Program-made: the position numbers and the translations under genes | Shown here: positions 1 to 64,000 of the stretch, piece after piece | Layout: the number at the start of each line of letters is the position of its first letter | How positions within the stretch are numbered: the stretch's first letter is position 1 | The notes under the pieces: model-generated | Databases searched by the model: none | What the model was told of the DNA's origin: nothing | The model's input: only the letters and a program-made list of their open reading frames with translations | From: Phycisphaerae bacterium | GTDB lineage: Bacteria > Planctomycetota > Phycisphaerae > SM23-33 | DNA length: 64,000 nucleotides | NCBI GenBank assembly: GCA_041687095.1 | Contig: JAWLCQ010000004.1 | Span: 19,194 to 83,193 of the forward strand | Direction of reading: 5' to 3'

Positions 1-113
1 GGCCGACATCCTCCCCACCGTCCCCGGAATCGCTGTACGCATGCCCGGTGCGACGAAAGGCCCCTCCCCCACACACGGACACCCTGCACAGGCGCACAAG
101 GAGCACAGCAGAC

Positions 114-1847
114 ATGACGATCACGGCACCGGGCATTGCGGAACGCGACGAGAACCGCCCCGCCACCCTCGCGGGCAGGACGGGCGCCGAACTCATCCAT
201 CAACTCCTCCTCGACGAGGGCGTCGAGGTGGTGTTCGGCTACATCGGGGCGGCCGTCATCCCCCTGTTCGACCAGCTCTACGATTCCCCCATCCAGTACA
301 TCCAGACCCGCCACGAGCAGGGCGCCGCCCACATGGCCGACGGCTACGCCCGCTCCACGGGCAGGGTCGGAACGATCATCGCCACCAGCGGGCCGGGCGC
401 CACCAACCTGGTGACGGGGATCGCGACCGCCCACATGGACTCCATCCCGATGGTCGCCATCACCGGGCAGGTCAAGAGCCACCTCATCGGCAACGACGCC
501 TTTCAGGAGGCCGACGTCACCGGCATCACCCGCCCCATCACCAAGCACAACGCCCTCGTCAAGCGCGTCGAGGACCTCGGGCGGGCCCTGAAGGAGGCCT
601 ACTACATCGCCCGCACGGGACGCCCCGGACCGGTCGTCGTCGATATCGCCGTTGACGCCACGACGGACCGCCTGTCGGACGAGCCGAACCTCACGATGAA
701 CCTCCCCGGCTACAAGCCGCGGATGGTCGGCCACACCCGCCAGATCCTCGCCGCCGCCGCCGCCATCAACGCCGCCCAGCGCCCCGTCCTGTACGTCGGC
801 GGCGGGGTCATCCTCTCGGGGGCCACCGAGATCCTCCGCGCCCTGGCGCACAAGGCCCGGATCCCCGTCACCACTACGCTCCTGGGCCTGGGGACCTTCG
901 ACGAGACCGACGAGCTGGCCCTGCGCATGCTGGGCATGCACGGATCCGCCGCCGCCAACTACGCCGTCCAGGACTGCGACCTGCTGATCTCCGTCGGCGC
1001 CCGCTTCGACGACCGCGTCACCGGCGACGTCCGCACCTTCGCCCCCAAGGCCAAGATCGTCCACATCGACGTGGACCCCACGTCGATCTCCAAGAACGTC
1101 GTCGTCCACATCCCCGTCGTCGGCGACGCCAAGGACATCCTCGAGCGCATGATCGAGCACATCGAGCCCACCGACCGCGCCCCCTGGCTCGCCCAGGTCG
1201 CCCAGTGGAAGAAGGACCACCCCTTCCGCTACGGAGCGCCGAAGGACGGCCGCATCAAGCCCCAGCGCGTCATCGAGCGCCTGGGGGAACTCACGAACCA
1301 CGACGCCCTCGTCGCCACCGGCGTCGGGCAGCACCAGATGTGGGCCGCCCAGTTCTACGGCTGGCGCAAGCCCCGCCAGATCATCACCTCCGGGGGCCTG
1401 GGCACCATGGGCTTCGGCTGCCCCGCCGCCGTGGGCGTGCAGATCGGCAACCCCGGGCGAACCGTTCTCGACATCGACGGCGACGGGTCGTTCAGCATGA
1501 CCATGATGGAGGTCATCACCGCCGTCCGCTACCAGCAGCCCGTCAAGTTCGTCGTCCTCGACAACCACTACCTCGGCATGGTCCGCCAGTGGCAGGAGCT
1601 GTTCTGGGGCAAACGCTACAGCGGCGTCGACCACCCCTGCCCCGACTTCGCCAAGGTCGCCGAGGGCTTCGGCGCCCGCGGGATGGCCGTCAAAGACCCC
1701 AGCGAACTCGACGACGCCCTCAACGAGATGCTCAAGACCGACGGGCCCGTCGTCCTCGCCGTCGACGTCGAGCCCGAGGAGAACGTCTTCCCCATGGTCC
1801 CCGCAGGGAAGGCACTCCATGACATGAACCTGGGAACATTGGCATGA
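114..1847 (+). CDS. ilvB: acetolactate synthase (AHAS) large catalytic subunit, ThDP-dependent; copy 1, not followed by a small-subunit gene
   Basis: ORF 48..1847; likely ATG at 114 (MTITAPGIAERDE) with AAGGAG 10 nt upstream. Conserved AHAS/ThDP motifs (GYARSTGRVGTIIATSGPGATNLVTG; GGLGTMGFGCPAAVG). The 3' 1.15 kb is nearly identical to copy 2. Confidence 0.85.
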   Translation: MTITAPGIAERDENRPATLAGRTGAELIHQLLLDEGVEVVFGYIGAAVIPLFDQLYDSPIQYIQTRHEQGAAHMADGYARSTGRVGTIIATSGPGATNLVTGIATAHMDSIPMVAITGQVKSHLIGNDAFQEADVTGITRPITKHNALVKRVEDLGRALKEAYYIARTGRPGPVVVDIAVDATTDRLSDEPNLTMNLPGYKPRMVGHTRQILAAAAAINAAQRPVLYVGGGVILSGATEILRALAHKARIPVTTTLLGLGTFDETDELALRMLGMHGSAAANYAVQDCDLLISVGARFDDRVTGDVRTFAPKAKIVHIDVDPTSISKNVVVHIPVVGDAKDILERMIEHIEPTDRAPWLAQVAQWKKDHPFRYGAPKDGRIKPQRVIERLGELTNHDALVATGVGQHQMWAAQFYGWRKPRQIITSGGLGTMGFGCPAAVGVQIGNPGRTVLDIDGDGSFSMTMMEVITAVRYQQPVKFVVLDNHYLGMVRQWQELFWGKRYSGVDHPCPDFAKVAEGFGARGMAVKDPSELDDALNEMLKTDGPVVLAVDVEPEENVFPMVPAGKALHDMNLGTLA

Positions 1848-1996
1848 GCGGCGGCGGTTGACCGTATGGAGGCCAGAGCGTACGATACGCTTCTCCCCAT
1901 CGCGGTGATTCCGGAACCCACCGTCGCCGCGGACTCCCCCGCCGGCGCTACCCACGGCGGATGGCGAACAGACGCTTCAACAGAGTGAGGATAGAT

Positions 1997-3718
1997 ATGA
2001 GCGAGAACACGAAAGACGAGCAGGCGAGGGCGAAGAGCCTTGTGGGCCACAACGGGGCCCAGGTGCTCCACCAGATCCTCCAAGACGAGGGGGTCGAGGT
2101 GATCTTCGGCTACCCGGGCGGGTCGGTGATCCCGATCTTCGACGTCCTGTACGACACGCCGATCAAGTACGTCCAGTCCCGCCACGAGCAGGGGGCCGTC
2201 CACATGGCCGACGGGTACGCCCGCTCCACGGGCAAGGTCGGAACCATCATCGCCACCAGCGGGCCTGGGGCGACGAACCTGGTGACGGGCCTGGCGACGG
2301 CGCACATGGACTCCGTGCCCCTCGTCGCCATCACCGGGCAGGTCCGCAGCGACCTCATCGGCAACGACGCCTTCCAGGAGGCCGACGTCACCGGCATCAC
2401 CCGCCCCATCACCAAGCACAACGCCCTCGTCAAGCGCGTCGAGGACCTCGGGCGCACCCTCAAGGAGGCCTACTACATCGCCCGCACCGGCCGCCCCGGG
2501 CCCGTGGTGGTGGACGTCGCCGTCGACGCCACCGTCGCCAAGCTCACCAGCGAGCCGGACCTCACGATGAACCTCCCCGGCTACAAGCCGCGGATGGTCG
2601 GCCACACGCGGCAGATCCTCGCCGCCGCCGCCGCCATCAACGCCGCCCAGCGCCCCGTCCTGTACGTCGGCGGCGGGGTCATCCTCTCGGGGGCCACCGA
2701 GATCCTCCGCGCCCTGGCGCACAAGGCCCGGATCCCCGTCACCACTACGCTCCTGGGCCTGGGGACCTTCGACGAGACCGACGAGCTGGCCCTGCGCATG
2801 CTGGGCATGCACGGATCCGCCGCCGCCAACTACGCCGTCCAGGACTGCGACCTGCTGATCTCCGTCGGCGCCCGCTTCGACGACCGCGTCACCGGCGACG
2901 TCCGCACCTTCGCCCCCAAGGCCAAGATCGTCCACATCGACGTGGACCCCACGTCGATCTCCAAGAACGTCGTCGTCCACATCCCCGTCGTCGGCGACGC
3001 CAAGGACATCCTCGAGCGCATGATCGAGCACATCGAGCCCACCGACCGCGCCCCCTGGCTCGCCCAGGTCGCCCAGTGGAAGAAGGACCACCCCTTCCGC
3101 TACGGAGCGCCGAAGGACGGCCGCATCAAGCCCCAGCGCGTCATCGAGCGCCTGGGGGAACTCACGAACCACGACGCCCTCGTCGCCACCGGCGTCGGGC
3201 AGCACCAGATGTGGGCCGCCCAGTTCTACGGCTGGCGCAAGCCCCGCCAGATCATCACCTCCGGGGGCCTGGGCACCATGGGCTTCGGCTGCCCCGCCGC
3301 CGTGGGCGTGCAGATCGGCAACCCCGGGCGAACCGTTCTCGACATCGACGGCGACGGGTCGTTCAGCATGACCATGATGGAGGTCATCACCGCCGTCCGC
3401 TACCAGCAGCCCGTCAAGTTCGTCGTCCTCGACAACCACTACCTCGGCATGGTCCGCCAGTGGCAGGAGCTGTTCTGGGGCAAACGCTACAGCGGCGTCG
3501 ACCACCCCTGCCCCGACTTCGCCAAGGTCGCCGAGGGCTTCGGCGCCCGCGGGATGGCCGTCAAAGACCCCAGCGAACTCGACGACGCCCTCAACGAGAT
3601 GCTCAAGACCGACGGGCCCGTCGTCCTCGCCGTCGACGTCGAACCCGAGGAGAACGTCTTCCCCATGGTCCCCGCAGGGAAGGCCCTCCATGACATGAAC
3701 CTGGGAACATTGGCATAA
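1997..3718 (+). CDS. ilvB: acetolactate synthase large catalytic subunit; copy 2, immediately followed by the ilvN small subunit
   Basis: ORF 1961..3718; likely ATG at 1997 (MSENTKDEQ) after GAGTGAGG. The N-terminal third is about 85% identical to copy 1 at the protein level; the C-terminal ~385 aa are identical. Stop TAA, then an AAGGAG RBS for ilvN. Confidence 0.85.
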   Translation: MSENTKDEQARAKSLVGHNGAQVLHQILQDEGVEVIFGYPGGSVIPIFDVLYDTPIKYVQSRHEQGAVHMADGYARSTGKVGTIIATSGPGATNLVTGLATAHMDSVPLVAITGQVRSDLIGNDAFQEADVTGITRPITKHNALVKRVEDLGRTLKEAYYIARTGRPGPVVVDVAVDATVAKLTSEPDLTMNLPGYKPRMVGHTRQILAAAAAINAAQRPVLYVGGGVILSGATEILRALAHKARIPVTTTLLGLGTFDETDELALRMLGMHGSAAANYAVQDCDLLISVGARFDDRVTGDVRTFAPKAKIVHIDVDPTSISKNVVVHIPVVGDAKDILERMIEHIEPTDRAPWLAQVAQWKKDHPFRYGAPKDGRIKPQRVIERLGELTNHDALVATGVGQHQMWAAQFYGWRKPRQIITSGGLGTMGFGCPAAVGVQIGNPGRTVLDIDGDGSFSMTMMEVITAVRYQQPVKFVVLDNHYLGMVRQWQELFWGKRYSGVDHPCPDFAKVAEGFGARGMAVKDPSELDDALNEMLKTDGPVVLAVDVEPEENVFPMVPAGKALHDMNLGTLA

Positions 3719-3731
3719 AAGGAGCGGGTCC

Positions 3732-4247
3732 ATGCGACACGTGATCAGTGCATTGGTTCAGAATCAGCCGGGCGTCCTGGCCCACGTGGCCGGGATGTTC
3801 GCCGCCCGCGGCTTTAACATCGATTCGCTGGTGGTCGGACGGACGGAGGACCCCGAGCTGTCGCGGATGACGATCGTGGTCATCGGCGACGACCGGATCC
3901 TGGAGCAGGTCCGCAAGCAACTCGGGAAGGTGATCCCCGTGGTCAAGGTCCGCGACTTCACGGACGTCGCCTACGTGGAGCGCGACCTGCTGCTCATCCG
4001 CGTCCACGCCACGCCCGAGAAGCGGTCCGAGGTGGTCGAGCTGGCCAACCTCTTCCGCGGACGCGTCGTGGACGTGGCGAAGAACTCGCTTTTGGTCGAA
4101 CTCTCGGGGCCCGAGGACAAGCTCGAGGCCTTCGTGGAACTCGTGAGGCCCTACGGGATCAGCGAGATGGCGCGGACGGGCATCATCGCGATGCAGCGCG
4201 GCGAGCAGGTCGGCCGAGCCAAGGACAAGGACGCCGACGTGGCGTAA
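3732..4247 (+). CDS. ilvN: acetolactate synthase small regulatory subunit (ACT domain)
   Basis: MRHVISALVQNQPGVLAHVAGMFAARGFNIDSLVVGRTEDPELSRMTIVV matches the IlvH/IlvN N-terminal ACT domain. RBS AAGGAG 7 nt upstream; 13 bp downstream of the ilvB copy 2 stop. Confidence 0.85.
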   Translation: MRHVISALVQNQPGVLAHVAGMFAARGFNIDSLVVGRTEDPELSRMTIVVIGDDRILEQVRKQLGKVIPVVKVRDFTDVAYVERDLLLIRVHATPEKRSEVVELANLFRGRVVDVAKNSLLVELSGPEDKLEAFVELVRPYGISEMARTGIIAMQRGEQVGRAKDKDADVA

Positions 4248-4457
4248 CCGTCCGCGCGGGCAACCGGTCCTGGACCCGACTGCTCGCGAGACAACGCCTG
4301 CCCAACGCCCCCGGACCGCGTCCGGGGGGTGACGCGGACACAGAGCGGACCCATACGCCCTGCACCGCTATCTCCCGACGGGCCCGGGGGCGTTGGTCTG
4401 TACGCAAACACGGCGGGAGCGTCAGAGGACCTCCGGGGGGATCCGCGGGATCCTGCA

Positions 4458-4486
4458 TTGACACTCGAAGCCTCTTGCCGTATCTC
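4458..4486 (+). promoter_or_regulatory. candidate sigma70-like promoter for the nucleoside hydrolase gene (TTGACA-17-TATCTC)
   Basis: Perfect -35 TTGACA at 4458-4463, a 17-nt spacer and a weak -10 TATCTC, about 60 nt upstream of the ATG. Preceded by a GGATCCGCGGGATCC palindrome. Promoter consensus for this phylum is uncertain. Confidence 0.25.
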
Positions 4487-4545
4487 TCTTCGATTCACGC
4501 GGGCCTGGGCCCGCGCAGAACGGGACAACCCTCAGGCCCACAGGA

Positions 4546-5904
4546 GTGGAGCATTCCATGGCAGACGACAAAGTGAAGATCATCTTCGACACGGACATCG
4601 GTTCGGACATCGACGACGCGGTCGCCCTGGCGTACCTGCTATCGCAGCCGCGATGCGAACTGCTGGGCATCACCACCGTCACGGGCGAGCCCCTCAAGCG
4701 GGCCGAGATGGCGTCGGCGGTCTGCCGCACCGTCGGGCGCGACGACATCCCCATCCACTCCGGGTGCGCCCAGTCCATGCTCATCCGCATGCGCCAGGAT
4801 AAGGCCCCGCAGGCGGACGCCCTGGGCGGTTGGGACCGGCGGACCGACTTCGCCCCCAACACCGCCATCGAGTTCCTCCGCACCACCATCCGCGCCCACC
4901 CCGGGGAGATCACGCTGCTGGCCGTCGGGCCCATGACCAATCTCGGGGTGCTGTTCGCCCTCGACCCCGAGATCCCCGCCCTGCTCAAGGACCTCGTCCT
5001 CATGTGCGGGCGGTTCTTCACGTGGATGGGCGGGGAGTGGAACGCCATCGGCGACCCGCACGCGACGGCCATCGTGTACGGCAACGGCCAGCAGGCCCGC
5101 CCCCCGCACCACGTGAGCTTCGGGCTCGACGTGACCACCCAGTGCACCCTGCCCGCCGACGAGTGCCGCCAACGTTTCACCGCCAAGGTCCTCAAGCCCG
5201 TCAAGGACTTCGCCGAGGTCTGGTTCAAGCACCGCCCCCACATCACCTTCCACGACCCCCTGGCGGCCGCCTGCGTCTTCGAGCCTGACATCTGCACGTA
5301 CAAGCAGGGCTTCGTCCGCGTCCCGCTGGCCGACCCGACCGCCGGGTGGACGCTGTTCAACGAGGGCAGCCAGGACAAGGCCCATACCGTCGCCCGCGAC
5401 GTGGACAGCAAGCGGTTCTTCGAGCACTACTTCGACCTGGTGAAGTCGGCCGGGTCGCACCGCGGTTGCATGGATGGGGGGGGGGGGGCAGCCGGGGGAT
5501 GCCCCGCCCCCACGCGTTTTCCCGATCGCCACGACCAGGCCCCCGCGAGCCGCCCTCGCCCCCCCGCTTTCGACAGGTTCATCTCCGTCATACGCATCCC
5601 GTTTGATTCCTACGCGGGTGCCGCGGTTTGCGCAGCGAAGCGGCTTGCCTCGTCGGAGCCCTGGCGGAGACGGGAACAACCACGTCAAGCCGACGGTGCG
5701 CACGAACTGCTTGGGATGCGTATCCCGCCTTCGCGGCTGGCTGGAGGCCTGAAGGGTCACCATCAAACAAAACGCCCGCAGGCGAATGCCCGCGGGCGTT
5801 TTGCGGTCCGGAAGAACCCTGTCCAAAAGCGTCGAGACAGCCGACCCAGGGATTCGAACCCTGAACCTCAGCTTTACGAAAGCTGTGCTCTACCGTTGAG
5901 CTAG
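4546..5904 (+). CDS. inosine-uridine preferring nucleoside hydrolase family protein; 3' end unreliable (true C-terminus probably near 5480-5620)
   Basis: N-terminal KIIFDTDIGSDIDDAVALAYLLS (the DxDxxxDD nucleoside hydrolase signature). The ORF only runs to 5904 because of a G13 homopolymer at 5476-5488, and its tail overlaps a tRNA gene. Family length is usually about 310-330 aa. Confidence 0.6.
   Translation: MEHSMADDKVKIIFDTDIGSDIDDAVALAYLLSQPRCELLGITTVTGEPLKRAEMASAVCRTVGRDDIPIHSGCAQSMLIRMRQDKAPQADALGGWDRRTDFAPNTAIEFLRTTIRAHPGEITLLAVGPMTNLGVLFALDPEIPALLKDLVLMCGRFFTWMGGEWNAIGDPHATAIVYGNGQQARPPHHVSFGLDVTTQCTLPADECRQRFTAKVLKPVKDFAEVWFKHRPHITFHDPLAAACVFEPDICTYKQGFVRVPLADPTAGWTLFNEGSQDKAHTVARDVDSKRFFEHYFDLVKSAGSHRGCMDGGGGAAGGCPAPTRFPDRHDQAPASRPRPPAFDRFISVIRIPFDSYAGAAVCAAKRLASSEPWRRREQPRQADGAHELLGMRIPPSRLAGGLKGHHQTKRPQANARGRFAVRKNPVQKRRDSRPRDSNPEPQLYESCALPLS
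5766..5804. terminator. bidirectional rho-independent-type terminator hairpin (12-bp GC-rich stem caaaacgcccgc/gcgggcgttttg)
   Basis: Perfect inverted repeat with a T-run on the minus strand (ttttgtttg) and a short T-run on the plus strand. It lies between the nucleoside hydrolase core and the 3' end of tRNA-Thr. Confidence 0.5.
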
Positions 5905-5910
5905 GTCGGC
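5839..5910 (-). tRNA. tRNA-Thr (anticodon CGU)
   Basis: The reverse complement folds as a canonical cloverleaf: acceptor GCCGACC/GGUCGGC, D-arm GCUC-AACGGUA-GAGC, anticodon stem CAGCU/AGCUG with loop UUCGUAA (anticodon CGU), variable loop AGGUU, T-arm CAGGG-UUCGAAU-CCCUG. CCA is not encoded. Confidence 0.85.
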
Positions 5911-6109
5911 AAACTTCGTACCGCCGCACGGCGGCGGGCCTGCACGCGGGCCCACGGCCCATGGCCACTACTGTATCGCTCGACGCCAGTACGGTCAAGT
6001 AGGTTGCGAAGCATTACCGCAGTGTTCATCGCAAACGCGCCGAGACGGCAGAAACCACCGCGCACTGGTTCCCGGACTGCCTCCGCACCGTCAAGGACTT
6101 CGCGGGGTT

Positions 6110-6260
6110 TGTCGGCAGTGAGCGAGTGGTCGGGGACCTCCGCCGTCGGCGAGGAGTTCGACAAGATCCTGGCCAAGCTGGGGTTCAAGCGCAAGGGCTT
6201 GGGCTTCTATGCCCCCCGCCACACCTTCCGCACCTGGGCCGATGAGACCCAAGGGACACC
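6110..6260 (+). pseudogene. remnant of a tyrosine recombinase (phage-type integrase) C-terminal catalytic region
   Basis: The translation GEEFDKILAKLGFKRKGLGFYAPRHTFRTWADE resembles the integrase box-II HxLRHTFAT region. There is no intact N-terminus and no catalytic Tyr. It lies about 200 bp from the tRNA-Thr gene. Confidence 0.35.
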
Positions 6261-6420
6261 GCGATCAGGGCGAGGAAGCTCAGGGGCATCGACAGGATGG
6301 CCGGTTGCCCCAGGAGGGAACCCAACCGATGGCCGCCGGAGGTCGTGGAGCATGAACATGTCGGGGTCCGCCAGGATGATCCCTCGCGATGCCGCAGTGC
6401 CGATCAGGGTCGAGGCCCCC

Positions 6421-7482
<1,062 letters not shown>

Positions 7483-7929
7483 CCTCTTCCTTGCCGGGCC
7501 TACCACCCCGCCGTGCGCATGCCTAGGAATAGCATCCCGAGCCCCCCGCTGTCACGCATGACGTCCCCTCGCACCGAGCCCTCCACCATCGCCAGGGTCG
7601 GCGAACGCTTGACAATCGTGCGTCGCCCGCAGTTGGCCTCGCCCGTGCAGGTGCGGAAGACGCCCAAGTCCCTCCCACTGGCGGCGCGGACGGCGAACGT
7701 GCATCGAGCGGCGAGCCTGGCGCTGTGCAACGGGGGCATCACCGAGCGGCGGCGGACGAGCACCCCCCCGACCGTCTGTCCATCCACACCCACATCGACC
7801 TGTCCGACACGGCCCGTGCCATCGCGGCACTGCCGGGGATATGGGAATGGCAGGAATCGGGGCACACAGGTCTTTCGCGCCCGACCATCCGATCCGTCGG
7901 CCGAAACGCGTGAAGGTCCCCGGTTCCAC

Positions 7930-10902
7930 TCAACGCTTGCCCGTCTCCTTCTTCCCTTCCCTCACCATGCGGATTCGGGAACGTCCGGCGTCGGATTGCT
8001 CGGTGGCGTTGTGCTCCTGGACGTAGGTGCCGGGGCGGTGGAACTCGAAGACGGTGTGCTCCTCCTCCAGGGGCGGCTGCCAGAACAGGGCGTGGTTACG
8101 GCGGAAGACGAGGAGGTCTGCGCCCGGCTCGACGGTGAAGGCGGCGTGAGCGGGACTGCGGACCATGTTGCACTCGACGAGAGTCCCGACGATCTCGCGG
8201 GGCCCCTCCCCCCCGCCGCTGCCCTTGGCGAGGAACCCGTGGCCGCGGAGGTCGTGGAAGGTGTTCTGTCGCATGACGGTCCCGAGGATCAGCGGGAAGC
8301 CCGCGGGGAGTTTCGGGTCGCCTCCGGCGCTGACGATCCCCCCGTCCGTGGTCCCTTCAACGGAATTGTCCTCGAAGGTATTGAAGTACGACGGTCCGAC
8401 CCCGCGATTCCACGTCCGTCGCTGCGAGGAGGCGAGCGTCGCCCGCGAGGCGTGCAGCGAGATGCCCCCGCGGCGCTGGTCGGCGACGGTGTTTCCGGCC
8501 ACGACGTTCTCGATGCAGGTGAACCAGAGCTGCACCCCGGACATCCCGTTCCGCAGGTCGTTGGCGAGAATCAGGTTGCGGTAGAACAGCGTGGTGACCA
8601 GGATGCGGGAGTCGGGGTCGGGCTCGACGCGCCAGGGGCGGTCGAGGTGCAGCACGTGCCCCTCGCGGGCAACGACGCGCCGCGTCTGCCCGAACCCCTC
8701 GCCCTCCAGGACGACCACGTAGTACTGCTCGGTGGGGGTCTGGAAGACCCCGTCGCTCTCGGAGGCGGGCGGGGGCAGCAGGGGAGTTTCGCGCCCCTCC
8801 GAATCGGTCGGCAGCGAGTGGCGGAGGGTGGAACCGAGGTTCGCTTCGGGCGTGGGGGGAACGGAGGCGGGGAGCGTCACGGACGCCGCACCGACGTCCG
8901 CGGGATGCCCCAGGAACGCGTACTCCTGGCAGGCCTCCAGCAGGAGCGTCTCCCCGACGTTCTGGTCCGTGCCGGGCAGGCCCATGAACCGCGCCCGCTC
9001 GGTGCGATTGCGGGCGATGCAGTTGTTGGACACGGACCCATGCCCCGTGCTCAGCCAGATCATCCGGCGGTTGCCGGCGCTGCCCTCGGAGCGGGCGGGC
9101 GGCGCGGCGACAACGTTGTCGGCGATCACGCACTGCTCGATGATGTTCTGCCGCCCGAGGATCGTACCCTCCGCACCGCCCCCAAACCGCCGCTGGGGCA
9201 CGAGACGGTTGTCGCGGACGTGGCACTGGCGAACGCCCGCGAGGTACACCGGGACGCGCCCCCACAGCTCGCAGCCGCGGACCTGCGCCCCGTGGGCGTA
9301 GCGCAGGTGTACCGCGCGGTTCTCCATCCGCTTGCCCTCGATGCCCGTCACGCGGACGCCGACCAGGCGGGCGCCGCGCAGCCAGCGGGGGAACTGCCCG
9401 TGCTGGAACAGCACGCCCGTGTCGATGCGAGGCGAGCCTTCGACCGCGACCGCCTCCAGGGACGCGCCATCCCCCTCCAGATGCACCGCCACCCGCGGGG
9501 CGCCGGGCACGTCCCCGTGGGCCAGGACGTGCCGCGTGACGTTCTCCCCCTGCAGCACGATCCGCCCCGGGGCGGGCGAGGGGTCGGTTTCGTCGCTCGG
9601 GTCGTCGTCCGGATCGGACGCGAGCACCAGGGCGCGGACGATCACGCCCGTCCCCTCGGGCTCCTCCCAGACCATAGGATGGGCGCCTTCTTTCAGCTCG
9701 ATGCTCCCGGCACGCCCCCAGCGGAAGCGTCCCCATCCGCCGGTGTGGGGGAGGGGGGCGAGGTCGACGGGCTCGTCCCTTCCGGACTTGAGGCGGCTGA
9801 TGGCCTTCTGCCCAAGGGGGCCGCCGAGGGCGTACTGCACCCAAACGGTCCGCACGCCGCCCTTGGGCACGTCTGGATGGAAGTGCAACTGGTCGGGCCG
9901 GTTGCCCGGCCCGGAGGGGCCCGCCTGCCAGGCGTCGGGGGTCGCCAGGGCGTAGGCGTCGGTGTCGGCCCCGTCGAAGGCGAACTGCGTGCGGTCTGCC
10001 CCCGCACCGCGGATGGTGACCCCTGCGGGAATGGCGAGCGTGCGCTTCAACGCGATCCGTCCCGGAGGAAGCTGGACGACGGCGGGGGCCTGGCGGGCGG
10101 CCGACGCGACGGCGTCGCGCAGGGCGGACTCGGTGAGTTCGCTCACGGTGAGGACGCCGGGGGCGGTGGGGGGAACGACGCGGACGCGGAGCGGGTTGGA
10201 CCACCCCAGCGCCCCGCCCTTGCCCGTGTGGACCCAGAGGCGGTACTCGCGGGTGTCGGCGTGCGACCCGGCGGGCAGTACGGCGGCGATGCGGTACTTG
10301 TCGCACCCGGTGACCTGAAGCCACGCCCCTTCGCCCCCGTCGGTGGGTTGGGCGTAGACGTGGGCGCGGTCGAAGTCCGGCCGGCGGGCGAGATTCCGCC
10401 CGTAGATCTCGATCGTGTCCCCGGGGGCGCAGGTGTCGGGGGTCGCCCACCAGGCCTCCGGTGCGTTCAGGACGAGGGGGCGCGAGCGCAGCCCGTTCCC
10501 GTCGCGGGCCCACACAACGAAGATCCCGTCGTACGCCACTTGGGGGATGGTGACGGCCTGGTATTGCCCGGTCGCGAACTGCACCTGGAGCGGCCAGAGC
10601 TGCCCCCCGCTCGCCCCGTCACTCTCTCCCCACCCCTCGGCCGTCCCGTCGAGGCCCTCCCCGACGAGCAGGAGCGTCTGGTCCGGTCCGGCGTCGCCGG
10701 TCGCGGCGAAGATCACCGGTGCGTTCGCGTCCGCGTCATGCTGCGGGGGTTGGAAGGGCAGGCCGGGGGGCGAGACCCGGACGACGTCGTCCGGAGCCGT
10801 CAACGGGTGCGCGGGCGTTTGGGCCTGCGCGTGGGGGGTGGGGTCCATGGGTACGGTTCCTGTCGTTAGTGCCATCAGCACGATCGGCCAAGCACGTCGC
10901 AT
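7930..10902 (-). CDS. secreted right-handed parallel beta-helix repeat protein (pectate-lyase-superfamily fold) with an N-terminal Ig-like region
   Basis: ORF 7930..11199. A Sec-type signal peptide starts at the internal Met (MRRAWPIVLMALTTG, ATG at 10902). Beta-helix style repeats are present (NIIEQCVIADNVVAA, SNNCIARN, ILANDLRNG). The overlapping plus-strand 1475-aa ORF is Arg-rich antisense noise. Confidence 0.6.
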   Translation of the reverse strand: MRRAWPIVLMALTTGTVPMDPTPHAQAQTPAHPLTAPDDVVRVSPPGLPFQPPQHDADANAPVIFAATGDAGPDQTLLLVGEGLDGTAEGWGESDGASGGQLWPLQVQFATGQYQAVTIPQVAYDGIFVVWARDGNGLRSRPLVLNAPEAWWATPDTCAPGDTIEIYGRNLARRPDFDRAHVYAQPTDGGEGAWLQVTGCDKYRIAAVLPAGSHADTREYRLWVHTGKGGALGWSNPLRVRVVPPTAPGVLTVSELTESALRDAVASAARQAPAVVQLPPGRIALKRTLAIPAGVTIRGAGADRTQFAFDGADTDAYALATPDAWQAGPSGPGNRPDQLHFHPDVPKGGVRTVWVQYALGGPLGQKAISRLKSGRDEPVDLAPLPHTGGWGRFRWGRAGSIELKEGAHPMVWEEPEGTGVIVRALVLASDPDDDPSDETDPSPAPGRIVLQGENVTRHVLAHGDVPGAPRVAVHLEGDGASLEAVAVEGSPRIDTGVLFQHGQFPRWLRGARLVGVRVTGIEGKRMENRAVHLRYAHGAQVRGCELWGRVPVYLAGVRQCHVRDNRLVPQRRFGGGAEGTILGRQNIIEQCVIADNVVAAPPARSEGSAGNRRMIWLSTGHGSVSNNCIARNRTERARFMGLPGTDQNVGETLLLEACQEYAFLGHPADVGAASVTLPASVPPTPEANLGSTLRHSLPTDSEGRETPLLPPPASESDGVFQTPTEQYYVVVLEGEGFGQTRRVVAREGHVLHLDRPWRVEPDPDSRILVTTLFYRNLILANDLRNGMSGVQLWFTCIENVVAGNTVADQRRGGISLHASRATLASSQRRTWNRGVGPSYFNTFEDNSVEGTTDGGIVSAGGDPKLPAGFPLILGTVMRQNTFHDLRGHGFLAKGSGGGEGPREIVGTLVECNMVRSPAHAAFTVEPGADLLVFRRNHALFWQPPLEEEHTVFEFHRPGTYVQEHNATEQSDAGRSRIRMVREGKKETGKR

Positions 10903-11492
10903 GTCGCCTCCGTGACCGCCGGGGCCTTCTTGCCGGTTCCCAGCCGTGGAGACCGCAAGGGCCGCGGAATACGCAGACCCGGGAGAGCGAAGGCAACCGG
11001 CCCCTCCGTCCTCTCCGGAACTCGGGGATAGCATACCCGACTCCTGCATGCCGGTGAAGGCGTTGCAGCGCGAGAGACGTTCGGAGACCTGCCGTGACCG
11101 CAGCACAGTGTAGGGCATGTCCGTGCCCCCAGTCGGCCCGAACTCCAGGCGCAGGAAGATGGCGGACCTGGAGAAGGAAGCCCCACGTGGCGGTGGCAAG
11201 GTCGTGGAGGCCGACAGTGACTGCAGCCCCCCGGGTCGCTCGTGGTGTTTCCGGCCTCCGCGTCGAATTCCCCGCCGGTTCTCAGCCGATCACTCCGGCA
11301 CGATCGGCAAGGCCGAGCAGGTCCACCGTCAGCAGGGGGGCTCCGAACGTCGAAACCAGAACTCATCCGCTTGCCCGGGGGCCGGTCCGGCGACGGCAGC
11401 GGGGAAAGGCGAACGGCACCGCCTGCGCAGCGGCGCCGCCGCCGTAGCGTGCTCCACGCCCCCGGGCAACCGGACGATTCCCCCGTCGACGT

Positions 11493-11884
11493 TCAGCACA
11501 TGGGGCTCTCCACCACGGGCGCCAGCACGATGACGAACGTGCGGGCGGCCTTGCCCTCGGCGATGGCGTGGGCGAGGGCCTGGACGACCTCGGCGCCATG
11601 GAGGAAGCGGTGGAAGTTCGGCAGCACCAGCACCGCCGTCCCCCCCGGCCGGGCCAGGGCCCCCGCCGCCCGGATCGCCGCCACCGGGCCCTGCGCCTCC
11701 GGGGCCTCGGCCGAGGCATCGCCGACCCGCAGTCCACGGTCGACGTCCCAGACCGCCAGGCCCCAGCCGTGCTCCCGGCACAGCCCCGCAATCTCCGCCA
11801 GGGCCTCCTCGTGCTCGAAGCTCCGCACCCACATCCCCGTGAAGGCCGTGGCGATGTACTCGTGAAGGTGCTGCGATAAGCTCA
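11493..11884 (-). CDS. hypothetical protein (~130 aa)
   Basis: The protein-like part of ORF 11493..12446 begins at MSLSQHLHEYIATAFTGMWVRSFEHEEALAEIAGL, with AAAGGA 13 nt upstream. The upstream 185 codons are low-complexity and overlap the kinase promoter region. No family recognised. Confidence 0.4.
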
Positions 11885-12173
11885 TAGGAGTGTGGTCCTT
11901 TCGGGTTGGGGGTTCTTCCTGTGGTCGTTCCGTGACATGCTGCATGCCTCGCAGGCTGACAGGCCCGGGGGCCCCAGGCCTCGCGGGGCATTTCCGGCGG
12001 CGTTTGACACCCGTGGCGGACAGCGTGTCGGCAAGCGGTTGACGGGTGAGGGTTCGTGGGCGATGATTGGCATCAGATCGGCGCATTTCCTTCCCTCCGC
12101 CTCGGGGTTGTGCGGGGCGGGCGGTTGGGCAGAGGGCGGCGGGCAGGGCGAGCGGGCGCATGGGAGCGAGTTC

Positions 12174-15100
12174 ATGGGCGAGGAAATCGATCTTCACGTT
12201 GGCGGCTACCACCTGACGGAGTCCATCGGCACCGGCGGGATGGGCAGCGTGTTCCGCGCGACCGTCGAGGCCGACGGCAAGCCCGTCCCGCGCGGCAGCA
12301 CCGTCGCGGTCAAGCTCCTGCACCCCCACCTGCGGACCATCCCCGAGTTTGTCCAACGCTTCCGACGTGAGGCCCATCTTGCGGCCGCCATCTGTCATCC
12401 CAATGTCGTCCGCGTCCTTGATGAGGGCGAGGACGACCGCAAGCACTACATCGTCATGGAATTCGCGCCAGGCCGAAAGCTCACCGATCTCCTAAAGGCG
12501 AACTCCCCTCTCAGTCCTCAGCAGACTATCGAGATCATGAGCCAGGTCTGCAACGCCCTCCAAGCGGCCCACTGTGTTGAGGACCCGGATGAGCCCGGGC
12601 GCATCCGCAGCCTCGTTCACCGGGACATCAAGCCTGACAACATCGTCATTCAGGATGTATCCGATCGCCCGTTTCCTACAGTCTCCGTCGCCGACGCCAA
12701 ACCTTCCGTTGCGCAGCTCCGCGTGAAGCTCCTGGACTTCGGGCTCGCAAAGGATGTTCAAAGCCTTTCGACTGCCCTTAGCCAGAGCGGACAGTCCCTC
12801 GGCACTCCGGCCTACATGTCCCCGGAGCAGTGCCGCGGGGAGGATGTGGACCAACGCTCCGACATCTACTCTCTTGGCGTCGTCGCCTATCACACGATCA
12901 CCGGCACGCAGCCATTCGCCGGCCCCACTACCGTCGCCTACGCCCAGCAGCATGCCGAGGAAATCCCCCCCGACATCCTCAAGCGCAATCCCCTGTGTCC
13001 GAATAGCCTCGCCGACTGCATCTACCGCTGCCTCGCCAAGGACCCCGCCGACCGCTACGCCTCCCCTGCCGAACTCCAATGCGATCTCGCCCGCATCGTC
13101 CGAGGCCAGCCCGTCGCACAGGTCCACCGGTTCCGCAGGAAGGACTCCTTCAACGGTCGCCGGGTCGCCGCCATCGCTGCCTGCACGCTTCTAGTCGCCG
13201 CGGCCGTCGCGGTCGGCGGTTGGATGCTGCTAACGGACACAGCGAGATCCGACCTCGCCCGGGCCATGCAGGAGGCCGAGGCCGCCGTCGCCGCACATGA
13301 ATACGGAAGGGCCAGGTCCCTGATGGAAGACGCGATCGCGGCCATTTCGAACCGGTCGGATCGCGATCAACTGATTGCCCCGGCCCAACGCCGCCTGAGT
13401 GCGATTGTGGCCCTGCAGGAGGATGAGCGGGCGAAAGAGGCGCGGTTGGCAAGGGTAGGGCAGCTCATGGGGGAAGCCCGGAAGTTGCTCGTGGAGGGAC
13501 GCTTGGTGGAGGCGGGGACTGTCATCCGGAGCGTTCTGGAACTCGACCCCGACAGCAAGCAAGGCCTGCTGCTGCAGAATGAGATTCTCCATCGTTTCCG
13601 GCTCGCCCAGGCGGCCCCCGTCAAAGTGCAAGCCGATACGGCTGTGGAGAGCCTACGGGCGATGGATCTGGCTCGAAGCGAAGGTTTCGAGGGCCTCTTG
13701 GAAGCCCTGGATGCCACCTACCGCTTGGCGGGGACGCTCTTCACGGAGAAGGATTATGGCCTGGCGATAGAGAAGTACCAGGAGGTGATCCGCGAATCTG
13801 ACCGGTTGGCCCGCCTGGAGGAGGAGCGGCAGCAAGCGAAGCGGGAACTGGCTCGGGCGCGGGACGCGGAGGATGCAGCTCTGCGAGACGGAGCCGAAGA
13901 GGAACCCGAGTCGCTGTCCGCCCTGGGGCGAGCCCGAAAGGCAAGGATGGCGGGACAGGGGCAATTCCAGAGCCAGCGCTTCGCCGAAGCCGCCGCGACG
14001 TGGCAGCAGTCCAGGGAGGGGTTCGACGAAGCCGGCGAGGCCGCAAGTGGCATTACACGCCTTCGAGACGAGGCGGGAGAAGCGAAGTCGGCAGCAGTTG
14101 CGGCGGAGTCTGCGGCGAGGGGCGCGGGAGCCGAAGGGCTGGAAGGCGCGGTGTCCATATGGTCATCGGCCTGCGCGAAGGCTGCTCGGGCGGAGGCCGC
14201 GTACAAGGCTCGGGAGTATGCGACCGCTGCGGCCGAATGGAAGTCGGCCGAGAGCACGTTCATCGCCGCTCGGGACCTCGCCACCTGCCTTTCTGCGGTG
14301 GCGGACGCCCGAGCGAAGTACCAGGTCACGTTATCCCGATGCGATCAGTCGCTCCTTTGCGAACATGGAGCAGTGGTATGGGAGGAGGTGCAGCAGATCC
14401 TCCAGACGGCCACGAGCGAGGGAAAGGACTTCAATGAAGCGGTGAAGGCCTACGAGCGAGCCGCAAGCCTTCTTCCGCAAGCCGTGACGGAGGCGCAAAT
14501 GGTTCAGGAGGAGGCTCGCTTCGCCTCGCTTCTTCTGGCGGCGCAACGAGCGGCTGAGGTCCTTCCGCCCTTGGGAAACGCGCTTAAGGCCGTGGAAAAG
14601 GAGACGCTGGAGTCCGGCCTGCGCGCCGTGCAGGGAGCCTTGGCGATTCGGCCTGCGGACACAACGGCGGCGGGTCTGAAGGACACACTGGAGTCCTATC
14701 TGGCTCTCCCAAAGGAAATCCAGCTCGAATTGGGTAACGGCGTGCGCATTCCGTTCGTGCTTGTCCCTGCCGGAAAGGCCACGATGGGCAGCTCCGAGAC
14801 AGAGGGGGATCGGAAAAGGGACGAGGGCCCCCAGCGCGAGGTGACGATCAGCCAGCCCTTCTACATGGGCGTCTACGAGGTGACGCAGGAGCAGTACGAG
14901 GCGGTGATGCAAGCGAAGCCCAGCTATTTCCGGGGGGCGAAGAACCCTGTGGACAACGTCTCGTGGCACGATGCGGTGAAGTTCTGCCGGGAGGTGTCCA
15001 AGAAGACGGGGCGCACGCTTCGTCTGCCCACCGAGGCGGAATGGGAGTACGCCTTTCGGGCAGGCAGCAACACACGATACCACTACGGGCAAGACCCGGA

Positions 15101-15440
15101 TGCACGCCGTTTGGGTGAATACGCGTGGTATTTCGGGAACAGCGACTCCAAGACGCACCCCGTGGGGGGTAAGAAGCCCAACGCCTTTGGCCTGCACGAC
15201 ATGCACGGAAACGTGTGGGAGTGGTGCAATGACCGCTATGCGGATTCCTACGCAGGGGGCAAAGAGACGGATCCGACGGGACCGGAATCTGGGGACAGCC
15301 GGGTGGTCCGCGGCGGTTCGTGGCTTAGCTTCTCGAAGGACTGTCGGTCAGCCAGTCGCTTCTGCCTGCTGCCGGATACTCGACTGTTCAACGGCGGATT
15401 CCGTGTGGTGTCCCTCGTTCCCGAGGAGGATGAGGAATAG
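12174..15440 (+). CDS. Ser/Thr protein kinase with a long helical/TPR-like linker and a C-terminal FGE-sulfatase (SUMF1/DUF323) fold domain lacking one catalytic Cys
   Basis: Kinase subdomains are present (GTGGMGSVF; VAVKLL; HRDIKPDNIV; DFGLAK; SPEQ). C-terminal FGE-domain motifs are present (NVSWHDA...; GLHDMHGNVWEWCNDRY; VRGGSW...FRVV). Start taken at MGEEIDLH (12174) rather than the ORF start 11892. Confidence 0.8.
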   Translation: MGEEIDLHVGGYHLTESIGTGGMGSVFRATVEADGKPVPRGSTVAVKLLHPHLRTIPEFVQRFRREAHLAAAICHPNVVRVLDEGEDDRKHYIVMEFAPGRKLTDLLKANSPLSPQQTIEIMSQVCNALQAAHCVEDPDEPGRIRSLVHRDIKPDNIVIQDVSDRPFPTVSVADAKPSVAQLRVKLLDFGLAKDVQSLSTALSQSGQSLGTPAYMSPEQCRGEDVDQRSDIYSLGVVAYHTITGTQPFAGPTTVAYAQQHAEEIPPDILKRNPLCPNSLADCIYRCLAKDPADRYASPAELQCDLARIVRGQPVAQVHRFRRKDSFNGRRVAAIAACTLLVAAAVAVGGWMLLTDTARSDLARAMQEAEAAVAAHEYGRARSLMEDAIAAISNRSDRDQLIAPAQRRLSAIVALQEDERAKEARLARVGQLMGEARKLLVEGRLVEAGTVIRSVLELDPDSKQGLLLQNEILHRFRLAQAAPVKVQADTAVESLRAMDLARSEGFEGLLEALDATYRLAGTLFTEKDYGLAIEKYQEVIRESDRLARLEEERQQAKRELARARDAEDAALRDGAEEEPESLSALGRARKARMAGQGQFQSQRFAEAAATWQQSREGFDEAGEAASGITRLRDEAGEAKSAAVAAESAARGAGAEGLEGAVSIWSSACAKAARAEAAYKAREYATAAAEWKSAESTFIAARDLATCLSAVADARAKYQVTLSRCDQSLLCEHGAVVWEEVQQILQTATSEGKDFNEAVKAYERAASLLPQAVTEAQMVQEEARFASLLLAAQRAAEVLPPLGNALKAVEKETLESGLRAVQGALAIRPADTTAAGLKDTLESYLALPKEIQLELGNGVRIPFVLVPAGKATMGSSETEGDRKRDEGPQREVTISQPFYMGVYEVTQEQYEAVMQAKPSYFRGAKNPVDNVSWHDAVKFCREVSKKTGRTLRLPTEAEWEYAFRAGSNTRYHYGQDPDARRLGEYAWYFGNSDSKTHPVGGKKPNAFGLHDMHGNVWEWCNDRYADSYAGGKETDPTGPESGDSRVVRGGSWLSFSKDCRSASRFCLLPDTRLFNGGFRVVSLVPEEDEE

Positions 15441-15543
15441 GCTTCGCCCGAGCCTGTGAACGCTTCATCAGGTTTGCGGTCAAAGAACGATCTGCGCCTT
15501 TCAGGAACGGGCTGTACTGCGAACGGAACGATCATGTGGAGCG

Positions 15544-16776
15544 ATGGGCCAGATGCTGTCTGGATGCTCTTTGTGCATAGACGAATGGGGTTGCTCAATG
15601 ACGGAACTGACCGGAGAAGTGCAACGGACAGAGAACACAACTGTGCGCCTCGAATCGCTGCTGGACTGCCCGTTGCCATCGGAATCCGGGATGACCGCAC
15701 GAGAGGTTCTGTCTGGACCCTCCACGTCGATCAAAGCTATTTGCAGGCTCAGAGAGCATGCCAAGCACCTCGCCCGCGTCCTGGGGGCACCGGATGATCA
15801 CGCAGCGGCGGTGGCGGTTTACTTCGCGGCCATCGCGAGGGCGAAGGTGGCGAGCGGGGAGACGATCACGTCCCACTCCCCCGCGTACCTGGTCAACGCG
15901 ATGGGGCAGCTCATGGACCAGCCCTGGATGCCCGACGGCCTCCGCTCGCTGCTGCGGGGGGCGAGGGATGCGTGGCTGAGCGAGGGGGCGAGCGCAGCAG
16001 GGCGGCTGGACGCGCCGGGGTACGGCGGGTTCGCGATCACCGGGGAGTTCGGCCGATCCGGGCTGCTGTGCCTCTACTCCGCCCGCCACCCCGTGCAGCC
16101 GAAGGGGCGATACCTGGTGAAGGTCTTCCAGCCGCCGATGTTCTGGATCCAAGCGGATCGGCCGGAAACGTACCTCCAGACGTTCCTGGATCGCGTCGAC
16201 GCCCACCACCGCGTTTGCGAGAGCGGAGCGGAGCACTGGGTGCCCCTGCACGCGTCCGGGAAGGCGGAGGGGGCGGGGTTCGCGGCGATGGACGCCTACG
16301 ACCGGTCGGCGGAGTCGCTGATGCTGACGAAGGTCCGCATGCGAGCAGGCCTGCTGCGGGAGATCGTCTTGGGTGTGCTGGACGGTCTGATGGAGGCGCG
16401 GGCGGCGTTGGGGCGCCCCCACGGGGCGGTCAAGCCGAGCAACGTGCTGCTGCGAGACCGGCGATGGGGACACATGGAGGTGGGGTTGGCGGACCCGGCC
16501 CCGGCGGCGTGGCTGGCGGACGTATCGGATGCGGTGGAGCGCGAAGCGACGGACCTGGCGGCGCTGGGGCGACTGATCTACGGCCTGATCCTGCACCGCC
16601 TGCCCGTGGGGGCGGGGCTGGTGCAGGCGGGCGAGAGTGGGGAGTGGCAAGTCCTGGGCCGCAAGGCGGGGGCGCGATGGCGCGACCTGTGCAATCGCCT
16701 CCTTCGCACGCAAGCGGGCGTGGACGTCTGCCCACTGGAGGCGATCCGCGAGCAGGCGGCCGGGATGCGGCAATGA
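15544..16776 (+). CDS. kinase-like protein with a degenerate catalytic loop (predicted pseudokinase)
   Basis: Contains YLVKVF (VAIK-like Lys) and GRPHGAVKPSNVLL in place of HRDLKPxNxLL (the Asp is replaced), and MEVGLAD in place of DFG. Lies immediately downstream of the kinase-FGE gene on the same strand. Start uncertain (15544 or 15598). Confidence 0.45.
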   Translation: MGQMLSGCSLCIDEWGCSMTELTGEVQRTENTTVRLESLLDCPLPSESGMTAREVLSGPSTSIKAICRLREHAKHLARVLGAPDDHAAAVAVYFAAIARAKVASGETITSHSPAYLVNAMGQLMDQPWMPDGLRSLLRGARDAWLSEGASAAGRLDAPGYGGFAITGEFGRSGLLCLYSARHPVQPKGRYLVKVFQPPMFWIQADRPETYLQTFLDRVDAHHRVCESGAEHWVPLHASGKAEGAGFAAMDAYDRSAESLMLTKVRMRAGLLREIVLGVLDGLMEARAALGRPHGAVKPSNVLLRDRRWGHMEVGLADPAPAAWLADVSDAVEREATDLAALGRLIYGLILHRLPVGAGLVQAGESGEWQVLGRKAGARWRDLCNRLLRTQAGVDVCPLEAIREQAAGMRQ

Positions 16777-16834
16777 CTTGGTGGCGGGCTCATCGGTGGT
16801 GTCATCGTAGCTCCGTCTGCGGCCAGCAGGGCTC

Positions 16835-17185
16835 GTGCCGCGAGAGGGCCTGACGTCAGACATCGCCATCCTGACGCGCTGCAACGGCAAGCAGTTCGTG
16901 CTCTTAAACGCCCGCCTCTTCGCCAGCGAGAAGAGCGGACGGTGGTGGGTGTCCTACACCTACCGCAACCGGATCTCGGGGGAGGAGGATCGGAAGGTGC
17001 TCTTCGGGGCCGGCTCCAGCGGCCGCCCCAAGCTGATTGTCTTCGGGCTCTGCCGCCCGAAGATGAACCCGAAGACCAAGCGGGCCTTCCCGCCCGACTA
17101 CGTGTACGATCCGTACGATCGGACCCCGCTGGTCCCCGCCGAGTTGGACGCGCCGTTCCACAAGGTGCAGGAGGAGGCGCCCTGA
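16835..17185 (+). CDS. hypothetical small protein (116 aa)
   Basis: Lys/Phe/Tyr-containing, protein-like composition that is unlike GC-noise ORFs (…KQFVLLNARLFASEKSGRWWVSYTYRNRISGEEDRKVLF…). No family recognised. Confidence 0.4.
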   Translation: MPREGLTSDIAILTRCNGKQFVLLNARLFASEKSGRWWVSYTYRNRISGEEDRKVLFGAGSSGRPKLIVFGLCRPKMNPKTKRAFPPDYVYDPYDRTPLVPAELDAPFHKVQEEAP

Positions 17186-17469
17186 CGCAGGAGGGCAGGA
17201 CGCGCTGCCGTGCTGGGGGGCGCAAACGATCCTTTGGATAGCGGCAGGGCTGTCCCCAGGGCCCGCACCTCTCCGCAGTACGCCAGGTGTCCCCTGCAGT
17301 ACAGCGACGCGTACAGCAGCATCATCCCGCACGGGTGGAACTCGCTGGTCACGCCCGCCCCTGGGCTGCCCGAGCGGTACGTCACCCGCAGGGGCTCGCC
17401 GGCCGTGGGCGGCCTCGTAGGCGAGGAAGGCCGAATTGCCGGCGGAGCCCCCCAACCCACGTAGGTCTT

Positions 17470-17545
17470 CAAGCAAATGCCACGGGCAAGATGCCCGGGG
17501 GACACATGGCCGAGACGGCGAGACGGCCATGCCACGGGAGCCCAA
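17470..17545. repeat. cluster of REP-like GC-rich hairpins (CGGGCAAGATGCCCG; CATGGCCG...GGCCATG) in a ~730-bp gene-free region
   Basis: Short perfect palindromes. The 16-mer cacgggcaagatgccc recurs at 41683-41698 inside another hairpin cluster. Confidence 0.35.
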
Positions 17546-17921
17546 AGGTGCGATCCCCCTGCATAACACGCCGCCAGCGGTTGCCCCGGGGCAACCGGCG
17601 AGGGGCGCCTCGTCGTCATGACCGGCAGCAGGCTTCTGAACGCCTGTCTCTCGACTGCCGCCGCCGCAGGCGCAGCCACATGAGGCTGTCGTACTCGACG
17701 GGGGTGATCGCTCCGCACCGGAGCCCACACCGTTTGTCAACGCCACCGACAGGACCGTACCACGGCCAACCCGGAGGGTCAACGACTGCAGACCGCACGG
17801 TGCACGACCGTTCATGCAGCCGGGCGAGAGCGGCCGCGGGGGCGGTGGTGGAGGCGGTATTCCTCTTGCTTGCCATCTACTCGTTCTCCGTCGGGGCGGT
17901 GCGTTTCTGGTGGGGGTGGAC

Positions 17922-18914
17922 CTACCGAACGCCCTCGCCCAACAGCTCTCCCAGCACAACCGCGACATTGGCGCCGTAGAAGGCAAAGCCCGCGGTGTTG
18001 GGGTGGCAGCCGTCGATGAGCATCGCCGGGCCCGGGGGGACGAGGCGCTCGCGAGGGACCCAGGTGAGACCGCCCAGCGAGGACACGATGTCGCGGAGGT
18101 GGCGGCGGTAGTCGGCGAAGGTCTGCCCGGTGGGATTGGTGCGGGAGGGATCGGTGTCCCCGCCAGCGTACCAGAGCGGTTCGAGGACGGCGGTGGGAGC
18201 GTGCGGGTAGTAGTCGCGGAGGCGATGGAGGAAGGCTTTCGCCAGTTCGGGGGAGCTACCGCGGTTCCAGTCGTTCACCCCGTAGGCGACGGTGATCGCG
18301 TCGGGGGCGTGCGGCAGGGGCGGTTCGGGGATGCTGTCCGCGTCGAACACCGCCCCCCCGACCCCGGTGTTGTGCAGCGACAGGCCCGTGGCGCGGGCGG
18401 CGATGGCGGGGTAGCACAGCGAGGGGAACGGGGTCTCCATGCCCTGCGTGATCGAGTCGCCCATCGCCAGGTACGTGCCCGTGCGCGGGCGCGGGCGGCA
18501 GGCGGATCCGTCGGGCAGCGAGATCGCCAGGGAAGTGACGATCCGCATCTGCGGCAGCCACAGCTCCACGCTCCGCACGCCCTGCCCGGGCAGGACGATC
18601 ATCTCACTGACGGGCGACCCGTCGTCGCTCCCCACCGACGCCACCGCGAGCCCGTCGACGTAGCAGTCGAATCGCCCCGCCGAGCGCGAGAACTTCCCGA
18701 GCGTCGCGTCCAGGTGCAGGCGGTCGGCGTCGGTCGCGAAGGCGACGCGGACACCGGCGGGGCAGCGGGCGCGGATCCACCACCCCTCCGTCGCCGACCA
18801 GTACGCCATCGCCCCCGCCCCGAACCGCCGCAGCAGCAGCCCCCCCTCCTCGCCCTCGACCGCCAGCACGCCCTGCACGCACTCCGCCAGTTGTTCCGTC
18901 GTCAGCGTTCGCAC
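17922..18914 (-). CDS. SGNH/GDSL-family hydrolase (lipase/esterase/carbohydrate esterase-like)
   Basis: Block I GDSITQG with the catalytic Ser; block V DGCHPN (catalytic His) near the C-terminus; GVNDWN block. Confidence 0.7.
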   Translation of the reverse strand: MRTLTTEQLAECVQGVLAVEGEEGGLLLRRFGAGAMAYWSATEGWWIRARCPAGVRVAFATDADRLHLDATLGKFSRSAGRFDCYVDGLAVASVGSDDGSPVSEMIVLPGQGVRSVELWLPQMRIVTSLAISLPDGSACRPRPRTGTYLAMGDSITQGMETPFPSLCYPAIAARATGLSLHNTGVGGAVFDADSIPEPPLPHAPDAITVAYGVNDWNRGSSPELAKAFLHRLRDYYPHAPTAVLEPLWYAGGDTDPSRTNPTGQTFADYRRHLRDIVSSLGGLTWVPRERLVPPGPAMLIDGCHPNTAGFAFYGANVAVVLGELLGEGVR

Positions 18915-19032
18915 TCGTTGCTCCCTTCAATTCCACGCGTCGCGGTGACGCGCAGAAGATACCGCCGAAGCGATCCTGTTGCACGCGCCTCGCGAACAGC
19001 GGAACCGGCCCGGGAATGAACTGGAATGCGTG

Positions 19033-20713
19033 TCACACTGCCCGCGTGGATGGCCAGGCCAGTTCCACGCCCTGGGCGACCAGTTCCTGCTGGAACTCGT
19101 GCAACTCCTCGGGGTGCTCGCGGAGGGCGTGGGGTTCGGTGGAGTGGTTGAGGCACCAGCCCGCCAGCAGCCCCGCGGACTCGCCCACGTTCCACTCCAC
19201 CGGGTGCAGGCGGTAGCACCCGTTGGTGATGTGCGTGGTCCCGATGTTCTTGGCGGCAGGCAGGAGGTTCCGCATTCGTACCGGCAGCAGCGCCCCCAGC
19301 GGGATGCGGAACGGGAGCGAGGAGATGTCGATGTAGTTGTCGCCCCCCGTGCTCATGTGCAGGTCGATGCGGTAGCAGCCCACGCCCACGGTGTCGGCGA
19401 AGGGTTCGGCGAGGGTATCGGCGAGGGCGGTCGGGGCGTGCGGGGTGCGGTGCGGGATCGGGTTCACGCCCAGCCGCACCTGCGTCCCCACGTGCTGCTC
19501 CAGGACGCGGAAGACGGGCACGATGCGGCGGGACTCGCGGATGTAGGGGTACTTCGCCAGCCCGTCGCGCGTCCCGACGAGTTCGGGGCACAGGCACAGC
19601 CCCGGATACCCGCAGCGCCCGTCGGGGCGGGGCGCCTCCGTCTGCAGCCAGTACAGCAGGCTCAGCGAGAGCTGCCTGGCGTCGTGGAGGCTGCGGGCGG
19701 ACTCGTCGGGGGGCACGTCGATCACGCGCCCGGCGAAGTAGTCGTTCATCGGCCAGTTGACGAGCGTGACCTCGTCGGGGGCGTCGGAGGGGGCGTAGTG
19801 GTCGCGGGTGGTGATGCGGCGGTACAGCCAGCGGGCGTACTCCGCCCCCGTCGCCTCGTGCGGGAACAGGACGTTGCGGCGGGGCTCGAGCGTCCAGGGC
19901 AGAACGTCGGTGAACGAGATCAGCTCCCCGCACCACGGGGGCGTGAGCGGGGGCACGTAGCTTCGCCAGCGGTCGTACTGGGCGGGGCGATCGATGGTGT
20001 GGTCCGCCCCCTCGCGGGTGTCGTGCGCCATGGGGAAGCACCAGGTGATGGCCTGGCAGTTGGCGGGATCGGCGACGGACGGGGCGTGGGGCTCCCCGGT
20101 GTCGGACTGGGCCTCCGCACCGGTGACGTACTCCACACCCGCCAGCGGCAGCAGGTCGCCCAGTTCCGTCGCGTCGAGGACGAAGGCGGCGTCGATGGTC
20201 ACCTCGCCCCCGTCGTCGAGGGAGCGGAGCGTCACCGAGCGGACGCGGTCACCGTCGGTGTCGCACGCGATCGGCTGGTGGCGGAGCAGCACGCGCAGGC
20301 GGCCGCTCGCCCGCGGGTACGCGAGCATCTGCTCGATCACCGCCAGCGCCACGCCCGGAAGGCAGCACAGGCGGCTGACGTGCCCGCCCCCGGGGTTGAG
20401 GAAGCGGTCGGCCCTGGCGCGGGCGGTGAGCGGGAAGTGCTCGCGGTAGTACTGGCGGACCCCGTCGCGGAACGCGCGGTAGCGCTGGGTGCATCCGAAG
20501 CTCTCGATCCAGGGGTGCTCGTCGGGCGGGACGGCCTGGCTGGTGAGCTGCCCGCCCAGCCAGTCCGTCTCCTCGGTGAGGATCACCGACCGCCCCATCG
20601 CGCACGCCCCCATCGCCGCCGCCACGCCCCCCGTCCCGCCCCCGACGATCAGCACGTCGCACTGCACGACTTCGCCACCCTCCCTCTGCCCGCCGCCTGC
20701 ACCGTCCACCATC
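19033..20713 (-). CDS. FAD-dependent oxidoreductase (FAD_oxidored family with GxGxxG Rossmann N-terminus)
   Basis: CDVLIVGGGTGGVAAAMGA dinucleotide-binding motif. Start at the internal ATG (20713) with AAAGGAGG 7 nt upstream; the ORF track start is 20739. Confidence 0.75.
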
Positions 20714-20832
20714 GCACCGCCTCCTTTCCCGCCACGCACCGTAGCGGCCGCCGCATTCTAGTCCGCCCGCGGCGGACGTTCCCATCTCAAGGAAATCCCA
20801 AGACGGCCAAAACCAGAAAGGGACCAGAAGAA

Positions 20833-20875
20833 AAGCCCGTCGGGGCCGGCGGTGAAGGCGGCCCCGACGGGCGGG
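20833..20875 (-). terminator. rho-independent-type terminator downstream of the giant gene (13-bp stem gcccgtcggggcc/ggccccgacgggc)
   Basis: Perfect 13-bp GC stem with a 12-nt loop, followed on the minus strand by a T-rich tract (ttttcttctggtccctttctggtttt). About 65 bp past the giant gene stop. Confidence 0.5.
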
Positions 20876-20937
20876 GGTGCGGGCGTTCGTCTCGGTGCGG
20901 CCCGGGCGCTCGGTAGCGGAGGCCGGGCCGGTAGCGT

Positions 20938-23900
20938 CTAGATCAGGGCCAGCAGGTCCACGACCTCCTCGTCGGCGGTGTCGAAGAGCTTTCGCGTGCC
21001 CGCCTCGAGCGTCTCGGACATCACGTCGGCCGAGCCGGGATCCTCGTGGGCCACACCCAGCACGTGGCCCAACTCGTGGCGGAGGACCGTCAACAGATCG
21101 ATCGCCCCGGCGGCGGGGGAGGTGTCCGTGGCGGACAGCCCTCCGGCGGTCTCGGTGGTGAACTCGGCGTTGTCGAGGGGGGTCTCGTCGATGAACCAGC
21201 CATAGCCGGCGGCGTCATCGTCGAGGTAGATCACGCCTCTGTCCTCGTAGGCCAGCAGGGATCCGCCCAGGTCGGTGATAACGAACCGGACACCGGCGAG
21301 GAGTTGGGAGAGGTCGGCGTTGAGGGCAGCTTCCCAGTCGGCGATGGCGGTTTGGACGAGGTCGTCGCTCGGAGCGTCGGAGAGGGTCACCCCGGTGGGT
21401 TCGGCCGTCGTGGGGGCCGTGGCGACCTGCATCGCCGCCTGCCCAAAGACCATGTACCCCAACTGCTCGGTGGTGTGGTTGCGCTCGGAGTCGCCGATCA
21501 TGTCCTCGTTCACGGCGAGGTCGATGTCCGTGGTGGTCACCGGGGCCGGGCCGTACAGCATGGCCCAGCCGCCGTCGGCGCCGTCCATGGCGTTCTGGCT
21601 CACCGTCGCCGACGAGACCGTCGCGAACCCGCTGATGGTGTAGCTGTACGGGGGCGTGTCGCTGATGCCCTGCACAGTGTCCGCTCCGAGGGCCGCCACG
21701 TAGTCCACGCCGTTGATGGTTCCGCTGCCAGATTCGATCACGATGTACCCGATGGTCTCATCGCTGCGGGTGGTGTCGGAGTCCTCGCCCACGTGCTTGC
21801 CGGTGCGAAGCGTCGTCGAGGTGGGCGGGGTGGAGGAGCTGGTTCCGCGGCACCAGAAGACGGACCAGTCGGTGTCGTTGTAGCTCATCACCTGCCCCAG
21901 GACCACGGGGGTGGTGTAGCTGTTGGCGTAGGTCCGGGATTGGCCGTTCCAACTGCTCTTGCGGTCGGTGACGGTGGAGGTGTACTTGACGGCCTCCATC
22001 TTCACCCCGTCGTTGGCGACGGTATAGACGCCCTCCTCGACCACCATGTAGTGGACGGTGATCCCGGTGACGTCGCCGGTCTGCCCATCGGCCCGGTCGA
22101 CGCGGACCTGGAAGCTGTTGCCCGAGGCGTTCTGCACGCGGGCGGCGATGGGAGGCAGCGTGCCGTTGTGCACCACCGTGCAGACCACGACCATCGAGTT
22201 GTAGTCGTTGGCGAGGTTCACGGTGGTCCAGCCGGTGTTGCTCACGGTGGTGACGACGCCCTCGAGGAGCTTCGGCCCGGCGGGGTCGTCGTCGGCGATC
22301 GTCACCGTATCACTGGACGGGGTGCCGATGGTGTAGGCGGCGTCGGTGGAGAGCGTGAGCACCACCGTCTCGTCGCCCTCGTGATCGGCGTCGTCGACGG
22401 GGGTGACGGTGATGACGGCCGAGCTGTTCCCATCGGCGATGACCACACTGCCGGTGAGGGTGGCGTAGTCGCTCGTGTTCGTGGCCGTCCCGCCGATCGA
22501 GTAGTACACGGTCAGGTCGCCGCTGGTCTGGTCCCGCGTGACGGTGAACTGCCCGGTCTCGGAGGACTCCTCGGCGGCGGAGGCGTCGGTGGCGGTCAGG
22601 GTGACGGTGGGGGTGTCCGACACGGTCCAGACGACCTGGGCGTGGCCCTGCTGGGGGTCGTACGTCTGGGTGCGGGGGGCGTCGAGGTAGATGGTCCCGT
22701 TGAGGGTCGCCTGGCTCTTGGCCTGGTTGATGGTGAGGGTGTACCCATTGAGGGCCAACTGCGTTCCGCCGGCCATGTCGAGGGCGCCGATCTCCTGGTT
22801 GCCCGTGAGCTTGACGATGCCCTTCTGCCGCAGCAGCAGTTCGGAGCCCGACAGGTCCTCGCTCGTCAGGACCGTCGCCTGGTCGTCGACGGTGTCCCCG
22901 TTGCGGTCGAAGCTGTCGATGATGACCTGGCCCTCGCCGCTCGCCTGGTCGCCCGTCTGCAGGTAGATCGTGCCCGCCGACGCATGGGCGCTGCTGGCCC
23001 CGCCGGTCCCGGGCTGGGCGTTGAAGCTCCCGGTGTACCCCGAGAACGTGTTGCCGGTCCCGGTGAGGACGACGGCGATCCGCCCGCCGCCGCCGTCGCC
23101 CGTGTTCGACCCGCCGGTGGAGTCCCCGCCCTTGGCGGCGACGCTGCCGGACCCGCTGATCGACGCGGTGGACAGGTACACGCTCCCGCCCGCTCCCGCC
23201 CGGGTGTAGGTCTGCAGCGGGGCGTTCACGTTGGCGAGGATGCTGCCGTTGATGGTGGAGCTGCCGGCGACGGTGAGGTAGACGGACCCGCCGCCCTCAT
23301 GCTGCCAGTCGCTCGTGCTGCCCCCGCCCATCCCGTGCAGCGTGGGGGCGAAGATCGAGTCGTAGACCGGCCCGCCGGTCCAGCTCGATCCCGTCCCGCC
23401 GAGCCCCCCGTGCGACGCCCCGCCGTTGTAGTTGGGGTAACCCGGGCGGTAGCCCTTGCTCGTCACGTCGATCGCCCCGCCCGACCCGATCGTCAGGTTC
23501 CCGCCCACGTCCACGCGGAGGCGGTACTGGTCGGGGTTGGCCTCGCTGTAGCCCTTGCCGTTAAGCTCCTGCGTCCACGTCCCCCCGCTGATCTCCAGGT
23601 CGCCCGTGATGCTCATGACCGTGAACGTGGCGGAGTAGGCGGAGTAGGTGGTCGGAATCGTCACGGTCCCCGTGTACCCGGACGCCTGCGCCCAGTCGCT
23701 CACGGTGTACGTCACGTCCCAGTACAGGTCCTTGGTGCTCGTGGCGTCCAGGGCGATGTCCACCCCGTTGGCGAGGGCGTCCCCGGCCCAGTTGTAGGGG
23801 TTGGAGGCGAGGGTGTCGTCGCCCTGACCGACCCACCAGGCGGTCCCGGCGGGAACGTCGTTGTCTTCGATAACGACCGTCGCCTCGCTGTTGGCCCCGA

Positions 23901-26900
23901 TCGTGTACCCCGTCCCGCTCGCCAGCGTCAACGTCAGCGGCTCGTCGGTCTCCTTCACCGAGTCGTTGACCGGGGTGATGGTGATCGTCGTGCTGCCCTG
24001 GCCGTTGGGAATCACCACGCTGCCGGTGAGCGTCTGGCTGTAGTCCCCGCTGTCCGCCAGGCCGCTCACGGTGTAGTTGACCGTCAGGTCCCCGCTCGTG
24101 CCCGTGCGGGTGATCGTGAAGACGCCGTCGTCCGGGCCCGTTTCCGATGCGAAGGCGTCGGTGGCGGTGAGGTTCACCTCGACGGCCCCGTCGTTGTCGG
24201 CGATGTCCACGGTGGCGTGATCGGGCGAGCCCACCGTGTACCCGCTGCCGGAGGCGACCGTCAGCAGCACGGTCTCGTCGGCCTCGGTCTCGGCGTCGTC
24301 CACGGGGGTGACGGTGATCGTGGCGCTGGCCTGCCCGTCCGGAATCACCACGCTGCCCGAGAGCGTCGCGTAGTCCGTCGTGTTCGTCGCCGTCCCGCCG
24401 ATGGTGTAGTTCACCGTCAGGTCCCCGCTCGTCAGAGCCGGGCCGCTCCCGCTCCGCGTCACCGTGAACGTCCCGGTGTCCGGGCCGGTCTCGGAGGCGC
24501 TGGAGTCGGTCGCGACGATGGAGACGGAGGGCACGTCGTCGCTGACGATCGTGACCGTGTCGCTCGCCGGGGAACCGATGCTGTACCCGCCCGAGGCGAG
24601 GGTGAGCACCACGGTCTCGTCGGCCTCGATGTCGCTGTCATCCACGGGCGTGACGGTGATCGTCGCCGAGGTCTGCCCATCGGGGATTACCACGCTGCCC
24701 GAGAGCGTCGCGTAGTCGCTCGTGTTGGTGGCCGTCCCGGCGATGGTGTAGTTCACCGTCAGGTCCCCGCTCGTCAGGGCGGGGCCGCTCCCGCTGCGGG
24801 TCACGGTGAACGTCCCGGTCGTCTGGCCGGCCTCGGTGGCCGTCGCGTCCGTCGCGGTGATCGCCACCGTCGGCACGTCGTCGCTGACGATCGTCACCGT
24901 GTCGCTCGCCGGGGAGCCGATGCTGTACCCGCCCGAGGCGAGGGTGAGCAGCACGGTCTCGTCGGCCTCGATGTCGCTGTCGTCCACGGGCGTGATCGTG
25001 ATGACCGCATTCGCCTGACCGTCCGGGATGGTCACGCTGCCCGACAGCGTCGAGTAGTCGGTCGTATTCGTGGCCGTCCCGGCGATCGTGTAGTTCACCG
25101 TCAGGTCCCCACTCGTCAGGGCGGGGCCGCTCCCGCTGCGGGTCACGGTGAACGTCCCGGTCGTCTGGCCGGCCTCGGTGGCCGTCGCGTCGGTGGCGGT
25201 GATCGTCACCGTCGGCACGTCGTCGCTGACGATCGTCACCGTGTCGCTCGCCGGGGAGCCGATGCTGTACCCGCCCGAGGCGAGGGTGAGCAGCACGGTC
25301 TCGTCGGCCTCGATGTCGCTGTCATCCACGGGCGTGACGGTGATCGTCGCCGAGGTCTGCCCATCGGGGATCACCACGCTGCCCGACAGCGTCGCGTAGT
25401 CGCTCGTGTTGGTGGCCGTCCCGGCGATCGTGTAGTTCACCGTCAGGTCGCCCTGGGTGGCGGTGCGGGTCACGGTGAACGTCCCGGTGGTCGGTCCGGC
25501 CTCGGTGGCGGAGGCATCCGTCGCCGTCAGCGTCACCGTGTCCAGGTCGTCGCTGACGATTGTCACCGTGCCTCCCGCGGGAGACCCGACGTTGTACGCC
25601 GCATCGGCCGACAGGGTGAGGACGAGGGTCTCGTCGGGCTCGATGGCCGAGTCGTCGACGGGGGTGATGGTGATCGTCGCCGACGCCTGCCCGTCGGGGA
25701 TGGTGATGGTCCCGCTGAGGGTCTCGCTGTAGTCCCCGCTGCTCGCCGTCCCCCCGACCGTGTAGCGGACCACCAGGTCCCCGCTGGTCGGCCCGGTGCG
25801 GGTCACGGTGAAGGTGCCCGTGGTGGGCCCGGCCTCGGTGGCGATGGGGTCGGTGGCCTCGATCGTGACGGTGGGCCGCAGGACGCGGGTGAAGACGATC
25901 TGCGAGCTTCCGACCTGCGGGTCGTAGGTCTGGGTCTTGGCGGCGTCGAGGTAGATGGTGCCGCTGAAGACCGCCTCCTCGGGGGCGGAGTTGATCGTGA
26001 GGGTGTACCCGCCCAGCAGCAGGTTCGTGCCGCTCGCCATGTCCAACCCGCCGATCACGGTATTGCCCATGAGCTTCCACAGGCCCTGCTGCCGCATGGT
26101 GACCTGGACCTTGCTCATGTCCTCCGCGAGGAACTGGTAGGCGTAGTCGTCCACGGTATCGCCGTAGCGGTTGGCGAAATCGATGACCAGTTCGCCCTGC
26201 CGCGGCCCCTCGGACCCGGCCTGCTTGTAGACCGAGCCCGCGGCCGCCTTGGCGCTGAACCCCCCGCCCGTGCCCGCCTTGGCGGACAGGGTCCCGGTGA
26301 AGTTGGCGAAGGTGCTCGCCGAGCCGGTGAGGATGACGGCGAGGCGTCCGCCGCCGCCGTTATTGGTGTTGGACCCGCCGAGGGAGTTCCCCCCCGCGGT
26401 TTCGATGGCGCCCGAACCGGAGAGGCTGCCGGTCTCGAGGTACACGCTGCCGCCCGCGGCCGCCCGCGAGTACGTCGCCGTCGGGGCGTCCACGTTCGCC
26501 AGGATGCTCCCGTTGATTGTGCTGGTTCCGTTGACGACGAGGAAGACCGAGCCGCCCCCCGAGAAGTTCGTCGCGCTGACCGACCCCCCGCCCGTGCCGT
26601 GGTAGAGCGGCATGAACGGATCGTCGTAGGGCGTGGCGGGGTAGCTGCTCCGCCCGCCGTGCGTCCCCCCGCCGTTGTAGTTCGGCTTGCCCTCGACGTA
26701 GCCCTTGCTCGTCACGTCGATGGACACCCCACTCGCCACCGTGAGGTTCCCGTACACCATGGCGTTGAGGCGGTACTCGTCGCGGCCGGACTCGCTGTAG
26801 CCCTTGGTGTTGGCGATATGCGTCCACTTGCCGCCCTGGAGATCCACGTTGCCCGAGACGTAGAACGTCGTGAACGTGGAGGAGAAGGTCGAGTACGTCG

Positions 26901-29900
26901 TGCCGATCGTGACCGTCCCGGTGTAGGCGGAGGTCTGGGTCCAGTCGTCGATGTTGTAGGTGACGTCCCAGACCAGGTCGGCGGTGCTGGTTCCGTCGAG
27001 CAGCACGTCCACCCCGTGGTCCAGGGCGCCCGACCAGTTGTTCGGGTTGCTCGCCAGCCCGTCGCCCCCGCCGTTGGTCCACGTGACCGTCGCGGCGGAG
27101 AAGTCGTCGTCGAGGATCCGCCCCGTGGCGCTGTTGGGGGCGCCCAGCGTGTAGGTGGGGCTGGTTGTGAGGGTCAGCTTGAGCTGCTCGTGCCCCTCGC
27201 GGGCCCCGTCGTTCACGGGGGTGACGACGATGTCAGCGTACAGTTCCCCGTCAGGGATGGTGATCGTCCCGCCCAGAGTCTCGCTGTAGTCGCCCGCGCT
27301 CGCGTTGCCGCTCACCCCGTACATCACCACCAGGTCGCCCGACGCGATGTCGCCCGGGCCGCTGCGGCTGATGCGGAAGCTCATCGTCCCGTTGCCCGCC
27401 TCGCTGCCCGAGGCGTCGGTGGCGGTGATGGAGACGACCGGCTTGTCGTCGCTGGTGATGTTCACCACCCCGCTGTAGGGCGAGCCGATCTGGTAGGCCG
27501 CGTCGGAGGCCAACTGCACGCTCACCGACTCGCTGCCCTCGATCTCATCGTCGTCGATCGGGGTGACGGTGATGACGGCCGAGTTCTGCCCGCTGGGGAT
27601 CACCACCGATCCGGTCAGCGTAACGTAGTCGCTGCCGTTCGTCGCCGACCCCCCGATGGTGTAGTACACCGTCAGGTCCCCGCCCGTGAAGCTGCGGGTG
27701 ACGGTGAACGCCCCCGTCGCCAGGCCCGCCTCGGCGGCGGTGCTGTCCGTCGCCGACAGCGTGACGGTCGGAATCCCGTCGTTGTCCCCGATCGTCACGG
27801 TCCCGCTGATGACGGCCCCGCGGGCGTAGGCGTCGTCCTTGGCGAGCGTGAGGATCAGCGTCTCGGGGCCCTCGACCTCCTGGTCGTCCACGGGCGTGAC
27901 GGTCACGACCACGGAGGACTGCCCGTCGGGGATCACCACGCTGCCCGTCAGCGTGGGGGTGTAGTCGCCGCTGCCGGCCGTCCCGCCGACCGTGTAGTGA
28001 ACCGTCAGGTCCCCGCTGGTGCCCGTGCGCGTCACCGTGAAACTGCCGGTATCGGTCCCCTGCTCGTGGGCCGAGGTGTCGGTGGCCTCCAGGGTGACGG
28101 TGGTCCAGGTGCCCGTGAGCACCACGCTGGCGCCCTGGATCTCCAGGCGGCACCCGCTCCAGCCCGTCGTCCCGTAGTCGAGCACCACGCCCGAAAGGTC
28201 CGGGGCGGTCCCACTGAAGGTGAACAGGACGTGGTCCTCCGTCACGAAGCCCCCGTCGTCCACCAGCTTGAGCGTCCAGGTGCTGCCGCCGTAGGGCAGC
28301 GTGACCACGCCGCTGACGGAGATCGAGTCGCTCACGGTGTCGCCCAGGGAGCACTCGTAGGTCGCCCCGTTCTCCAGCGTGAGGTCCCCGGTGATGGACA
28401 TCGCCCCGGTGGCGCTTCCGGGGGCGATCGTCCCACCGCTCGCCACCGTCACGCTCCCGCTCACCGCCCCCCCGCCCGAGAGCCTCAGCCCGCTGGCGAC
28501 GGTGACGGGCCCGACGAGCGTCCCGCCCGTGTTGACCGTGACGTTCGCGTTGAGGGCGTCGGTAACGCTGGCCGTCAGCTTGCTGCCGGACTGGACCGTC
28601 ACCGGGATCCCGCCCAGGCCCCCGGTGTAGGTGACCATCATCTCGCCCGTCCGCGTCCCGTCCCCGACGATCCACTCGCTGATGGCGTTGGAGTACGCGG
28701 GGGCGGAGCTGTCGAGCACGAAGCGGCCGCGGCCCTGCCCGTCGAGGACGCGCCCGACCACCTTGTTCCCGCCCGTGAGCACGAACGTCGGGCAGTACGT
28801 GTCCAACCCGAGCAGCAGCCGCTCCTCCGACCCGTACGCGTTGCCCGCCGAGAGGAAGACCATCTCGGTGAACCCGTTGCTGCCGTCGACGTTGATCGTG
28901 CCCTGCTGCAGGCGGCGGGTCACCTCGCTGGTGCTCGTGCTGAACGCGCTGGTCTGCCGCGCGATGCCCATCCACGGCGAGCCGTTGCCGATGTTCAGCG
29001 TGAAGGCGGGATCGTTGAAGTTGTTGCCCAGGCCGAACAGCAGGTCATGGGCGGTTCCGAGGTTCTGGATGGAGCTGGTGCTGACCGTGGTGTGGCAAAC
29101 CACCGCGCCCGTGGACAGGATGGCCTCGGGCGTCGTCGGGCTCCCGCTGAAGCTGCTGACGCGGTAGACCGACCCGAGTTGCGCGCTGGACCCGCGGATC
29201 TGCCCGAACTCCGAGACCGTGAAGCGGTCGGGCGTGCTGGACCATGTGCCCACCAGGTTGATCGTCCCGTGGTCCTCGGCGGTGATCCCCGCCGTCACGC
29301 CCCCCACGGCCGTCTGGGCGCCCCACGTGTAGCTCACCAGCCCCCCGATCCCGCGGACGGTCACCGGGCCCGTGCCCAGGGCCCCGGCGACGGTGGCGTT
29401 GAGTTCGGTCACGCGGCGCTGCCCGGAGACGTGGTCGACGAGGAACCCGCCCGAGAAGTTGGGCTGGGCGGCGGAGAGATGCATCTGCGTCCCGTACGTC
29501 ATCGCCCGCAGCGTCACCAGTCCGCTGCCCTGGAGCTGGTCGGCGTCGTCGAAGACGATGTCGTCGCTGTTGGCGTAGAACGTCGCCCCGCCCTCACCGA
29601 TGGTGACCGTCCGCCCCGACGCGGGGTTGAAGTCCCCCCCGTTCGTGCCGATGCTCACCAGCACCCCGCCCCCGAGCGTGAGGTCGTTGGCGCTGTTGCC
29701 GAAGATCGTGTCCGCCCCGGCGGTGCTGTACAGGAACGTCCCGCCGCTGATGGAGATGGGACCGGTGAAGTCGCTGAGGGTGTTCCCGAAGGCGTAGGTC
29801 CCGCCCCCGAAGAAGTTCACCCCGCTCGCCGTTCCGCTCACCGGGCAGGTGATCGTGTGCGTCTTGCCCGAGCGGGCGTTGACGTTCAGCGTCCCGTTGC

Positions 29901-32900
29901 TGAGGATCAGCTTGTATGTCCCCAGGATGCTGAAGCTGTTGAGGCTGTCGATCGTCACCCACCCGACGGTCTCGTCCTGCGTGTCCAGCGTAACGCTGGC
30001 CCCGCTGGAGAAGACGGCGACGTCATTGGGCCCGGGCACCTCGCCCAGGTCCCAGTTGGTGTAGGTGGACCAACTCCCCGTCCCGCCGATCCAGTGGAAG
30101 GTGCGGGTGTCGTTGTCGGCGAGGGTGATCGTGCCCGTCTCCGGGTACGCCAGGTCGTAGTTCGCCGTATCCAGAAGGGTCAGCGTCAGGTACTCGTCGA
30201 TCTCGGGAGCGGCGTCGTCGATGGGGGTGACGTCGATGTAAACATAGCGCTCGTTGGCGGGGATGGTCACGCTGCCGGTGAGGGACTCGTAGTAGTCCCC
30301 GCTGGCGGCCGTGCCGCTGAGGGAGTAGCTCACCGTCAGCGGACTGCCCGTGGGCCCGGTGCGGTAGACCATGAACCGCCCGCCGTCCTCATTCTCCTCC
30401 GAGGCGTCGGGGTCGATGGTGATCAGGCTGACCTGCTGCGTGGCGGGCTGCTCGTAGGAGGTGAACTCCCACGCGCCCCCGACCTGGGTGAAGTTGACCT
30501 TGGCCCCCCCGGGCAGGTTCACGGTGATCGTGCCCGACCCGTAGGTGACGCTGTAGTCCGCCCCCGCCACCGGCAGGTCTCCGGTGAGGTCGTTGAGCGG
30601 GAGCATCACGGTGACCAGCGGGGTGTTGGCGTTGGCGGTGTAGTCACCGCGGACCTTGTACCACTGCACGCCCATGCGGTCGAAGTACCACGAGCCCTCG
30701 AAGTCCGTCGGCCCCGTGGCCGTCAGCGACGCCGCCGGGCCGAACGTGCGGAGCAGCATCCGCCCGTTGTTGCCCTGGATGACGGCCCCCAGGCCCCCAT
30801 CAATGGTCGAGGCCGCGAAGCCCGCCTGGTACTGGGCCGTCACCACCCCGCTGCCCGAAGCGACGATGTCGTCCAGCAGGATGAGCGCCTCGCCCTGCAG
30901 CTCCTGCTGCGTCATGACGAACACCCGGTGCGCCCGCGTGGCCGCCCCGTTGGCGTAGGCGTCCGTGGTGTCCATCACGAACCCACGGTATCCGGCGGCG
31001 GCGTTCTCGAAGCTGCTGAGGATCGTCGCCATCGGCGTGTTCGAATCCGTCACGCCATTGCCGTCGATCAACGGGATGCTGTGGACCGTCTGGTCCCCGT
31101 CGCTGGCGTTGCCCTGGAAGTAGCCCGGGTCGATGAGGTAGGCCTCCTCGTTCGCCTGGACGACGAAGCTGCCTTTGTCGTACTGCTTGTGGTGCCCGTA
31201 GCGGTGCCCCCCGATCGCCGAGACCACCATGTCCGGGTAGAAGTCCGACCCGTCGGTGCGGATCGTGACGCCCTGCGTATTGTTGTCCAGCACGACCTTC
31301 GTGGCGATGGTGGGGAAGCTCGACGGGCTCGCCGTCGCGTCCCGCCACAGGAACCCCCAGGCGACGTACGGGTCGCGGACGTCGAGGTTGTTGCGGTAGT
31401 AGCTGGAGATGAGCCCGTCGGCGTCGGCGGCGATGCGGGAGGCCATCTCGTCCGCCAGCCAGCGGTACAGCCCGTCGTTGAAGCGGGCGCCGAAGTCCGC
31501 GCAGATGGTGAAGCCCGTCAGGAACGGCTGGGTGTCCCCGAAGCTCTGCATCCCGGTGACCTTGTCGCCCGCGAGCAGGAACTCGACGTAGTCCCGCATG
31601 TTCGACAGCGACGGCGCCGTCAGCAGCCCCTGGTGCGAGCCCGTCGCCTGCTCCAGCGCCTTGGCGAAGTACAGGTAGTACCCGAACCCGTAGTCCCAGT
31701 ACAGCGAGCCCTCCGGGCACCCCCCGTCGACCATGAACCCCTTGTCGATGTAACTGTTCTCCAGCAGGTCGACCGCCCAGTTGATGGCGTAGACGCTCTC
31801 GGTGTACATGGTGTGCTTCATCACCAGGCCGGACATGCCCGCCACCCCGGCGGCGACGACGACGGTGTTGGACCCGGGGTTCCCGTACCACCCCCACGTG
31901 CCCTCGTCGTCGGTGAGCAGGTCGGAGAAGTAGCCCTCGAACCACCCCCGCTCCGTCGCCGTCAACTCGGCGGCGAGGGCGTTGTAGGCCTCGGCCATCG
32001 CGGTCACCCGGCCCACCGCCACCTGCCCCTGCTGGCTCACCCAGCCGATGGTGTTGGCGACGTAGTCGACCTCCCGCATCAGCCGGTCACGGTACTCCGG
32101 CTTGCCCGTCAGCAGATACCCATAGAGGCTCGTCACGATGACCGAGCCGTTGGAGTCGAAGCTGTTGATCAGGCCGGTGGAGAGGTGCTTCTCCGCGCGG
32201 TCGAGGATGGGCTGAACGTAGTCGGCGAAGGCGGGGTTGGCCGCCTTGGCCTTCAGCGCCGCCACCCCCGCGTCGCCGAACCACGGGCTCACGTACGTCG
32301 CGTGATACCCGAACTTCGGGGACCCGCCGAACGTGTTGCCGCCCGTGGCCGCCGCGATCGTCGCCAGCCCCACCGTCGTCCCCCCCGCCGGAACCGTGAA
32401 CGTCGCCTGCCGGGACGACACGATCGTCACGTTCGTCGCCGCCGAACCGTTGACGGAGAACGTCGTCGTCGCCTCGAACCCCGCCCCGAAGACGGTGATC
32501 GTCACCCCCCCGTTCAGATGCGCGTTATCCGGCGTGCAGCTTGACAGGTAACGCCCGTAGGCGACGCCACCGTCCAGGACCGCCGACAGCTCGTTGGGGT
32601 TCACCACCTCCAGCGAGTAGATGCCGTCCGCCGCCGCCATCGCCGGGAGCGTCACCGTGAGCTGCGTGGAACTGTTGAACGTCACGCCCGCCATCGCCGT
32701 CCCGCCGATGCGGACCTCGCAGCCGTTGACGAAGTTCGTCCCCGTCACCGTGATCTGCGAGCCGCTCCCCAGCACCGCCGGGCCGCTGTAGCCCGCAACC
32801 GTCGGCCGCAGGCCTACCGTCAGCAGGACGGTCACCTTCATCGTCTGCGACCCGTCCGTGACGGTGATCGTGCCCGTGTAGCTGCCGTTGGTGAGGCTGG

Positions 32901-35430
32901 CGGCGTCGCAGGTGAGCGTGAGCCCCTGCGGGGCGGACTGGTCGGAAAGGCTGCCGCTCGACGGGGCCACGCCGAGCCAGGCCGCGTCGTCGGTGATGCT
33001 CCAGCCCAGGTTCGCCAGCCCGGCGTTCCACAGCGGGATCTCGACCTGCGTGGACGCCCCGGCGGCGACATCGGCGACGACGACCCGCCGCGGCAACTCC
33101 ACCGTCGCCCCCGGGGCGGTGCCCGAAATGCTCGTCTGGAAGCCCGTCCAACTGTTGCCCTGCATGAACAGGCTGCCCGCCCCCGACCCGAAGTTGATCC
33201 CCACCGAGGCGGCGTACTCGCTGTCGCCCTGCTCCAGGGTGTTGTTGTACAGGATGATGTTGTCGGAGGCCGCGCTGCTGAACAGGAACCCCTTGTGGGC
33301 GCTGAGCACCTGGTTGGAGTCGTAGACGTTCAGCACGGCCTTGCCGGTCTTGAACGCGACGTCGGCGACCTTGTTGATGACGACGTTGTCGCGGAAGACG
33401 TTCAGGAGCTGCGTCTCGCCGTGCGCCATCGTCCCCCCCGACACCGAGGTCGCCCAGCGGACGTAGTCGAAGGTGTTGTTGGCGACGTACTGGCTGTAGT
33501 TGACGGCCGACTCGCTCGTCCCGCCCCCCGGGGTCCACACCACGCCCGAACGCATCTCGTGGAAGTAGTTGTTGTCGACGACGAAGTTGATCCCGCCGTA
33601 GAACGTGTTCACGCCCGAGTTGGCGACGTGAGCGGTCTGGTCGACCGCGAGCTGCGTGCCGTCAAAGTAGTTGTCGTAGACCGCGATCTTGTCGAACGTC
33701 CGAACCAGCAGCACCGTGCTGGTGGTGTCGGGGATGACGTTCCAGGGCTGGGTGACGGTGGTCGTGTACGTCCCCCCGTCGTACGACGCCACCTGCCGCA
33801 CCTGCCCCAACCCCTTCCCGCCCGTGATGACCACCCGCATGTTCGTCGCGGGGGGCGTCGCACCGGGGTTGAACGTGATGGTGTTGCTCGTGGCCCCGGT
33901 GATCGTCCCGTTGTAGAACGGGTAGCTGCCCTCCCACAGGAGCTGCTCCCCGGAGTTCTGATCCCCCCCGCCGGTGCGGACCACGAAGTCCACCGTCTCG
34001 TTGCCCCCGAAGTACTGCTGCGTCTGGCTGCCCCAATGGCAGTAGCCCACCCACGCGCGCCCCTCGCCCCAGCCGCTGGGGTGCGACGGGTTGGACATGT
34101 CGTAGTGCTGGAACGTGTTGTTCGTCACGCTCAACTGCGCGCACGCCCACGCCTCGATCAGGTCCTCGGTGTCGTAGCGGGCGTAGAAGTCACAGTTGTC
34201 GATGAACGTCTGCGATCCGAACCCGCTGACGTGCTTGCCGATCAGCGTGCTGTTGGTCAGGTAGATGTGGTTGGACCCGGTGAAGCTGATGATGCTGTAG
34301 TCCAGCCACCCCGTCTCGTGGACGCTGATGCGGTCCATCCAGACGTAGGCGCCGTTGGCGGCGATGCCCTGCTGGCCCTCGAAGGCGAGGTTCTCGATCC
34401 GCGAGTTGCCCCCGAAGGTGACCTTCGTCGCCTTCCACATCGTCGTCCCCGCCCCGTCCCCGTACGTCCGCACGCCCGAGGGGACGGTGAAGCTCGTCGG
34501 GGACAGGTACGTCCCCGCCGGGAAGTACAGTTGGTCGCCCGCCTGGCAGGCGCTGACGGCCGCCTGGATGAAGCTGCTGTCGTCCGTCACCCCGTCGCCC
34601 GTGGCCCCGTAGCTCATGACGTTGCGGATCGTGCCCGTCCAGGTGACCGGATCGCTCACGGTCAGGGCCGAGGGGCTCTTGCTCCACCCGTAGTCCCCGC
34701 CGTGCCCGTTATGCACCCAGACCTCGTACGTCCCGTTGGAGAGCCCCGCGGGGACGGTGTAGTCGACCTTGTAGGGGTTGGCGGCCGTCACCTCGGCCCA
34801 CGTGCCGCTCCCGACGGAGGGCTTGAGATAGACCCAGGCGGTGTTGGTGCCCTCGTAGGTGGCGTCATGGTAGCTGAGATTACGCCCGAAGACGCTGACG
34901 GTGTCGCCCCGGGTCCCGGCGTTGGAGCCCCACCACGCCTCGGTCTGATTGATGGCGACCGGGTAGCCCACGCCGCTGCTGTTCTGGGCCCACAGCAGGA
35001 GCATGGAGTACTCGCCCGCGTCCTCGGCGAGGCGGACGGCGGCTTGGATGTTATCGGTATCCAGGCGGAGCGTCTCGACGTCGACGAGTTCCCCGTCGAG
35101 CATGTCGCTCTGCCGCCAAGCGTAGAAACGCGTGTCCTTCCCGAAGTCGCTCCCCGTGTAGCCCGAGAGCTGCCACCCCGTCAACGCCATCACGTCCCCG
35201 CCCTCGCCCGTGCGGGTCCACTCCCCGATCTGCGGGGCCCCGGAGACCGGGGTCTGCGTGTTGACGGGCGGCAGGAACACGTCCATGCCCGCCTGCAGGG
35301 CCGGGTTGTCCGCCGGGGCAACCACCGTCTGCAGCCCCGGATACCATGCCGTCAACAGCAGCCTGGGCTCGAGGCTCTCAAGGAATAGCGGGGTCGACTG
35401 AAGCTGAGAGTAATCGGGTCGGGGGGACAT
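20938..35430 (-). CDS. giant secreted multidomain protein (~4830 aa): beta-helix lyase-like, IPT/TIG, heparinase-II/III-like, tandem Calx-beta arrays, Gly-rich modules, C-terminal metzincin-type zinc motif
   Basis: Single uninterrupted ORF (track 20938..35526). Start assigned to the internal ATG at 35430, which has AAAGGAG 7 nt upstream. Motifs are listed in the findings. The overlapping plus-strand 3832-aa ORF is Arg/Gly-rich antisense noise. Confidence 0.85.
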   Translation of the reverse strand: MSPRPDYSQLQSTPLFLESLEPRLLLTAWYPGLQTVVAPADNPALQAGMDVFLPPVNTQTPVSGAPQIGEWTRTGEGGDVMALTGWQLSGYTGSDFGKDTRFYAWRQSDMLDGELVDVETLRLDTDNIQAAVRLAEDAGEYSMLLLWAQNSSGVGYPVAINQTEAWWGSNAGTRGDTVSVFGRNLSYHDATYEGTNTAWVYLKPSVGSGTWAEVTAANPYKVDYTVPAGLSNGTYEVWVHNGHGGDYGWSKSPSALTVSDPVTWTGTIRNVMSYGATGDGVTDDSSFIQAAVSACQAGDQLYFPAGTYLSPTSFTVPSGVRTYGDGAGTTMWKATKVTFGGNSRIENLAFEGQQGIAANGAYVWMDRISVHETGWLDYSIISFTGSNHIYLTNSTLIGKHVSGFGSQTFIDNCDFYARYDTEDLIEAWACAQLSVTNNTFQHYDMSNPSHPSGWGEGRAWVGYCHWGSQTQQYFGGNETVDFVVRTGGGDQNSGEQLLWEGSYPFYNGTITGATSNTITFNPGATPPATNMRVVITGGKGLGQVRQVASYDGGTYTTTVTQPWNVIPDTTSTVLLVRTFDKIAVYDNYFDGTQLAVDQTAHVANSGVNTFYGGINFVVDNNYFHEMRSGVVWTPGGGTSESAVNYSQYVANNTFDYVRWATSVSGGTMAHGETQLLNVFRDNVVINKVADVAFKTGKAVLNVYDSNQVLSAHKGFLFSSAASDNIILYNNTLEQGDSEYAASVGINFGSGAGSLFMQGNSWTGFQTSISGTAPGATVELPRRVVVADVAAGASTQVEIPLWNAGLANLGWSITDDAAWLGVAPSSGSLSDQSAPQGLTLTCDAASLTNGSYTGTITVTDGSQTMKVTVLLTVGLRPTVAGYSGPAVLGSGSQITVTGTNFVNGCEVRIGGTAMAGVTFNSSTQLTVTLPAMAAADGIYSLEVVNPNELSAVLDGGVAYGRYLSSCTPDNAHLNGGVTITVFGAGFEATTTFSVNGSAATNVTIVSSRQATFTVPAGGTTVGLATIAAATGGNTFGGSPKFGYHATYVSPWFGDAGVAALKAKAANPAFADYVQPILDRAEKHLSTGLINSFDSNGSVIVTSLYGYLLTGKPEYRDRLMREVDYVANTIGWVSQQGQVAVGRVTAMAEAYNALAAELTATERGWFEGYFSDLLTDDEGTWGWYGNPGSNTVVVAAGVAGMSGLVMKHTMYTESVYAINWAVDLLENSYIDKGFMVDGGCPEGSLYWDYGFGYYLYFAKALEQATGSHQGLLTAPSLSNMRDYVEFLLAGDKVTGMQSFGDTQPFLTGFTICADFGARFNDGLYRWLADEMASRIAADADGLISSYYRNNLDVRDPYVAWGFLWRDATASPSSFPTIATKVVLDNNTQGVTIRTDGSDFYPDMVVSAIGGHRYGHHKQYDKGSFVVQANEEAYLIDPGYFQGNASDGDQTVHSIPLIDGNGVTDSNTPMATILSSFENAAAGYRGFVMDTTDAYANGAATRAHRVFVMTQQELQGEALILLDDIVASGSGVVTAQYQAGFAASTIDGGLGAVIQGNNGRMLLRTFGPAASLTATGPTDFEGSWYFDRMGVQWYKVRGDYTANANTPLVTVMLPLNDLTGDLPVAGADYSVTYGSGTITVNLPGGAKVNFTQVGGAWEFTSYEQPATQQVSLITIDPDASEENEDGGRFMVYRTGPTGSPLTVSYSLSGTAASGDYYESLTGSVTIPANERYVYIDVTPIDDAAPEIDEYLTLTLLDTANYDLAYPETGTITLADNDTRTFHWIGGTGSWSTYTNWDLGEVPGPNDVAVFSSGASVTLDTQDETVGWVTIDSLNSFSILGTYKLILSNGTLNVNARSGKTHTITCPVSGTASGVNFFGGGTYAFGNTLSDFTGPISISGGTFLYSTAGADTIFGNSANDLTLGGGVLVSIGTNGGDFNPASGRTVTIGEGGATFYANSDDIVFDDADQLQGSGLVTLRAMTYGTQMHLSAAQPNFSGGFLVDHVSGQRRVTELNATVAGALGTGPVTVRGIGGLVSYTWGAQTAVGGVTAGITAEDHGTINLVGTWSSTPDRFTVSEFGQIRGSSAQLGSVYRVSSFSGSPTTPEAILSTGAVVCHTTVSTSSIQNLGTAHDLLFGLGNNFNDPAFTLNIGNGSPWMGIARQTSAFSTSTSEVTRRLQQGTINVDGSNGFTEMVFLSAGNAYGSEERLLLGLDTYCPTFVLTGGNKVVGRVLDGQGRGRFVLDSSAPAYSNAISEWIVGDGTRTGEMMVTYTGGLGGIPVTVQSGSKLTASVTDALNANVTVNTGGTLVGPVTVASGLRLSGGGAVSGSVTVASGGTIAPGSATGAMSITGDLTLENGATYECSLGDTVSDSISVSGVVTLPYGGSTWTLKLVDDGGFVTEDHVLFTFSGTAPDLSGVVLDYGTTGWSGCRLEIQGASVVLTGTWTTVTLEATDTSAHEQGTDTGSFTVTRTGTSGDLTVHYTVGGTAGSGDYTPTLTGSVVIPDGQSSVVVTVTPVDDQEVEGPETLILTLAKDDAYARGAVISGTVTIGDNDGIPTVTLSATDSTAAEAGLATGAFTVTRSFTGGDLTVYYTIGGSATNGSDYVTLTGSVVIPSGQNSAVITVTPIDDDEIEGSESVSVQLASDAAYQIGSPYSGVVNITSDDKPVVSITATDASGSEAGNGTMSFRISRSGPGDIASGDLVVMYGVSGNASAGDYSETLGGTITIPDGELYADIVVTPVNDGAREGHEQLKLTLTTSPTYTLGAPNSATGRILDDDFSAATVTWTNGGGDGLASNPNNWSGALDHGVDVLLDGTSTADLVWDVTYNIDDWTQTSAYTGTVTIGTTYSTFSSTFTTFYVSGNVDLQGGKWTHIANTKGYSESGRDEYRLNAMVYGNLTVASGVSIDVTSKGYVEGKPNYNGGGTHGGRSSYPATPYDDPFMPLYHGTGGGSVSATNFSGGGSVFLVVNGTSTINGSILANVDAPTATYSRAAAGGSVYLETGSLSGSGAIETAGGNSLGGSNTNNGGGGRLAVILTGSASTFANFTGTLSAKAGTGGGFSAKAAAGSVYKQAGSEGPRQGELVIDFANRYGDTVDDYAYQFLAEDMSKVQVTMRQQGLWKLMGNTVIGGLDMASGTNLLLGGYTLTINSAPEEAVFSGTIYLDAAKTQTYDPQVGSSQIVFTRVLRPTVTIEATDPIATEAGPTTGTFTVTRTGPTSGDLVVRYTVGGTASSGDYSETLSGTITIPDGQASATITITPVDDSAIEPDETLVLTLSADAAYNVGSPAGGTVTIVSDDLDTVTLTATDASATEAGPTTGTFTVTRTATQGDLTVNYTIAGTATNTSDYATLSGSVVIPDGQTSATITVTPVDDSDIEADETVLLTLASGGYSIGSPASDTVTIVSDDVPTVTITATDATATEAGQTTGTFTVTRSGSGPALTSGDLTVNYTIAGTATNTTDYSTLSGSVTIPDGQANAVITITPVDDSDIEADETVLLTLASGGYSIGSPASDTVTIVSDDVPTVAITATDATATEAGQTTGTFTVTRSGSGPALTSGDLTVNYTIAGTATNTSDYATLSGSVVIPDGQTSATITVTPVDDSDIEADETVVLTLASGGYSIGSPASDTVTIVSDDVPSVSIVATDSSASETGPDTGTFTVTRSGSGPALTSGDLTVNYTIGGTATNTTDYATLSGSVVIPDGQASATITVTPVDDAETEADETVLLTVASGSGYTVGSPDHATVDIADNDGAVEVNLTATDAFASETGPDDGVFTITRTGTSGDLTVNYTVSGLADSGDYSQTLTGSVVIPNGQGSTTITITPVNDSVKETDEPLTLTLASGTGYTIGANSEATVVIEDNDVPAGTAWWVGQGDDTLASNPYNWAGDALANGVDIALDATSTKDLYWDVTYTVSDWAQASGYTGTVTIPTTYSAYSATFTVMSITGDLEISGGTWTQELNGKGYSEANPDQYRLRVDVGGNLTIGSGGAIDVTSKGYRPGYPNYNGGASHGGLGGTGSSWTGGPVYDSIFAPTLHGMGGGSTSDWQHEGGGSVYLTVAGSSTINGSILANVNAPLQTYTRAGAGGSVYLSTASISGSGSVAAKGGDSTGGSNTGDGGGGRIAVVLTGTGNTFSGYTGSFNAQPGTGGASSAHASAGTIYLQTGDQASGEGQVIIDSFDRNGDTVDDQATVLTSEDLSGSELLLRQKGIVKLTGNQEIGALDMAGGTQLALNGYTLTINQAKSQATLNGTIYLDAPRTQTYDPQQGHAQVVWTVSDTPTVTLTATDASAAEESSETGQFTVTRDQTSGDLTVYYSIGGTATNTSDYATLTGSVVIADGNSSAVITVTPVDDADHEGDETVVLTLSTDAAYTIGTPSSDTVTIADDDPAGPKLLEGVVTTVSNTGWTTVNLANDYNSMVVVCTVVHNGTLPPIAARVQNASGNSFQVRVDRADGQTGDVTGITVHYMVVEEGVYTVANDGVKMEAVKYTSTVTDRKSSWNGQSRTYANSYTTPVVLGQVMSYNDTDWSVFWCRGTSSSTPPTSTTLRTGKHVGEDSDTTRSDETIGYIVIESGSGTINGVDYVAALGADTVQGISDTPPYSYTISGFATVSSATVSQNAMDGADGGWAMLYGPAPVTTTDIDLAVNEDMIGDSERNHTTEQLGYMVFGQAAMQVATAPTTAEPTGVTLSDAPSDDLVQTAIADWEAALNADLSQLLAGVRFVITDLGGSLLAYEDRGVIYLDDDAAGYGWFIDETPLDNAEFTTETAGGLSATDTSPAAGAIDLLTVLRHELGHVLGVAHEDPGSADVMSETLEAGTRKLFDTADEEVVDLLALI
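24100..25500 (-). repeat. tandem ~342-bp (114-aa) coding repeats, near-identical at nucleotide level, each encoding one Calx-beta domain
   Basis: Antisense mini-ORFs at 24464, 24806 and 25148 (spacing exactly 342 bp) give almost identical peptides. The sense units read PTVTITATDATATEAGQTTGTFTVTRSGSGPALTSGDLTVNYTIAGTATNT(S/T)DY(A/S)TLSGSV(V/T)IPDGQ...DETV(L/V)LTLASGGYSIGSPASDTVTIVSDDV. Confidence 0.7.
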
Positions 35431-36030
35431 GGCGTGCTCCTTTGCCCAGGTTGGTGGGCGCGGGGAGGGGTCCCTCCGCGCACACGATAACTGCAGTTGC
35501 ATTCCCTTGGCTCGCCACACCGACAAGGGACCACGCGGACAGACCGCGCGACACCCGCCTCCGCCGGGAGGGGATACGGACGAGACTGTCCCAACCCGAA
35601 CCCGGCCGACGAACCAACCAATTGTGCTCCCGCGCCCGCTTCAGGGACGAGAGCGCCAGACAGGACAAGATCGAAGCGACAGCAAACGAACGGTGTCGGG
35701 CAGGCAATGCGCCCGACGACATGCCAGCACCCTTGAGGATAACAGCACCCCGGATAGCGTCAAGCGAGCAGCAACGAGATAATGTGCGAACGTAGAATAC
35801 TCGCGGCTGAATGTGCAGGAATAGCACCCCCGCGCACCCGGCTGCGCTTCGCTCCGCCCCCTGCATGCCCTACACACTCCGCCCGAAAAAGGGGAACAGG
35901 CTCCGCGGCTGTCTGGCGGTGCCTGCCCCCCGGCGGTTCGCCTGCATGGGCTCGAAAAGCGGGACAGGCACCTGCGCGGCGAACAGCAGCCGCCCTGGCC
36001 CCAGTGCCCATTCTCAAAACCGCTGCTCCG

Positions 36031-37368
36031 CTACCGCTGGTAGATCGGGACGATCTGGTACGCCGGGGTCAGCGCCAGGATCGACAGGGCGGTGGTGTAG
36101 GCGGGGCCGCTCCAGTGGTCGCTGTCGATGACCCCGCTCCGCCGCGGCGGATGGACCCAGGCGCCCTGGTCGTTCTGGTTGGCGAGGAAGATCTCGGCGA
36201 GCTGCGAGTAGAACCGCCGCCAGTGCTCCCCCCCGAGTTGGAACGTGCCCTGCGAGGCGTGGTACATCGCGTAGAAGTACCGCTCCGCCCCCGGGACCGT
36301 GCTGCCGTAGGAGGCGGGGTTGTTCGCCAGGATCCAGTCCCCCGCCGCCTTCGCCACCGGCAGCCCGTGCCTCCCCCCCATCGCCAGCGCCAGCATCCCC
36401 GCCCCCGCCATCGCCCGGTTCGGCCGCTCGGGGGTCTGCGGGGCGTAGATGAACGTCCCGTACGACGGGACGAAGCACCGCCCCACGAACCCCGCCGAAT
36501 CGTCCACGCTCTTGACGGGCACGTCGAACCCGGCGTTCTCGGCCGAGCGGAGGAAGCACATCATCCAGCAGGTGACGGACAGGTCCGAGTCGCACTCCCC
36601 GAAGCTGCCCGGAACGATGTACCGCCACGCCCCGCGGTCCAGAACGCGGCGCTTGGGCTGCTGGTACTGCAGGTCGATGGAGTACTTCAGCGCCCGCTCG
36701 ACGGCCGGTCGGATCCGCAGCGCCCGCTCGCGGTCCGTCATCCCGTAGACCTCGGCGAGGAAGATCCCGGCGATTCCGTGGCTGTACGTCGAGTGGGTGT
36801 AGCGGAAGCGGGAGAGCAGCCCGTCGGACTGCTGGGAGTCCAGGACGTAGTCGATGGCGCGGTTGAGGTGCTCCCCGTAGGGCCCCTGCCCCGGGACGTG
36901 CCCCGCCGCCAGCAGCGCCATCCCGCACAGCGCGGTCACGCCCGGCTGGGACTTGGAGTTGCCCGACTGGAACTGCCCATCCCGAAGCTGCTGCGTGACG
37001 AGGAACGCCAGCGCCCGCTCGACGGACTGGTCCACCCGCCGCCACGTGAGGGCGTCGACGGCGTCCTGGGGGGCGGACTGCGGGGGCTCCTGCGCGAGGG
37101 CGGACGAGGCGACAGACAGCAGGAAGAGGAGGGCAACCGCCACCACCCCAGGTGCGCGAGGCGCGAGCGGGGAGGCAGTGGGGCAATTTCCAATTTCCAA
37201 TTTCCAATTTCCAATTGGTTTGAAGACTGTTCCACAAACCGATTTCCACCGCAGAGAACGCGAAGATCGCAAAGGAGACTGGGCGTAGACAAAGGGAGTC
37301 CCACTCCCCCTCTGCGGCCGTTGCGACCTTTGCGGTGGGTTCTGAAGCAGTCTCTTGGCGGGCTTCAC
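36031..37368 (-). CDS. secreted prenyltransferase/squalene-oxidase-repeat (terpenoid cyclase-like alpha/alpha toroid) protein; start codon uncertain
   Basis: Repeated QxxDGxF/W-type motifs (QLRDGQFQSG, SQQSDGLLS, NQNDQGAWV). Hydrophobic signal-like segment VVAVALLFLLSVASSALAQ. The track start at 37368 is a GTG. A (CAATTTC)n repeat lies between that start and the signal peptide. Confidence 0.6.
   Translation of the reverse strand: MKPAKRLLQNPPQRSQRPQRGSGTPFVYAQSPLRSSRSLRWKSVCGTVFKPIGNWKLEIGNCPTASPLAPRAPGVVAVALLFLLSVASSALAQEPPQSAPQDAVDALTWRRVDQSVERALAFLVTQQLRDGQFQSGNSKSQPGVTALCGMALLAAGHVPGQGPYGEHLNRAIDYVLDSQQSDGLLSRFRYTHSTYSHGIAGIFLAEVYGMTDRERALRIRPAVERALKYSIDLQYQQPKRRVLDRGAWRYIVPGSFGECDSDLSVTCWMMCFLRSAENAGFDVPVKSVDDSAGFVGRCFVPSYGTFIYAPQTPERPNRAMAGAGMLALAMGGRHGLPVAKAAGDWILANNPASYGSTVPGAERYFYAMYHASQGTFQLGGEHWRRFYSQLAEIFLANQNDQGAWVHPPRRSGVIDSDHWSGPAYTTALSILALTPAYQIVPIYQR
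37184..37216. repeat. heptanucleotide microsatellite (CAATTTC)x4 plus a partial unit
   Basis: Perfect tandem heptamers, AT-rich in a roughly 70% GC background, in the 5' region of the prenyltransferase-like gene. Confidence 0.9.
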
Positions 37369-37371
37369 GGA

Positions 37372-40300
37372 TCACTCTCCTCTCGCGTCGGGGTCGGTCT
37401 CGACGGTGTCGGCGAGGCGGCGGTAGTAGTCATCGATGGCGCGGCGGTACTGTTCGGGGGGATCGGCGGAACGGCCCTGTTTGAGCCCGTCGCGGAGGCG
37501 GGAGACAAAGAGGTTCCACTTCTTTCGCCGCGCCTCGACGAGGGTCTTCTCCCAGGTCTGCAGCTCGACGCGTTTCCAGGCGTCGAGCTTGTTGCGGATG
37601 GACTGGGCAAGGTTCTGGGCGTTCTGCCCGGTCTGCTGAGCGAGGGCGGAGGCGGCGGCCATGGCGGACCCGGCCCCGCTGCCCGCGCCCGATCCCCCGC
37701 CCATCCCCCCGCCCTCTCCCGGGTTGTTCGGCATCCAGTCCTGCATGACCTGGATGTTCAGCCGCACGCCCGCCAGGCCCAGCAGTTCGGCCGCGTCGCG
37801 CTCGTGCTGGAGCATCCGCAGGATGGCCTCCAGGTCCGGGGCGATGGGCGGCTGCGCCCCGCGCATCCGTTCCTCCAGGAGCGTCAGCAGGTCGTCGAAG
37901 ATCTGCTCCGCCAGGGCGAAGGCGTCGACGGTGGATTGCTGGATGCGGTGGGCGTCGTCGAGCTTGCCCTCGTGCAGGGCAGAGGCGGTCTCGGAGTGCA
38001 GCTTGGCGATGTCCTCCTTGACGAGGCGTTGGAGGTCGTCGGCCTTGGTGGGGATGGGGGGGTCGGCGTCGGCGAGGTTATAGGCGACGTCGAGGAGCTT
38101 CCAGGCGAGGACGGCGGTGTCCTCCTCGAGGAGGATCAATTGGGCGGTGGCGATGGCGGCGAAGTCCTCGGTCTCGAGGGCCTGGAGGCGGGCGACGAGG
38201 GCTTCCTGCTCGCGGAGCATGCGGAGGGTCTCGCGGACGCGGCGGTCGGCGTAGATGGCGACCTCTCCGTCGTTGGGATCGGAGAAGGCGACGGTGTCGG
38301 CGGCGGTCCCCAGGAGGCGCATCTCCTCCAGGAGCTTCTCCGACAGCTCCAGGGCCTTGTTGGGGTCCGCGGGGAGCGTGGCGGCGAGTTCGCCGGCGTG
38401 CTGGGCGACGCTCTTGGCGAGGGCGGCCATGGCGTCGGTGGGCTCGATGGCGAGCGTCGACTGCCGGGGTCGCCAGACCACCGCGTTGTCGTACAACTGG
38501 CTCGCCGCCTGGGCGAGCTGCGCCTGCTCGGTGGCGATGTCCCGGGCGTGCTTGTCGAGGAGGGGCTTGCGTTTCTCGGGCGTGTCGGCCGACTGCCAGG
38601 CGGCGGTGTCGGCGAGCAGGGCCTGCTGGCGGCGGGCGAGGAGCGTGAGCTGGTCGCGGAGGGTGTCGGCGGACTGGCGCTGCATCGCCATGAACCGCCG
38701 CATGAGTTCCGGGTCCTCCGCGAGCAGCCGGGCGAGTTCCTCCATGAGTCTCCGCAGGTCCTCGTAGTACTTCTGGACGGCCTTGGCGAACTCGTCGTCG
38801 ACCTCGACCATCTTCCCGGTCCGCGGGTTGATGCGGTTCCGCTGCGCCTGGAGGAAGGCGTTCATGTCCTCGACGAGGATGCGGTGCATCTTCGCGATGT
38901 GTTCGAGATCGTCGGCGCGCTTCTCCTCGTTGGCGATCCGCTCATAGGCCTTGGTGAGTTCGACGAGTTTGGAGCGGGCGCGGCGGATGTGGAACAGCGC
39001 CTGCGTGAGGGGCTCGGCCATCTCGGCGGGGCTCTTGGTGAGCTTGCCCGCCGCGTCGAGGTTCTCGGCGGCGGGGACGACGTCGGAGATCCCGATGTCC
39101 TCCAGTTGCAGGGAGATCATGGCGTAGGGCGTGTTGGCCGCCTTGTGCTTGAGTTCCTCGATGAGCTTGGCGGCGGATTGGAGGCGCTTTCGGCCGCCCT
39201 TGAGCAGCGTGCCCTGCTCGGCGGTCCACTTGGGGAGGGACGGGACCGCGGTGTGCAGGGCGGTGGTCGCCTCCTCGGCGGCGGCGAGTTCGGTATCGAG
39301 GGCCTTGAGGTAGCGGGCGATGTCCAGGCGGAGCTTCTCGCGCTTCTGGGCGTCGTTGTGCTGGGCCCACTCGTCGATCTGGATGCGGTGCTTGGGCGAC
39401 TCCGCGCGCGGGGGCTTCCCCCCGGGCAGCGATCGCATCTGCATGTCGTTGGGCGGGGGCGAGTTCTCCGGGGCCTGGGGGTCCTGGGGATCCCGCTCGC
39501 CCCCCGAGGTCTGCGAATCCCGCGAGTTCGGATCGGTGCTGCTGGAGTTCGGGTCCTGCTCCCCGCCCGGGGGGCAACTGCTCCCGCCCGAGTTGGGATC
39601 GGAGGGACTGCTCGATTGCGATCCGCTGCTGCCCGAGTTGGGGTCGGACGGGCTGCTCGACTGCCCCCCGCTGCTGGAGTTCGGGTCCTGCGGGTTGCCC
39701 GACTGGCTGTTACCCGAGTTCGGGTCGGAAGGACTGCCGGACTGCCCGCTACGGGAGTTGGGGTCCGACGGGCTGCCCGATTGACCACTGCGCGAGTTCG
39801 GGTCAGAGGGACTGCCCGATTGGCCGCTACGGGAGTTGGGGTCCTGCGGGTTCCCGGGCTGCCCCCCCTGGGAGTTCGCGTCCTGCGGATCGCCCGACGC
39901 GTTCGATTGGCCGGAAGGGGACAGCTGCGGGTTCCCGTTCTGCCCCGACTGGGAGCCCTGATTCCCGACTGCGTTGGGGTCCTGCGGACCGCCCTGGTTG
40001 GGGTTCTGCTGCGTCAGGTCGGTGGGGTCCTGCGGGTCACCCTGCGTGCCCCCGCGCGTGTCGCCCTGGGTGGACTGGACGGCGTCGCGGGCGCGGAGGA
40101 CGTACTCCACGCGGTCCCCATGCTTCACCTGCAGCGCCTGCAGGTCCAGGTTGACCGCCCCCGCCATCTGCAGGGGCGGGGGCAGATTGGGGTCGGGGTC
40201 GAGGGACTTGAGGAAGGTCCGGGGCTGCTCTCCCTCGCGGGAGATGGTGACGGCGAGTTCGAGCCCGAGGATCCCGAAGTCGTCCTGCGCCTCGTAATGG

Positions 40301-41556
40301 ACGGCGATGGTATCGTCGGGGGGGGCGAGGATGTCGGAGTCGGGGCTGCGGATCCAGACGCGGGGTTCGCGGTCGGGGTAGACGGTGATGCGGCAGACGG
40401 GGGGGGCGAGGTTCTTGAGCCCCCCCTGCCCCACCGCCTCGACGCGGAACTGCAGCGTCTCGCGGAGTTCAGACGTATGGCTGAACCACCCGTCGCCCGC
40501 GGGGGTCAGATCGATGGTCCCGGCGGACCCGGTGTCGATCTGGATCCGCTCCACCGCCGTCGCCGCCCGGCAGCGCAGTTCCATCGTGCTGCCCTCCAGG
40601 GCGCGGAGCGTGCGGGGGAGCGTGTCGTACTCCTGCGCGGGGATCTGGCTGTAGTCGGGGGCGGTGACGCGGAGGCGGACCTCGCCCAGCTCGGGGCGGG
40701 GCACGACCGTCACCCGGTGCCAGGGCGTCTGCCCGTCGCCCGCGCGGAAGCGGTACTCGAAGGACTCGCTGACGGCGCGGAAGGCGTAGGAGAAGTCCGC
40801 CCCCCCGCTCCCCTGGCGGGGCAGGTCGATGGCGTGCTCCTCCCCGTCGGCGGTGCGGAGCATGAGGATCGCCGTCTCGCGGGGGGCCCCGGAGAGGGCG
40901 GCCTCCAGGCGGAGCGGTTCGTGGCGGGCGACGGCGGGCGAGCCCGTCAGCGAGCGGATCTGCGTGAGGGTGATGTCCGCGGAGGGATGCAGGAAGCGTT
41001 GCAGCAGCACCCGCGCGCGGTGCGAGCCGGCCACGCTGACCGCCAGGATCAGCGCAGGGACCGCGAGGCACAGGGCGGCGCGGCGGAGCGGGCGGGTGCT
41101 CACCACGCGGTTGGGATGCACGAGGCCGCGGAGGCGGTCCGCCTCCTGCGAGACGCGCTGCAGCAGCGCGGGGTCCCCGCGGAACGCGGGGGCGTCGCGG
41201 CTGGCGGCGAGTTCGGTGACGGTGGACCAGCGCTCCTCGAGTTGGGGAACGGCGAGGTCGATCTCGAGCGCCACCTGCGCCATCCGCCACCGCAGCAGCC
41301 CCACGCGGACGAGCCCGGCGAGGGCGGCGAGGGCGGAGGCGGCGAGGGCGGCGTACGTGAGCCCCGCCCGCCAGGCGGGACTGAAGAGCGTCAGCAGCCC
41401 GTCGAGGCACATGGCCAGGAGCATGGCCGCCAGCAGCGCCCCCGCCCCCCACAGGACCGCGCGGACGAGCGCCACCCCCAGCTCCCGCCGCCGCACTGCG
41501 CGGACGGTGGACTGGAGGCTGGAGGGCACGGAAATCGGTTGGGCACTCTGCGTCAT
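37372..41556 (-). CDS. large membrane-anchored protein (~1394 aa) with N-terminal TM helices, a central Ser/Gly/Pro/Asp/Asn/Gln low-complexity repeat region and a long C-terminal alpha-helical/coiled-coil region; member of the MoxR-BatA operon
   Basis: ORF 37372..41679. Start at MTQSAQPISV (ATG 41556). Hydrophobic helices LGVALVRAVLWGAGALLAAMLLAMCL and LCLAVPALILAVSVAG. Immediately downstream of the VWA gene on the same strand. Confidence 0.7.
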   Translation of the reverse strand: MTQSAQPISVPSSLQSTVRAVRRRELGVALVRAVLWGAGALLAAMLLAMCLDGLLTLFSPAWRAGLTYAALAASALAALAGLVRVGLLRWRMAQVALEIDLAVPQLEERWSTVTELAASRDAPAFRGDPALLQRVSQEADRLRGLVHPNRVVSTRPLRRAALCLAVPALILAVSVAGSHRARVLLQRFLHPSADITLTQIRSLTGSPAVARHEPLRLEAALSGAPRETAILMLRTADGEEHAIDLPRQGSGGADFSYAFRAVSESFEYRFRAGDGQTPWHRVTVVPRPELGEVRLRVTAPDYSQIPAQEYDTLPRTLRALEGSTMELRCRAATAVERIQIDTGSAGTIDLTPAGDGWFSHTSELRETLQFRVEAVGQGGLKNLAPPVCRITVYPDREPRVWIRSPDSDILAPPDDTIAVHYEAQDDFGILGLELAVTISREGEQPRTFLKSLDPDPNLPPPLQMAGAVNLDLQALQVKHGDRVEYVLRARDAVQSTQGDTRGGTQGDPQDPTDLTQQNPNQGGPQDPNAVGNQGSQSGQNGNPQLSPSGQSNASGDPQDANSQGGQPGNPQDPNSRSGQSGSPSDPNSRSGQSGSPSDPNSRSGQSGSPSDPNSGNSQSGNPQDPNSSSGGQSSSPSDPNSGSSGSQSSSPSDPNSGGSSCPPGGEQDPNSSSTDPNSRDSQTSGGERDPQDPQAPENSPPPNDMQMRSLPGGKPPRAESPKHRIQIDEWAQHNDAQKREKLRLDIARYLKALDTELAAAEEATTALHTAVPSLPKWTAEQGTLLKGGRKRLQSAAKLIEELKHKAANTPYAMISLQLEDIGISDVVPAAENLDAAGKLTKSPAEMAEPLTQALFHIRRARSKLVELTKAYERIANEEKRADDLEHIAKMHRILVEDMNAFLQAQRNRINPRTGKMVEVDDEFAKAVQKYYEDLRRLMEELARLLAEDPELMRRFMAMQRQSADTLRDQLTLLARRQQALLADTAAWQSADTPEKRKPLLDKHARDIATEQAQLAQAASQLYDNAVVWRPRQSTLAIEPTDAMAALAKSVAQHAGELAATLPADPNKALELSEKLLEEMRLLGTAADTVAFSDPNDGEVAIYADRRVRETLRMLREQEALVARLQALETEDFAAIATAQLILLEEDTAVLAWKLLDVAYNLADADPPIPTKADDLQRLVKEDIAKLHSETASALHEGKLDDAHRIQQSTVDAFALAEQIFDDLLTLLEERMRGAQPPIAPDLEAILRMLQHERDAAELLGLAGVRLNIQVMQDWMPNNPGEGGGMGGGSGAGSGAGSAMAAASALAQQTGQNAQNLAQSIRNKLDAWKRVELQTWEKTLVEARRKKWNLFVSRLRDGLKQGRSADPPEQYRRAIDDYYRRLADTVETDPDARGE
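39500..39900 (-). repeat. coding low-complexity repeat region (13-aa SDPNSRSGQSGSP unit x3 plus degenerate copies; roughly 39-bp periodicity)
   Basis: The protein reads ...PQDPNSRSGQSGSPSDPNSRSGQSGSPSDPNSRSGQSGSPSDPNSGNSQSGNPQDPNSSSGGQSSSPSDPNS.... Codon usage differs between copies, so the DNA repeats are imperfect. Confidence 0.6.
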
Positions 41557-41589
41557 GGTTCCACCCCTTCTCTCACGCCATCCCCGCTG

Positions 41590-41720
41590 ATCGTGGCATG
41601 GGCGTCTCGCCCATGTGTCCCACGGGCATCCTGCCCGTGGGGCGGGGACCCGAGCAGGGGCGGGACGCCCCTGCGACACACGGGCAAGATGCCCGTGCCA
41701 CGGAAAGCCATGTGTTCCTT
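41590..41720. repeat. REP-like array of GC-rich hairpins between the VWA gene and the 1394-aa gene
   Basis: Palindromes CATGGGCG-tctc-GCCCATG; CCCACGGGCA-tcc-TGCCCGTGGG; CACGGGCA-aga-TGCCCGTG. Shares cacgggcaagatgccc with the 17470 locus. Confidence 0.4.
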
Positions 41721-41727
41721 CATGTCT

Positions 41728-44565
41728 CTACGCCATCCCCGCGATCTTGCGGGTGGTCCACTCCACGGTGACCAGGCCCGCGAAGAGCGCCAGGTAGATC
41801 CAACGGTTCCAGATCGGCCGACGCTTGTGGAGCGTGTACGTCCGCGGTTCGAGGTCGAGCTGCTCGAGGACCGTTTCGAGGGCGGTCGGGGGCAGGACGG
41901 ACCCGCGGGTGGCGGCGGCGATCTCGGTGAGCAGCGGCAGGTTGCAGCGGACGTTCCGCAGCTCCATCTCCCCGGGGGGCTCGACGGTGACGACGGTGAG
42001 GATGGGCTCGGTCCAGCCCTCCTGCTGGAGAAGGGCGTCGACCTGCGCCCCGCCCGCTCGCAGGGTGACGGGTCCGGTGGGCAGGTCGCGGAAGGTGGCG
42101 GTGTAGACGCCCGGGCGCTGGGGGTCCTCGATGGCCTCGGCGGTGGCGACGAGGGTGGGGCCCTGCGTCGCCTCGACGGGGACGGAGGCGTTCTTCACGG
42201 GCAAACCGTTGAGGTATCGCAGCGTGAGGCGGGCGACGACGTCCTCCCCGCGGGCGTAGCGGCGGGCGTCGGTGGCGATGCGGAGGGTCTTGCTGCCCCC
42301 GCTGCGGTCGCGGGAGACGGCCCAGCGGAGGAGCTGGCCCCAGAAGCGGTGGTGGTGCGCATCGCCCTCGCGGAAGCGCAGGGCGTAGGTGACGGGGGCG
42401 GCGATGTGCACGACGCGCCCGGTGCCATAGTTCTGCCAGCACAAAAACGCCCGCTCGTCGGAGGGGCTCTGGACCTGCGAGGGCGAGGCGCCCTGCTGCA
42501 GCGCCCCGCGGGGGACCGCGCGCATCCACGTCGTCGCCGTCGCCCTCGCCTTCGACCACGGGCTGAGCCACTGCACCGGCATGCGATCCGTCGCCTCCCG
42601 CCACACCCGCTCGTCCCCCGCCATCGTCTCCGTCAGCCGCATCTCCTCCACCAGCCGTCCCTCGGGCGTGAGCTGCAGGGCGTACCCGTTTCGCATCGCA
42701 GGGACGGGCCCGCCCGGGACCACGGGAAGCATCTTCTCCAGGACGGTCCCGGCGTAGGCGTGGGGCATGGCGGAGGGCCCGGCGAGGACGATCAGCGTCC
42801 CGCCGCGCCGTGCGACGAACTCCTCGATCATCCGCAGTTGCGCGTCGGGCAGGTACACGCGGTCAATGTCGCCCAGGATGACCGCGCGGTACTTGGACCA
42901 CGTGTCCGCGTCGCCCGGGAAGCCCAGGCCCTCGGCGGGCGTATTCGTTCTGGGGTTGCGGGGCTCGATGAGCAGGCGGTCGAACTCCACCCGCTTGTCG
43001 CGGTCGAAGAGGTTCCGCAGGAAGCGGTACTCCCAGCGGGGGAACTCGTCGGCGAGGAGGATGCGGATGGTCTCCTCGACCACCTGCGTCTCGGTCTGCC
43101 CGCGGTTGTTGACGTTGGTGTGCTCCTTGTCGAGGGGCAGGGCGCGGACCTCGTACTTCCGCGTCCCGGCCGGGCCCGACTCACGGTCGAACGTGATGCG
43201 GGTCGCGAACGCCTCCCCGCGGACCTGCACGTCCCGGGCGTCCACGACCTTCTCGTCCTCGAGCAGCTCGACCGTCACGACCTCCTCGGGGCACCCGTGC
43301 ACGTCGAGCGTCGCCTCGACGACGACCTTGTCCTTCTGCAGCACCGTCCGCGGGGCGTCCACGTGGTGGAGGATCACGTCCCGCGGAATCTCCGTGTTCC
43401 CGATGGGCACGATGAACACCGGGACGCCCAGGAGCTGCCCCGCGTCGGCCAGCGGGTCGCCCGGGGCGTTGTGCGCCCCGTCGCTGAGGATCACCACCGC
43501 CTGCAGCCCGCCCCCCGCCGCGTCCCGCCCCGCCTGCCGCAACACGCACGACAGGCTCGTCGTCATCGAGGGCGAGGAGATCTCCGGCGGGCCCGTCCCC
43601 ACCAGCCGCCCCGCCGTCACCGACCGCGCCCGCGCGTCGAACTCATACCGCAGCACCCGCGCCCGGGACTCGATGCGATGCATCGCCCCGTTCTCCACCC
43701 GCCGCAGCAGCCCCGTCACCCGCGCCTTGCGCGACGCGCCCCCGCTGCCGCTGGAGACGGCGGCGACGGCCTCCGCCTCCGCCAACCGTTCCGCCAAACG
43801 TCCCCCGCGACGGATCAACTCATCCAGCAGCATCTGCAGACCCGCCAGGCGGGTCTGGCGGTCGGGATGGAACCGCTCGGCCTCCCCCGCGAGGTCCGCC
43901 AGGACCTCCTCGCATCGCGGGATCGCCTGCGTCCGCAGGTCCTCCCCCAACCGCCCCAGTTCCTTCGCATCCTCGGGATACCGCGCGGACAGGGCCTTCT
44001 CGGATCTCTCCACAAGCTCCACCGCCGCCCGCAGCGCGCTCCGCACGCACTCCCCCGTCCGCCGCTGCCGGTCCCCCACCGTCTGCGCCTCCCCGGGTCG
44101 CTGACTTCCCGCCAGCGCCTCGCAGTGCCTTCTCGCCATCGCCATCGACGCGACGGCCGCGTCGGCGCTGGCGAGCCCCTCATCGCCCGCCCCGCCCCTG
44201 TCGCATGCCTCCCACCGCCGCCCCCCCGCACAGCGCACCGGGGGGTCCACCAGGTCCATGCTCGCACTGGCGTCGGAGAAGAGGGCCACGGACTTCTGTT
44301 CGGTCCGCTCGATCGTCCGCTGCGCATGCGGCGCCGCCAGCAGCCACACCACCACCGCCACCGCCCCCAGCCGCAACGGGAGGACCAGCAGCCCGATCCG
44401 CTTGCCCGACCGCCTCGCCTCCCACACCGCCAGCCCCACCACCGCCCCCCCCAGCACCAGCCCCAGGACGATCAGCCACCCCAGGGGGATCGGGCCGGTG
44501 AAGACCAGTTGCTCCGATGGGTCCAGTTCGGTCGTCAGTCCCAGCAGTCCGCCTCGCCACATCAC
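41728..44565 (-). CDS. von Willebrand factor A (VWA) domain membrane protein (BatB-like), with a coiled-coil insertion and a C-terminal TM helix
   Basis: N-terminal TM helices, then a MIDAS-like VALFSDASASMD motif and later AVVILSDGAHNAPGD. Its ATG overlaps the upstream gene stop (ATGA). Confidence 0.75.
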   Translation of the reverse strand: MMWRGGLLGLTTELDPSEQLVFTGPIPLGWLIVLGLVLGGAVVGLAVWEARRSGKRIGLLVLPLRLGAVAVVVWLLAAPHAQRTIERTEQKSVALFSDASASMDLVDPPVRCAGGRRWEACDRGGAGDEGLASADAAVASMAMARRHCEALAGSQRPGEAQTVGDRQRRTGECVRSALRAAVELVERSEKALSARYPEDAKELGRLGEDLRTQAIPRCEEVLADLAGEAERFHPDRQTRLAGLQMLLDELIRRGGRLAERLAEAEAVAAVSSGSGGASRKARVTGLLRRVENGAMHRIESRARVLRYEFDARARSVTAGRLVGTGPPEISSPSMTTSLSCVLRQAGRDAAGGGLQAVVILSDGAHNAPGDPLADAGQLLGVPVFIVPIGNTEIPRDVILHHVDAPRTVLQKDKVVVEATLDVHGCPEEVVTVELLEDEKVVDARDVQVRGEAFATRITFDRESGPAGTRKYEVRALPLDKEHTNVNNRGQTETQVVEETIRILLADEFPRWEYRFLRNLFDRDKRVEFDRLLIEPRNPRTNTPAEGLGFPGDADTWSKYRAVILGDIDRVYLPDAQLRMIEEFVARRGGTLIVLAGPSAMPHAYAGTVLEKMLPVVPGGPVPAMRNGYALQLTPEGRLVEEMRLTETMAGDERVWREATDRMPVQWLSPWSKARATATTWMRAVPRGALQQGASPSQVQSPSDERAFLCWQNYGTGRVVHIAAPVTYALRFREGDAHHHRFWGQLLRWAVSRDRSGGSKTLRIATDARRYARGEDVVARLTLRYLNGLPVKNASVPVEATQGPTLVATAEAIEDPQRPGVYTATFRDLPTGPVTLRAGGAQVDALLQQEGWTEPILTVVTVEPPGEMELRNVRCNLPLLTEIAAATRGSVLPPTALETVLEQLDLEPRTYTLHKRRPIWNRWIYLALFAGLVTVEWTTRKIAGMA

Positions 44566-46832
44566 GCCAACTCCTTCCCCATCCCGCCCAGGGGCACTTC
44601 ATCCCCGAGCGTGAGCCCCGCGGGCTGGTCGAACCGCCGCCGCGTCAGGCGGGCAGCGAGGAGGGACTCGATCGCCATCATCCCCAGCACCGCCGCCAGC
44701 AACACCCCCCACGCCGGTTCCAGCCGCGCCACCGCCACCCCCGTCGCCCGCAGCGCCAGCGGATCGGCCCCCACCGACAGGCCCGCCTTCGCCAGGCACG
44801 GCAGGTCCTCGTCCGCCAGGTCCGTCAGCACCGACTCGCCCGTGTCCCTCCGCACGTGGAACGTCACCGTGCGGTCGGGCTCACCGGTAGTGCGGATGGT
44901 GGCGAGGTACGCCCCCGGGCACCCCGCCGCCGGGAGCGAGTACACCGACCGCCCCCCGCGATCCAGCACCACCAGGTCCACCTCCGACTCCAGCGGGGTG
45001 CGGACGCGGACGGACCGCGCGGCATTCGCCGCCGGCAGCGCCAGGCGGATCGGCTGGCCGGGATCGAGGTTCCAGCGGGTCATGGACGGGGAGGACAGGT
45101 GCCACAGCCACTCCAGCGCCCCCACGACGAACGCCTCGCACGCGGGAAGGTTGCTCCAGCGAACGTCGAGCCCCACCGCCTGGGCGATCACCCGCCCGTC
45201 CCCGAACGCCGCCTCCAGGGCGAAGGGCTCCCCGTCGGTCGTCCGCAGGAGGACGGGGACGGAGTCGGAGCCCGTGAGGGCGGTCTCGAAGCGGTGGCGG
45301 CGGTACACGCGGATGCGGTTGAGGTCCACGCGCTTGGTGTCACTCAGGACCGCCATCGCCGGGTGCGCCTCGGCGGGCGGGAGGACGGGGAAGGCGCGCT
45401 CGCGGTCCCGCTCGTCCCCCACGGGATCGGCGAGCGGGAGCGGGAGCAGCCCCTTGCCCTTGGCGTACAGGGCCCGGTTCACCCAGCGCTCGTCCGTGCG
45501 GTCCCCGAAGGCGATCCACAGCCCCCCGCCCCCCGCCACGTACTGCTCGATCCGCCCCACCGCCTCGTCGCTCAGCGGGGACGTGTTGGCGAGGACGATG
45601 CAGTGGACGGCGTCGAGGGGCTCGCGCTCCAGCGCGTCCGCCCGCACGACGCGCGGAACGAACACCGACCGCCACCGCGCCCGCTCGGCCGCCGCGTCCT
45701 CGTCCCCGCTCCCGTACCCCAGCACGGTCAGCAGGTACTCGGTATCCGTACGGCCGGGATCGGGATCGTCGGAGTCGCAGACGATGAGCACGTCGAGGGA
45801 CTCGGCGACCTCGACGGTGCGGTGGGCGACGTTGTCCCCGGGCAGCGCGTCATCCCGCCCGATCCGGCAGGTGACCTCGTAGACCCCGGGGGCGTCGAAG
45901 GCGTACTCGATGTGCGAGGCGGCGGTCTGGTTGGGGTCCAGCTTGTCCACCTCTGTGCTGCCCACGGGCTGCCCGGCGATGAACCAGTGCAGCGGAGCGC
46001 CCGGGGAGGGCACGAGGGCGGTGTTCTTGACCCGCGCCGTCAGCCGCACCGCCGCGGCGGGCGGGACGACCTCGCGCGTGCTGTCGAGGCTCTCCAGCGA
46101 GAGGTTCCCCCCCGCGCCCTCGCCCCCGCAGAGGACCACGTTGACCGTCGGGGCGTTGGCGGATCGGGCGAGCTTGTCCCGGAGGGACGACCACGCCCCC
46201 TGCGCGTCGAGGTGCCAGTTCCCCCGCTGCGCATCGGTAAGGACCGCGACGATGCGGGCGGCGTCCTCGCTTGCGGGCGGGGCGTCGAGGGCCTCGTGCA
46301 GGCAGCGGAGCAGGTCCGTCCCCGCCGTCGTGGACTTCAGCGTCCCCAGCTCCCCGCGGAGGGCGAGCCTGGAGGCGGCGTTGATCTCGATGGGCTCGGA
46401 GGCGATCCACTCCGGGAGCGTCGACGCCAGCAGCACCCGCAGCGTGTCGCCCTCGCGGAGGGAGGCGACGAGTTCGTCGGCGGTGCGGATCATGCGGTCG
46501 AACCGCGTCTCGTGCCCGGAGGTGCGGGAGGTCGAGAGCGTGGTGTCCAGGATGAGGATGACGTCGCGCTTGCTGCTGGTCCCGATCCAGTCGCCCCGCA
46601 GCAGGGGCATGGCAAGGGCGGTCACGACGGCCGCCACCGCCGCCGCCCGCAGCAGCATGAGCAGCCAGTCCTCCAGCGACCACAGCCGTCGGCGACGGGG
46701 CATGGCCTCGCGGAGGAAGCGCGTCGCCCCCCAGTGGATCACCCGCCGCCTCCGCCGCGACAGCAGGTGCAGGATCACCGGGATCCCCGCCAGCGGCAGG
46801 GCCCACAGAAAGATGCTCGCCAGGAAACTCAT
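44562..46832 (-). CDS. BatA-like protein with N-terminal double-transmembrane domain (LHLLSRRRRR motif) and VWA-like region
   Basis: Start at MSFLASIFLWALPLAGIPVILHLLSRRRRRV (ATG 46832), which overlaps the DUF58 stop as ATGA. The track ORF 44562..47105 extends further upstream. Confidence 0.75.
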   Translation of the reverse strand: MSFLASIFLWALPLAGIPVILHLLSRRRRRVIHWGATRFLREAMPRRRRLWSLEDWLLMLLRAAAVAAVVTALAMPLLRGDWIGTSSKRDVILILDTTLSTSRTSGHETRFDRMIRTADELVASLREGDTLRVLLASTLPEWIASEPIEINAASRLALRGELGTLKSTTAGTDLLRCLHEALDAPPASEDAARIVAVLTDAQRGNWHLDAQGAWSSLRDKLARSANAPTVNVVLCGGEGAGGNLSLESLDSTREVVPPAAAVRLTARVKNTALVPSPGAPLHWFIAGQPVGSTEVDKLDPNQTAASHIEYAFDAPGVYEVTCRIGRDDALPGDNVAHRTVEVAESLDVLIVCDSDDPDPGRTDTEYLLTVLGYGSGDEDAAAERARWRSVFVPRVVRADALEREPLDAVHCIVLANTSPLSDEAVGRIEQYVAGGGGLWIAFGDRTDERWVNRALYAKGKGLLPLPLADPVGDERDRERAFPVLPPAEAHPAMAVLSDTKRVDLNRIRVYRRHRFETALTGSDSVPVLLRTTDGEPFALEAAFGDGRVIAQAVGLDVRWSNLPACEAFVVGALEWLWHLSSPSMTRWNLDPGQPIRLALPAANAARSVRVRTPLESEVDLVVLDRGGRSVYSLPAAGCPGAYLATIRTTGEPDRTVTFHVRRDTGESVLTDLADEDLPCLAKAGLSVGADPLALRATGVAVARLEPAWGVLLAAVLGMMAIESLLAARLTRRRFDQPAGLTLGDEVPLGGMGKELA

Positions 46833-47743
46833 CGGCTCTTCACCCGCGCCATGCGGCGGCTGAGGTAGTACCCGATCATCTGCCCGATGGGCTGATGCGT
46901 GACGACGGGCGTGTAGTCGCACTTCGCCTGGGCGCAGCCGCTCTGCAGGCGGTCGAGGAACGCCCGCACCCGCTCCAGGTAACGCTTGCGGATCATCGCG
47001 GGGTCGAGGTCCATCCGCCACTCGGGCGCTTCGAGGCACTCGAAGCGCGACCAGCTCTTGAAGGAGAACGACAACTCCTCGGGCGCCATCACGTGCACCA
47101 GCCACGGTTCGTGCCCGCGGACGGACAGGAGGCGGAGGGAGTCCAGCAGCGCGTCCTCGTCCTCGAAGGCGTCGGTGAGGACCAGGACCAGCCCGCGGCG
47201 GCGGAGGCGCTTGCCCACGTCCCGCAGGACCCCCGCGAGAGACGTCCGCCCCCCCGCACGGACGTTCTCGAGGTTCTCCACCAGCGCGCGGAAATGCCCG
47301 GGGTGGGCGCGGGGCGGGACGAAGGACCGCACGCGCTCATCGGCGACGGCGAGCCCGACCGCGTCGCGCTGGTGCAGCAGCAGGCGGGAGAGGCTCGCCG
47401 CCAGCACCTGCGCGTAGCGGAGCTTGCTCACCGTCTCCATCCCGAACCCCATCGACCCGCTGCCGTCCACCACCAGCATCGCCTGGAGGTTCGTCTCCTC
47501 CTCGAACTGCTTGATGTGGTAGCGGTCGCTCCGCGCGAACAGCCGCCAGTCGATCAGCCGCACCTCGTCCCCCGGGGAGTACGGGCGGTGCTCGGCGAAC
47601 TCGACGCACCCGCCCTTGAAGGGCGAGCGGTGCATCCCCGCGAGGTACCCCTCGACGATCCGCGTCGCCACCACGTCCAGGTGCCCGATCTCCCCGAGCA
47701 CCTGCCCGTCGACGATCCCCGCTTGCGTCCGATTCTCGCTCAT
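46829..47743 (-). CDS. DUF58 family protein (MoxR-associated, VWA-like fold)
   Basis: The DUF58 core SPFKGGCVEFAEHRPYSPGDEVRLIDWRLFARSDRYHIKQFEEE is characteristic. Lies directly downstream of the MoxR ATPase gene. Confidence 0.8.
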   Translation of the reverse strand: MSENRTQAGIVDGQVLGEIGHLDVVATRIVEGYLAGMHRSPFKGGCVEFAEHRPYSPGDEVRLIDWRLFARSDRYHIKQFEEETNLQAMLVVDGSGSMGFGMETVSKLRYAQVLAASLSRLLLHQRDAVGLAVADERVRSFVPPRAHPGHFRALVENLENVRAGGRTSLAGVLRDVGKRLRRRGLVLVLTDAFEDEDALLDSLRLLSVRGHEPWLVHVMAPEELSFSFKSWSRFECLEAPEWRMDLDPAMIRKRYLERVRAFLDRLQSGCAQAKCDYTPVVTHQPIGQMIGYYLSRRMARVKSR

Positions 47744-47766
47744 TGGCCCGTGCCTCTCGCGGATAC

Positions 47767-47822
47767 TGGTTCATTGGTTGACTGGTTGACTGGTTGATTG
47801 GTTGATTGGTTGATCGGTTGAC
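47767..47822. repeat. octanucleotide tandem repeat (TGGTTGAY)x7 in the moxR-DUF58 intergenic region
   Basis: tggttcat tggttgac tggttgac tggttgat tggttgat tggttgat cggttgac, followed by an inverted partial copy (cagtcaaccagttcacc) about 60 bp away. It lies 25-80 bp upstream of the DUF58 ATG. Confidence 0.9.
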
Positions 47823-47902
47823 TGGGCAAGGAACCGATTGCTCCATTGCCTCACCGTGTACTCGCCGGTGAGTCCATCACCCAGTCAACCAGTTCACCAT
47901 TC

Positions 47903-48934
47903 TCAAGCCTTCGCCATCGCCGGCAGGAGGGACTTGGCGCTGCGGAGGATTTCGACGATGAGGTCGTCCGCCGTCCGCCCCGCCGCCTCCGCGCTGAAGC
48001 TGGGGATCACGCGGTGGCGGAGCACGGGACCGGCCATGGCGACGACGTCCTCGGTCGTCGCGTGGCAGCGCCCGTGCAGGACCGCGCGGGCCTTGGCGGC
48101 GAGCAGGAGGTAGATGCTCGCGCGGGGCCCGGCGCCCCAGGCGATGAGGTTCTCCAGCCCGCTGGGCATGGCCCCCTCGTTCGGCCGCGTCATCCTCGCC
48201 AGGCCCACCGCGAAGCGGTAGACGTGCTCGCCCACGAGGACCCTGGGGATGATCTTCTGGATGCGCTCGATGTCCGCCCCGCTGAGGACCTCGGTAACGG
48301 TGGCGGCGTACTCGGTGGTCTGGCGCTTGGCGATCTCGATCTCTTCGAGTTCGCTGGGGTAGCCTACCTGGATCTTGAGCATGAACCGGTCGAGCTGCGC
48401 CTCGGGCAGCGGGTACGTGCCCTCCTGCTCGATGGGGTTCTGCGTCGCCAGGACGAAGAACGGGTGGGGCAGCGGGTAGGTGTTGCCCCCCACCGTGAGC
48501 TGCCGCTCCTGCATTGCCTCCAGCAGGGCGCTCTGCGTCTTGGGGGGCGTGCGGTTGACCTCGTCGGCGAGCAGGAGGTTGGCGAAGAGCGGGCCCGGGA
48601 CGAAGCGGAAGGCCCGCCGGCCCGTGGTGTGGTCCTCCTCCAGCACGTCGGTCCCGGTGATGTCGGCGGGCATGAGGTCGGGAGTGAACTGGATGCGCCC
48701 GAACTTCAGCCCCAGCGCCCGCCCCAGCGACGAGACGAGCATCGTCTTGGCGAGGCCCGGGACGCCCTCGAGAATGCAGTGCCCGTGGCACAGCAGGGCG
48801 ATGGTGAGCTGCTCGATCACGTCGTCGAGCCCCACGATCACGCCCCGCAACTGCCCCACGATCCGCTCGTACGCCGCGTGGATCTCCTCGACCGCCTGCA
48901 CCTGCGCCCCGCTGTCCTGACTGCCCGTAGTCAC
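47903..48934 (-). CDS. MoxR-family AAA+ ATPase
   Basis: Walker A GVPGLAKT, Walker B LLADEVNR, and strong overall MoxR/RavA similarity (…LATQNPIEQEGTYPLPEAQLDRF…). GTG start at 48934 with AAAGGAG upstream; the track ORF extends to 49075. Confidence 0.85.
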   Translation of the reverse strand: MTTGSQDSGAQVQAVEEIHAAYERIVGQLRGVIVGLDDVIEQLTIALLCHGHCILEGVPGLAKTMLVSSLGRALGLKFGRIQFTPDLMPADITGTDVLEEDHTTGRRAFRFVPGPLFANLLLADEVNRTPPKTQSALLEAMQERQLTVGGNTYPLPHPFFVLATQNPIEQEGTYPLPEAQLDRFMLKIQVGYPSELEEIEIAKRQTTEYAATVTEVLSGADIERIQKIIPRVLVGEHVYRFAVGLARMTRPNEGAMPSGLENLIAWGAGPRASIYLLLAAKARAVLHGRCHATTEDVVAMAGPVLRHRVIPSFSAEAAGRTADDLIVEILRSAKSLLPAMAKA

Positions 48935-49228
48935 CCTTCGCTCCTTTCGCCGCACCGCCCGGTGCGACTGCCCGTCACCCTGATCCGGAAATGCCCAATG
49001 CTCCGTCAGACGCTCGAACCGGCCAAAGGTTCCGCACGGCACGGCCGCCTCGACATTCTGCCAGAATTTTGGCACCCTGTCCCGCCCCCGTCAAGCGTAA
49101 ACGCGAAATCCCTGCAGAATGCGGGGCGCACCCCGGCGGGAATCCCGAAGGAAAAGAGTGCATTTTCCGGTCCCCCCGGTACAATCCCCGCCTTCCGCAC
49201 CGCCGCCCGATGGAGTGAGGACGAAACG

Positions 49229-50266
49229 ATGACCGCCCTGGACTACGCGACGCACCCGAACTTCAACCCGACGCCCGAAGTCACCCAGCGCTACAACGCC
49301 ACCATCCGCCGCATCGGGGAGGCGTTCCGCAAGGACGGGGGCGATAAGGCCCCGCTCCTCGCCGCCGCCTACGCGGACATGCAGGAGTTCACCCCCCGCC
49401 GCTGCCGCGAACTCTTCGCCCTGGGCTCGAAGTACTCCCTCGCCAAGGAGTTCTTCTACGAGACCATCGCCGCCAACGCCGCCGTCATCACCCGCCTCCT
49501 CGAACAGCAGGGACAGGTCGAGCAGGCCAAGGCCTTCATGATCGACCTCTACCGCACCGCCTTCGACGAGGGCTTCACCCGCGGCCGCGAGTTCCTCGTC
49601 AACCGCCTCGACTCCCGCACGTTCATGCCCCTGCGCAAGCACATCGACGCGGAGTACCTCGCGGCCATCGGGTACACCCGCCCGGACAACATCCTGCTGT
49701 GCGTCGGGGACTGCCAGACCGTCATCCACGCCGAGAAGGTCCGCGACGCCCTGCCCCTGCGCGGGATCGACATCGCGAGCTACCAGCATGAGCTGGGCTC
49801 GCTGCTGGACTCGCCCCTGGAGCACCTGCTCCACCCGGTGGGGTACCTCTACTCCACCAAGCTCGCCGCCGACTACGCCCTGCTGGGCAAGAGCTTCGAC
49901 GCCCGCGAGAAATTCCTGCAGATCGCCCGCGACATCGTCGCGTTCCTGCACCGCAAGGGCACGCGGCGGAGCGTGTTCGTCACCCACGTGTTCTTCGGTG
50001 TCGACAATGCCGTCAAGCACGTCGGGACCCCCCGCGACGTGTGCATGGACGCCGTCACGCGCTTCAGCGACGACGTTGCCGCCATCCTCGCCACCGCCCC
50101 GGGCGCCCGGCTGATCCACTTCCAGGAGATCTGCCCCTTCACCCCGGGCACCGAGGCGTTCCGCGACGACCCCGACTCCGCCTTCATGCTCCACTTCCGC
50201 TTCGACATCATGGACGCCGTCCACGCCCGCATCGCCGAAGCCCTCGACGGCCTGGACGACGCCTGA
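49229..50266 (+). CDS. hypothetical protein (345 aa)
   Basis: This is the 3' part of track ORF 47846..50266; the 5' part of that ORF is antisense to moxR. ATG at 49229 (MTALDYATHPNF) with a GAGG-type RBS. Protein-like composition. It converges on the BlaR1-like gene with a 12-bp gap. Confidence 0.55.
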   Translation: MTALDYATHPNFNPTPEVTQRYNATIRRIGEAFRKDGGDKAPLLAAAYADMQEFTPRRCRELFALGSKYSLAKEFFYETIAANAAVITRLLEQQGQVEQAKAFMIDLYRTAFDEGFTRGREFLVNRLDSRTFMPLRKHIDAEYLAAIGYTRPDNILLCVGDCQTVIHAEKVRDALPLRGIDIASYQHELGSLLDSPLEHLLHPVGYLYSTKLAADYALLGKSFDAREKFLQIARDIVAFLHRKGTRRSVFVTHVFFGVDNAVKHVGTPRDVCMDAVTRFSDDVAAILATAPGARLIHFQEICPFTPGTEAFRDDPDSAFMLHFRFDIMDAVHARIAEALDGLDDA

Positions 50267-50278
50267 CCCAGGCGGCGG

Positions 50279-53200
50279 CTACTTCTCTGCGGGTTGCGTG
50301 GCAGGCGACGGGAAAGCGCCGTCCCCCTCTGCCGGCGGAGCGGCCTCCGCGGCGGTGAAGGCCCAGTCCGCGGGGTTCAGCAGGTACTCCCGGGCATCAT
50401 CCATCTCCAGGTCCGCTGGGATGCGGTTGCTCTCGGTGCGCTCGGGGCGGTCGAGCGGCATGTTGCTGCGGACGCGGAGGCGCTCACCCTCCCAGCCGAC
50501 GATCTCGATGTACCCGACGTACGGGTCGAACGAGAACTCCGGTTTGCCCGACTGCCCCGCCGCGTTCGACGGCCCGGAGAGCAGCGCGGGCAGGTCGAAC
50601 ACGTCCAGGAACGGGTGCCCCTCCCCGCTAGTGACTATCGCCAGGTGCTTGCGGTCGGGCGAGACGGCGGCGGAGTTGAGGTAGCCCACCGACGTCTCGA
50701 TCTTCAGCGGGGTCCACTCCGTCGCTCCGGCGGGGAGGAACCGCCAGGAGGGATTCACGTTCCCGTCGTGCTCGGCGACCTCGTACCACAGGGTGCCCTC
50801 GCGGAGCGGCAGGACCGCGAGCTGCGGGGCGATCCTGCTTGCGTCGTCGATGACCATGTGCAGCACGTCCATGGGACCGAACTGACGTTCCGCGAGATAC
50901 TCGGCCCAGATGCGGGCGGTTCGGCGCGCCAGCGCCAGTTCGTCGGCCGGGCTGGAGGCGTTCGCGTCCGCGGGGCCGGGCGGGGGAAGCTTGATCCCCG
51001 TGAGTCTGCACAGGGCGTCGTGGACTGCCAAAGCAGCTTCGCTCCCCCGGCCGTGGGTCACGTGGGCGAGCAGCCGCCAGGCGTCTTCGCCCTTGCCCGC
51101 GTCGGCGACTGCGGCGACGAGGGCGGGGCCGACGCAGCAGATCAGGTCGAACGCGGAGGCGTAGCGGCGGTTGGGGCCCAGCAGCTCGAGCAGGTGGTCG
51201 CGGGCGCGCATGGCGTGCAGCGCGTCGATGAAGTACGTCCCGTGCAGCCAGCGGCGCGGGTCGGGCTCGGTCCCGTCGCCCGGCCCGTCGAGCACCCGCG
51301 AGACGATGGCGTCGGCGAGGGCCTTGCGGGCGGCCGGTCGGTCCCTGGTGGCCGCCACGAACGCGTCGAAGTCCTCCCGCGCCACGCCCTGCGGATCGCG
51401 TACCAGACGATCCATGGCTCTACGGATCTCCTCGCCCGTCGTCATCGGGGGCAGCGGGGCTGAGGTAGGCGTGGCAGCCGTTGGCGCCGCAGACAATGTC
51501 AGGCGGAACGCCGACGCGTTGAGGACCTCGTGGTCCGAGTCCGTGAACTCGAAGGACAACTGCTCCGTCTCCCACAGCGGAACGCCCAGGATGGTCCCGT
51601 CCGACTCGACGCTCGCCGTCCGGGTGAACATGGCGGCGCCCTCGCGGTCCAGCAGTTCGAGCTTCGCTCGGTAGGTCGCTTTCGGCCACGAGGCGTAACC
51701 GAGCTTCAGCACCGCGCGGACCGCGTTGTCGGGGGTTCGCTGGAAGCGCACGGTCTCGGCGGCGGCGACCTTCCACGGGTCCGGGCGCTGCGGCGGATCG
51801 GCGTCGTGCCAGACCTTCACGGGGACGGGGATGTCCTTGTCGAACTCCAGGCGGCCGCTGGTCTGCCCGCGGTAGACAGTCAGCTTCTCCAACCCGGAGG
51901 CGGGCAGGGTTTCCTTGGGACCGGGCAGAAGGACCAGCACTCGGGAGGTGTTGGGGCCGTTGTGCAGGGTCCATACCGACTCGGGGCGTGCGAACTCCGT
52001 GATGCGGCGGAGGACCTCCATCGCGGGGATGTCCTTCAGGTCCAGCGGCGGCGCCTGGGCGCTGAGCCACGGGGCGGGATCCTGCCCTTCGGCGACGGGC
52101 ATTCCTACCGTCTCGGCGTAGGTGATGGCGCTCCCGGGCGGTTGCTGCTCGATGACCTTCTGCACCGCTTCCCGCACGGTCAGACCGGCAGTGTTGAGTG
52201 TGACGGGATAGGCCAGCTTCGACCCTGCCCGCGGGAGCACCACATAGCTATCCCCCGTCTTGAGCCACGTGTACGGCGTGTTGCGCGTCATCTCCGTCAG
52301 CAGGCGCCCGATGCCGTAGCGGACCTGGGCGTTCACGGTGTACCACGGTCCGATGTCGAAGATCATGGTCGCGGGCTTGCCTTCGGCGAGCATCTTCTTG
52401 GCCAGTTCCAGGCGAAGCTGCTCGTTGGGCGACAGTTTGCGGGCGGCGGCCGTCGCCTCCAGTCTACGGATCGCCTGCTCGATAGTGATCGGGTCCTTTG
52501 CGGTGTCCAGGTCCGGGTTCTCCAGGCACAGGCGGATGTTGTACTTCTGGCGGACCGTCGCGCAGAGGTGCTGCATGGTCTGCGAGTCGGCGTGGAGGGA
52601 GAACGTCCGGGGGTCGTTGATGACGCTGGGCGCTTCGTCCGCGACGGGCGTCTGCGCCAGCAAGGGCAGGATGGCCTTGGCCTCGGCGGGGGTGGCGCGG
52701 CGGTACTCAAGCTTGTAGACGAGGGATACAAAGCCGTAGAAGACGATCCGGTCGTCGCCCGCGCGGGCCATCTCGGACAGGCCGCTGAAGCTCTTGCCGG
52801 AATCGTCCAACCACCGTGCCAGCGAGTACTGCGCTTCGGGACCGCCGAGGATCCCGCCCCGGGAAACCTTCAGCCCCACGTGGGCCGCGTCGAAAGGCTG
52901 GAGTACCCACTTGGGTCCGCCATAGAGGCCGGTAAGCCCCAGCGGTCTCTCCGGCGTGCCCCACAGCCCGGCGTCGCGCCAGGTGCGGTCGGCGTTGTAC
53001 TGCACGAGGTAGTACTGCGGCTCCTCCCACCCCGGGTTGTCCGTCCGCTCGCGGACCCACAGGCCGACGAGCCAGTCGTCGCCCTTGCCGCCGTCGACGG
53101 CCGCGGGGTCGGCGGGGGCGTCGGGCGCGGGCGCCGTGACGGCACAGCCGACGATGAGGGCGGCGATCAGGAGCGACACCAGCACGCCCGCACCCGCCAG

Positions 53201-54508
53201 CGTGCGGGCGGTGCGGGTGGGGGCGTCGTCGGGGACGCCCAGGATGCGGCGGATGCGGGGGAGGAGCTTGCCGCCGGTGGCGGAGGCGGCGAGGGGGGCG
53301 GAGGCGGTGGGGACGGCGGGTTCGCCGGGACTGTCGGCAGAGCGGGGGCGGCGGGACGGGGGGAGCGGGAACCCCAGGGGCGATGACGAAGGCAGGCGGG
53401 CGGGCGGTTCGGCGGGACGGGCAGGCGACCCGACAGGACGGGCGGCGAGTTCGGCGAGGTGGGCGAGGGCGGCGGCGTAGGCGCGGGGGGATCCGACGGT
53501 GCGGACGGCGAGGGCGTCGCAGCAGTGCTCGCTCTCCTGGCGGACGCGGGCGGAGACCCACCAGACGGCGGGGTGGTAGAACAGCAGCGTCTCGACCAGC
53601 GCCTGCAACAGGCGCACGAGGCAGTCGTAGCGGCGGATGTGGGCCAGCTCGTGCGCGAGGATCGCCTGCACCTGCAAGGGGCTCAGGCCGGACATCGCCG
53701 CCAGCGGCAGCAGCACCACCGGTTTCCACCAGCCGATCACCATCGGCGAGTGCAGGACCGCCGACTGCAGCACCCGCACCGGCCGCGACACGCGGAGGCG
53801 CGTCAGCAGGGCGTCGAACCCGTCGAGGACCGTGGGATCGGTGAGCGGAGCGGCCGCCCGGCGGATGCGGCGCAGCAGCACCCACCCGCCCAGGTGCCAC
53901 ACCGACAGCAGCGTCACGCCCGCGACCCACGCGAGCAAAGCCCACGGCAGCAGCGGCTGGAGCGCCGCCTGCGCACCCGACCACCAGGGGGCGGCGGCGG
54001 ATGCGGGTGTCACGGTGGGCGCAAGGGCGACGGTGCGCGCGGGGGCGGGCGGGGCGGGAGTCGGCGGCGGGTCCTGCGCCGCGACGACCCCGCCGCTCAG
54101 TGACGGAGCGCCATTGAGTTCGGGGGCGGGCATGGCCGGGGGGTTGCAGTGCACGGTTTCTCCCCCACCGAAGACGGCGGGGGGCACGCCAACGATACCA
54201 TCGGGGACCGCGGGAACGAGCGGTGCGGGCACCGAAGGCGCCCCGGGCGTCACGAGCATCGCCGTCGCCACCGGCAGGACCGCCATGGTGGCCAGGGCGA
54301 GGCACGCCACGGCGTACCGTGCGTGCGGGGAGCGGCGGCGGAGCAGGACGGTCGCCCCCGCCAGCAGGGCCGCGATGGCGAGCCCCTGCCACAGGAAGTG
54401 CACCAGCGCCCAGGCAACCCGCTGCGCGAGCGGCCCGGTGAGCGTCTGCGTGAGCGCGTCGGCGAGAAGGGGCACGGTCAGCGCGTCGGCGAAAATGGAA
54501 GCGGTCAT
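50279..54508 (-). CDS. BlaR1/MecR1-family M56 peptidase-type membrane sensor with a ~1100-aa extracytoplasmic C-terminal region in place of a penicillin-binding sensor domain
   Basis: M56 signature HELAHIRRYD within an N-terminal 4-TM region. Start at MTASIFADAL (ATG 54508), which overlaps the BlaI-like stop (ATGA). The track ORF extends to 54838. Confidence 0.8.
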   Translation of the reverse strand: MTASIFADALTVPLLADALTQTLTGPLAQRVAWALVHFLWQGLAIAALLAGATVLLRRRSPHARYAVACLALATMAVLPVATAMLVTPGAPSVPAPLVPAVPDGIVGVPPAVFGGGETVHCNPPAMPAPELNGAPSLSGGVVAAQDPPPTPAPPAPARTVALAPTVTPASAAAPWWSGAQAALQPLLPWALLAWVAGVTLLSVWHLGGWVLLRRIRRAAAPLTDPTVLDGFDALLTRLRVSRPVRVLQSAVLHSPMVIGWWKPVVLLPLAAMSGLSPLQVQAILAHELAHIRRYDCLVRLLQALVETLLFYHPAVWWVSARVRQESEHCCDALAVRTVGSPRAYAAALAHLAELAARPVGSPARPAEPPARLPSSSPLGFPLPPSRRPRSADSPGEPAVPTASAPLAASATGGKLLPRIRRILGVPDDAPTRTARTLAGAGVLVSLLIAALIVGCAVTAPAPDAPADPAAVDGGKGDDWLVGLWVRERTDNPGWEEPQYYLVQYNADRTWRDAGLWGTPERPLGLTGLYGGPKWVLQPFDAAHVGLKVSRGGILGGPEAQYSLARWLDDSGKSFSGLSEMARAGDDRIVFYGFVSLVYKLEYRRATPAEAKAILPLLAQTPVADEAPSVINDPRTFSLHADSQTMQHLCATVRQKYNIRLCLENPDLDTAKDPITIEQAIRRLEATAAARKLSPNEQLRLELAKKMLAEGKPATMIFDIGPWYTVNAQVRYGIGRLLTEMTRNTPYTWLKTGDSYVVLPRAGSKLAYPVTLNTAGLTVREAVQKVIEQQPPGSAITYAETVGMPVAEGQDPAPWLSAQAPPLDLKDIPAMEVLRRITEFARPESVWTLHNGPNTSRVLVLLPGPKETLPASGLEKLTVYRGQTSGRLEFDKDIPVPVKVWHDADPPQRPDPWKVAAAETVRFQRTPDNAVRAVLKLGYASWPKATYRAKLELLDREGAAMFTRTASVESDGTILGVPLWETEQLSFEFTDSDHEVLNASAFRLTLSAAPTAATPTSAPLPPMTTGEEIRRAMDRLVRDPQGVAREDFDAFVAATRDRPAARKALADAIVSRVLDGPGDGTEPDPRRWLHGTYFIDALHAMRARDHLLELLGPNRRYASAFDLICCVGPALVAAVADAGKGEDAWRLLAHVTHGRGSEAALAVHDALCRLTGIKLPPPGPADANASSPADELALARRTARIWAEYLAERQFGPMDVLHMVIDDASRIAPQLAVLPLREGTLWYEVAEHDGNVNPSWRFLPAGATEWTPLKIETSVGYLNSAAVSPDRKHLAIVTSGEGHPFLDVFDLPALLSGPSNAAGQSGKPEFSFDPYVGYIEIVGWEGERLRVRSNMPLDRPERTESNRIPADLEMDDAREYLLNPADWAFTAAEAAPPAEGDGAFPSPATQPAEK

Positions 54509-54909
54509 GGCGTGTCCTCCCCCGCCTCCTCGTCCAGGAGGCGCCGGATCTCGTCCCGTTCCTCTTGCGGGATGTCCTGCGCGGTGAGGGCGGCGACCAG
54601 CTTGCGGGCCGAGCCTCCGAACGCCCGCTCCAGCAGGTCGCCCACCAGCCGCTGCTGCATCCGCTCCTCGGGGATCGCGGGGCGGTAGACGTGCGGGCGG
54701 CGGGCGTCGTCGCGGTGCACGAGCCCCTTGTCGTACATGATCTGCAGGAGCTTGAGCGTGGTGTTGAAGGCGGTCTGCTTGGCGCCCCCAGTGAGGACCT
54801 CGTGGACCTGGCGGACCGAACTGGGCCCCAGTCGCCACAGGGCGCGGAGGATCTCAAGCTCCGCATCGGTGGGCCTGGGCGGCGATTGCTTCCCCTGTCT
54901 GGCGCTCAT
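54505..54909 (-). CDS. blaI: BlaI/MecI/CopY-family transcriptional repressor (penicillinase-repressor winged helix)
   Basis: 134 aa. ELEILRALWRLGPSSVRQVHEVL...KQTAFNTTLKLLQIMYDKGLV matches the BlaI N-terminal wHTH. Translationally coupled to the M56 sensor gene. Confidence 0.85.
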   Translation of the reverse strand: MSARQGKQSPPRPTDAELEILRALWRLGPSSVRQVHEVLTGGAKQTAFNTTLKLLQIMYDKGLVHRDDARRPHVYRPAIPEERMQQRLVGDLLERAFGGSARKLVAALTAQDIPQEERDEIRRLLDEEAGEDTP

Positions 54910-55001
54910 GCGCTTCCCTTTTCCGCTGGGGCGCTCCCCCGTCCCCGACGACCCGCCGGGCGGTCCGGTGCAGCGCCTCAGCCTCTTGGACGGAATAATA
55001 A

Positions 55002-55036
55002 ACGAAGAGTTTCGTTCTTACCACGAAAATCTTCGT
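55002..55036. promoter_or_regulatory. two copies of an ACGAA-N4-TTCGT dyad (candidate BlaI-type operator) in the divergent blaI / U32 promoter region
   Basis: acgaaGAGTttcgt at 55002-55015 and acgaaAATCttcgt at 55023-55036, centres 21 bp apart, in an AT-richer stretch about 95-130 bp upstream of blaI. Confidence 0.35.
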
Positions 55037-55225
55037 TTTCATCCTGCGATTCGGTCCCACTCAGGACACCACCCTACGCTGGGTGCCACGGCTGCGCCGT
55101 CCGCAGCCGTGTCGTCCTGCCAGCATGGCTGCGGATGGCGCAGCCGTGGCACCCGGGCCGTGGCACACCCGGGCCACTGGGACTTCTGAAGACGCAATAG
55201 AATAGGGCGTGCCCAGGGAGACGCG

Positions 55226-56422
55226 ATGAAGCTGGCGGTGGCGGCGAACTATGATGCGGCGATCGCTCCCGAACTGGCCCGCTGGCCAGTGGAGGAGGTG
55301 TACGGGAAGCTCCCCGCCGACGGGATCAGCGGCGGACGGCCGAGCTACATGGGCTCGCCCATCGGCTGGGACGGCCTCGCCCGCTACGCCGCCGCCCTGC
55401 GGCAGCGCGGGATCGCCTTCAACTACCTGCTCAACGGCGTGTGCATGGGCAACCGCGAATGGACCGCCTCGTGGCAGAAGCGGGTGGTGCGGGTGCTGGA
55501 ACGGCTGGGGGCGATGGGGATCGATCGCGTCACCGTCTCGACGCCCTACCTGCTGGAGCTGATCAAGGCCCGCCTCCCGCAGTTCCGCGTGAAGGTGGGG
55601 ATCTACGCGGGCGTCGACACGCCCGAGCGGGCGCGGTTCTGGGAGGACCTCGGCGCCGACGCGATCAACGTCGACAGCCTGGCGCTGAACCGCGACTTCG
55701 AGAGGCTCTCCGCGATCCGCGCCGCCGTCCGCTGCCCGCTTCCGCTCATCGCCAACCACATCTGCCTCCGCGACTGCCCGCTGCAGCGCTACCACCAGGT
55801 GGGGATGGCGCACGCGTCGGACGGGTCGGGCGGGCTGTTCGTGGACTGGTGCTTCCTCCGCTGCTCCCGCCTGCGCCTCGAGGACCCCTCGCACATGATC
55901 CGCTCCCCGTGGATCCGCCCCGAGGACGTGCACGTGTACGAGTCGATGGGCTTTGACACGCTGAAGCTGCTGGAGCGGGGCATCCCATCGGAGGAGCTGC
56001 TCAAGCGGGTGCGGGCGTACGGGGAGCGGCGGTTCGAGGGCAACCTCGCCGAACTCCTCCTTCCCTACGGGTTCCGCAAGGCCCCGCGGAAGGAGCGGTT
56101 CTGGGCCCTCCGCCACTTCCTCCGCCCGCGGGCGATGCGCCCGTGGCGGGCGAGGCCGCTGCTGGACCTCGCGCGCCGCCAGGGCATGCTCTTCGCCCTC
56201 GACGAACCGCTCGTGCACATCGACTCGGCGGCCATCCCCGCCGATTTCCTCGAAGGGTTCCGCACCGCCCCGTGTGCGGGGGGCGCATGCACAGACTGTG
56301 GCCGCTGCCGCCGCATCGCCGACGCCGCCGTCCGCCTCAACGCCTCCGCCCGCGAGGAACTCCTGCAGGGCTACCGCGCCGCCGAGCGGGCGATGGCGAC
56401 GGGGGAACTCTGGAGTGTTTGA
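55226..56422 (+). CDS. peptidase U32-family protein (TIM-barrel, Cys-rich; family includes RNA/quinone hydroxylases RlhA/TrhP/UbiU-V)
   Basis: N-terminal MKLAVAANYDAAIA...VEEVYG parallels U32 ELLAPAGN...AAI..GADAVY. FWEDLGADAINVDSLALNRDFERLSAIRAAV resembles the U32 FWEELG block. Cys clusters HICLRDCP, DWCFLRC, CAGGACTDCGRC. AGGGAG RBS. Confidence 0.55.
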   Translation: MKLAVAANYDAAIAPELARWPVEEVYGKLPADGISGGRPSYMGSPIGWDGLARYAAALRQRGIAFNYLLNGVCMGNREWTASWQKRVVRVLERLGAMGIDRVTVSTPYLLELIKARLPQFRVKVGIYAGVDTPERARFWEDLGADAINVDSLALNRDFERLSAIRAAVRCPLPLIANHICLRDCPLQRYHQVGMAHASDGSGGLFVDWCFLRCSRLRLEDPSHMIRSPWIRPEDVHVYESMGFDTLKLLERGIPSEELLKRVRAYGERRFEGNLAELLLPYGFRKAPRKERFWALRHFLRPRAMRPWRARPLLDLARRQGMLFALDEPLVHIDSAAIPADFLEGFRTAPCAGGACTDCGRCRRIADAAVRLNASAREELLQGYRAAERAMATGELWSV

Positions 56423-57146
56423 CGCCCGCGCCACCGAGCCCGAACTGCTCGACTCCCCGTACTTCGACCCCCAGCGGGCCCAGCGGGAGTACCGCGTGAT
56501 GCAGGTGGTCAACGTGCTCTTCGGGGGCACGCGGGTGGTGAAGCGATACCTGCGGCGGCAGTGGGATTGCGTCCCCCCGGACCGCCCCCTCCGCGTCCTG
56601 GACATGGGGTCCGGGGCGTGCGACATCCCCATCGCCGTCGCCCGCTGGGCGCGGCGGCAGGGGCGGGAAATCGAGTTCACGTGCGTCGAATGCAACCCCG
56701 CCGCCATCGTGGTCGCCCACGAGCGGCTGGAGCGCGCGGGCGAGACGAGCATCCGCCTGATCCAGGGCGACGTCTTCGCCCACCGCCCCGACGAGCCCTA
56801 CGACTTCGCGCTGGGGTCGCTGTTCTTCCACCACCTCGACGACGGGCAGATCCTCGCCCTGCTGGAACACCTGCGGGGGATCGTGCGGTGCGGGGTGCTG
56901 GTGAACGACCTGCTGCGAAGCGTGTGGCACTACGCGGGGGCGTGGGTGGTGACGCTGCCCGCGAGCCACGAGGCGAGGCACGACGGGCTGCTGTCGATCC
57001 GGCGGAGCTTTCGAGCGAGGGAGTTGCGGCAGTTCCTGCGGCGGCTGCCCGATGTCCGTGTGCGGGCAGGGACGGCGTGGGCGTTTCGGGTGTGGGCGGA
57101 GGTGCAGTTCACCGGCGCCCGATCGGACGATTCCGCCCCGGAGTGA
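56415..57146 (+). CDS. class I SAM-dependent methyltransferase
   Basis: Motif I VLDMGSGACD; post-I acidic residue and FDFALGSLFFHHL. Start ambiguous: GTG at 56415 overlaps the U32 stop, or ATG at 56499 with GGGAG 9 nt upstream. Confidence 0.65.
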   Translation: MFDARATEPELLDSPYFDPQRAQREYRVMQVVNVLFGGTRVVKRYLRRQWDCVPPDRPLRVLDMGSGACDIPIAVARWARRQGREIEFTCVECNPAAIVVAHERLERAGETSIRLIQGDVFAHRPDEPYDFALGSLFFHHLDDGQILALLEHLRGIVRCGVLVNDLLRSVWHYAGAWVVTLPASHEARHDGLLSIRRSFRARELRQFLRRLPDVRVRAGTAWAFRVWAEVQFTGARSDDSAPE

Positions 57147-57186
57147 TTTCGCTCCCGTCGGGGGCATGGCGAACCGCCGCCGGTCA

Positions 57187-57229
57187 CGCGAAGGGGAACC
57201 GCCCCCTTCTCGGAGCGGTTCCCTTCGCG
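57187..57229. terminator. bidirectional terminator hairpin between the convergent methyltransferase and membrane-protein genes (15-bp stem cgcgaagg(g)gaaccgc/gcggttcccttcgcg)
   Basis: Near-perfect 15-bp inverted repeat with a 12-nt loop, centred in the 116-bp convergent intergenic gap. Confidence 0.5.
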
Positions 57230-57262
57230 CCTGTCATTCCCCATGTTGGCCGGTCGGATCGT

Positions 57263-57799
57263 CTACACGTGGGCCGGTCGCTGCGGAGTGGGGCCGGTCG
57301 CCACGAGCTTGCCGTGGTAGACCGCCCCGACGATCACACCGTAGACCAGGTGCGAAAGGATGAACAGGATCACCGTCCATGCCCCGTAGTCCGCTCCGAA
57401 GTACCCCGGATCCGCGATGCGCTCCGGCACGACCGGATGGAATCCCGGGAGCAGCCCCAGGAACAGCCCGCCAAGGATCAGGTGCGGGATGGCGATCACC
57501 AGCCCGTGCCACCAGTCCGCAGGCCCCCAGACCCTCGACAAGATCAGCCCGTACAACATGCCGATCAGGCCGGTGACGATCAGGTTCAGGACGAACCCCA
57601 GGATCCACGTCCCCACGGAGACGTTCTGGGTGAACATCGAGCCCACGATCATCGCCAGGTCCAGCGAGGTCAGGTTCACCAACCTCGCCACCGCGAGCAG
57701 GAGCATTACGATCAGGCCTCCCAGCGCTCCCGCCAGGAACGCAAGTGACGGATTGTACTTCCTCTTGCTGCCATCTCCCCTGATGTGTGTGTCTGTCAT
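57263..57799 (-). CDS. small integral membrane protein (4 predicted TM), paralog A
   Basis: MTDTHIRGDGSKRKYNPSLAFLAGALGGLIVMLLLAVARL...WGPADWWHGLVIAIPHLILGGLFL...; about 70% identical to the next gene. Confidence 0.55.
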   Translation of the reverse strand: MTDTHIRGDGSKRKYNPSLAFLAGALGGLIVMLLLAVARLVNLTSLDLAMIVGSMFTQNVSVGTWILGFVLNLIVTGLIGMLYGLILSRVWGPADWWHGLVIAIPHLILGGLFLGLLPGFHPVVPERIADPGYFGADYGAWTVILFILSHLVYGVIVGAVYHGKLVATGPTPQRPAHV

Positions 57800-57877
57800 G
57801 ACTTTATCTCCACAATGCTTTGCACAGTCTTTCCTCTGTCTTCCATACGGTCCGGCGGCAGTGCGTACCGCGAGACC

Positions 57878-58381
57878 CTATACGTGCGCCACGCGGTCCG
57901 GCGTCGGGCCCGCCGCCACGAGCTTGCCGTGGTAGACCGCCCCGACCACCGCACCGTAGACCAGGTGCCCCACGATGAACAGGAGCACCGCCCAGGTGCC
58001 GTAGTTCTCCGCGAAGGCCCCGGGGCTGGGCAGCAGTTCCGGCACGGCGGGGTTGATCGCCGGCATGAGCAGCAGGAACAGCCCCCCGATGATCAGGTGC
58101 GGGATGGCGATGACCAGCCCGTGCCACCAGTTCGCCGGGCCCCAGACCTTCGAAAAGATCAGCCCGTACACCATCCCGATCAACCCGCTGATGAGCAGGT
58201 GGATGACGAACCCGAGGATCCAGGTTCCGGCGGTGAGGCTCTGGGTGAACATCGCCCCCAGGAACATCACCAGGTTCAGGGACGTCAGCTCGAACAGTCT
58301 CGCCAGCGATAGCAGCAGGGTCAGAATCACCCCGCCCAGCACGCCGGCGAGGAAGGCCAAGGATGCGTTGTACTTCGTCAT
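57878..58381 (-). CDS. small integral membrane protein, paralog B (tandem duplicate)
   Basis: Start at MTKYNASLAFLAGVLGG (GGGAG 8 nt upstream), not at the track ORF start 58735. WGPANWWHGLVIAIPHLIIGGLFL is conserved with paralog A. Confidence 0.55.
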   Translation of the reverse strand: MTKYNASLAFLAGVLGGVILTLLLSLARLFELTSLNLVMFLGAMFTQSLTAGTWILGFVIHLLISGLIGMVYGLIFSKVWGPANWWHGLVIAIPHLIIGGLFLLLMPAINPAVPELLPSPGAFAENYGTWAVLLFIVGHLVYGAVVGAVYHGKLVAAGPTPDRVAHV

Positions 58382-58628
58382 GAGAGTTACTCCCGTCGTC
58401 TTCGGGTGCGGATTTCCATAGTTGGACTTATCTAATTGTATGCATGCTCCAGGGGACGCCGCACCCATTGGGGAGTTCTCCCTACCCGCCCTGCGGGCGA
58501 GGCCTCGCCGACCGATGGTGGGGCCCTGCGCGGGACGGGTGCGATCGGAGGATGCTGCCGACGACGCACGATGAACGCTGCCCTGTCCTTGCCCGCCGTT
58601 GTGCGTAAGGTTCCTATAGGCAAGGGGC

Positions 58629-58931
58629 ATGCTGGAGTTGAGAGTGAAGGTTACATCGAAGGGACAAGTAACGATCCCGCAACGCATCGGCAAGGAGGCG
58701 GGGCTGCTTCCCGGATGCGAAGTCGACTTCCACATGGCCGCCGACGGCAGGATCTATCTGCAGAGGCTCGAAGGGAAGGGCCGGGGGGAGCAGTTGGTCG
58801 AGCATCTGCGCCGTCGAGGGAGCGTGCGGATGAGGACGGATGACATTCCGGCACTCACCCGTGAGAAGCCCCGAAGTTTCCGGTTCCGCACGTACTTTCC
58901 CACCGTCCATCTGATCTGCCCTACCCTCTGA
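58629..58931 (+). CDS. AbrB/MazE/SpoVT-family DNA-binding (antitoxin-like) protein; no cognate toxin gene adjacent
   Basis: N-terminal VKVTSKGQVTIPQRIGKEAGLLPGCEVDFHMAADGRIYL corresponds to the swapped-hairpin SpoVT/AbrB domain. The C-terminal 30 aa may be ORF over-extension. Confidence 0.5.
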   Translation: MLELRVKVTSKGQVTIPQRIGKEAGLLPGCEVDFHMAADGRIYLQRLEGKGRGEQLVEHLRRRGSVRMRTDDIPALTREKPRSFRFRTYFPTVHLICPTL

Positions 58932-58947
58932 ATCCGCTCCACAGCCC

Positions 58948-60432
58948 TCACCGCCCGCGGAACGTCAGCGACGGGTCCACGGGGGGGCGCGGGTGCAGCA
59001 GGTGCACCACCCGCGACGCCAGGTAACCCACCAGCACGCACGTCACGAGCCCCACTGCCGCCAGGAGCAGCCCGTGCACCAGCGCGAGCCGCTGCACCAC
59101 CACCACCGCCCCCGCCGACGCCCCCGCCCCGATCAGCGCCCCCACGCCGTTGGCGCGGCGGAGGAAGATGCCCAGCACGAACAGCCCGCCCAACGCCCCA
59201 CCGAACAGCCCCAGAATCTCGTAGAAGAAGTCCAACGCCGACCCCACGTCCATCCTCGCCACCCCCACCGCCGCCCCCGTCGCCACCGCGCCCGACACCA
59301 CCGTCGTCCATCGGGCGAACCGCATGCAGTCTCGCTCCGAGGGGGCGCGGCGGAGGCGGCGGTAGAAGTCCGTCGTCACCGCCGTCGCCACCGCGTTCAT
59401 CCCGCTGTCGATGGACGACATGGCGGCCGCGAAGATCCCGGCGATGACCAGGCCCGACACCCCGACGGGCATCTGGTGGACGACGAAGTACGGGAGGATG
59501 GCGTCGGGACGGAGGTCCGGGGGCAACGCCCCGGGATGCTCGCCATAGAACGCGAACAGCGCCGTCCCCAGGAAGAAGAACAAAAACCCCGTGGGGATCC
59601 CCAGCAGCGCGCTCGTCCACGCCGCCCGCTTCGCCGCCCGCACGTCCGGCGTCACCAGGTACCGCTGCACCACGTCCTGCTGCGCCGTGTTGGGCGAGAC
59701 GGCGAACAAGGCCCCGCCCAGGATCAGCACCCACACCGAGAGCACTCGCGGGCTGCCCGACCAGTCGGGCGTGTAGAACTTGCCGTTCGCCTCCCCGATG
59801 CGCACGATGCCCGCCAGGCCGCCCTCGACGTTCCCCGCCACGATCGCCAGCGCCAGCACCGCCCCGCCCGTCAGCACGACGACCTGGACCACGTCCGTCC
59901 ACACCACCGCCTCGATGCCCCCCAGCACCGTATACGCCGTCGCCAGCACGCCCATGGCGAGGATGCAGGCGTACACGTCCCACCCCGTCGCCGCGTGCAG
60001 CGCCAGCGAGGGCAGGTACAGCACGATCGCCATCCGCCAGAACTGGAACAGCACGAACCACACCGAGGCGAACCAGCGGGCGGCGAGGTTGAAGCGGGCC
60101 TCGAGGTACTCATACGCCGTCGTGATGTTCAGGCGACGGTAGAAGGGGATGTAGACCAGGACGACAAGCGGCACGACCAGGAGCTGCGCGAGCGTGTACA
60201 CGAGCATCGTCCAGTCGCCCGTGTAGGCCTTGCCGGGCACGGCCATGTACGTGATCGCGCTGAGCCCGCCCCCGAAGATGCTCAGCCCCGCCGCCCACCA
60301 GGGGATGCGGCGCCCGGCGAGGAAGTAGTCGTCCGTGCTCCGCTCCCGCCGCGCGAACACCGCCCCCATCGCCACCATCGCCAGCAGGTAGCCCACCAGG
60401 ACCAGCCCGTCAATCCAGGTGAAGTGGGTCAT
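58948..60432 (-). CDS. sodium:solute symporter (SSS) family transporter
   Basis: 494 aa with about 13 hydrophobic segments. SSS-type N-terminus (DYFLAGRRIPWWAAGLSIFGGGLSAITYMAVPGKAY) and overall family pattern. Confidence 0.8.
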   Translation of the reverse strand: MTHFTWIDGLVLVGYLLAMVAMGAVFARRERSTDDYFLAGRRIPWWAAGLSIFGGGLSAITYMAVPGKAYTGDWTMLVYTLAQLLVVPLVVLVYIPFYRRLNITTAYEYLEARFNLAARWFASVWFVLFQFWRMAIVLYLPSLALHAATGWDVYACILAMGVLATAYTVLGGIEAVVWTDVVQVVVLTGGAVLALAIVAGNVEGGLAGIVRIGEANGKFYTPDWSGSPRVLSVWVLILGGALFAVSPNTAQQDVVQRYLVTPDVRAAKRAAWTSALLGIPTGFLFFFLGTALFAFYGEHPGALPPDLRPDAILPYFVVHQMPVGVSGLVIAGIFAAAMSSIDSGMNAVATAVTTDFYRRLRRAPSERDCMRFARWTTVVSGAVATGAAVGVARMDVGSALDFFYEILGLFGGALGGLFVLGIFLRRANGVGALIGAGASAGAVVVVQRLALVHGLLLAAVGLVTCVLVGYLASRVVHLLHPRPPVDPSLTFRGR

Positions 60433-60484
60433 GCCTTCCTTCCGTCATCCCAAGCGTACCGGGAACCCGTTTCACCGCGGAGAG

Positions 60485-60640
60485 CGCAGGGAGAGGAAAG
60501 GCACTAGGGACTAGGGACTAGGGACTAGGGACTAGGGACTAGGGAAGAAGAAGCACCGAAGCATGACGTTGCCTCTTCCGCTTCTTCTGCCTATTCCCTA
60601 GTGCCTATTCCCTAGTGCCTCTCCTCTGCGATCTCTGCGG
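60485..60640. repeat. ~155-bp imperfect palindrome whose left arm carries (ACTAGGG)x8 (60504-60559) and whose right arm carries (GCCTATTCCCTAGT)x2
   Basis: Left arm gagaggaaaggc(actaggg)8aagaagaag; right arm cttcttctgcctattccctagtgcctattccctagtgcctctcctc (reverse complement gaggagaggcactagggaataggcactagggaataggcagaagaag). It lies between the sulfatase stop and the SSS transporter start. Confidence 0.85.
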
Positions 60641-60652
60641 TGAACGCCTCCG

Positions 60653-62110
60653 TCACGCCAACCCGTTGGGGTGCGCTTCCAGGAACTCCGCGTGCTGCTT
60701 GCGCCCGGTCTCGCGGAGGCGCTTGGCGTACTTCTCCAGGCTGCTGCGGGTGTGGAACGGACCGCCCTCGCGGAGAACCTCCCACAGCGGGTCCCCGTAG
60801 GGCCGGCCCGCGAGCATCTCGGTCGTCCACTCCTCCAGCAGCCGCGAGCCGTGATCCACCAGGTCCTGGCGGGACGGGGCGAGGTCGTTCAGCTCGTGGG
60901 GGTCGGCGGCGAGGTCGAAGACCATCTTCTCGCGGAGGTTCTTGAGGCCCGTGTCCCACGTGCGGCAGAAGAGGTTGTCGCCCCAGCGGACGGACCGCAT
61001 GCACGACCACGCCATCTGCGAGAACACCACGTACTCCCGCCCGCCGTCGGTTCCCTTGCGGAAGGCGTCGGCGTAGCTGCGCCCGTCCCAGCACGCGGGC
61101 ACCTCCCCGCCGAGCAGCTCCACGAGCGTCGCGGCGATGTCGCACTGGTTGTACAGGCCCTTGTCCACGCGCCCCCCGGGCATGCCGGGGTAGCGGACGA
61201 TCATCGGGACGCGCGAGGTGATGTGGTCGGCCGTCGCGTGGTCGCCGATCACGCCCAGCTCGCCCATGTTCTCCCCGTGGTCGCTGGTCATGATGACGAT
61301 GGTGTCGTCGAGGACGCCCTTGTCGGCGAGGGCGTTGAGGACGCGCCCGCACCACTCGTCGGCGTAGCGGATGCCGGTGTCGTACCCGTTGACCCAGGTG
61401 CGGTAGTCGTCCATGGACGCGATCTGGCTGGGCTGGCGGGGGTGTCCGGGCGGGGTGGGCGCCCCGTAGCTCCCGCCCGGTTCCTGCGGGGTCCCGGGCC
61501 CGAAGCTGTTCCACTGCTGCTGGCGGAGTTCCTCGGTGTACCACCCGGCGAGGGGCTCGTCGGCGAAGGGGTCCCCGAACTCCTGCGGCGTGCGGTAGAC
61601 CGTGTGCGGGTCCCAGATGTTGATGTGCAGCATCCAGTCGGGGCGCTCGGCGTTGCGGTCGATCCAGTCCAGGGCCAGCGGCACGATCTGGTCCGCCCGC
61701 TCGCTCCCGCAGTAGCCCGTGTTGACCATCTCGTGCCACCCCGCGTAGAACCACCACGCCGAGTGCCGCTCCGCGAACGGGCTGAACGACACCGGGTAGA
61801 TGCCCCGCCCGCGGAGCAGCTCGATGAACTCCGGCCGCTGCCAGCGCGTCTGGAAACCGCGCTCGCGCCCCATGGGCCGCAGGTCCGCCTGCAAGCCCCC
61901 ATGGTTCACCACGCCCGTGTGGATGCCGAACTGCCCCGTGAACATGCTCGCCCGCGAGGGCAGGCAGGGGGCGTCGGAGACGTAGCAGTTCTCGAACCGT
62001 ACGCCCTCGGCGGCGATGCGGTCGAGGTTGGGGGTCGTGTTGCGGTGGTAGCCATAGCAGCCCAGATGATCCGCCCGGGTGGTGTCAACGTCGAGGTACA
62101 GGATACGCAC
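60653..62110 (-). CDS. sulfatase (arylsulfatase-family, formylglycine-dependent), no signal peptide
   Basis: N-terminal MRILYLDVDTTRADHLGCYGY and the FGly signature C-L-P-S-R in SDAPCLPSRASMFTGQ; metal-ligand Asp residues present. Confidence 0.8.
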   Translation of the reverse strand: MRILYLDVDTTRADHLGCYGYHRNTTPNLDRIAAEGVRFENCYVSDAPCLPSRASMFTGQFGIHTGVVNHGGLQADLRPMGRERGFQTRWQRPEFIELLRGRGIYPVSFSPFAERHSAWWFYAGWHEMVNTGYCGSERADQIVPLALDWIDRNAERPDWMLHINIWDPHTVYRTPQEFGDPFADEPLAGWYTEELRQQQWNSFGPGTPQEPGGSYGAPTPPGHPRQPSQIASMDDYRTWVNGYDTGIRYADEWCGRVLNALADKGVLDDTIVIMTSDHGENMGELGVIGDHATADHITSRVPMIVRYPGMPGGRVDKGLYNQCDIAATLVELLGGEVPACWDGRSYADAFRKGTDGGREYVVFSQMAWSCMRSVRWGDNLFCRTWDTGLKNLREKMVFDLAADPHELNDLAPSRQDLVDHGSRLLEEWTTEMLAGRPYGDPLWEVLREGGPFHTRSSLEKYAKRLRETGRKQHAEFLEAHPNGLA

Positions 62111-62177
62111 GGATAGTCTCCTTCTATACGGTTTCGGAAGCGGGCATTATAGGGCCCGACGCCGCACGGGGGAAGGC

Positions 62178-62491
62178 GGGGGGAATTTCGGATTTGGGAA
62201 TTCGGATTTCGGATTTGCGTGGGTGTTGATCGGGGTCCCCTCCGCGGAAGCGGGTCTTTCACTCGCTCCAGGATTGAGCGGGGATGAACGCAGATGAACG
62301 CGGATAGAGGGAAGGCGGGGATACAGGGGATGAGAGTGACAATCAACTCCCATCCCTTGCATCCCCGCTCTCTCTTCCTCATCTGGTTCATCTGCGTTCA
62401 TCCCCGCCAAGTCTTCATCCGCGGAGGGAAGCCTGGACTGCCACCCACGCAAATCCGAATTCCGAAATCCCAAATCCGAAATCCCGAATCC
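62178..62491. mobile_element. ~315-bp non-coding long imperfect palindrome (MITE/BIME-like) with ~45-bp terminal inverted repeats built from degenerate ATTTCGG/ATTTGGG/AATTCGG heptamers
   Basis: Left end gggaatttcggatttgggaattcggatttcggatttgcgtgggtg. Right end cacccacgcaaatccgaattccgaaatcccaaatccgaaatcccgaatccc (its reverse complement matches the left end). Inner perfect inverted repeat gcggggatgaacgcagatgaac / gttcatctgcgttcatccccgc. No plausible ORF inside. Confidence 0.4.
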
Positions 62492-63697
62492 CTACATCCG
62501 GTCCAGCGTTCCCAGCGTCGGGTGCTGGTGGGGGAAAAGCACCTCGGTGAGGGCCCAGCCGTCGCCCGTGGGGCGCATGGAATTGGCCTCGAGGACCTCG
62601 TGCGGGTCGTCGGTGCCCAGGACCAGTTGGGCCACCCCGTGCCCCGCCGCCAGCGTGTGCTTCGTGCGCACCGGGTCGGTCACGCACACCGTCCCCCCGT
62701 CGATCCGCAGGCCCACCCTCTCACGCTCGTCGCTCACCAGCAGCGTCCCCGACCAGTCGTCCAGGTGCGACGCCTTCACGCGGCGGGACAGCTCGGGGGC
62801 GACGTGCTCCAGCGTCTGGCGGAGGTTGACCACGTGCATCATCGCCCCCCCGCTGCGGACGTAGTTGACCTTCGCCGTGCAGTTCCCGCGGCGGAGGCGG
62901 CGGCACAGGTCGCTCGCGTAGTGCAGGTCGCTGAAGGTCACCTCGCCCCAGCCGTTGTGCCTCGCCAGGCGATGCACCACGCGGAGCACCTGCTCCACGT
63001 CGCCCGCGTGATCGACGATCTCGCTGCCCTTGTTCACCACCCAGCCCGCCACCTTGCCCCCCGCGTCCGTCCACAGCAGGCCCTCCAGGCTGTGGTTGGG
63101 GAAGGGCACGCCGCGGAACGTCGGCCGGACGGCCGTGCCCGTGCGGACGCGGTTCTCGCGGTTGTACAGGGCCGCCAGGTCCTCGCGGTGCTTGACGGCG
63201 AACTTGCGGGTCCCCCGCTCGGGGGCCTCCGAGGGCAGGTGCGGGGTGGCGACGGTGTAGGTGGTCGCGTTCCACGCGCGGACGTACCCGAAGCGGTGGT
63301 AGAAGTCGTGGATGCCGTACAGCAGCGTCGCGTCGTAGCCCAGCGGGGCCATCGCCTCCATGCCCGCCTTCGCCGTCTCGGCCATCAGCCCGCGCTGGCG
63401 GTAGTCCCCGTGCGTCGCCACCGCCCCAATGCCCACCACGCGGATGGCCGCCGCCCCCACGCGCATGGCGAGGTCCCACGCGCCCCAGTGCGTCACGATC
63501 CGCCCGTCGAGGATCCCGATCCGCGACGCCTTCCAGTCGTAGTTCGCCCCCCCGAGGATGTACCCGCCCCGGCAGCGGTCGCGGAATGGATAGTACCCGT
63601 TGTGGGAGAAGACCTTGCACACCAGGTCGATCATCTCCTCGGCGTGCGCGTCGGGGTCCGGTGCGATCAGTTGCATCTGCTGCTCATGCTTCGCCAT
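62492..63697 (-). CDS. GNAT-family N-acetyltransferase, Eis-like (GNAT plus C-terminal SCP2-like region)
   Basis: Start at MAKHEQQMQ (ATG 63697) within track ORF 62492..63790. Acetyl-CoA-binding block HGDYRQRGLMAETAKAGMEA (R-x-x-G-x-A). Length and overall architecture resemble Eis. Confidence 0.65.
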   Translation of the reverse strand: MAKHEQQMQLIAPDPDAHAEEMIDLVCKVFSHNGYYPFRDRCRGGYILGGANYDWKASRIGILDGRIVTHWGAWDLAMRVGAAAIRVVGIGAVATHGDYRQRGLMAETAKAGMEAMAPLGYDATLLYGIHDFYHRFGYVRAWNATTYTVATPHLPSEAPERGTRKFAVKHREDLAALYNRENRVRTGTAVRPTFRGVPFPNHSLEGLLWTDAGGKVAGWVVNKGSEIVDHAGDVEQVLRVVHRLARHNGWGEVTFSDLHYASDLCRRLRRGNCTAKVNYVRSGGAMMHVVNLRQTLEHVAPELSRRVKASHLDDWSGTLLVSDERERVGLRIDGGTVCVTDPVRTKHTLAAGHGVAQLVLGTDDPHEVLEANSMRPTGDGWALTEVLFPHQHPTLGTLDRM

Positions 63698-63866
63698 GGG
63701 CGTCTCCGCAGTGGGGGAACGGTCACTTTCAGGATAGATCGGGCGGATCACCGCCCTGCAGGAGAAAAGATTCCCTGCGATCCGATTCAAAGTCCCCCCC
63801 TCCCCGTGCCGATACTCCCTATGTCCCGGAACGCTCCGGGACCTAGGCGCTGGTAAGGAGCCCGTC

Positions 63867-64000
63867 CATGTCCATGAAGGTGCTGGTCATCGATCCCGAT
63901 TGGCGGTTTGCGAAGCAGGCGGCGAAACACCTCGAGTCCCTGGCCCACCACGTGGTCACGGAAACCCACCGCACCGCGGCCCTGGGGCGGCTGGCCCATT
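63867..64000 (+). CDS. response-regulator receiver-domain protein, 5' partial (runs off window end)
   Basis: AAGGAG RBS, then MSMKVLVIDPDWRFAKQAAKHLESLAHHVVTE, a CheY-like beta1-alpha1 (KVLVIDPD acidic pocket). Only 44 codons are visible. Confidence 0.35.

Follow-up and report, generated by a model that had tools for sequence, protein, structure and literature searches.

The palindrome between the sulfatase gene and the SSS sodium:solute symporter gene, in the 64-kb stretch of DNA analysed here (the window), is, on the evidence of its sequence, a further example of a described and widespread class of intergenic G-rich heptamer SSRs, with a different unit. We consider it on balance probable that the element is an inverted pair of (GGGANTN)n-type arrays within a 174-bp palindrome, built by slippage and forming, once transcribed between the two cistrons, a stem-loop whose post-transcriptional effect would be modest at best. 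Most likely, it is neither a canonical intrinsic terminator nor a promoter-spacing switch.

An inverted-repeat search gives the full extent of the imperfect palindrome as 60471–60644 (Table 1). The palindrome originally described as 155 bp in length is real but larger, reaching ∼174 bp once its outer and inner stems are counted. Its left arm is a perfect tandem array, as had been stated, but consists of six ACTAGGG units rather than eight; eight is the total for both strands (six from the left arm plus two from the right). TRF calls this array at 60499–60545 with a period of 7, 6.7 copies and 97% matches. The right arm, previously read as two 14-bp units, holds 2.4 perfect copies of TGCCTATTCCCTAG (TRF period 14, 100% matches, 60588–60620), but the 14-mer is itself made of two diverged heptamers: its reverse complement is GGGAATA followed by GGCACTA, both of the GGGACTA type. 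The arms are reverse-complementary as predicted, at 82–89% in the inverted-repeat search (89% over 38 nt for 60492–60529 against 60590–60627), and arm-to-arm alignment shows the left arm to be longer than the right by about two heptamers.

Table 1. Features of the palindrome and its surroundings (positions are those of the window)
Feature	Positions	Strand	Details
Array (CAATTTC)x4.7	37184–37216		
Array (ACTGGTTG)x7.6	47765–47825		Partner at 47877–47904
SSS sodium:solute symporter gene	58948–60432	−	494 aa; PF00474, E = 8.8e-53; ATG at 60430–60432
Left outer stem, TTCACCGCGGAGAGCGCAG	60471–60489		Non-repetitive; pairs with 60626–60644 (19 nt, 89%); paired in all folds
Purine-rich linker, GGAGAGGAAAGGC	60490–60502		Partner GCCTCTCCTCT at 60617–60627
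Left arm, (ACTAGGG)x6	60503–60544	+	Exact units; (GGGACTA)n in G-first phase
Left inner stem, GGAAGAAGAAGC	60543–60554		12 nt, 92% complementary to 60580–60591
Unique apex	60555–60579		Small 6-bp stem-loop in the folds; minus-strand stem 60575–60558
Right inner stem, GCTTCTTCTGCC	60580–60591		Partner of 60543–60554
Right arm, 2.4 x TGCCTATTCCCTAG	60588–60620	−	GGGAATA and GGCACTA alternating
Right outer stem, CTGCGATCTCTGCGGTGAA	60626–60644		Partner of 60471–60489
Sulfatase gene	60653–62110	−	485 aa; PF00884, E = 7.7e-41; stop codon at 60653–60655; GC3 0.97
Sister palindrome	62180–62485		∼310 nt, in the next spacer (GNAT–sulfatase); GGGATTT/CGGATTT heptamer outer arms, inner GATGAACGCA repeats
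GNAT-domain gene	62492–63790	−	Upstream of the sulfatase gene

Both RNA and DNA folding return the single long hairpin that had been foreseen, and it is much more stable than those of shuffled sequences. The minimum free energy is −116.2 kcal/mol for the minus-strand (coding-sense) RNA (z = −6.95), −114.4 kcal/mol for the plus-strand RNA (z = −8.2) and −63 kcal/mol for the DNA (z = −9.1). A search of Rfam at the gathering threshold gave nothing at the palindrome, the sole match being a tRNA at 5839–5910. An assembly artefact is unlikely: the flanking ORFs are both intact and collinear, and complete genomes among the matches show the same architecture.

The palindrome sits, as originally described, between the sulfatase stop codon and the SSS start codon, but more tightly than the 45 bp and 50 bp first given, since the base of the hairpin lies 8 nt past the stop and 38 nt before the ATG. 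Measured from the arrays, the distances are 33 nt between the right arm and the sulfatase stop and 71 nt between the left array and the SSS ATG, the latter falling to 38 nt when the outer stem is included. A Shine–Dalgarno-like GGAAGGAAGG is found just 5′ of this ATG, outside the hairpin. The GNAT, sulfatase and SSS genes follow one another co-directionally in that order on the minus strand, with GC3 values of 0.95–0.97. The host DNA has a GC content of 69% and its best named homologues are from Phycisphaerae/Planctomycetota.

A sister palindrome occupies the next spacer, starting at the GNAT stop codon. Its inverted repeats extend over 44 nt at 93% and 22 nt at 100%, and it folds with −232.7 kcal/mol (z = −16.3). 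Altogether, the window carries four or five short-period arrays whose units are all different, every element having its own unit and its own interior; no second copy of ACTAGGG is present in the 64 kb outside the palindrome. The SSS protein sequence is found in one NCBI contig only, the next homologue being 68% identical, and exact-protein look-ups for the SSS and sulfatase proteins returned no gene records. A unique 31-mer across the junction gave no match in metagenome contigs. The five nearest SSS homologues (62–68% identity) have MurQ-like and AnmK genes or unrelated genes as neighbours, never a sulfatase; their upstream spacers contain no heptamers and their loci as a whole are almost devoid of heptamer arrays.

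These surroundings bear on the idea that a miniature mobile element (MITE, foldback or REP-like) was inserted into a once-tight sulfatase–SSS junction, which we regard as quite improbable. The palindrome does run into non-repetitive outer and inner stems, the uniform G-first polarity described below recalls fixed terminal inverted repeats and the distribution of the arrays is patchy and lineage-specific, as also found by Rehm et al. (2015; PMC4692102). In addition, the stem motif CACCGCRGAGANCGC recurs at 37247. However, the unit has no second copy in the window, the elements of the window differ in both unit and interior, and heptamer arrays were not associated with IS elements or transposons in the genomes surveyed by Rehm and coworkers (PMC4692102). 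The flanking direct repeat is at chance level: a target-site duplication formed by the flanks TCCGTCATCCCAA…AACCCGTT on the left and TCCGTCACGCCAACCCGTT on the right, over the sulfatase stop codon, was rejected because 8% of shuffles and 28% of random genomic pairs attain its score of 10. The CACCGC motif likewise failed as a family motif; it is data-derived and marginal, its three matches being the two stems of the palindrome itself and 37247, and one in 100 shuffles reaches three.

The original prediction also assigned functions, with the hairpin terminating sulfatase transcription and changes in unit number tuning the SSS promoter as in a contingency locus. Like an intrinsic terminator, the palindrome places a GC-containing stem-loop directly 3′ of a stop codon, here that of the sulfatase gene; unlike one, it lacks a U-tract, its stem is about ten times the usual length and members of its class are found in essential operons. 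Neither strand carries a T/U-tract after the hairpin, and the sole hit in a terminator scan is the small apical stem, with the poor tail GGTGCTTCTT. Some hairpins without U-tracts do serve as terminators in GC-rich bacteria, which leaves the model some room. On the promoter side, a scan covering the sigma-70 type only found zero sigma-70-like sites in 60200–60900, and the array, which is part of the stem, is separated from the ATG by over 70 nt. Given the lack of a T-tract and of promoter hexamers, neither a canonical terminator role nor the variable-promoter role is supported. Heptamer-array length does differ between related Xanthomonas species, as the model would have it, but the array-associated genes of Xanthomonas and Nostoc are neither surface genes nor contingency genes, no link between the arrays and phase variation was found, and such variation was judged unlikely (PMC4692102). 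The class is, moreover, depleted from divergent intergenic regions, where promoters lie, and four of its members are found within co-transcribed pairs of ribosomal-protein or nusA-operon genes (see below). In light of these observations, we consider the terminator/promoter model very unlikely.

The class to which we assign the palindrome was characterized by Rehm et al. (2015, PLoS One; PMC4692102) and is defined by a 7-nt unit that has G at positions 1–3, A at 4 and T at 6 and occurs in two or more copies (≥14 bp). A further criterion of the class is a G-strand 5′ end no more than about 50 nt away from the neighbouring ORF, to be compared with the 33 nt of the right arm and the 71 or 38 nt of the left array given above. 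Arrays of GGGAATC, or more generally (GGGANTN)n, were described in two Xanthomonas genomes and arrays of GGGGA(C/T)T in Nostoc PCC 7120 (PMC4692102). Arrays of the class comprise two to 26 units, and each Xanthomonas genome has 183–186 of them; 89–93% of arrays are intergenic, and most lie between aligned ORFs and only 7–8% between divergent ORFs, at a mean distance of 28 nt from the 5′ ORF and 160 nt from the downstream ORF (PMC4692102). Convergent pairs of arrays on opposite strands, capable of forming stem-loops, number 70–75 per genome, most of the repeats are transcribed, and array length varies extensively between the two species; four-unit arrays are favoured in Xanthomonas and the flanks are more stable (PMC4692102). 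No regulatory role was identified in Xanthomonas or Nostoc and no link to phase variation was found (PMC4692102). According to a Nostoc preprint, heptamer arrays have modest effects in reporter assays that depend on context and are seen on deletion of the arrays.

Our assignment rests on the agreement of GGGACTA and GGGAATA with the (GGGANTN) consensus and on matching positional features. GGGACTA is repeated six times at 60503–60544 and GGGAATA/GGCACTA occur on the other strand at 60588–60620; both neighbouring genes are on the minus strand, so that the ORFs are aligned; and the arms form a convergent pair, G-rich on the plus strand and then G-rich on the minus strand. Like the arrays of Rehm et al. 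(2015), the element is therefore intergenic and has a G-tract heptamer with A4 and T6 in an inverted convergent pair. It differs in its unit, GGGACTA with GGGAATA and GGCACTA, which makes it CTAG-bearing, in its non-repeat outer and inner stems, in the 69% GC of its host and in that ACTAGGG arrays have no four-unit preference among the matches listed. Exact GGGAATC, the operational screen used for Xanthomonas, is absent from the palindrome, which carries GGGAATA and GGGACTA instead; the palindrome is thus a unit variant and not a member of the strict Xanthomonas family. Its richness in CTAG, pointed out in the original prediction, is borne out: the window has 15 CTAG sites where 76 ± 8 are expected, a depletion of about five-fold, and eight of the 15 fall in a single 112-nt portion of the palindrome (Poisson P ∼5e-18 at the window rate).

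Several other repeat classes resemble the palindrome in part. Tandem heptanucleotides in non-coding DNA are also the hallmark of the STRRs of heterocystous cyanobacteria, which occur in about 100 copies per genome and whose definition does not include hairpin pairs. The cyanobacterial STRR heptamers, such as STRR1 (CCCCAGT), were reportedly described by Mazel and colleagues in 1990. CCCTAGT is one base away from CCCCAGT, and the two are mixed within single arms at two of the matching loci (L026 and L098). Identity with the STRRs was rejected nevertheless on account of this one-base difference and of a 69% GC host with planctomycete-like homologues. REP/BIME elements are imperfect palindromes at gene 3′ ends or between co-transcribed genes; they are transcribed and can shield upstream mRNA from 3′ exonucleases. 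REPs are 20–40 nt long, with one conserved sequence per genome, a GTAG head and a link to RAYT transposases. The palindrome shares with them its intergenic location at a gene 3′ end and its imperfect symmetry, and they provide a working analogy for its mechanism, but its arms are tandem repeats, its interior is unique and no sister copy of it was detected in the window. Three tandem heptanucleotides are known from Calothrix PCC 7601, in so far as they are cited in PMC4692102. According to the summary in PMC4679880, Mrazek et al. (2007) described long SSRs with units of 5–11 nt, heptamers being the commonest, that are intergenic and phylogenetically scattered, and proposed slippage as their origin. 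The intergenic TAACTGA repeats (MacGregor, 2015; PMC4679880) are direct, with one inverted case, and lie one to a few nucleotides upstream of start codons. Both they and the long SSRs resemble the class seen in the window in being intergenic, phylogenetically scattered and present in ribosomal-protein operons; the TAACTGA repeats differ from the palindrome in being direct, start-codon-proximal and not G-rich.

The expectation that (ACTAGGG)n would recur elsewhere was confirmed. A scan for (ACTAGGG)x3, using one genome per species, found at least 120 loci, so that arrays of three or more units occur in at least 120 genomes from many phyla. The hosts among the matches listed include Acidobacteriota, cyanobacteria, Gemmatimonadota, Gammaproteobacteria, Planctomycetota, Chloroflexota and others. 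Non-redundant heptamer arrays among these matches number 211, of which 106 are ACTAGGG and ∼105 have other units, the latter being chance neighbours in the same 8-kb neighbourhoods; TRF assigns a period of 7 to 217 of the 284 good arrays in this set. Where an array has a reverse-complement partner no more than 350 nt away we refer to it as a hairpin-type element, and 50 such heptamer elements are present among the matches listed. Four of them fall within the Pfam-confirmed gene pairs S12–S7, L35–L20, L30–L15 and RimP–NusA (again among the matches listed). Since these are classic co-transcribed pairs, the class is tolerated inside polycistronic mRNAs and cannot generally terminate transcription efficiently.

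The composition of the arms points to the way in which they arose. Within each arm of the palindrome the repeats are 97–100% identical, compared with 82–89% between arms. Among the matches listed, only ten of 37 inverted pairs have exactly complementary consensus units and ten of 37 have equal copy numbers, with a within-arm identity of ∼91%. Arms that are uniform inside and diverged from each other are the signature of independent slippage and not of a palindrome kept perfect by selection or templated correction. In the scenario that we favour, each arm would grow and homogenize on its own by replication slippage, the left with a 7-nt and the right with a 14-nt period. The palindrome would then be transcribed with its neighbours, co-transcription of the three genes being suggested by their orientation, and the mRNA would form a stem-loop of about 65 paired positions reaching from 8 nt past the sulfatase stop to 38 nt before the SSS start, with the putative Shine–Dalgarno sequence of SSS left free outside. 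Such a structure might act, by analogy with REP elements, as a barrier to 3′-to-5′ exonucleases that shields the sulfatase cistron; it might also be a target of RNase III or a partial attenuator uncoupling sulfatase from transporter levels.

The failure to keep the arms complementary fits neutrality as well as it fits weak function. A neutral or selfish by-product of slippage and occasional inverted duplication, functionless and surviving where it does little harm (3′ ends and intercistronic spacers), is therefore a possibility to be taken seriously, although we judge it less probable than not. To look for selection at the RNA level, sense and antisense folds were compared for 22 co-directional elements among the matches listed: the sense RNA folded better in 14 cases and worse in eight (median difference −3 kcal/mol; Wilcoxon p = 0.11), and G·U pairs showed a weak trend in these elements (11.3% in sense and 9.0% in antisense). 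As this sense-strand advantage is not significant, the purely neutral reading is a strong rival. It is further favoured by the divergence and unequal copy number of the arms, by nearest relatives that lack the element at loci with almost no heptamer arrays, and by the finding of no function in Xanthomonas or Nostoc (PMC4692102). The copy numbers of ACTAGGG arrays among the matches listed (67 loci with three units, 25 with four, seven with five, five with six and so on, as well as one array of 82 copies) decay smoothly, with no preferred length and no peak at four units, and the scarcity of arrays in ORFs and between divergent genes matches the outcome expected of purifying selection against harm. 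Neutrality does not readily account for the four-unit preference and the greater flanking stability in Xanthomonas (PMC4692102), for the reporter effects of heptamer-array deletion (Nostoc preprint) or for the retention of arrays where CTAG is otherwise purged about five-fold. The strand asymmetry of the hairpin-type elements, to which we now turn, also demands either a polar process or selection.

Among the matches listed, the G-rich arm is 5′ in 41 hairpin-type elements and the C-rich arm in six, with three ties (p = 1.8e-7), and the palindrome in the window has its G-rich arm 5′, as do 41 of the 47 skewed elements. Plain non-SSR hairpins from the same loci show a polarity of 45:45 among the matches listed (Fisher p = 1.4e-5 against 41:6), from which it follows that G-first polarity is specific to microsatellite hairpins. 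A generic cause such as Rho avoidance or an RNA-hairpin effect is weakened by the same 45:45 ratio. A look-up of both polarities in viral contigs gave zero matches. Placement relative to genes is also non-random: 70 arrays among the matches listed lie between co-directional genes, 30 between convergent and 12 between divergent genes, where the background counts are 267, 69 and 80 (p = 0.014), that is, with enrichment between convergent genes and depletion between divergent ones. Hairpins between co-directional genes begin ∼0–20 nt past the upstream stop codon among the matches listed. Of 86 simple arrays among these matches, 66 have the G-strand 5′ end closer to an ORF than the other end and 20 have it farther away (medians 12.5 and 109.5 nt, p = 6.7e-7). 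Genes at the listed loci were called with a crude ORF/GC3 heuristic that was checked on the 64-kb window only. In Xanthomonas the convergent arrangement had been noted and left without an explanation (Rehm et al., 2015; PMC4692102).

Both the G-first polarity and the way in which the G-strand 5′ end abuts ORF boundaries are missing from ordinary hairpins. The G-first polarity suggests a polar generating process, for example fold-back synthesis in which the G-rich strand is nascent. Inverted pairs of heptamer arrays, including the palindrome, might then be the traces left by a polar DNA transaction rather than by symmetric slippage, an idea that we put forward as speculative and rather unlikely. 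It draws on the 5′ position of the G-rich arm at 41:6 across phyla and unrelated units, on the 45:45 ratio of plain hairpins and on the 66:20 bias of the G-strand 5′ end towards ORFs. Possible candidates are fold-back synthesis by intrastrand template switching with the G-rich strand nascent, or the addition of G-rich repeats to 3′ ends at both sides of a break.

The G-tracts themselves could matter through DNA structure. The left arm contains a canonical G-quadruplex motif (G3N4 x6, 60507–60544) on the plus strand, which is the template strand of the flanking genes, and a quadruplex formed there by (GGGACTA)6, with an i-motif or cruciform opposite, might modulate RNA polymerase or a binding protein. 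Related GGGAATC and GGGGAYT oligonucleotides fold into G-quadruplexes in vitro and their C-strands into i-motifs (PMC4692102), and, in work that PMC4692102 cites, a template-strand quadruplex can hinder transcription in Escherichia coli reporters. The right arm, however, retains just two intact GGG tracts, which leaves the pair asymmetric in this respect, and the quadruplex would face competition from the duplex or hairpin. Many hairpins of the same architecture among the matches listed have units without a G-tract (for example ATTTTGG, AATTGAA and GAGTTAG); together with the lack of a four-unit peak in the ACTAGGG arrays listed, this indicates that a quadruplex role is not general for the architecture. 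We regard such a role as unlikely.

These results remove the unsupported account of a terminator combined with a phase-variable promoter, and the locus joins a known class of microsatellites. This class, detailed to date in Xanthomonas and Nostoc, also includes arrays of GGGACTA, a unit that carries CTAG, in Acidobacteriota, Gemmatimonadota, Planctomycetota, Gammaproteobacteria, cyanobacteria and others, and tolerates insertion within ribosomal-protein and nusA operons. The G-first polarity, which is missing from ordinary hairpins, offers a testable clue to the origin of such repeats; a polar transaction, if true, would be an undescribed and widely shared mechanism that makes palindromes at the ends of bacterial genes.

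Polarity was counted among the matches listed from a scan for (ACTAGGG)x3 in one genome per species (loci L001-L120, from at least 120 matching loci). In heptamer-array hairpins the G-rich arm lay at the 5' side 41 times and at the 3' side six times (41:6), and plain hairpins from the same listed loci gave 45:45, following no such rule. Simple arrays had the 5' end of their G-strand next to the nearest ORF in a ratio of 66:20, again among the matches listed, and within this set both the G-first rule and the abutment on ORFs were seen across phyla and with many different repeat units. The longest array by far among the matches listed comes from Pseudomaricurvus sp. HS19 (L076, NZ_WVVW01000018.1, 4415-4988), where ACTAGGG is repeated perfectly 82 times over 574 bp.

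Hairpin-type heptamer elements are also placed within operon gene pairs, and the four loci concerned (L096, L098, L003 and L120; see table) belong to unrelated bacteria.

Repeats and hairpins in the window, and heptamer elements within operon gene pairs at scan loci
Locus	Positions	Feature	Setting
Window	24247-25701	Tandem repeat, 342-bp period, 4.3 copies, 85% matches, GC-rich	
Window	37184-37340	Perfect (CAATTTC)x4.7 array, then compound hairpin containing 9-nt repeats of the CCTTTGCGA type	
Window	39586-39883	Repeat block, 39/78/117-bp period, GC-rich	
Window	47765-47825	Octamer array (ACTGGTTG)x7.6	
Window	47877-47904	Reverse-complement partner (CCCAGTCAACCAGT) of octamer array	~50-90 nt downstream of array
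Window	55081-55154	Near-perfect hairpin, 31-nt arms, 94% complementary, 12-nt loop, no microsatellite arms	
Window	62180-62485	Second palindrome, far larger than the sulfatase-SSS element	GNAT-sulfatase spacer
L096	1392-1484	Hairpin-type heptamer element	S12-S7 intercistronic spacer
L098	6329-6419	Hairpin-type heptamer element	L35-L20 intercistronic spacer
L003	208-299	Hairpin-type heptamer element	L30-L15 intercistronic spacer
L120	3478-3637	Hairpin-type heptamer element	RimP-NusA intercistronic spacer

The second palindrome begins at the GNAT stop codon and folds as a single hairpin of ~310 nt (-232.7 kcal/mol, z = -16.3), with GGGATTT/CGGATTT heptamers forming the outer arms and GATGAACGCA repeats contained in the inner stems. 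The sulfatase gene is therefore flanked by two such elements, one in each adjoining spacer.

Elsewhere in the window, the octamer pair is likewise G-first, its array starting ~20 nt from the apparent start codon (CAT, 47742-47744) of a minus-strand gene. The compound hairpin contains CACCGCAGAGAACGC, which is similar to the outer stems of the sulfatase-SSS element, a likeness only marginally above chance. The hairpin lacking microsatellite arms occupies a spacer between divergent genes according to our gene calls. The two GC-rich repeats are presumably located in large repetitive protein genes. Near the window start, small repeats and a palindrome are found a second time 1871 bp further on (749-939 versus 2620-2810; 1748-1785 versus 3619-3656), which suggests a tandem duplication of ~1.9 kb involving paralogous genes.

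Of the five closest relatives compared, four have the orthologous SSS transporter gene adjoining a MurQ-like SIS-domain gene (L121-L124, the loci of the nearest homologues), and three of these four also carry an AnmK gene alongside. This MurQ-like/AnmK neighbourhood is not retained around the SSS gene in the window; its presence beside the orthologues hints at a role for the transporter in the uptake of anhydro-MurNAc or amino sugars.

Follow-up and report, generated by a model that had tools for sequence, protein, structure and literature searches.

What occupies the long space between a GNAT acetyltransferase gene and a sulfatase gene in this Phycisphaerae genome, and how could it have come to lie there? 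Both genes are on the minus strand of the window (the whole 64-kb stretch of DNA that was analysed), so that the space is located 3' of the GNAT gene and 5' of the sulfatase gene. The GNAT gene (Acetyltransf_9, 62492–63697) has a likely ATG start that yields a protein of 401 aa, with 57–58% identity to the orthologues at two related loci, L001 and L002. The sulfatase gene (60653–62110) encodes 485 aa; P0001 is 100% identical to this protein, and its nearest relatives, at the JGI locus L001 and the Phycisphaerae MAG locus L002, are 76–77% identical. The nearest relatives of the flanking proteins belong to Phycisphaerae and Planctomycetota MAGs. The original prediction described the entire gap as one long imperfect palindrome, similar to a MITE or a BIME. 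A non-coding imperfect palindrome with arms built from repeats is indeed found in the gap, with a length of ~310 bp (62182–62491, hereafter element A). It does not span the gap, however: the 71 nt adjacent to the sulfatase start (62111–62181) are non-palindromic, are conserved in relatives, and make up the promoter, 5' UTR and SD of the sulfatase, all on the minus strand. This segment contains the -10 box TATAAT (62146–62151) and the SD GGAGA (62117–62121), ahead of a GTG start codon (62108–62110). The promoter-side end of element A is 30 nt upstream of the conserved TATAAT. At the other end, the GNAT stop codon TAG (62492–62494) abuts element A directly, the first base of the element being the base next to the stop codon.

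The outer arms of element A (62182–62225 and 62442–62485) are 44 nt long and 93% complementary in an inverted-repeat search, in agreement with the arms of about 45 bp made of degenerate heptamers that had been predicted. They are built from GGATTTC, GGATTTG and GGAATTC units with ATTTGCGTGGGTG as the arm end, and the heptamers lead into the unique sequence GCGTGGGTG. The stop-proximal outer arm (62442–62491, minus strand, 5' on the sense strand; TRF period 7, 5.3 copies) reads GGATTCG GGATTTC GGATTTG GGATTTC GGAATTC GGATTTG CGTGGGTG. The promoter-proximal outer arm (62182–62225, minus strand, 3' on the sense strand; TRF period 7, 4.6 copies) reads CACCCACGC AAATCCG AAATCCG AATTCCC AAATCCG AAATTCC. 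Both heptamer arrays are degenerate, with 78–84% matches according to TRF. Next to the promoter-proximal arm is a left shoulder (62226–62277), which consists of ~12 poorly paired nt, a perfect 11-mer (CCCTCCGCGGA, 62238–62248) and a one-sided insertion of ~19 nt (about 62249–62269) with a side hairpin of its own, as judged from arm-to-arm alignment and folding. Its partner, the right shoulder (62408–62441), carries the complement of the 11-mer, TCCGCGGAGGG, at 62418–62428. The inner inverted repeat of 22 nt was found as predicted and is perfect, with the left copy GCGGGGATGAACGCAGATGAAC at 62278–62299 and the right copy GTTCATCTGCGTTCATCCCCGC at 62386–62407; it is itself a tandem decamer (GATGAACGCA, 2.3 copies, TRF period 10). 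The further inverted pair that had been described corresponds to a central module (62308–62375), in which the arms GGGGATACAGGGGATGAGAGT (62308–62337) and ACTCCCATCCCTTGCATCCCC (62346–62375), 30 nt each and 80% complementary, enclose an 8-nt centre (62338–62345). These central arms are tandem 9-mers of the GGGGATNNA type. From the outside to the centre, the tandem layers are therefore GGATTTN heptamers, GCAGATGAAC decamers and GGGGATNNA nonamers, each mirrored on the opposite arm, with TRF periods of 7, 10 and 9.

The identity between the two arms of element A, 70% overall, is distributed in patches. Perfect runs of 22, 17, 15 and 11 nt are separated by near-random stretches, and the three longest perfect runs have P = 1e-4 under column shuffling. 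Slippage combined with block-wise template switching would be expected to produce this kind of pattern, in which perfect reverse-complement patches are separated by unrelated sequence. Replication slippage would make and resize the tandem units locally, and template switching, within a strand or between sister strands, would transfer blocks of one arm to the other. Perfect stems can be both created and repaired by template switching (PMC8794818), which also enlarges inverted repeats located near promoters (PMC13100816). The quasipalindromes formed in this way resemble element A in having perfect reverse-complement blocks between unrelated stretches, but their documented stems are mostly of a few to some tens of nucleotides, and growth to ~128 bp combined with tandem-repeat expansion was not found described in the literature searched. 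It is this origin by slippage and template switching that we infer for element A, and the patchy identity of its arms fits.

When folded, the 310 nt of element A form ~128 base pairs. The RNA minimum free energy is -212 kcal/mol for the minus strand (z = -15.7) and -217 kcal/mol for the plus strand (z = -19.3), and folding with DNA parameters gives -118 kcal/mol (z = -17.8), with 0 of 100 shuffled sequences folding as well. In a scan with 160-nt windows, element A is the strongest structural outlier in the 64 kb (residual z = -4.7). Both strands fold equally well and contain similar numbers of G-U pairs (7 vs 8), so that nothing points to selection on the sense RNA; the strand symmetry is equally compatible with an origin that is neutral or purely at the DNA level. 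The open reading frames that overlap element A have GC3 values of 0.54–0.65, compared to 0.97 in both flanking genes, and no Pfam match. A small protein encoded inside the element is excluded on these two grounds, which upholds the earlier view that there is no credible ORF. A consensus scan detected no terminator-like site at element A on either strand. The sense strand past the hairpin reads CCCCGCCTTCC and has no U-tract, so that the hairpin does not qualify as an intrinsic (Rho-independent) terminator. The Rfam matches at element A are to generic miRNA-hairpin models only and are far below threshold (55 bits vs 137). Such sub-threshold matches to miRNA precursors are expected for any long hairpin, and element A is not a known RNA family. 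At the Rfam gathering score, the whole window contains one tRNA.

To what extent the palindrome is shared can be seen at the orthologous site of the relatives. The GNAT-sulfatase pair is kept in L001 and L002, where the gaps (81 and 100 bp) hold nothing but the stop codon, TTGACA or TTGACG, a 16-nt spacer, TATAAT and the SD. The original prediction had proposed a comparison of presence and absence in relatives, and element A is indeed missing from both of these gaps. More generally, the gaps upstream of the sulfatase in relatives are 81–261 nt long and unstructured (z of at least -2.7), whereas the gap in the window is 381 nt long with z = -15.5. The TATAAT promoter of the sulfatase is conserved in five lineages; loci L104 and L110 have other upstream neighbours, yet the same TATAAT(C/G) promoter. 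GNAT synteny is absent from all examined loci of the sulfatase homologues P0005–P0008, P0014 and P0018, and a metagenome scan with the GNAT alignment recovered one truncated locus. Because the gaps in L001 and L002 are only 81–100 bp long and without a palindrome, element A appears as a derived gain, acquired in this lineage in the space that separates the stop codon from a promoter already in place, with a polarity based on a single clade of relatives, L001 and L002, together with outgroups that lack the synteny. The -35 position of the sulfatase promoter reads TTCCCC or TCCCCC in the window, compared to TTGACA, TTGACG, TTGGCA and TTGCAG in the relatives. The -35 box is degenerate only where element A is present and is consensus-like in the four relatives. 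It was also considered that the heptamers had been seeded from CGGGAATTGAC in the -35 region of the relatives; this is suggestive but post hoc, and was discounted as evidence.

Could element A then be a non-autonomous mobile element of the MITE or REPIN-like kind, inserted right after the GNAT stop codon, with the heptamer arms serving as terminal inverted repeats (TIRs) for a transposase encoded elsewhere? Bacterial MITEs (such as Correia or Nezha) are non-coding elements of 50–500 bp with TIRs and are variably present between relatives. Element A is like them in its size, its non-coding nature, its terminal inverted repeats (44 nt at 93% complementarity) and its variable presence, and the orthologous site of the relatives looks like an empty site. 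A second palindrome at a different locus, L104 of a related MAG, has arm arrays (ATTTCGG / AATCCGN) that are identical to the arm of element A at 35 of 37 nt around a different interior, as in some MITE families, and this near-identity could reflect shared descent of a mobile unit. Separate REP-like hairpin pairs are also present in the genome (55018–55189 and 41600–41727). Against insertion, no target-site duplication was found at any plausible boundary, the flanks ending in ATGTAG on one side and beginning with CCCCGCC on the other, and there is no second copy within the 64-kb window. An 18-nt arm core has 13 single matches among 185,579 representative species genomes, in unrelated phyla and none of them paired; the chance expectation for an 18-mer in 596 Gb is ~17 by our estimate, and these hits are treated as noise. 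The 22-nt arm has 0 matches in 241 million metagenome records, and the 17-nt arm core has 0 matches in IMG/VR. The ~200-bp interior appears unique in the searched phage, plasmid and related DNA. When ~1 Mb of DNA, either related or module-bearing, was searched by sensitive local BLAST, only arrays were hit, and a low-stringency BLAST of the phage and plasmid collections gave as its only match a heptamer array in a Planktothrix plasmid. Degenerate arrays also occur one-armed in many contigs (33–68% GC) and in cyanobacteria, which points to a process or a motif and not to one transposon. In addition, the interior of a MITE is unique sequence, whereas element A has simple-sequence arms and is palindromic throughout, with nested tandem repeats and patchy identity. 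The MITE reading of the original prediction is not supported, and we regard insertion of a mobile element as an unlikely origin.

The comparison with BIMEs fares better as an analogy, and a fair one, in that element A is a mosaic of palindromic modules. A genome with REPs has hundreds of nearly identical copies of them, and they are tied to RAYT transposases. Their units are imperfect palindromes of 20–40 nt with a GTAG or CGTC tag, present in many copies, with proposed roles in mRNA 3'-end protection and termination (PMC3733652). Like element A, the REP, BIME and REPIN elements are extragenic, lie just past stop codons, form hairpins and are mosaics of palindromic units, and the roles proposed for them are the same as those that we consider below. 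Unlike them, element A has no repeated 20–40-nt tagged unit, and no second copy was found in the searched DNA. An apparent REP-type GTAG tag at the edge of element A was rejected: it is the junction of the ATG and TAG codons, and the relatives have TGA there.

Element A has companions of a similar build in the window. Arrays of period 7–8 that are enriched in AT occur in just four gaps, all of them between co-directional minus-strand genes and with four different units, and four of the four repeat elements begin 0–10 nt past the upstream stop codon. The element at 60470–60645 is a full palindrome with a TTCACCGCAGAGATCGCAGAGG... outer stem (z about -11 to -12), in which one arm carries (CCCTAGT)x6.7 and the opposite arm a 14-mer partner. 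At 47762–47904, (ACTGGTTG)x7.6 has a partial partner and is partly paired, and at 37184–37352 an unpaired (CAATTTC)x4.7 array lies beside a CCACCGCAGAGAACGCG... palindrome. It had been pointed out earlier that the ATTTC core is common to element A and to the 37184 repeat. This is true but trivial; the meaningful link is that both are intergenic tandem arrays of period 7.

Comparable arrangements are found outside the window, among them three loci in related MAGs. At the first of these, L104, the gspH stop codon is directly followed by ATTTCGGATTTCGGAATTCGGATTTCGG, and ~190 nt further on AATCCGCAATCCGCAATCCGAAATCCGC directly adjoins the gene for the next pseudopilin. In L109, the stop codon of the orthologous sulfatase is followed by a palindrome with (GAATGAC)n arms, and in L106 a one-armed array comes after a stop codon. 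Among viral contigs, perfect (CGGATTT)x3 is present in 25 with 33–68% GC, for which we estimate a chance expectation of ~0.03 from the size of the collection, and some of these (CGGATTT)n arrays are paired into hairpins (L082, L088 and L089). GATGAACGCAGATGAAC occurs in 24 and TTCACCGCAGAGAWCGC in 34 viral contigs; L019 and L033 combine module types of element A. The decamer module forms post-stop hairpins in L025 and L027 and is part of another palindrome in L016. A view of all module matches as palindromic had to be dropped, as only about 3 of 20, 4 of 32 and 3 of 22 distinct loci are palindromic. Long palindromes make up ~10–15% of the module-bearing loci elsewhere and one-armed arrays are the majority, the widespread feature being the array. 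We also considered a rule of polarity by which the stop codon is followed by the GGATTT arm and the start codon preceded by the AAATCC arm. This order fits element A, L104 and both gaps of a Planktothrix plasmid described below; it is reversed in L082, and the rule was not retained. It should be mentioned that gene callers misread such elements: the L104 palindrome is annotated as the N-terminus of a pseudopilin, and the L082 array as a C-terminus. Judged by these comparisons, element A appears to be a member of a sequence-heterogeneous class and not of a sequence family.

Which known elements come closest? The STRRs are 7-bp repeats of filamentous cyanobacteria that form hairpins between co-transcribed genes, for example hupS-hupL; their function is unknown, with transcript stability or translational coupling having been proposed (PMC2670836). 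By analogy, these hairpin-forming heptamer arrays are probably the closest known counterpart of element A. Both have period-7 units in the space between co-directional genes, with arrays that pair with their complement into long hairpins, and several unit families coexist in STRR hosts as they do in the window (ATTTCGG, ACTAGGG, CAATTTC and the octamer ACTGGTTG, as counted in the 64 kb). A further parallel is seen in a Planktothrix agardhii plasmid, where two co-directional gaps (involving drmD, a four-helix-bundle gene and MmeI) show an STRR-type layout: stop codon, (GATTTAC / GGATTTT)n, AT-rich centre, (CCCCAAT / CCAAATC)n(CGTAAAT)n and start codon. Element A and this plasmid share the order of stop, (GGATTTN)n, centre, (NAAATCC)n and start, and their units are closely similar. 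In contrast to the cyanobacterial hosts of the STRRs, the host of element A is a Phycisphaerae bacterium (Planctomycetota) of 69% GC, and element A nests decamers and nonamers inside its heptamer arms over 310 bp. The classical STRR units, said to be CCCCAGT, TTGGTCA and CAACAGT and attributed to Mazel et al. 1990, are also not those of element A. No such elements outside cyanobacteria turned up in the literature searched, and a literature search with the literal sequences returned unrelated PCR primers only.

Considering these comparisons together, our best explanation is that element A is a compound extragenic palindrome similar to the STRRs, which grew through slippage and template switching and acts as an intercistronic hairpin, and not a MITE derived from a transposon; we give this explanation an even chance of being right. 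A GNAT transcript that reads into element A would form the hairpin of ~128 bp, which could pause or stop RNA polymerase, block 3'-to-5' exonucleases and offer a long double-stranded RNA to RNase III. The GNAT transcript would in this way be uncoupled from the sulfatase, whose own -10 box and SD are retained. Counted from the -10 box, the AT-rich promoter-proximal arm is located at -37 to about -70, and it may also make up in part for the degenerate -35 box. In bacteria, inverted repeats are most frequent a short way past the stop codon (PMC13155455), and the position of element A past the GNAT stop fits this general peak. The function as a transcript boundary is one that we infer in its entirety, and the missing U-tract past the hairpin and the missing G-U asymmetry between the strands count against it.

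The same strand-symmetric folding and G-U counts are equally what would be expected of a functionless by-product of mutation, in which template switching mirrored the slippage-prone repeats of a relaxed gap and the product is simply tolerated, with no role in expression. The patchy identity is typical of repeated template-switch events, other lineages have either no hairpin or an unrelated one in the corresponding places, and the relatives function without element A. However, bacteria do not generally maintain such long palindromes stably, owing to SbcCD cleavage and replication slippage, so that the persistence of element A suggests either tolerance through its imperfection or some benefit. 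The siting of the repeat elements is also non-random, at 0–10 nt past a stop codon in co-directional gaps in 4 of 4 cases in the window, and the degeneration of the -35 box only where element A is present hints at a functional interaction. A purely neutral origin is a reading that we hold to be improbable, at the same level as the insertion of a mobile element.

The state of the -35 box could alternatively indicate that element A is primarily a cis-regulatory DNA element of the sulfatase promoter, whether as an UP-like or curved arm, a slippage-prone contingency repeat or a supercoiling-tuned cruciform. The promoter-proximal arm is suitably placed, about -37 to -70 from the -10 box, with ~40% GC in a window of 69% GC, the -35 box is degenerate here and consensus-like in four relatives, and in many viral contigs start codons are directly preceded by (AAATCCG)n arrays. 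A precedent exists in Haemophilus influenzae, where heptanucleotide repeats upstream of hmw1A tune expression and where hmw1A/hmw2A output involves RNA structure and RNase III (PMC8262952, PMC12721329). These repeats are like element A in being 7-bp tandem repeats upstream of a gene. They differ in that they are one-armed and perfect and vary in copy number, whereas the repeats of element A are degenerate and locked in a palindrome. Being degenerate (78–84% matches), the arrays of element A would be poor slippage substrates. Moreover, a one-armed array would suffice for such a role, leaving ~240 bp of further palindrome unexplained, and no full promoter at element A passes even a simple consensus scan. 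A role primarily at the sulfatase promoter is, in our estimation, very improbable.

Returning to the explanation of element A as an STRR-like intercistronic hairpin, what would be new here is the compound form of such an extragenic hairpin and its presence in Planctomycetota, heptamer hairpins being known from cyanobacteria. The practical weight of the single locus is modest, as the coding content is unaltered and the role is putative. If the reading holds, the locus would be a clean natural experiment on a 300-bp hairpin arising between a stop codon and a conserved promoter, with the relatives representing the 'before' state and the degenerate -35 box suggesting that the promoter has changed since. 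The part worth following is the recurrence across phyla of repeat-armed palindromes in stop-to-start gaps. Tentatively, and with more doubt than confidence, we propose a cross-phylum class of repeat-armed extragenic palindromes that are made in place from 7–10-nt units and fill the stop-to-start space in Phycisphaerae, their phages and cyanobacteria. Its members may be modular and possibly repeat-number-tunable elements of RNA boundaries or RNA processing, of which element A and its neighbours would be the first recognised outside cyanobacteria. STRR-like heptamer hairpins would then not be a cyanobacterial peculiarity, and would represent something that arises repeatedly in distant phyla and their phages, be it as a solution or as a product of mutation. 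If such a cross-phylum class is real, the 35-year-old question of what STRRs do could be put to the test in a second lineage, independent of the first.

The next intergenic gap downstream of element A, the heptamer-armed palindrome between the GNAT and sulfatase genes, extends from the sulfatase stop to the symporter start (window positions 60470-60645) and contains a second palindrome of ~175 bp, referred to as element B, whose fold-energy z-score is about -11 to -12. In the outer stem, TTCACCGCAGAGATCGCAGAGGAGAGG pairs with CCTCTCCCTGCGCTCTCCGCGGTGAA. One arm carries an almost perfect (CCCTAGT)x6.7 array, whereas the other arm has a 14-mer period, GCACTAGGGAATAG repeated 2.4 times. This difference between the arms suggests that one of them was homogenised or expanded once the palindrome was already in place.

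Repeat arrays are also found in two co-directional gaps of the window. At 47762-47904, a (ACTGGTTG)x7.6 array adjoins the SD and the start of the downstream gene, and its inverted partner is partial. At 37184-37352, a perfect (CAATTTC)x4.7 array lies beside a ~135-bp palindrome with CCACCGCAGAGAACGCGAAGATCGCAAAGGAGA inside. The length of the perfect arrays is sufficient to make them slippage-prone.

Heptamer-armed palindromes are likewise seen on a Planktothrix agardhii plasmid (p1, NZ_LR882964.1, 12553-14995; locus L111), where they are located on both sides of a small gene encoding a four-helix bundle. Since this gene is positioned between the DISARM gene drmD and an MmeI-type restriction-modification gene, genes of this defence island are separated by hairpins of the STRR type, the short tandemly repeated repetitive heptamer arrays of cyanobacteria.

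Two gene calls over repeat sequence are probable annotation artefacts. In L104 (GCA_964616985.1), a related locus, codons 1 to roughly 80-85 of a called 222-aa gene (1067-1735) correspond to the heptamer-armed palindrome located after the gspH stop. The 3' array is probably close to where the real pseudopilin starts. In the viral contig L082, a 488-aa ORF (2126-3592) has an (AAATCCG)n array within its C-terminal end.

A strikingly conserved motif of ~35 nt was observed among the viral loci L041-L073, being present in many unrelated IMG/VR contigs (for example L043, L045, L047, L049, L053, L055, L057, L062, L064 and L073). It consists of an A-rich run, TTCACCGCAGAGA(A/T)CGC(A/G)GAG(A/G)(A/G)CGC(A/G)GAG and another A-rich run. 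Sometimes the motif constitutes both ends of a long hairpin; often it is one-armed and upstream of a gene. No Rfam family matched it, and no description of it turned up in a literature search. Possibly it serves a group of phages or hosts as a terminator or regulatory motif.

Two adjacent paralogous genes on the plus strand of the window (3-3718), each encoding ~600 aa, seem to have arisen by tandem duplication, the period being ~1871 bp: the same short repeats and palindromes recur at this offset (TRF rows 749/2620 and 921/2792), with inverted repeats at 1748 and 3619. On the minus strand, a giant 4862-aa ORF (20938-35526, GC3 0.96) probably encodes a repetitive surface or adhesin-type protein, because it contains a 342-bp tandem repeat in 4.3 copies at 24247-25701. 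A 1435-aa ORF (37372-41679) has 39/78/117-bp repeats at 39586-39883. Across the 64 kb, a tRNA gene on the minus strand (5839-5910) is the sole sequence to reach an Rfam gathering score.

A second type of hairpin, GC-rich and REP-like, was also noted, made up of small palindromes in inverted pairs of the form CCACGGC...GCCGTGG or CACGGGCA...TGCCCGTG, with z-scores of -5 to -8. Such pairs lie at 55018-55189 and 41600-41727 in the window, at 7579-7736 in L001, one of the two nearest relatives with the GNAT-sulfatase pair, and in the related loci L107 (gap 3' of the sulfatase) and L109 (gap upstream of the sulfatase). This family is separate from the repeat-armed palindromes and looks like a genuine multi-copy REP-type family common to these Phycisphaerae.
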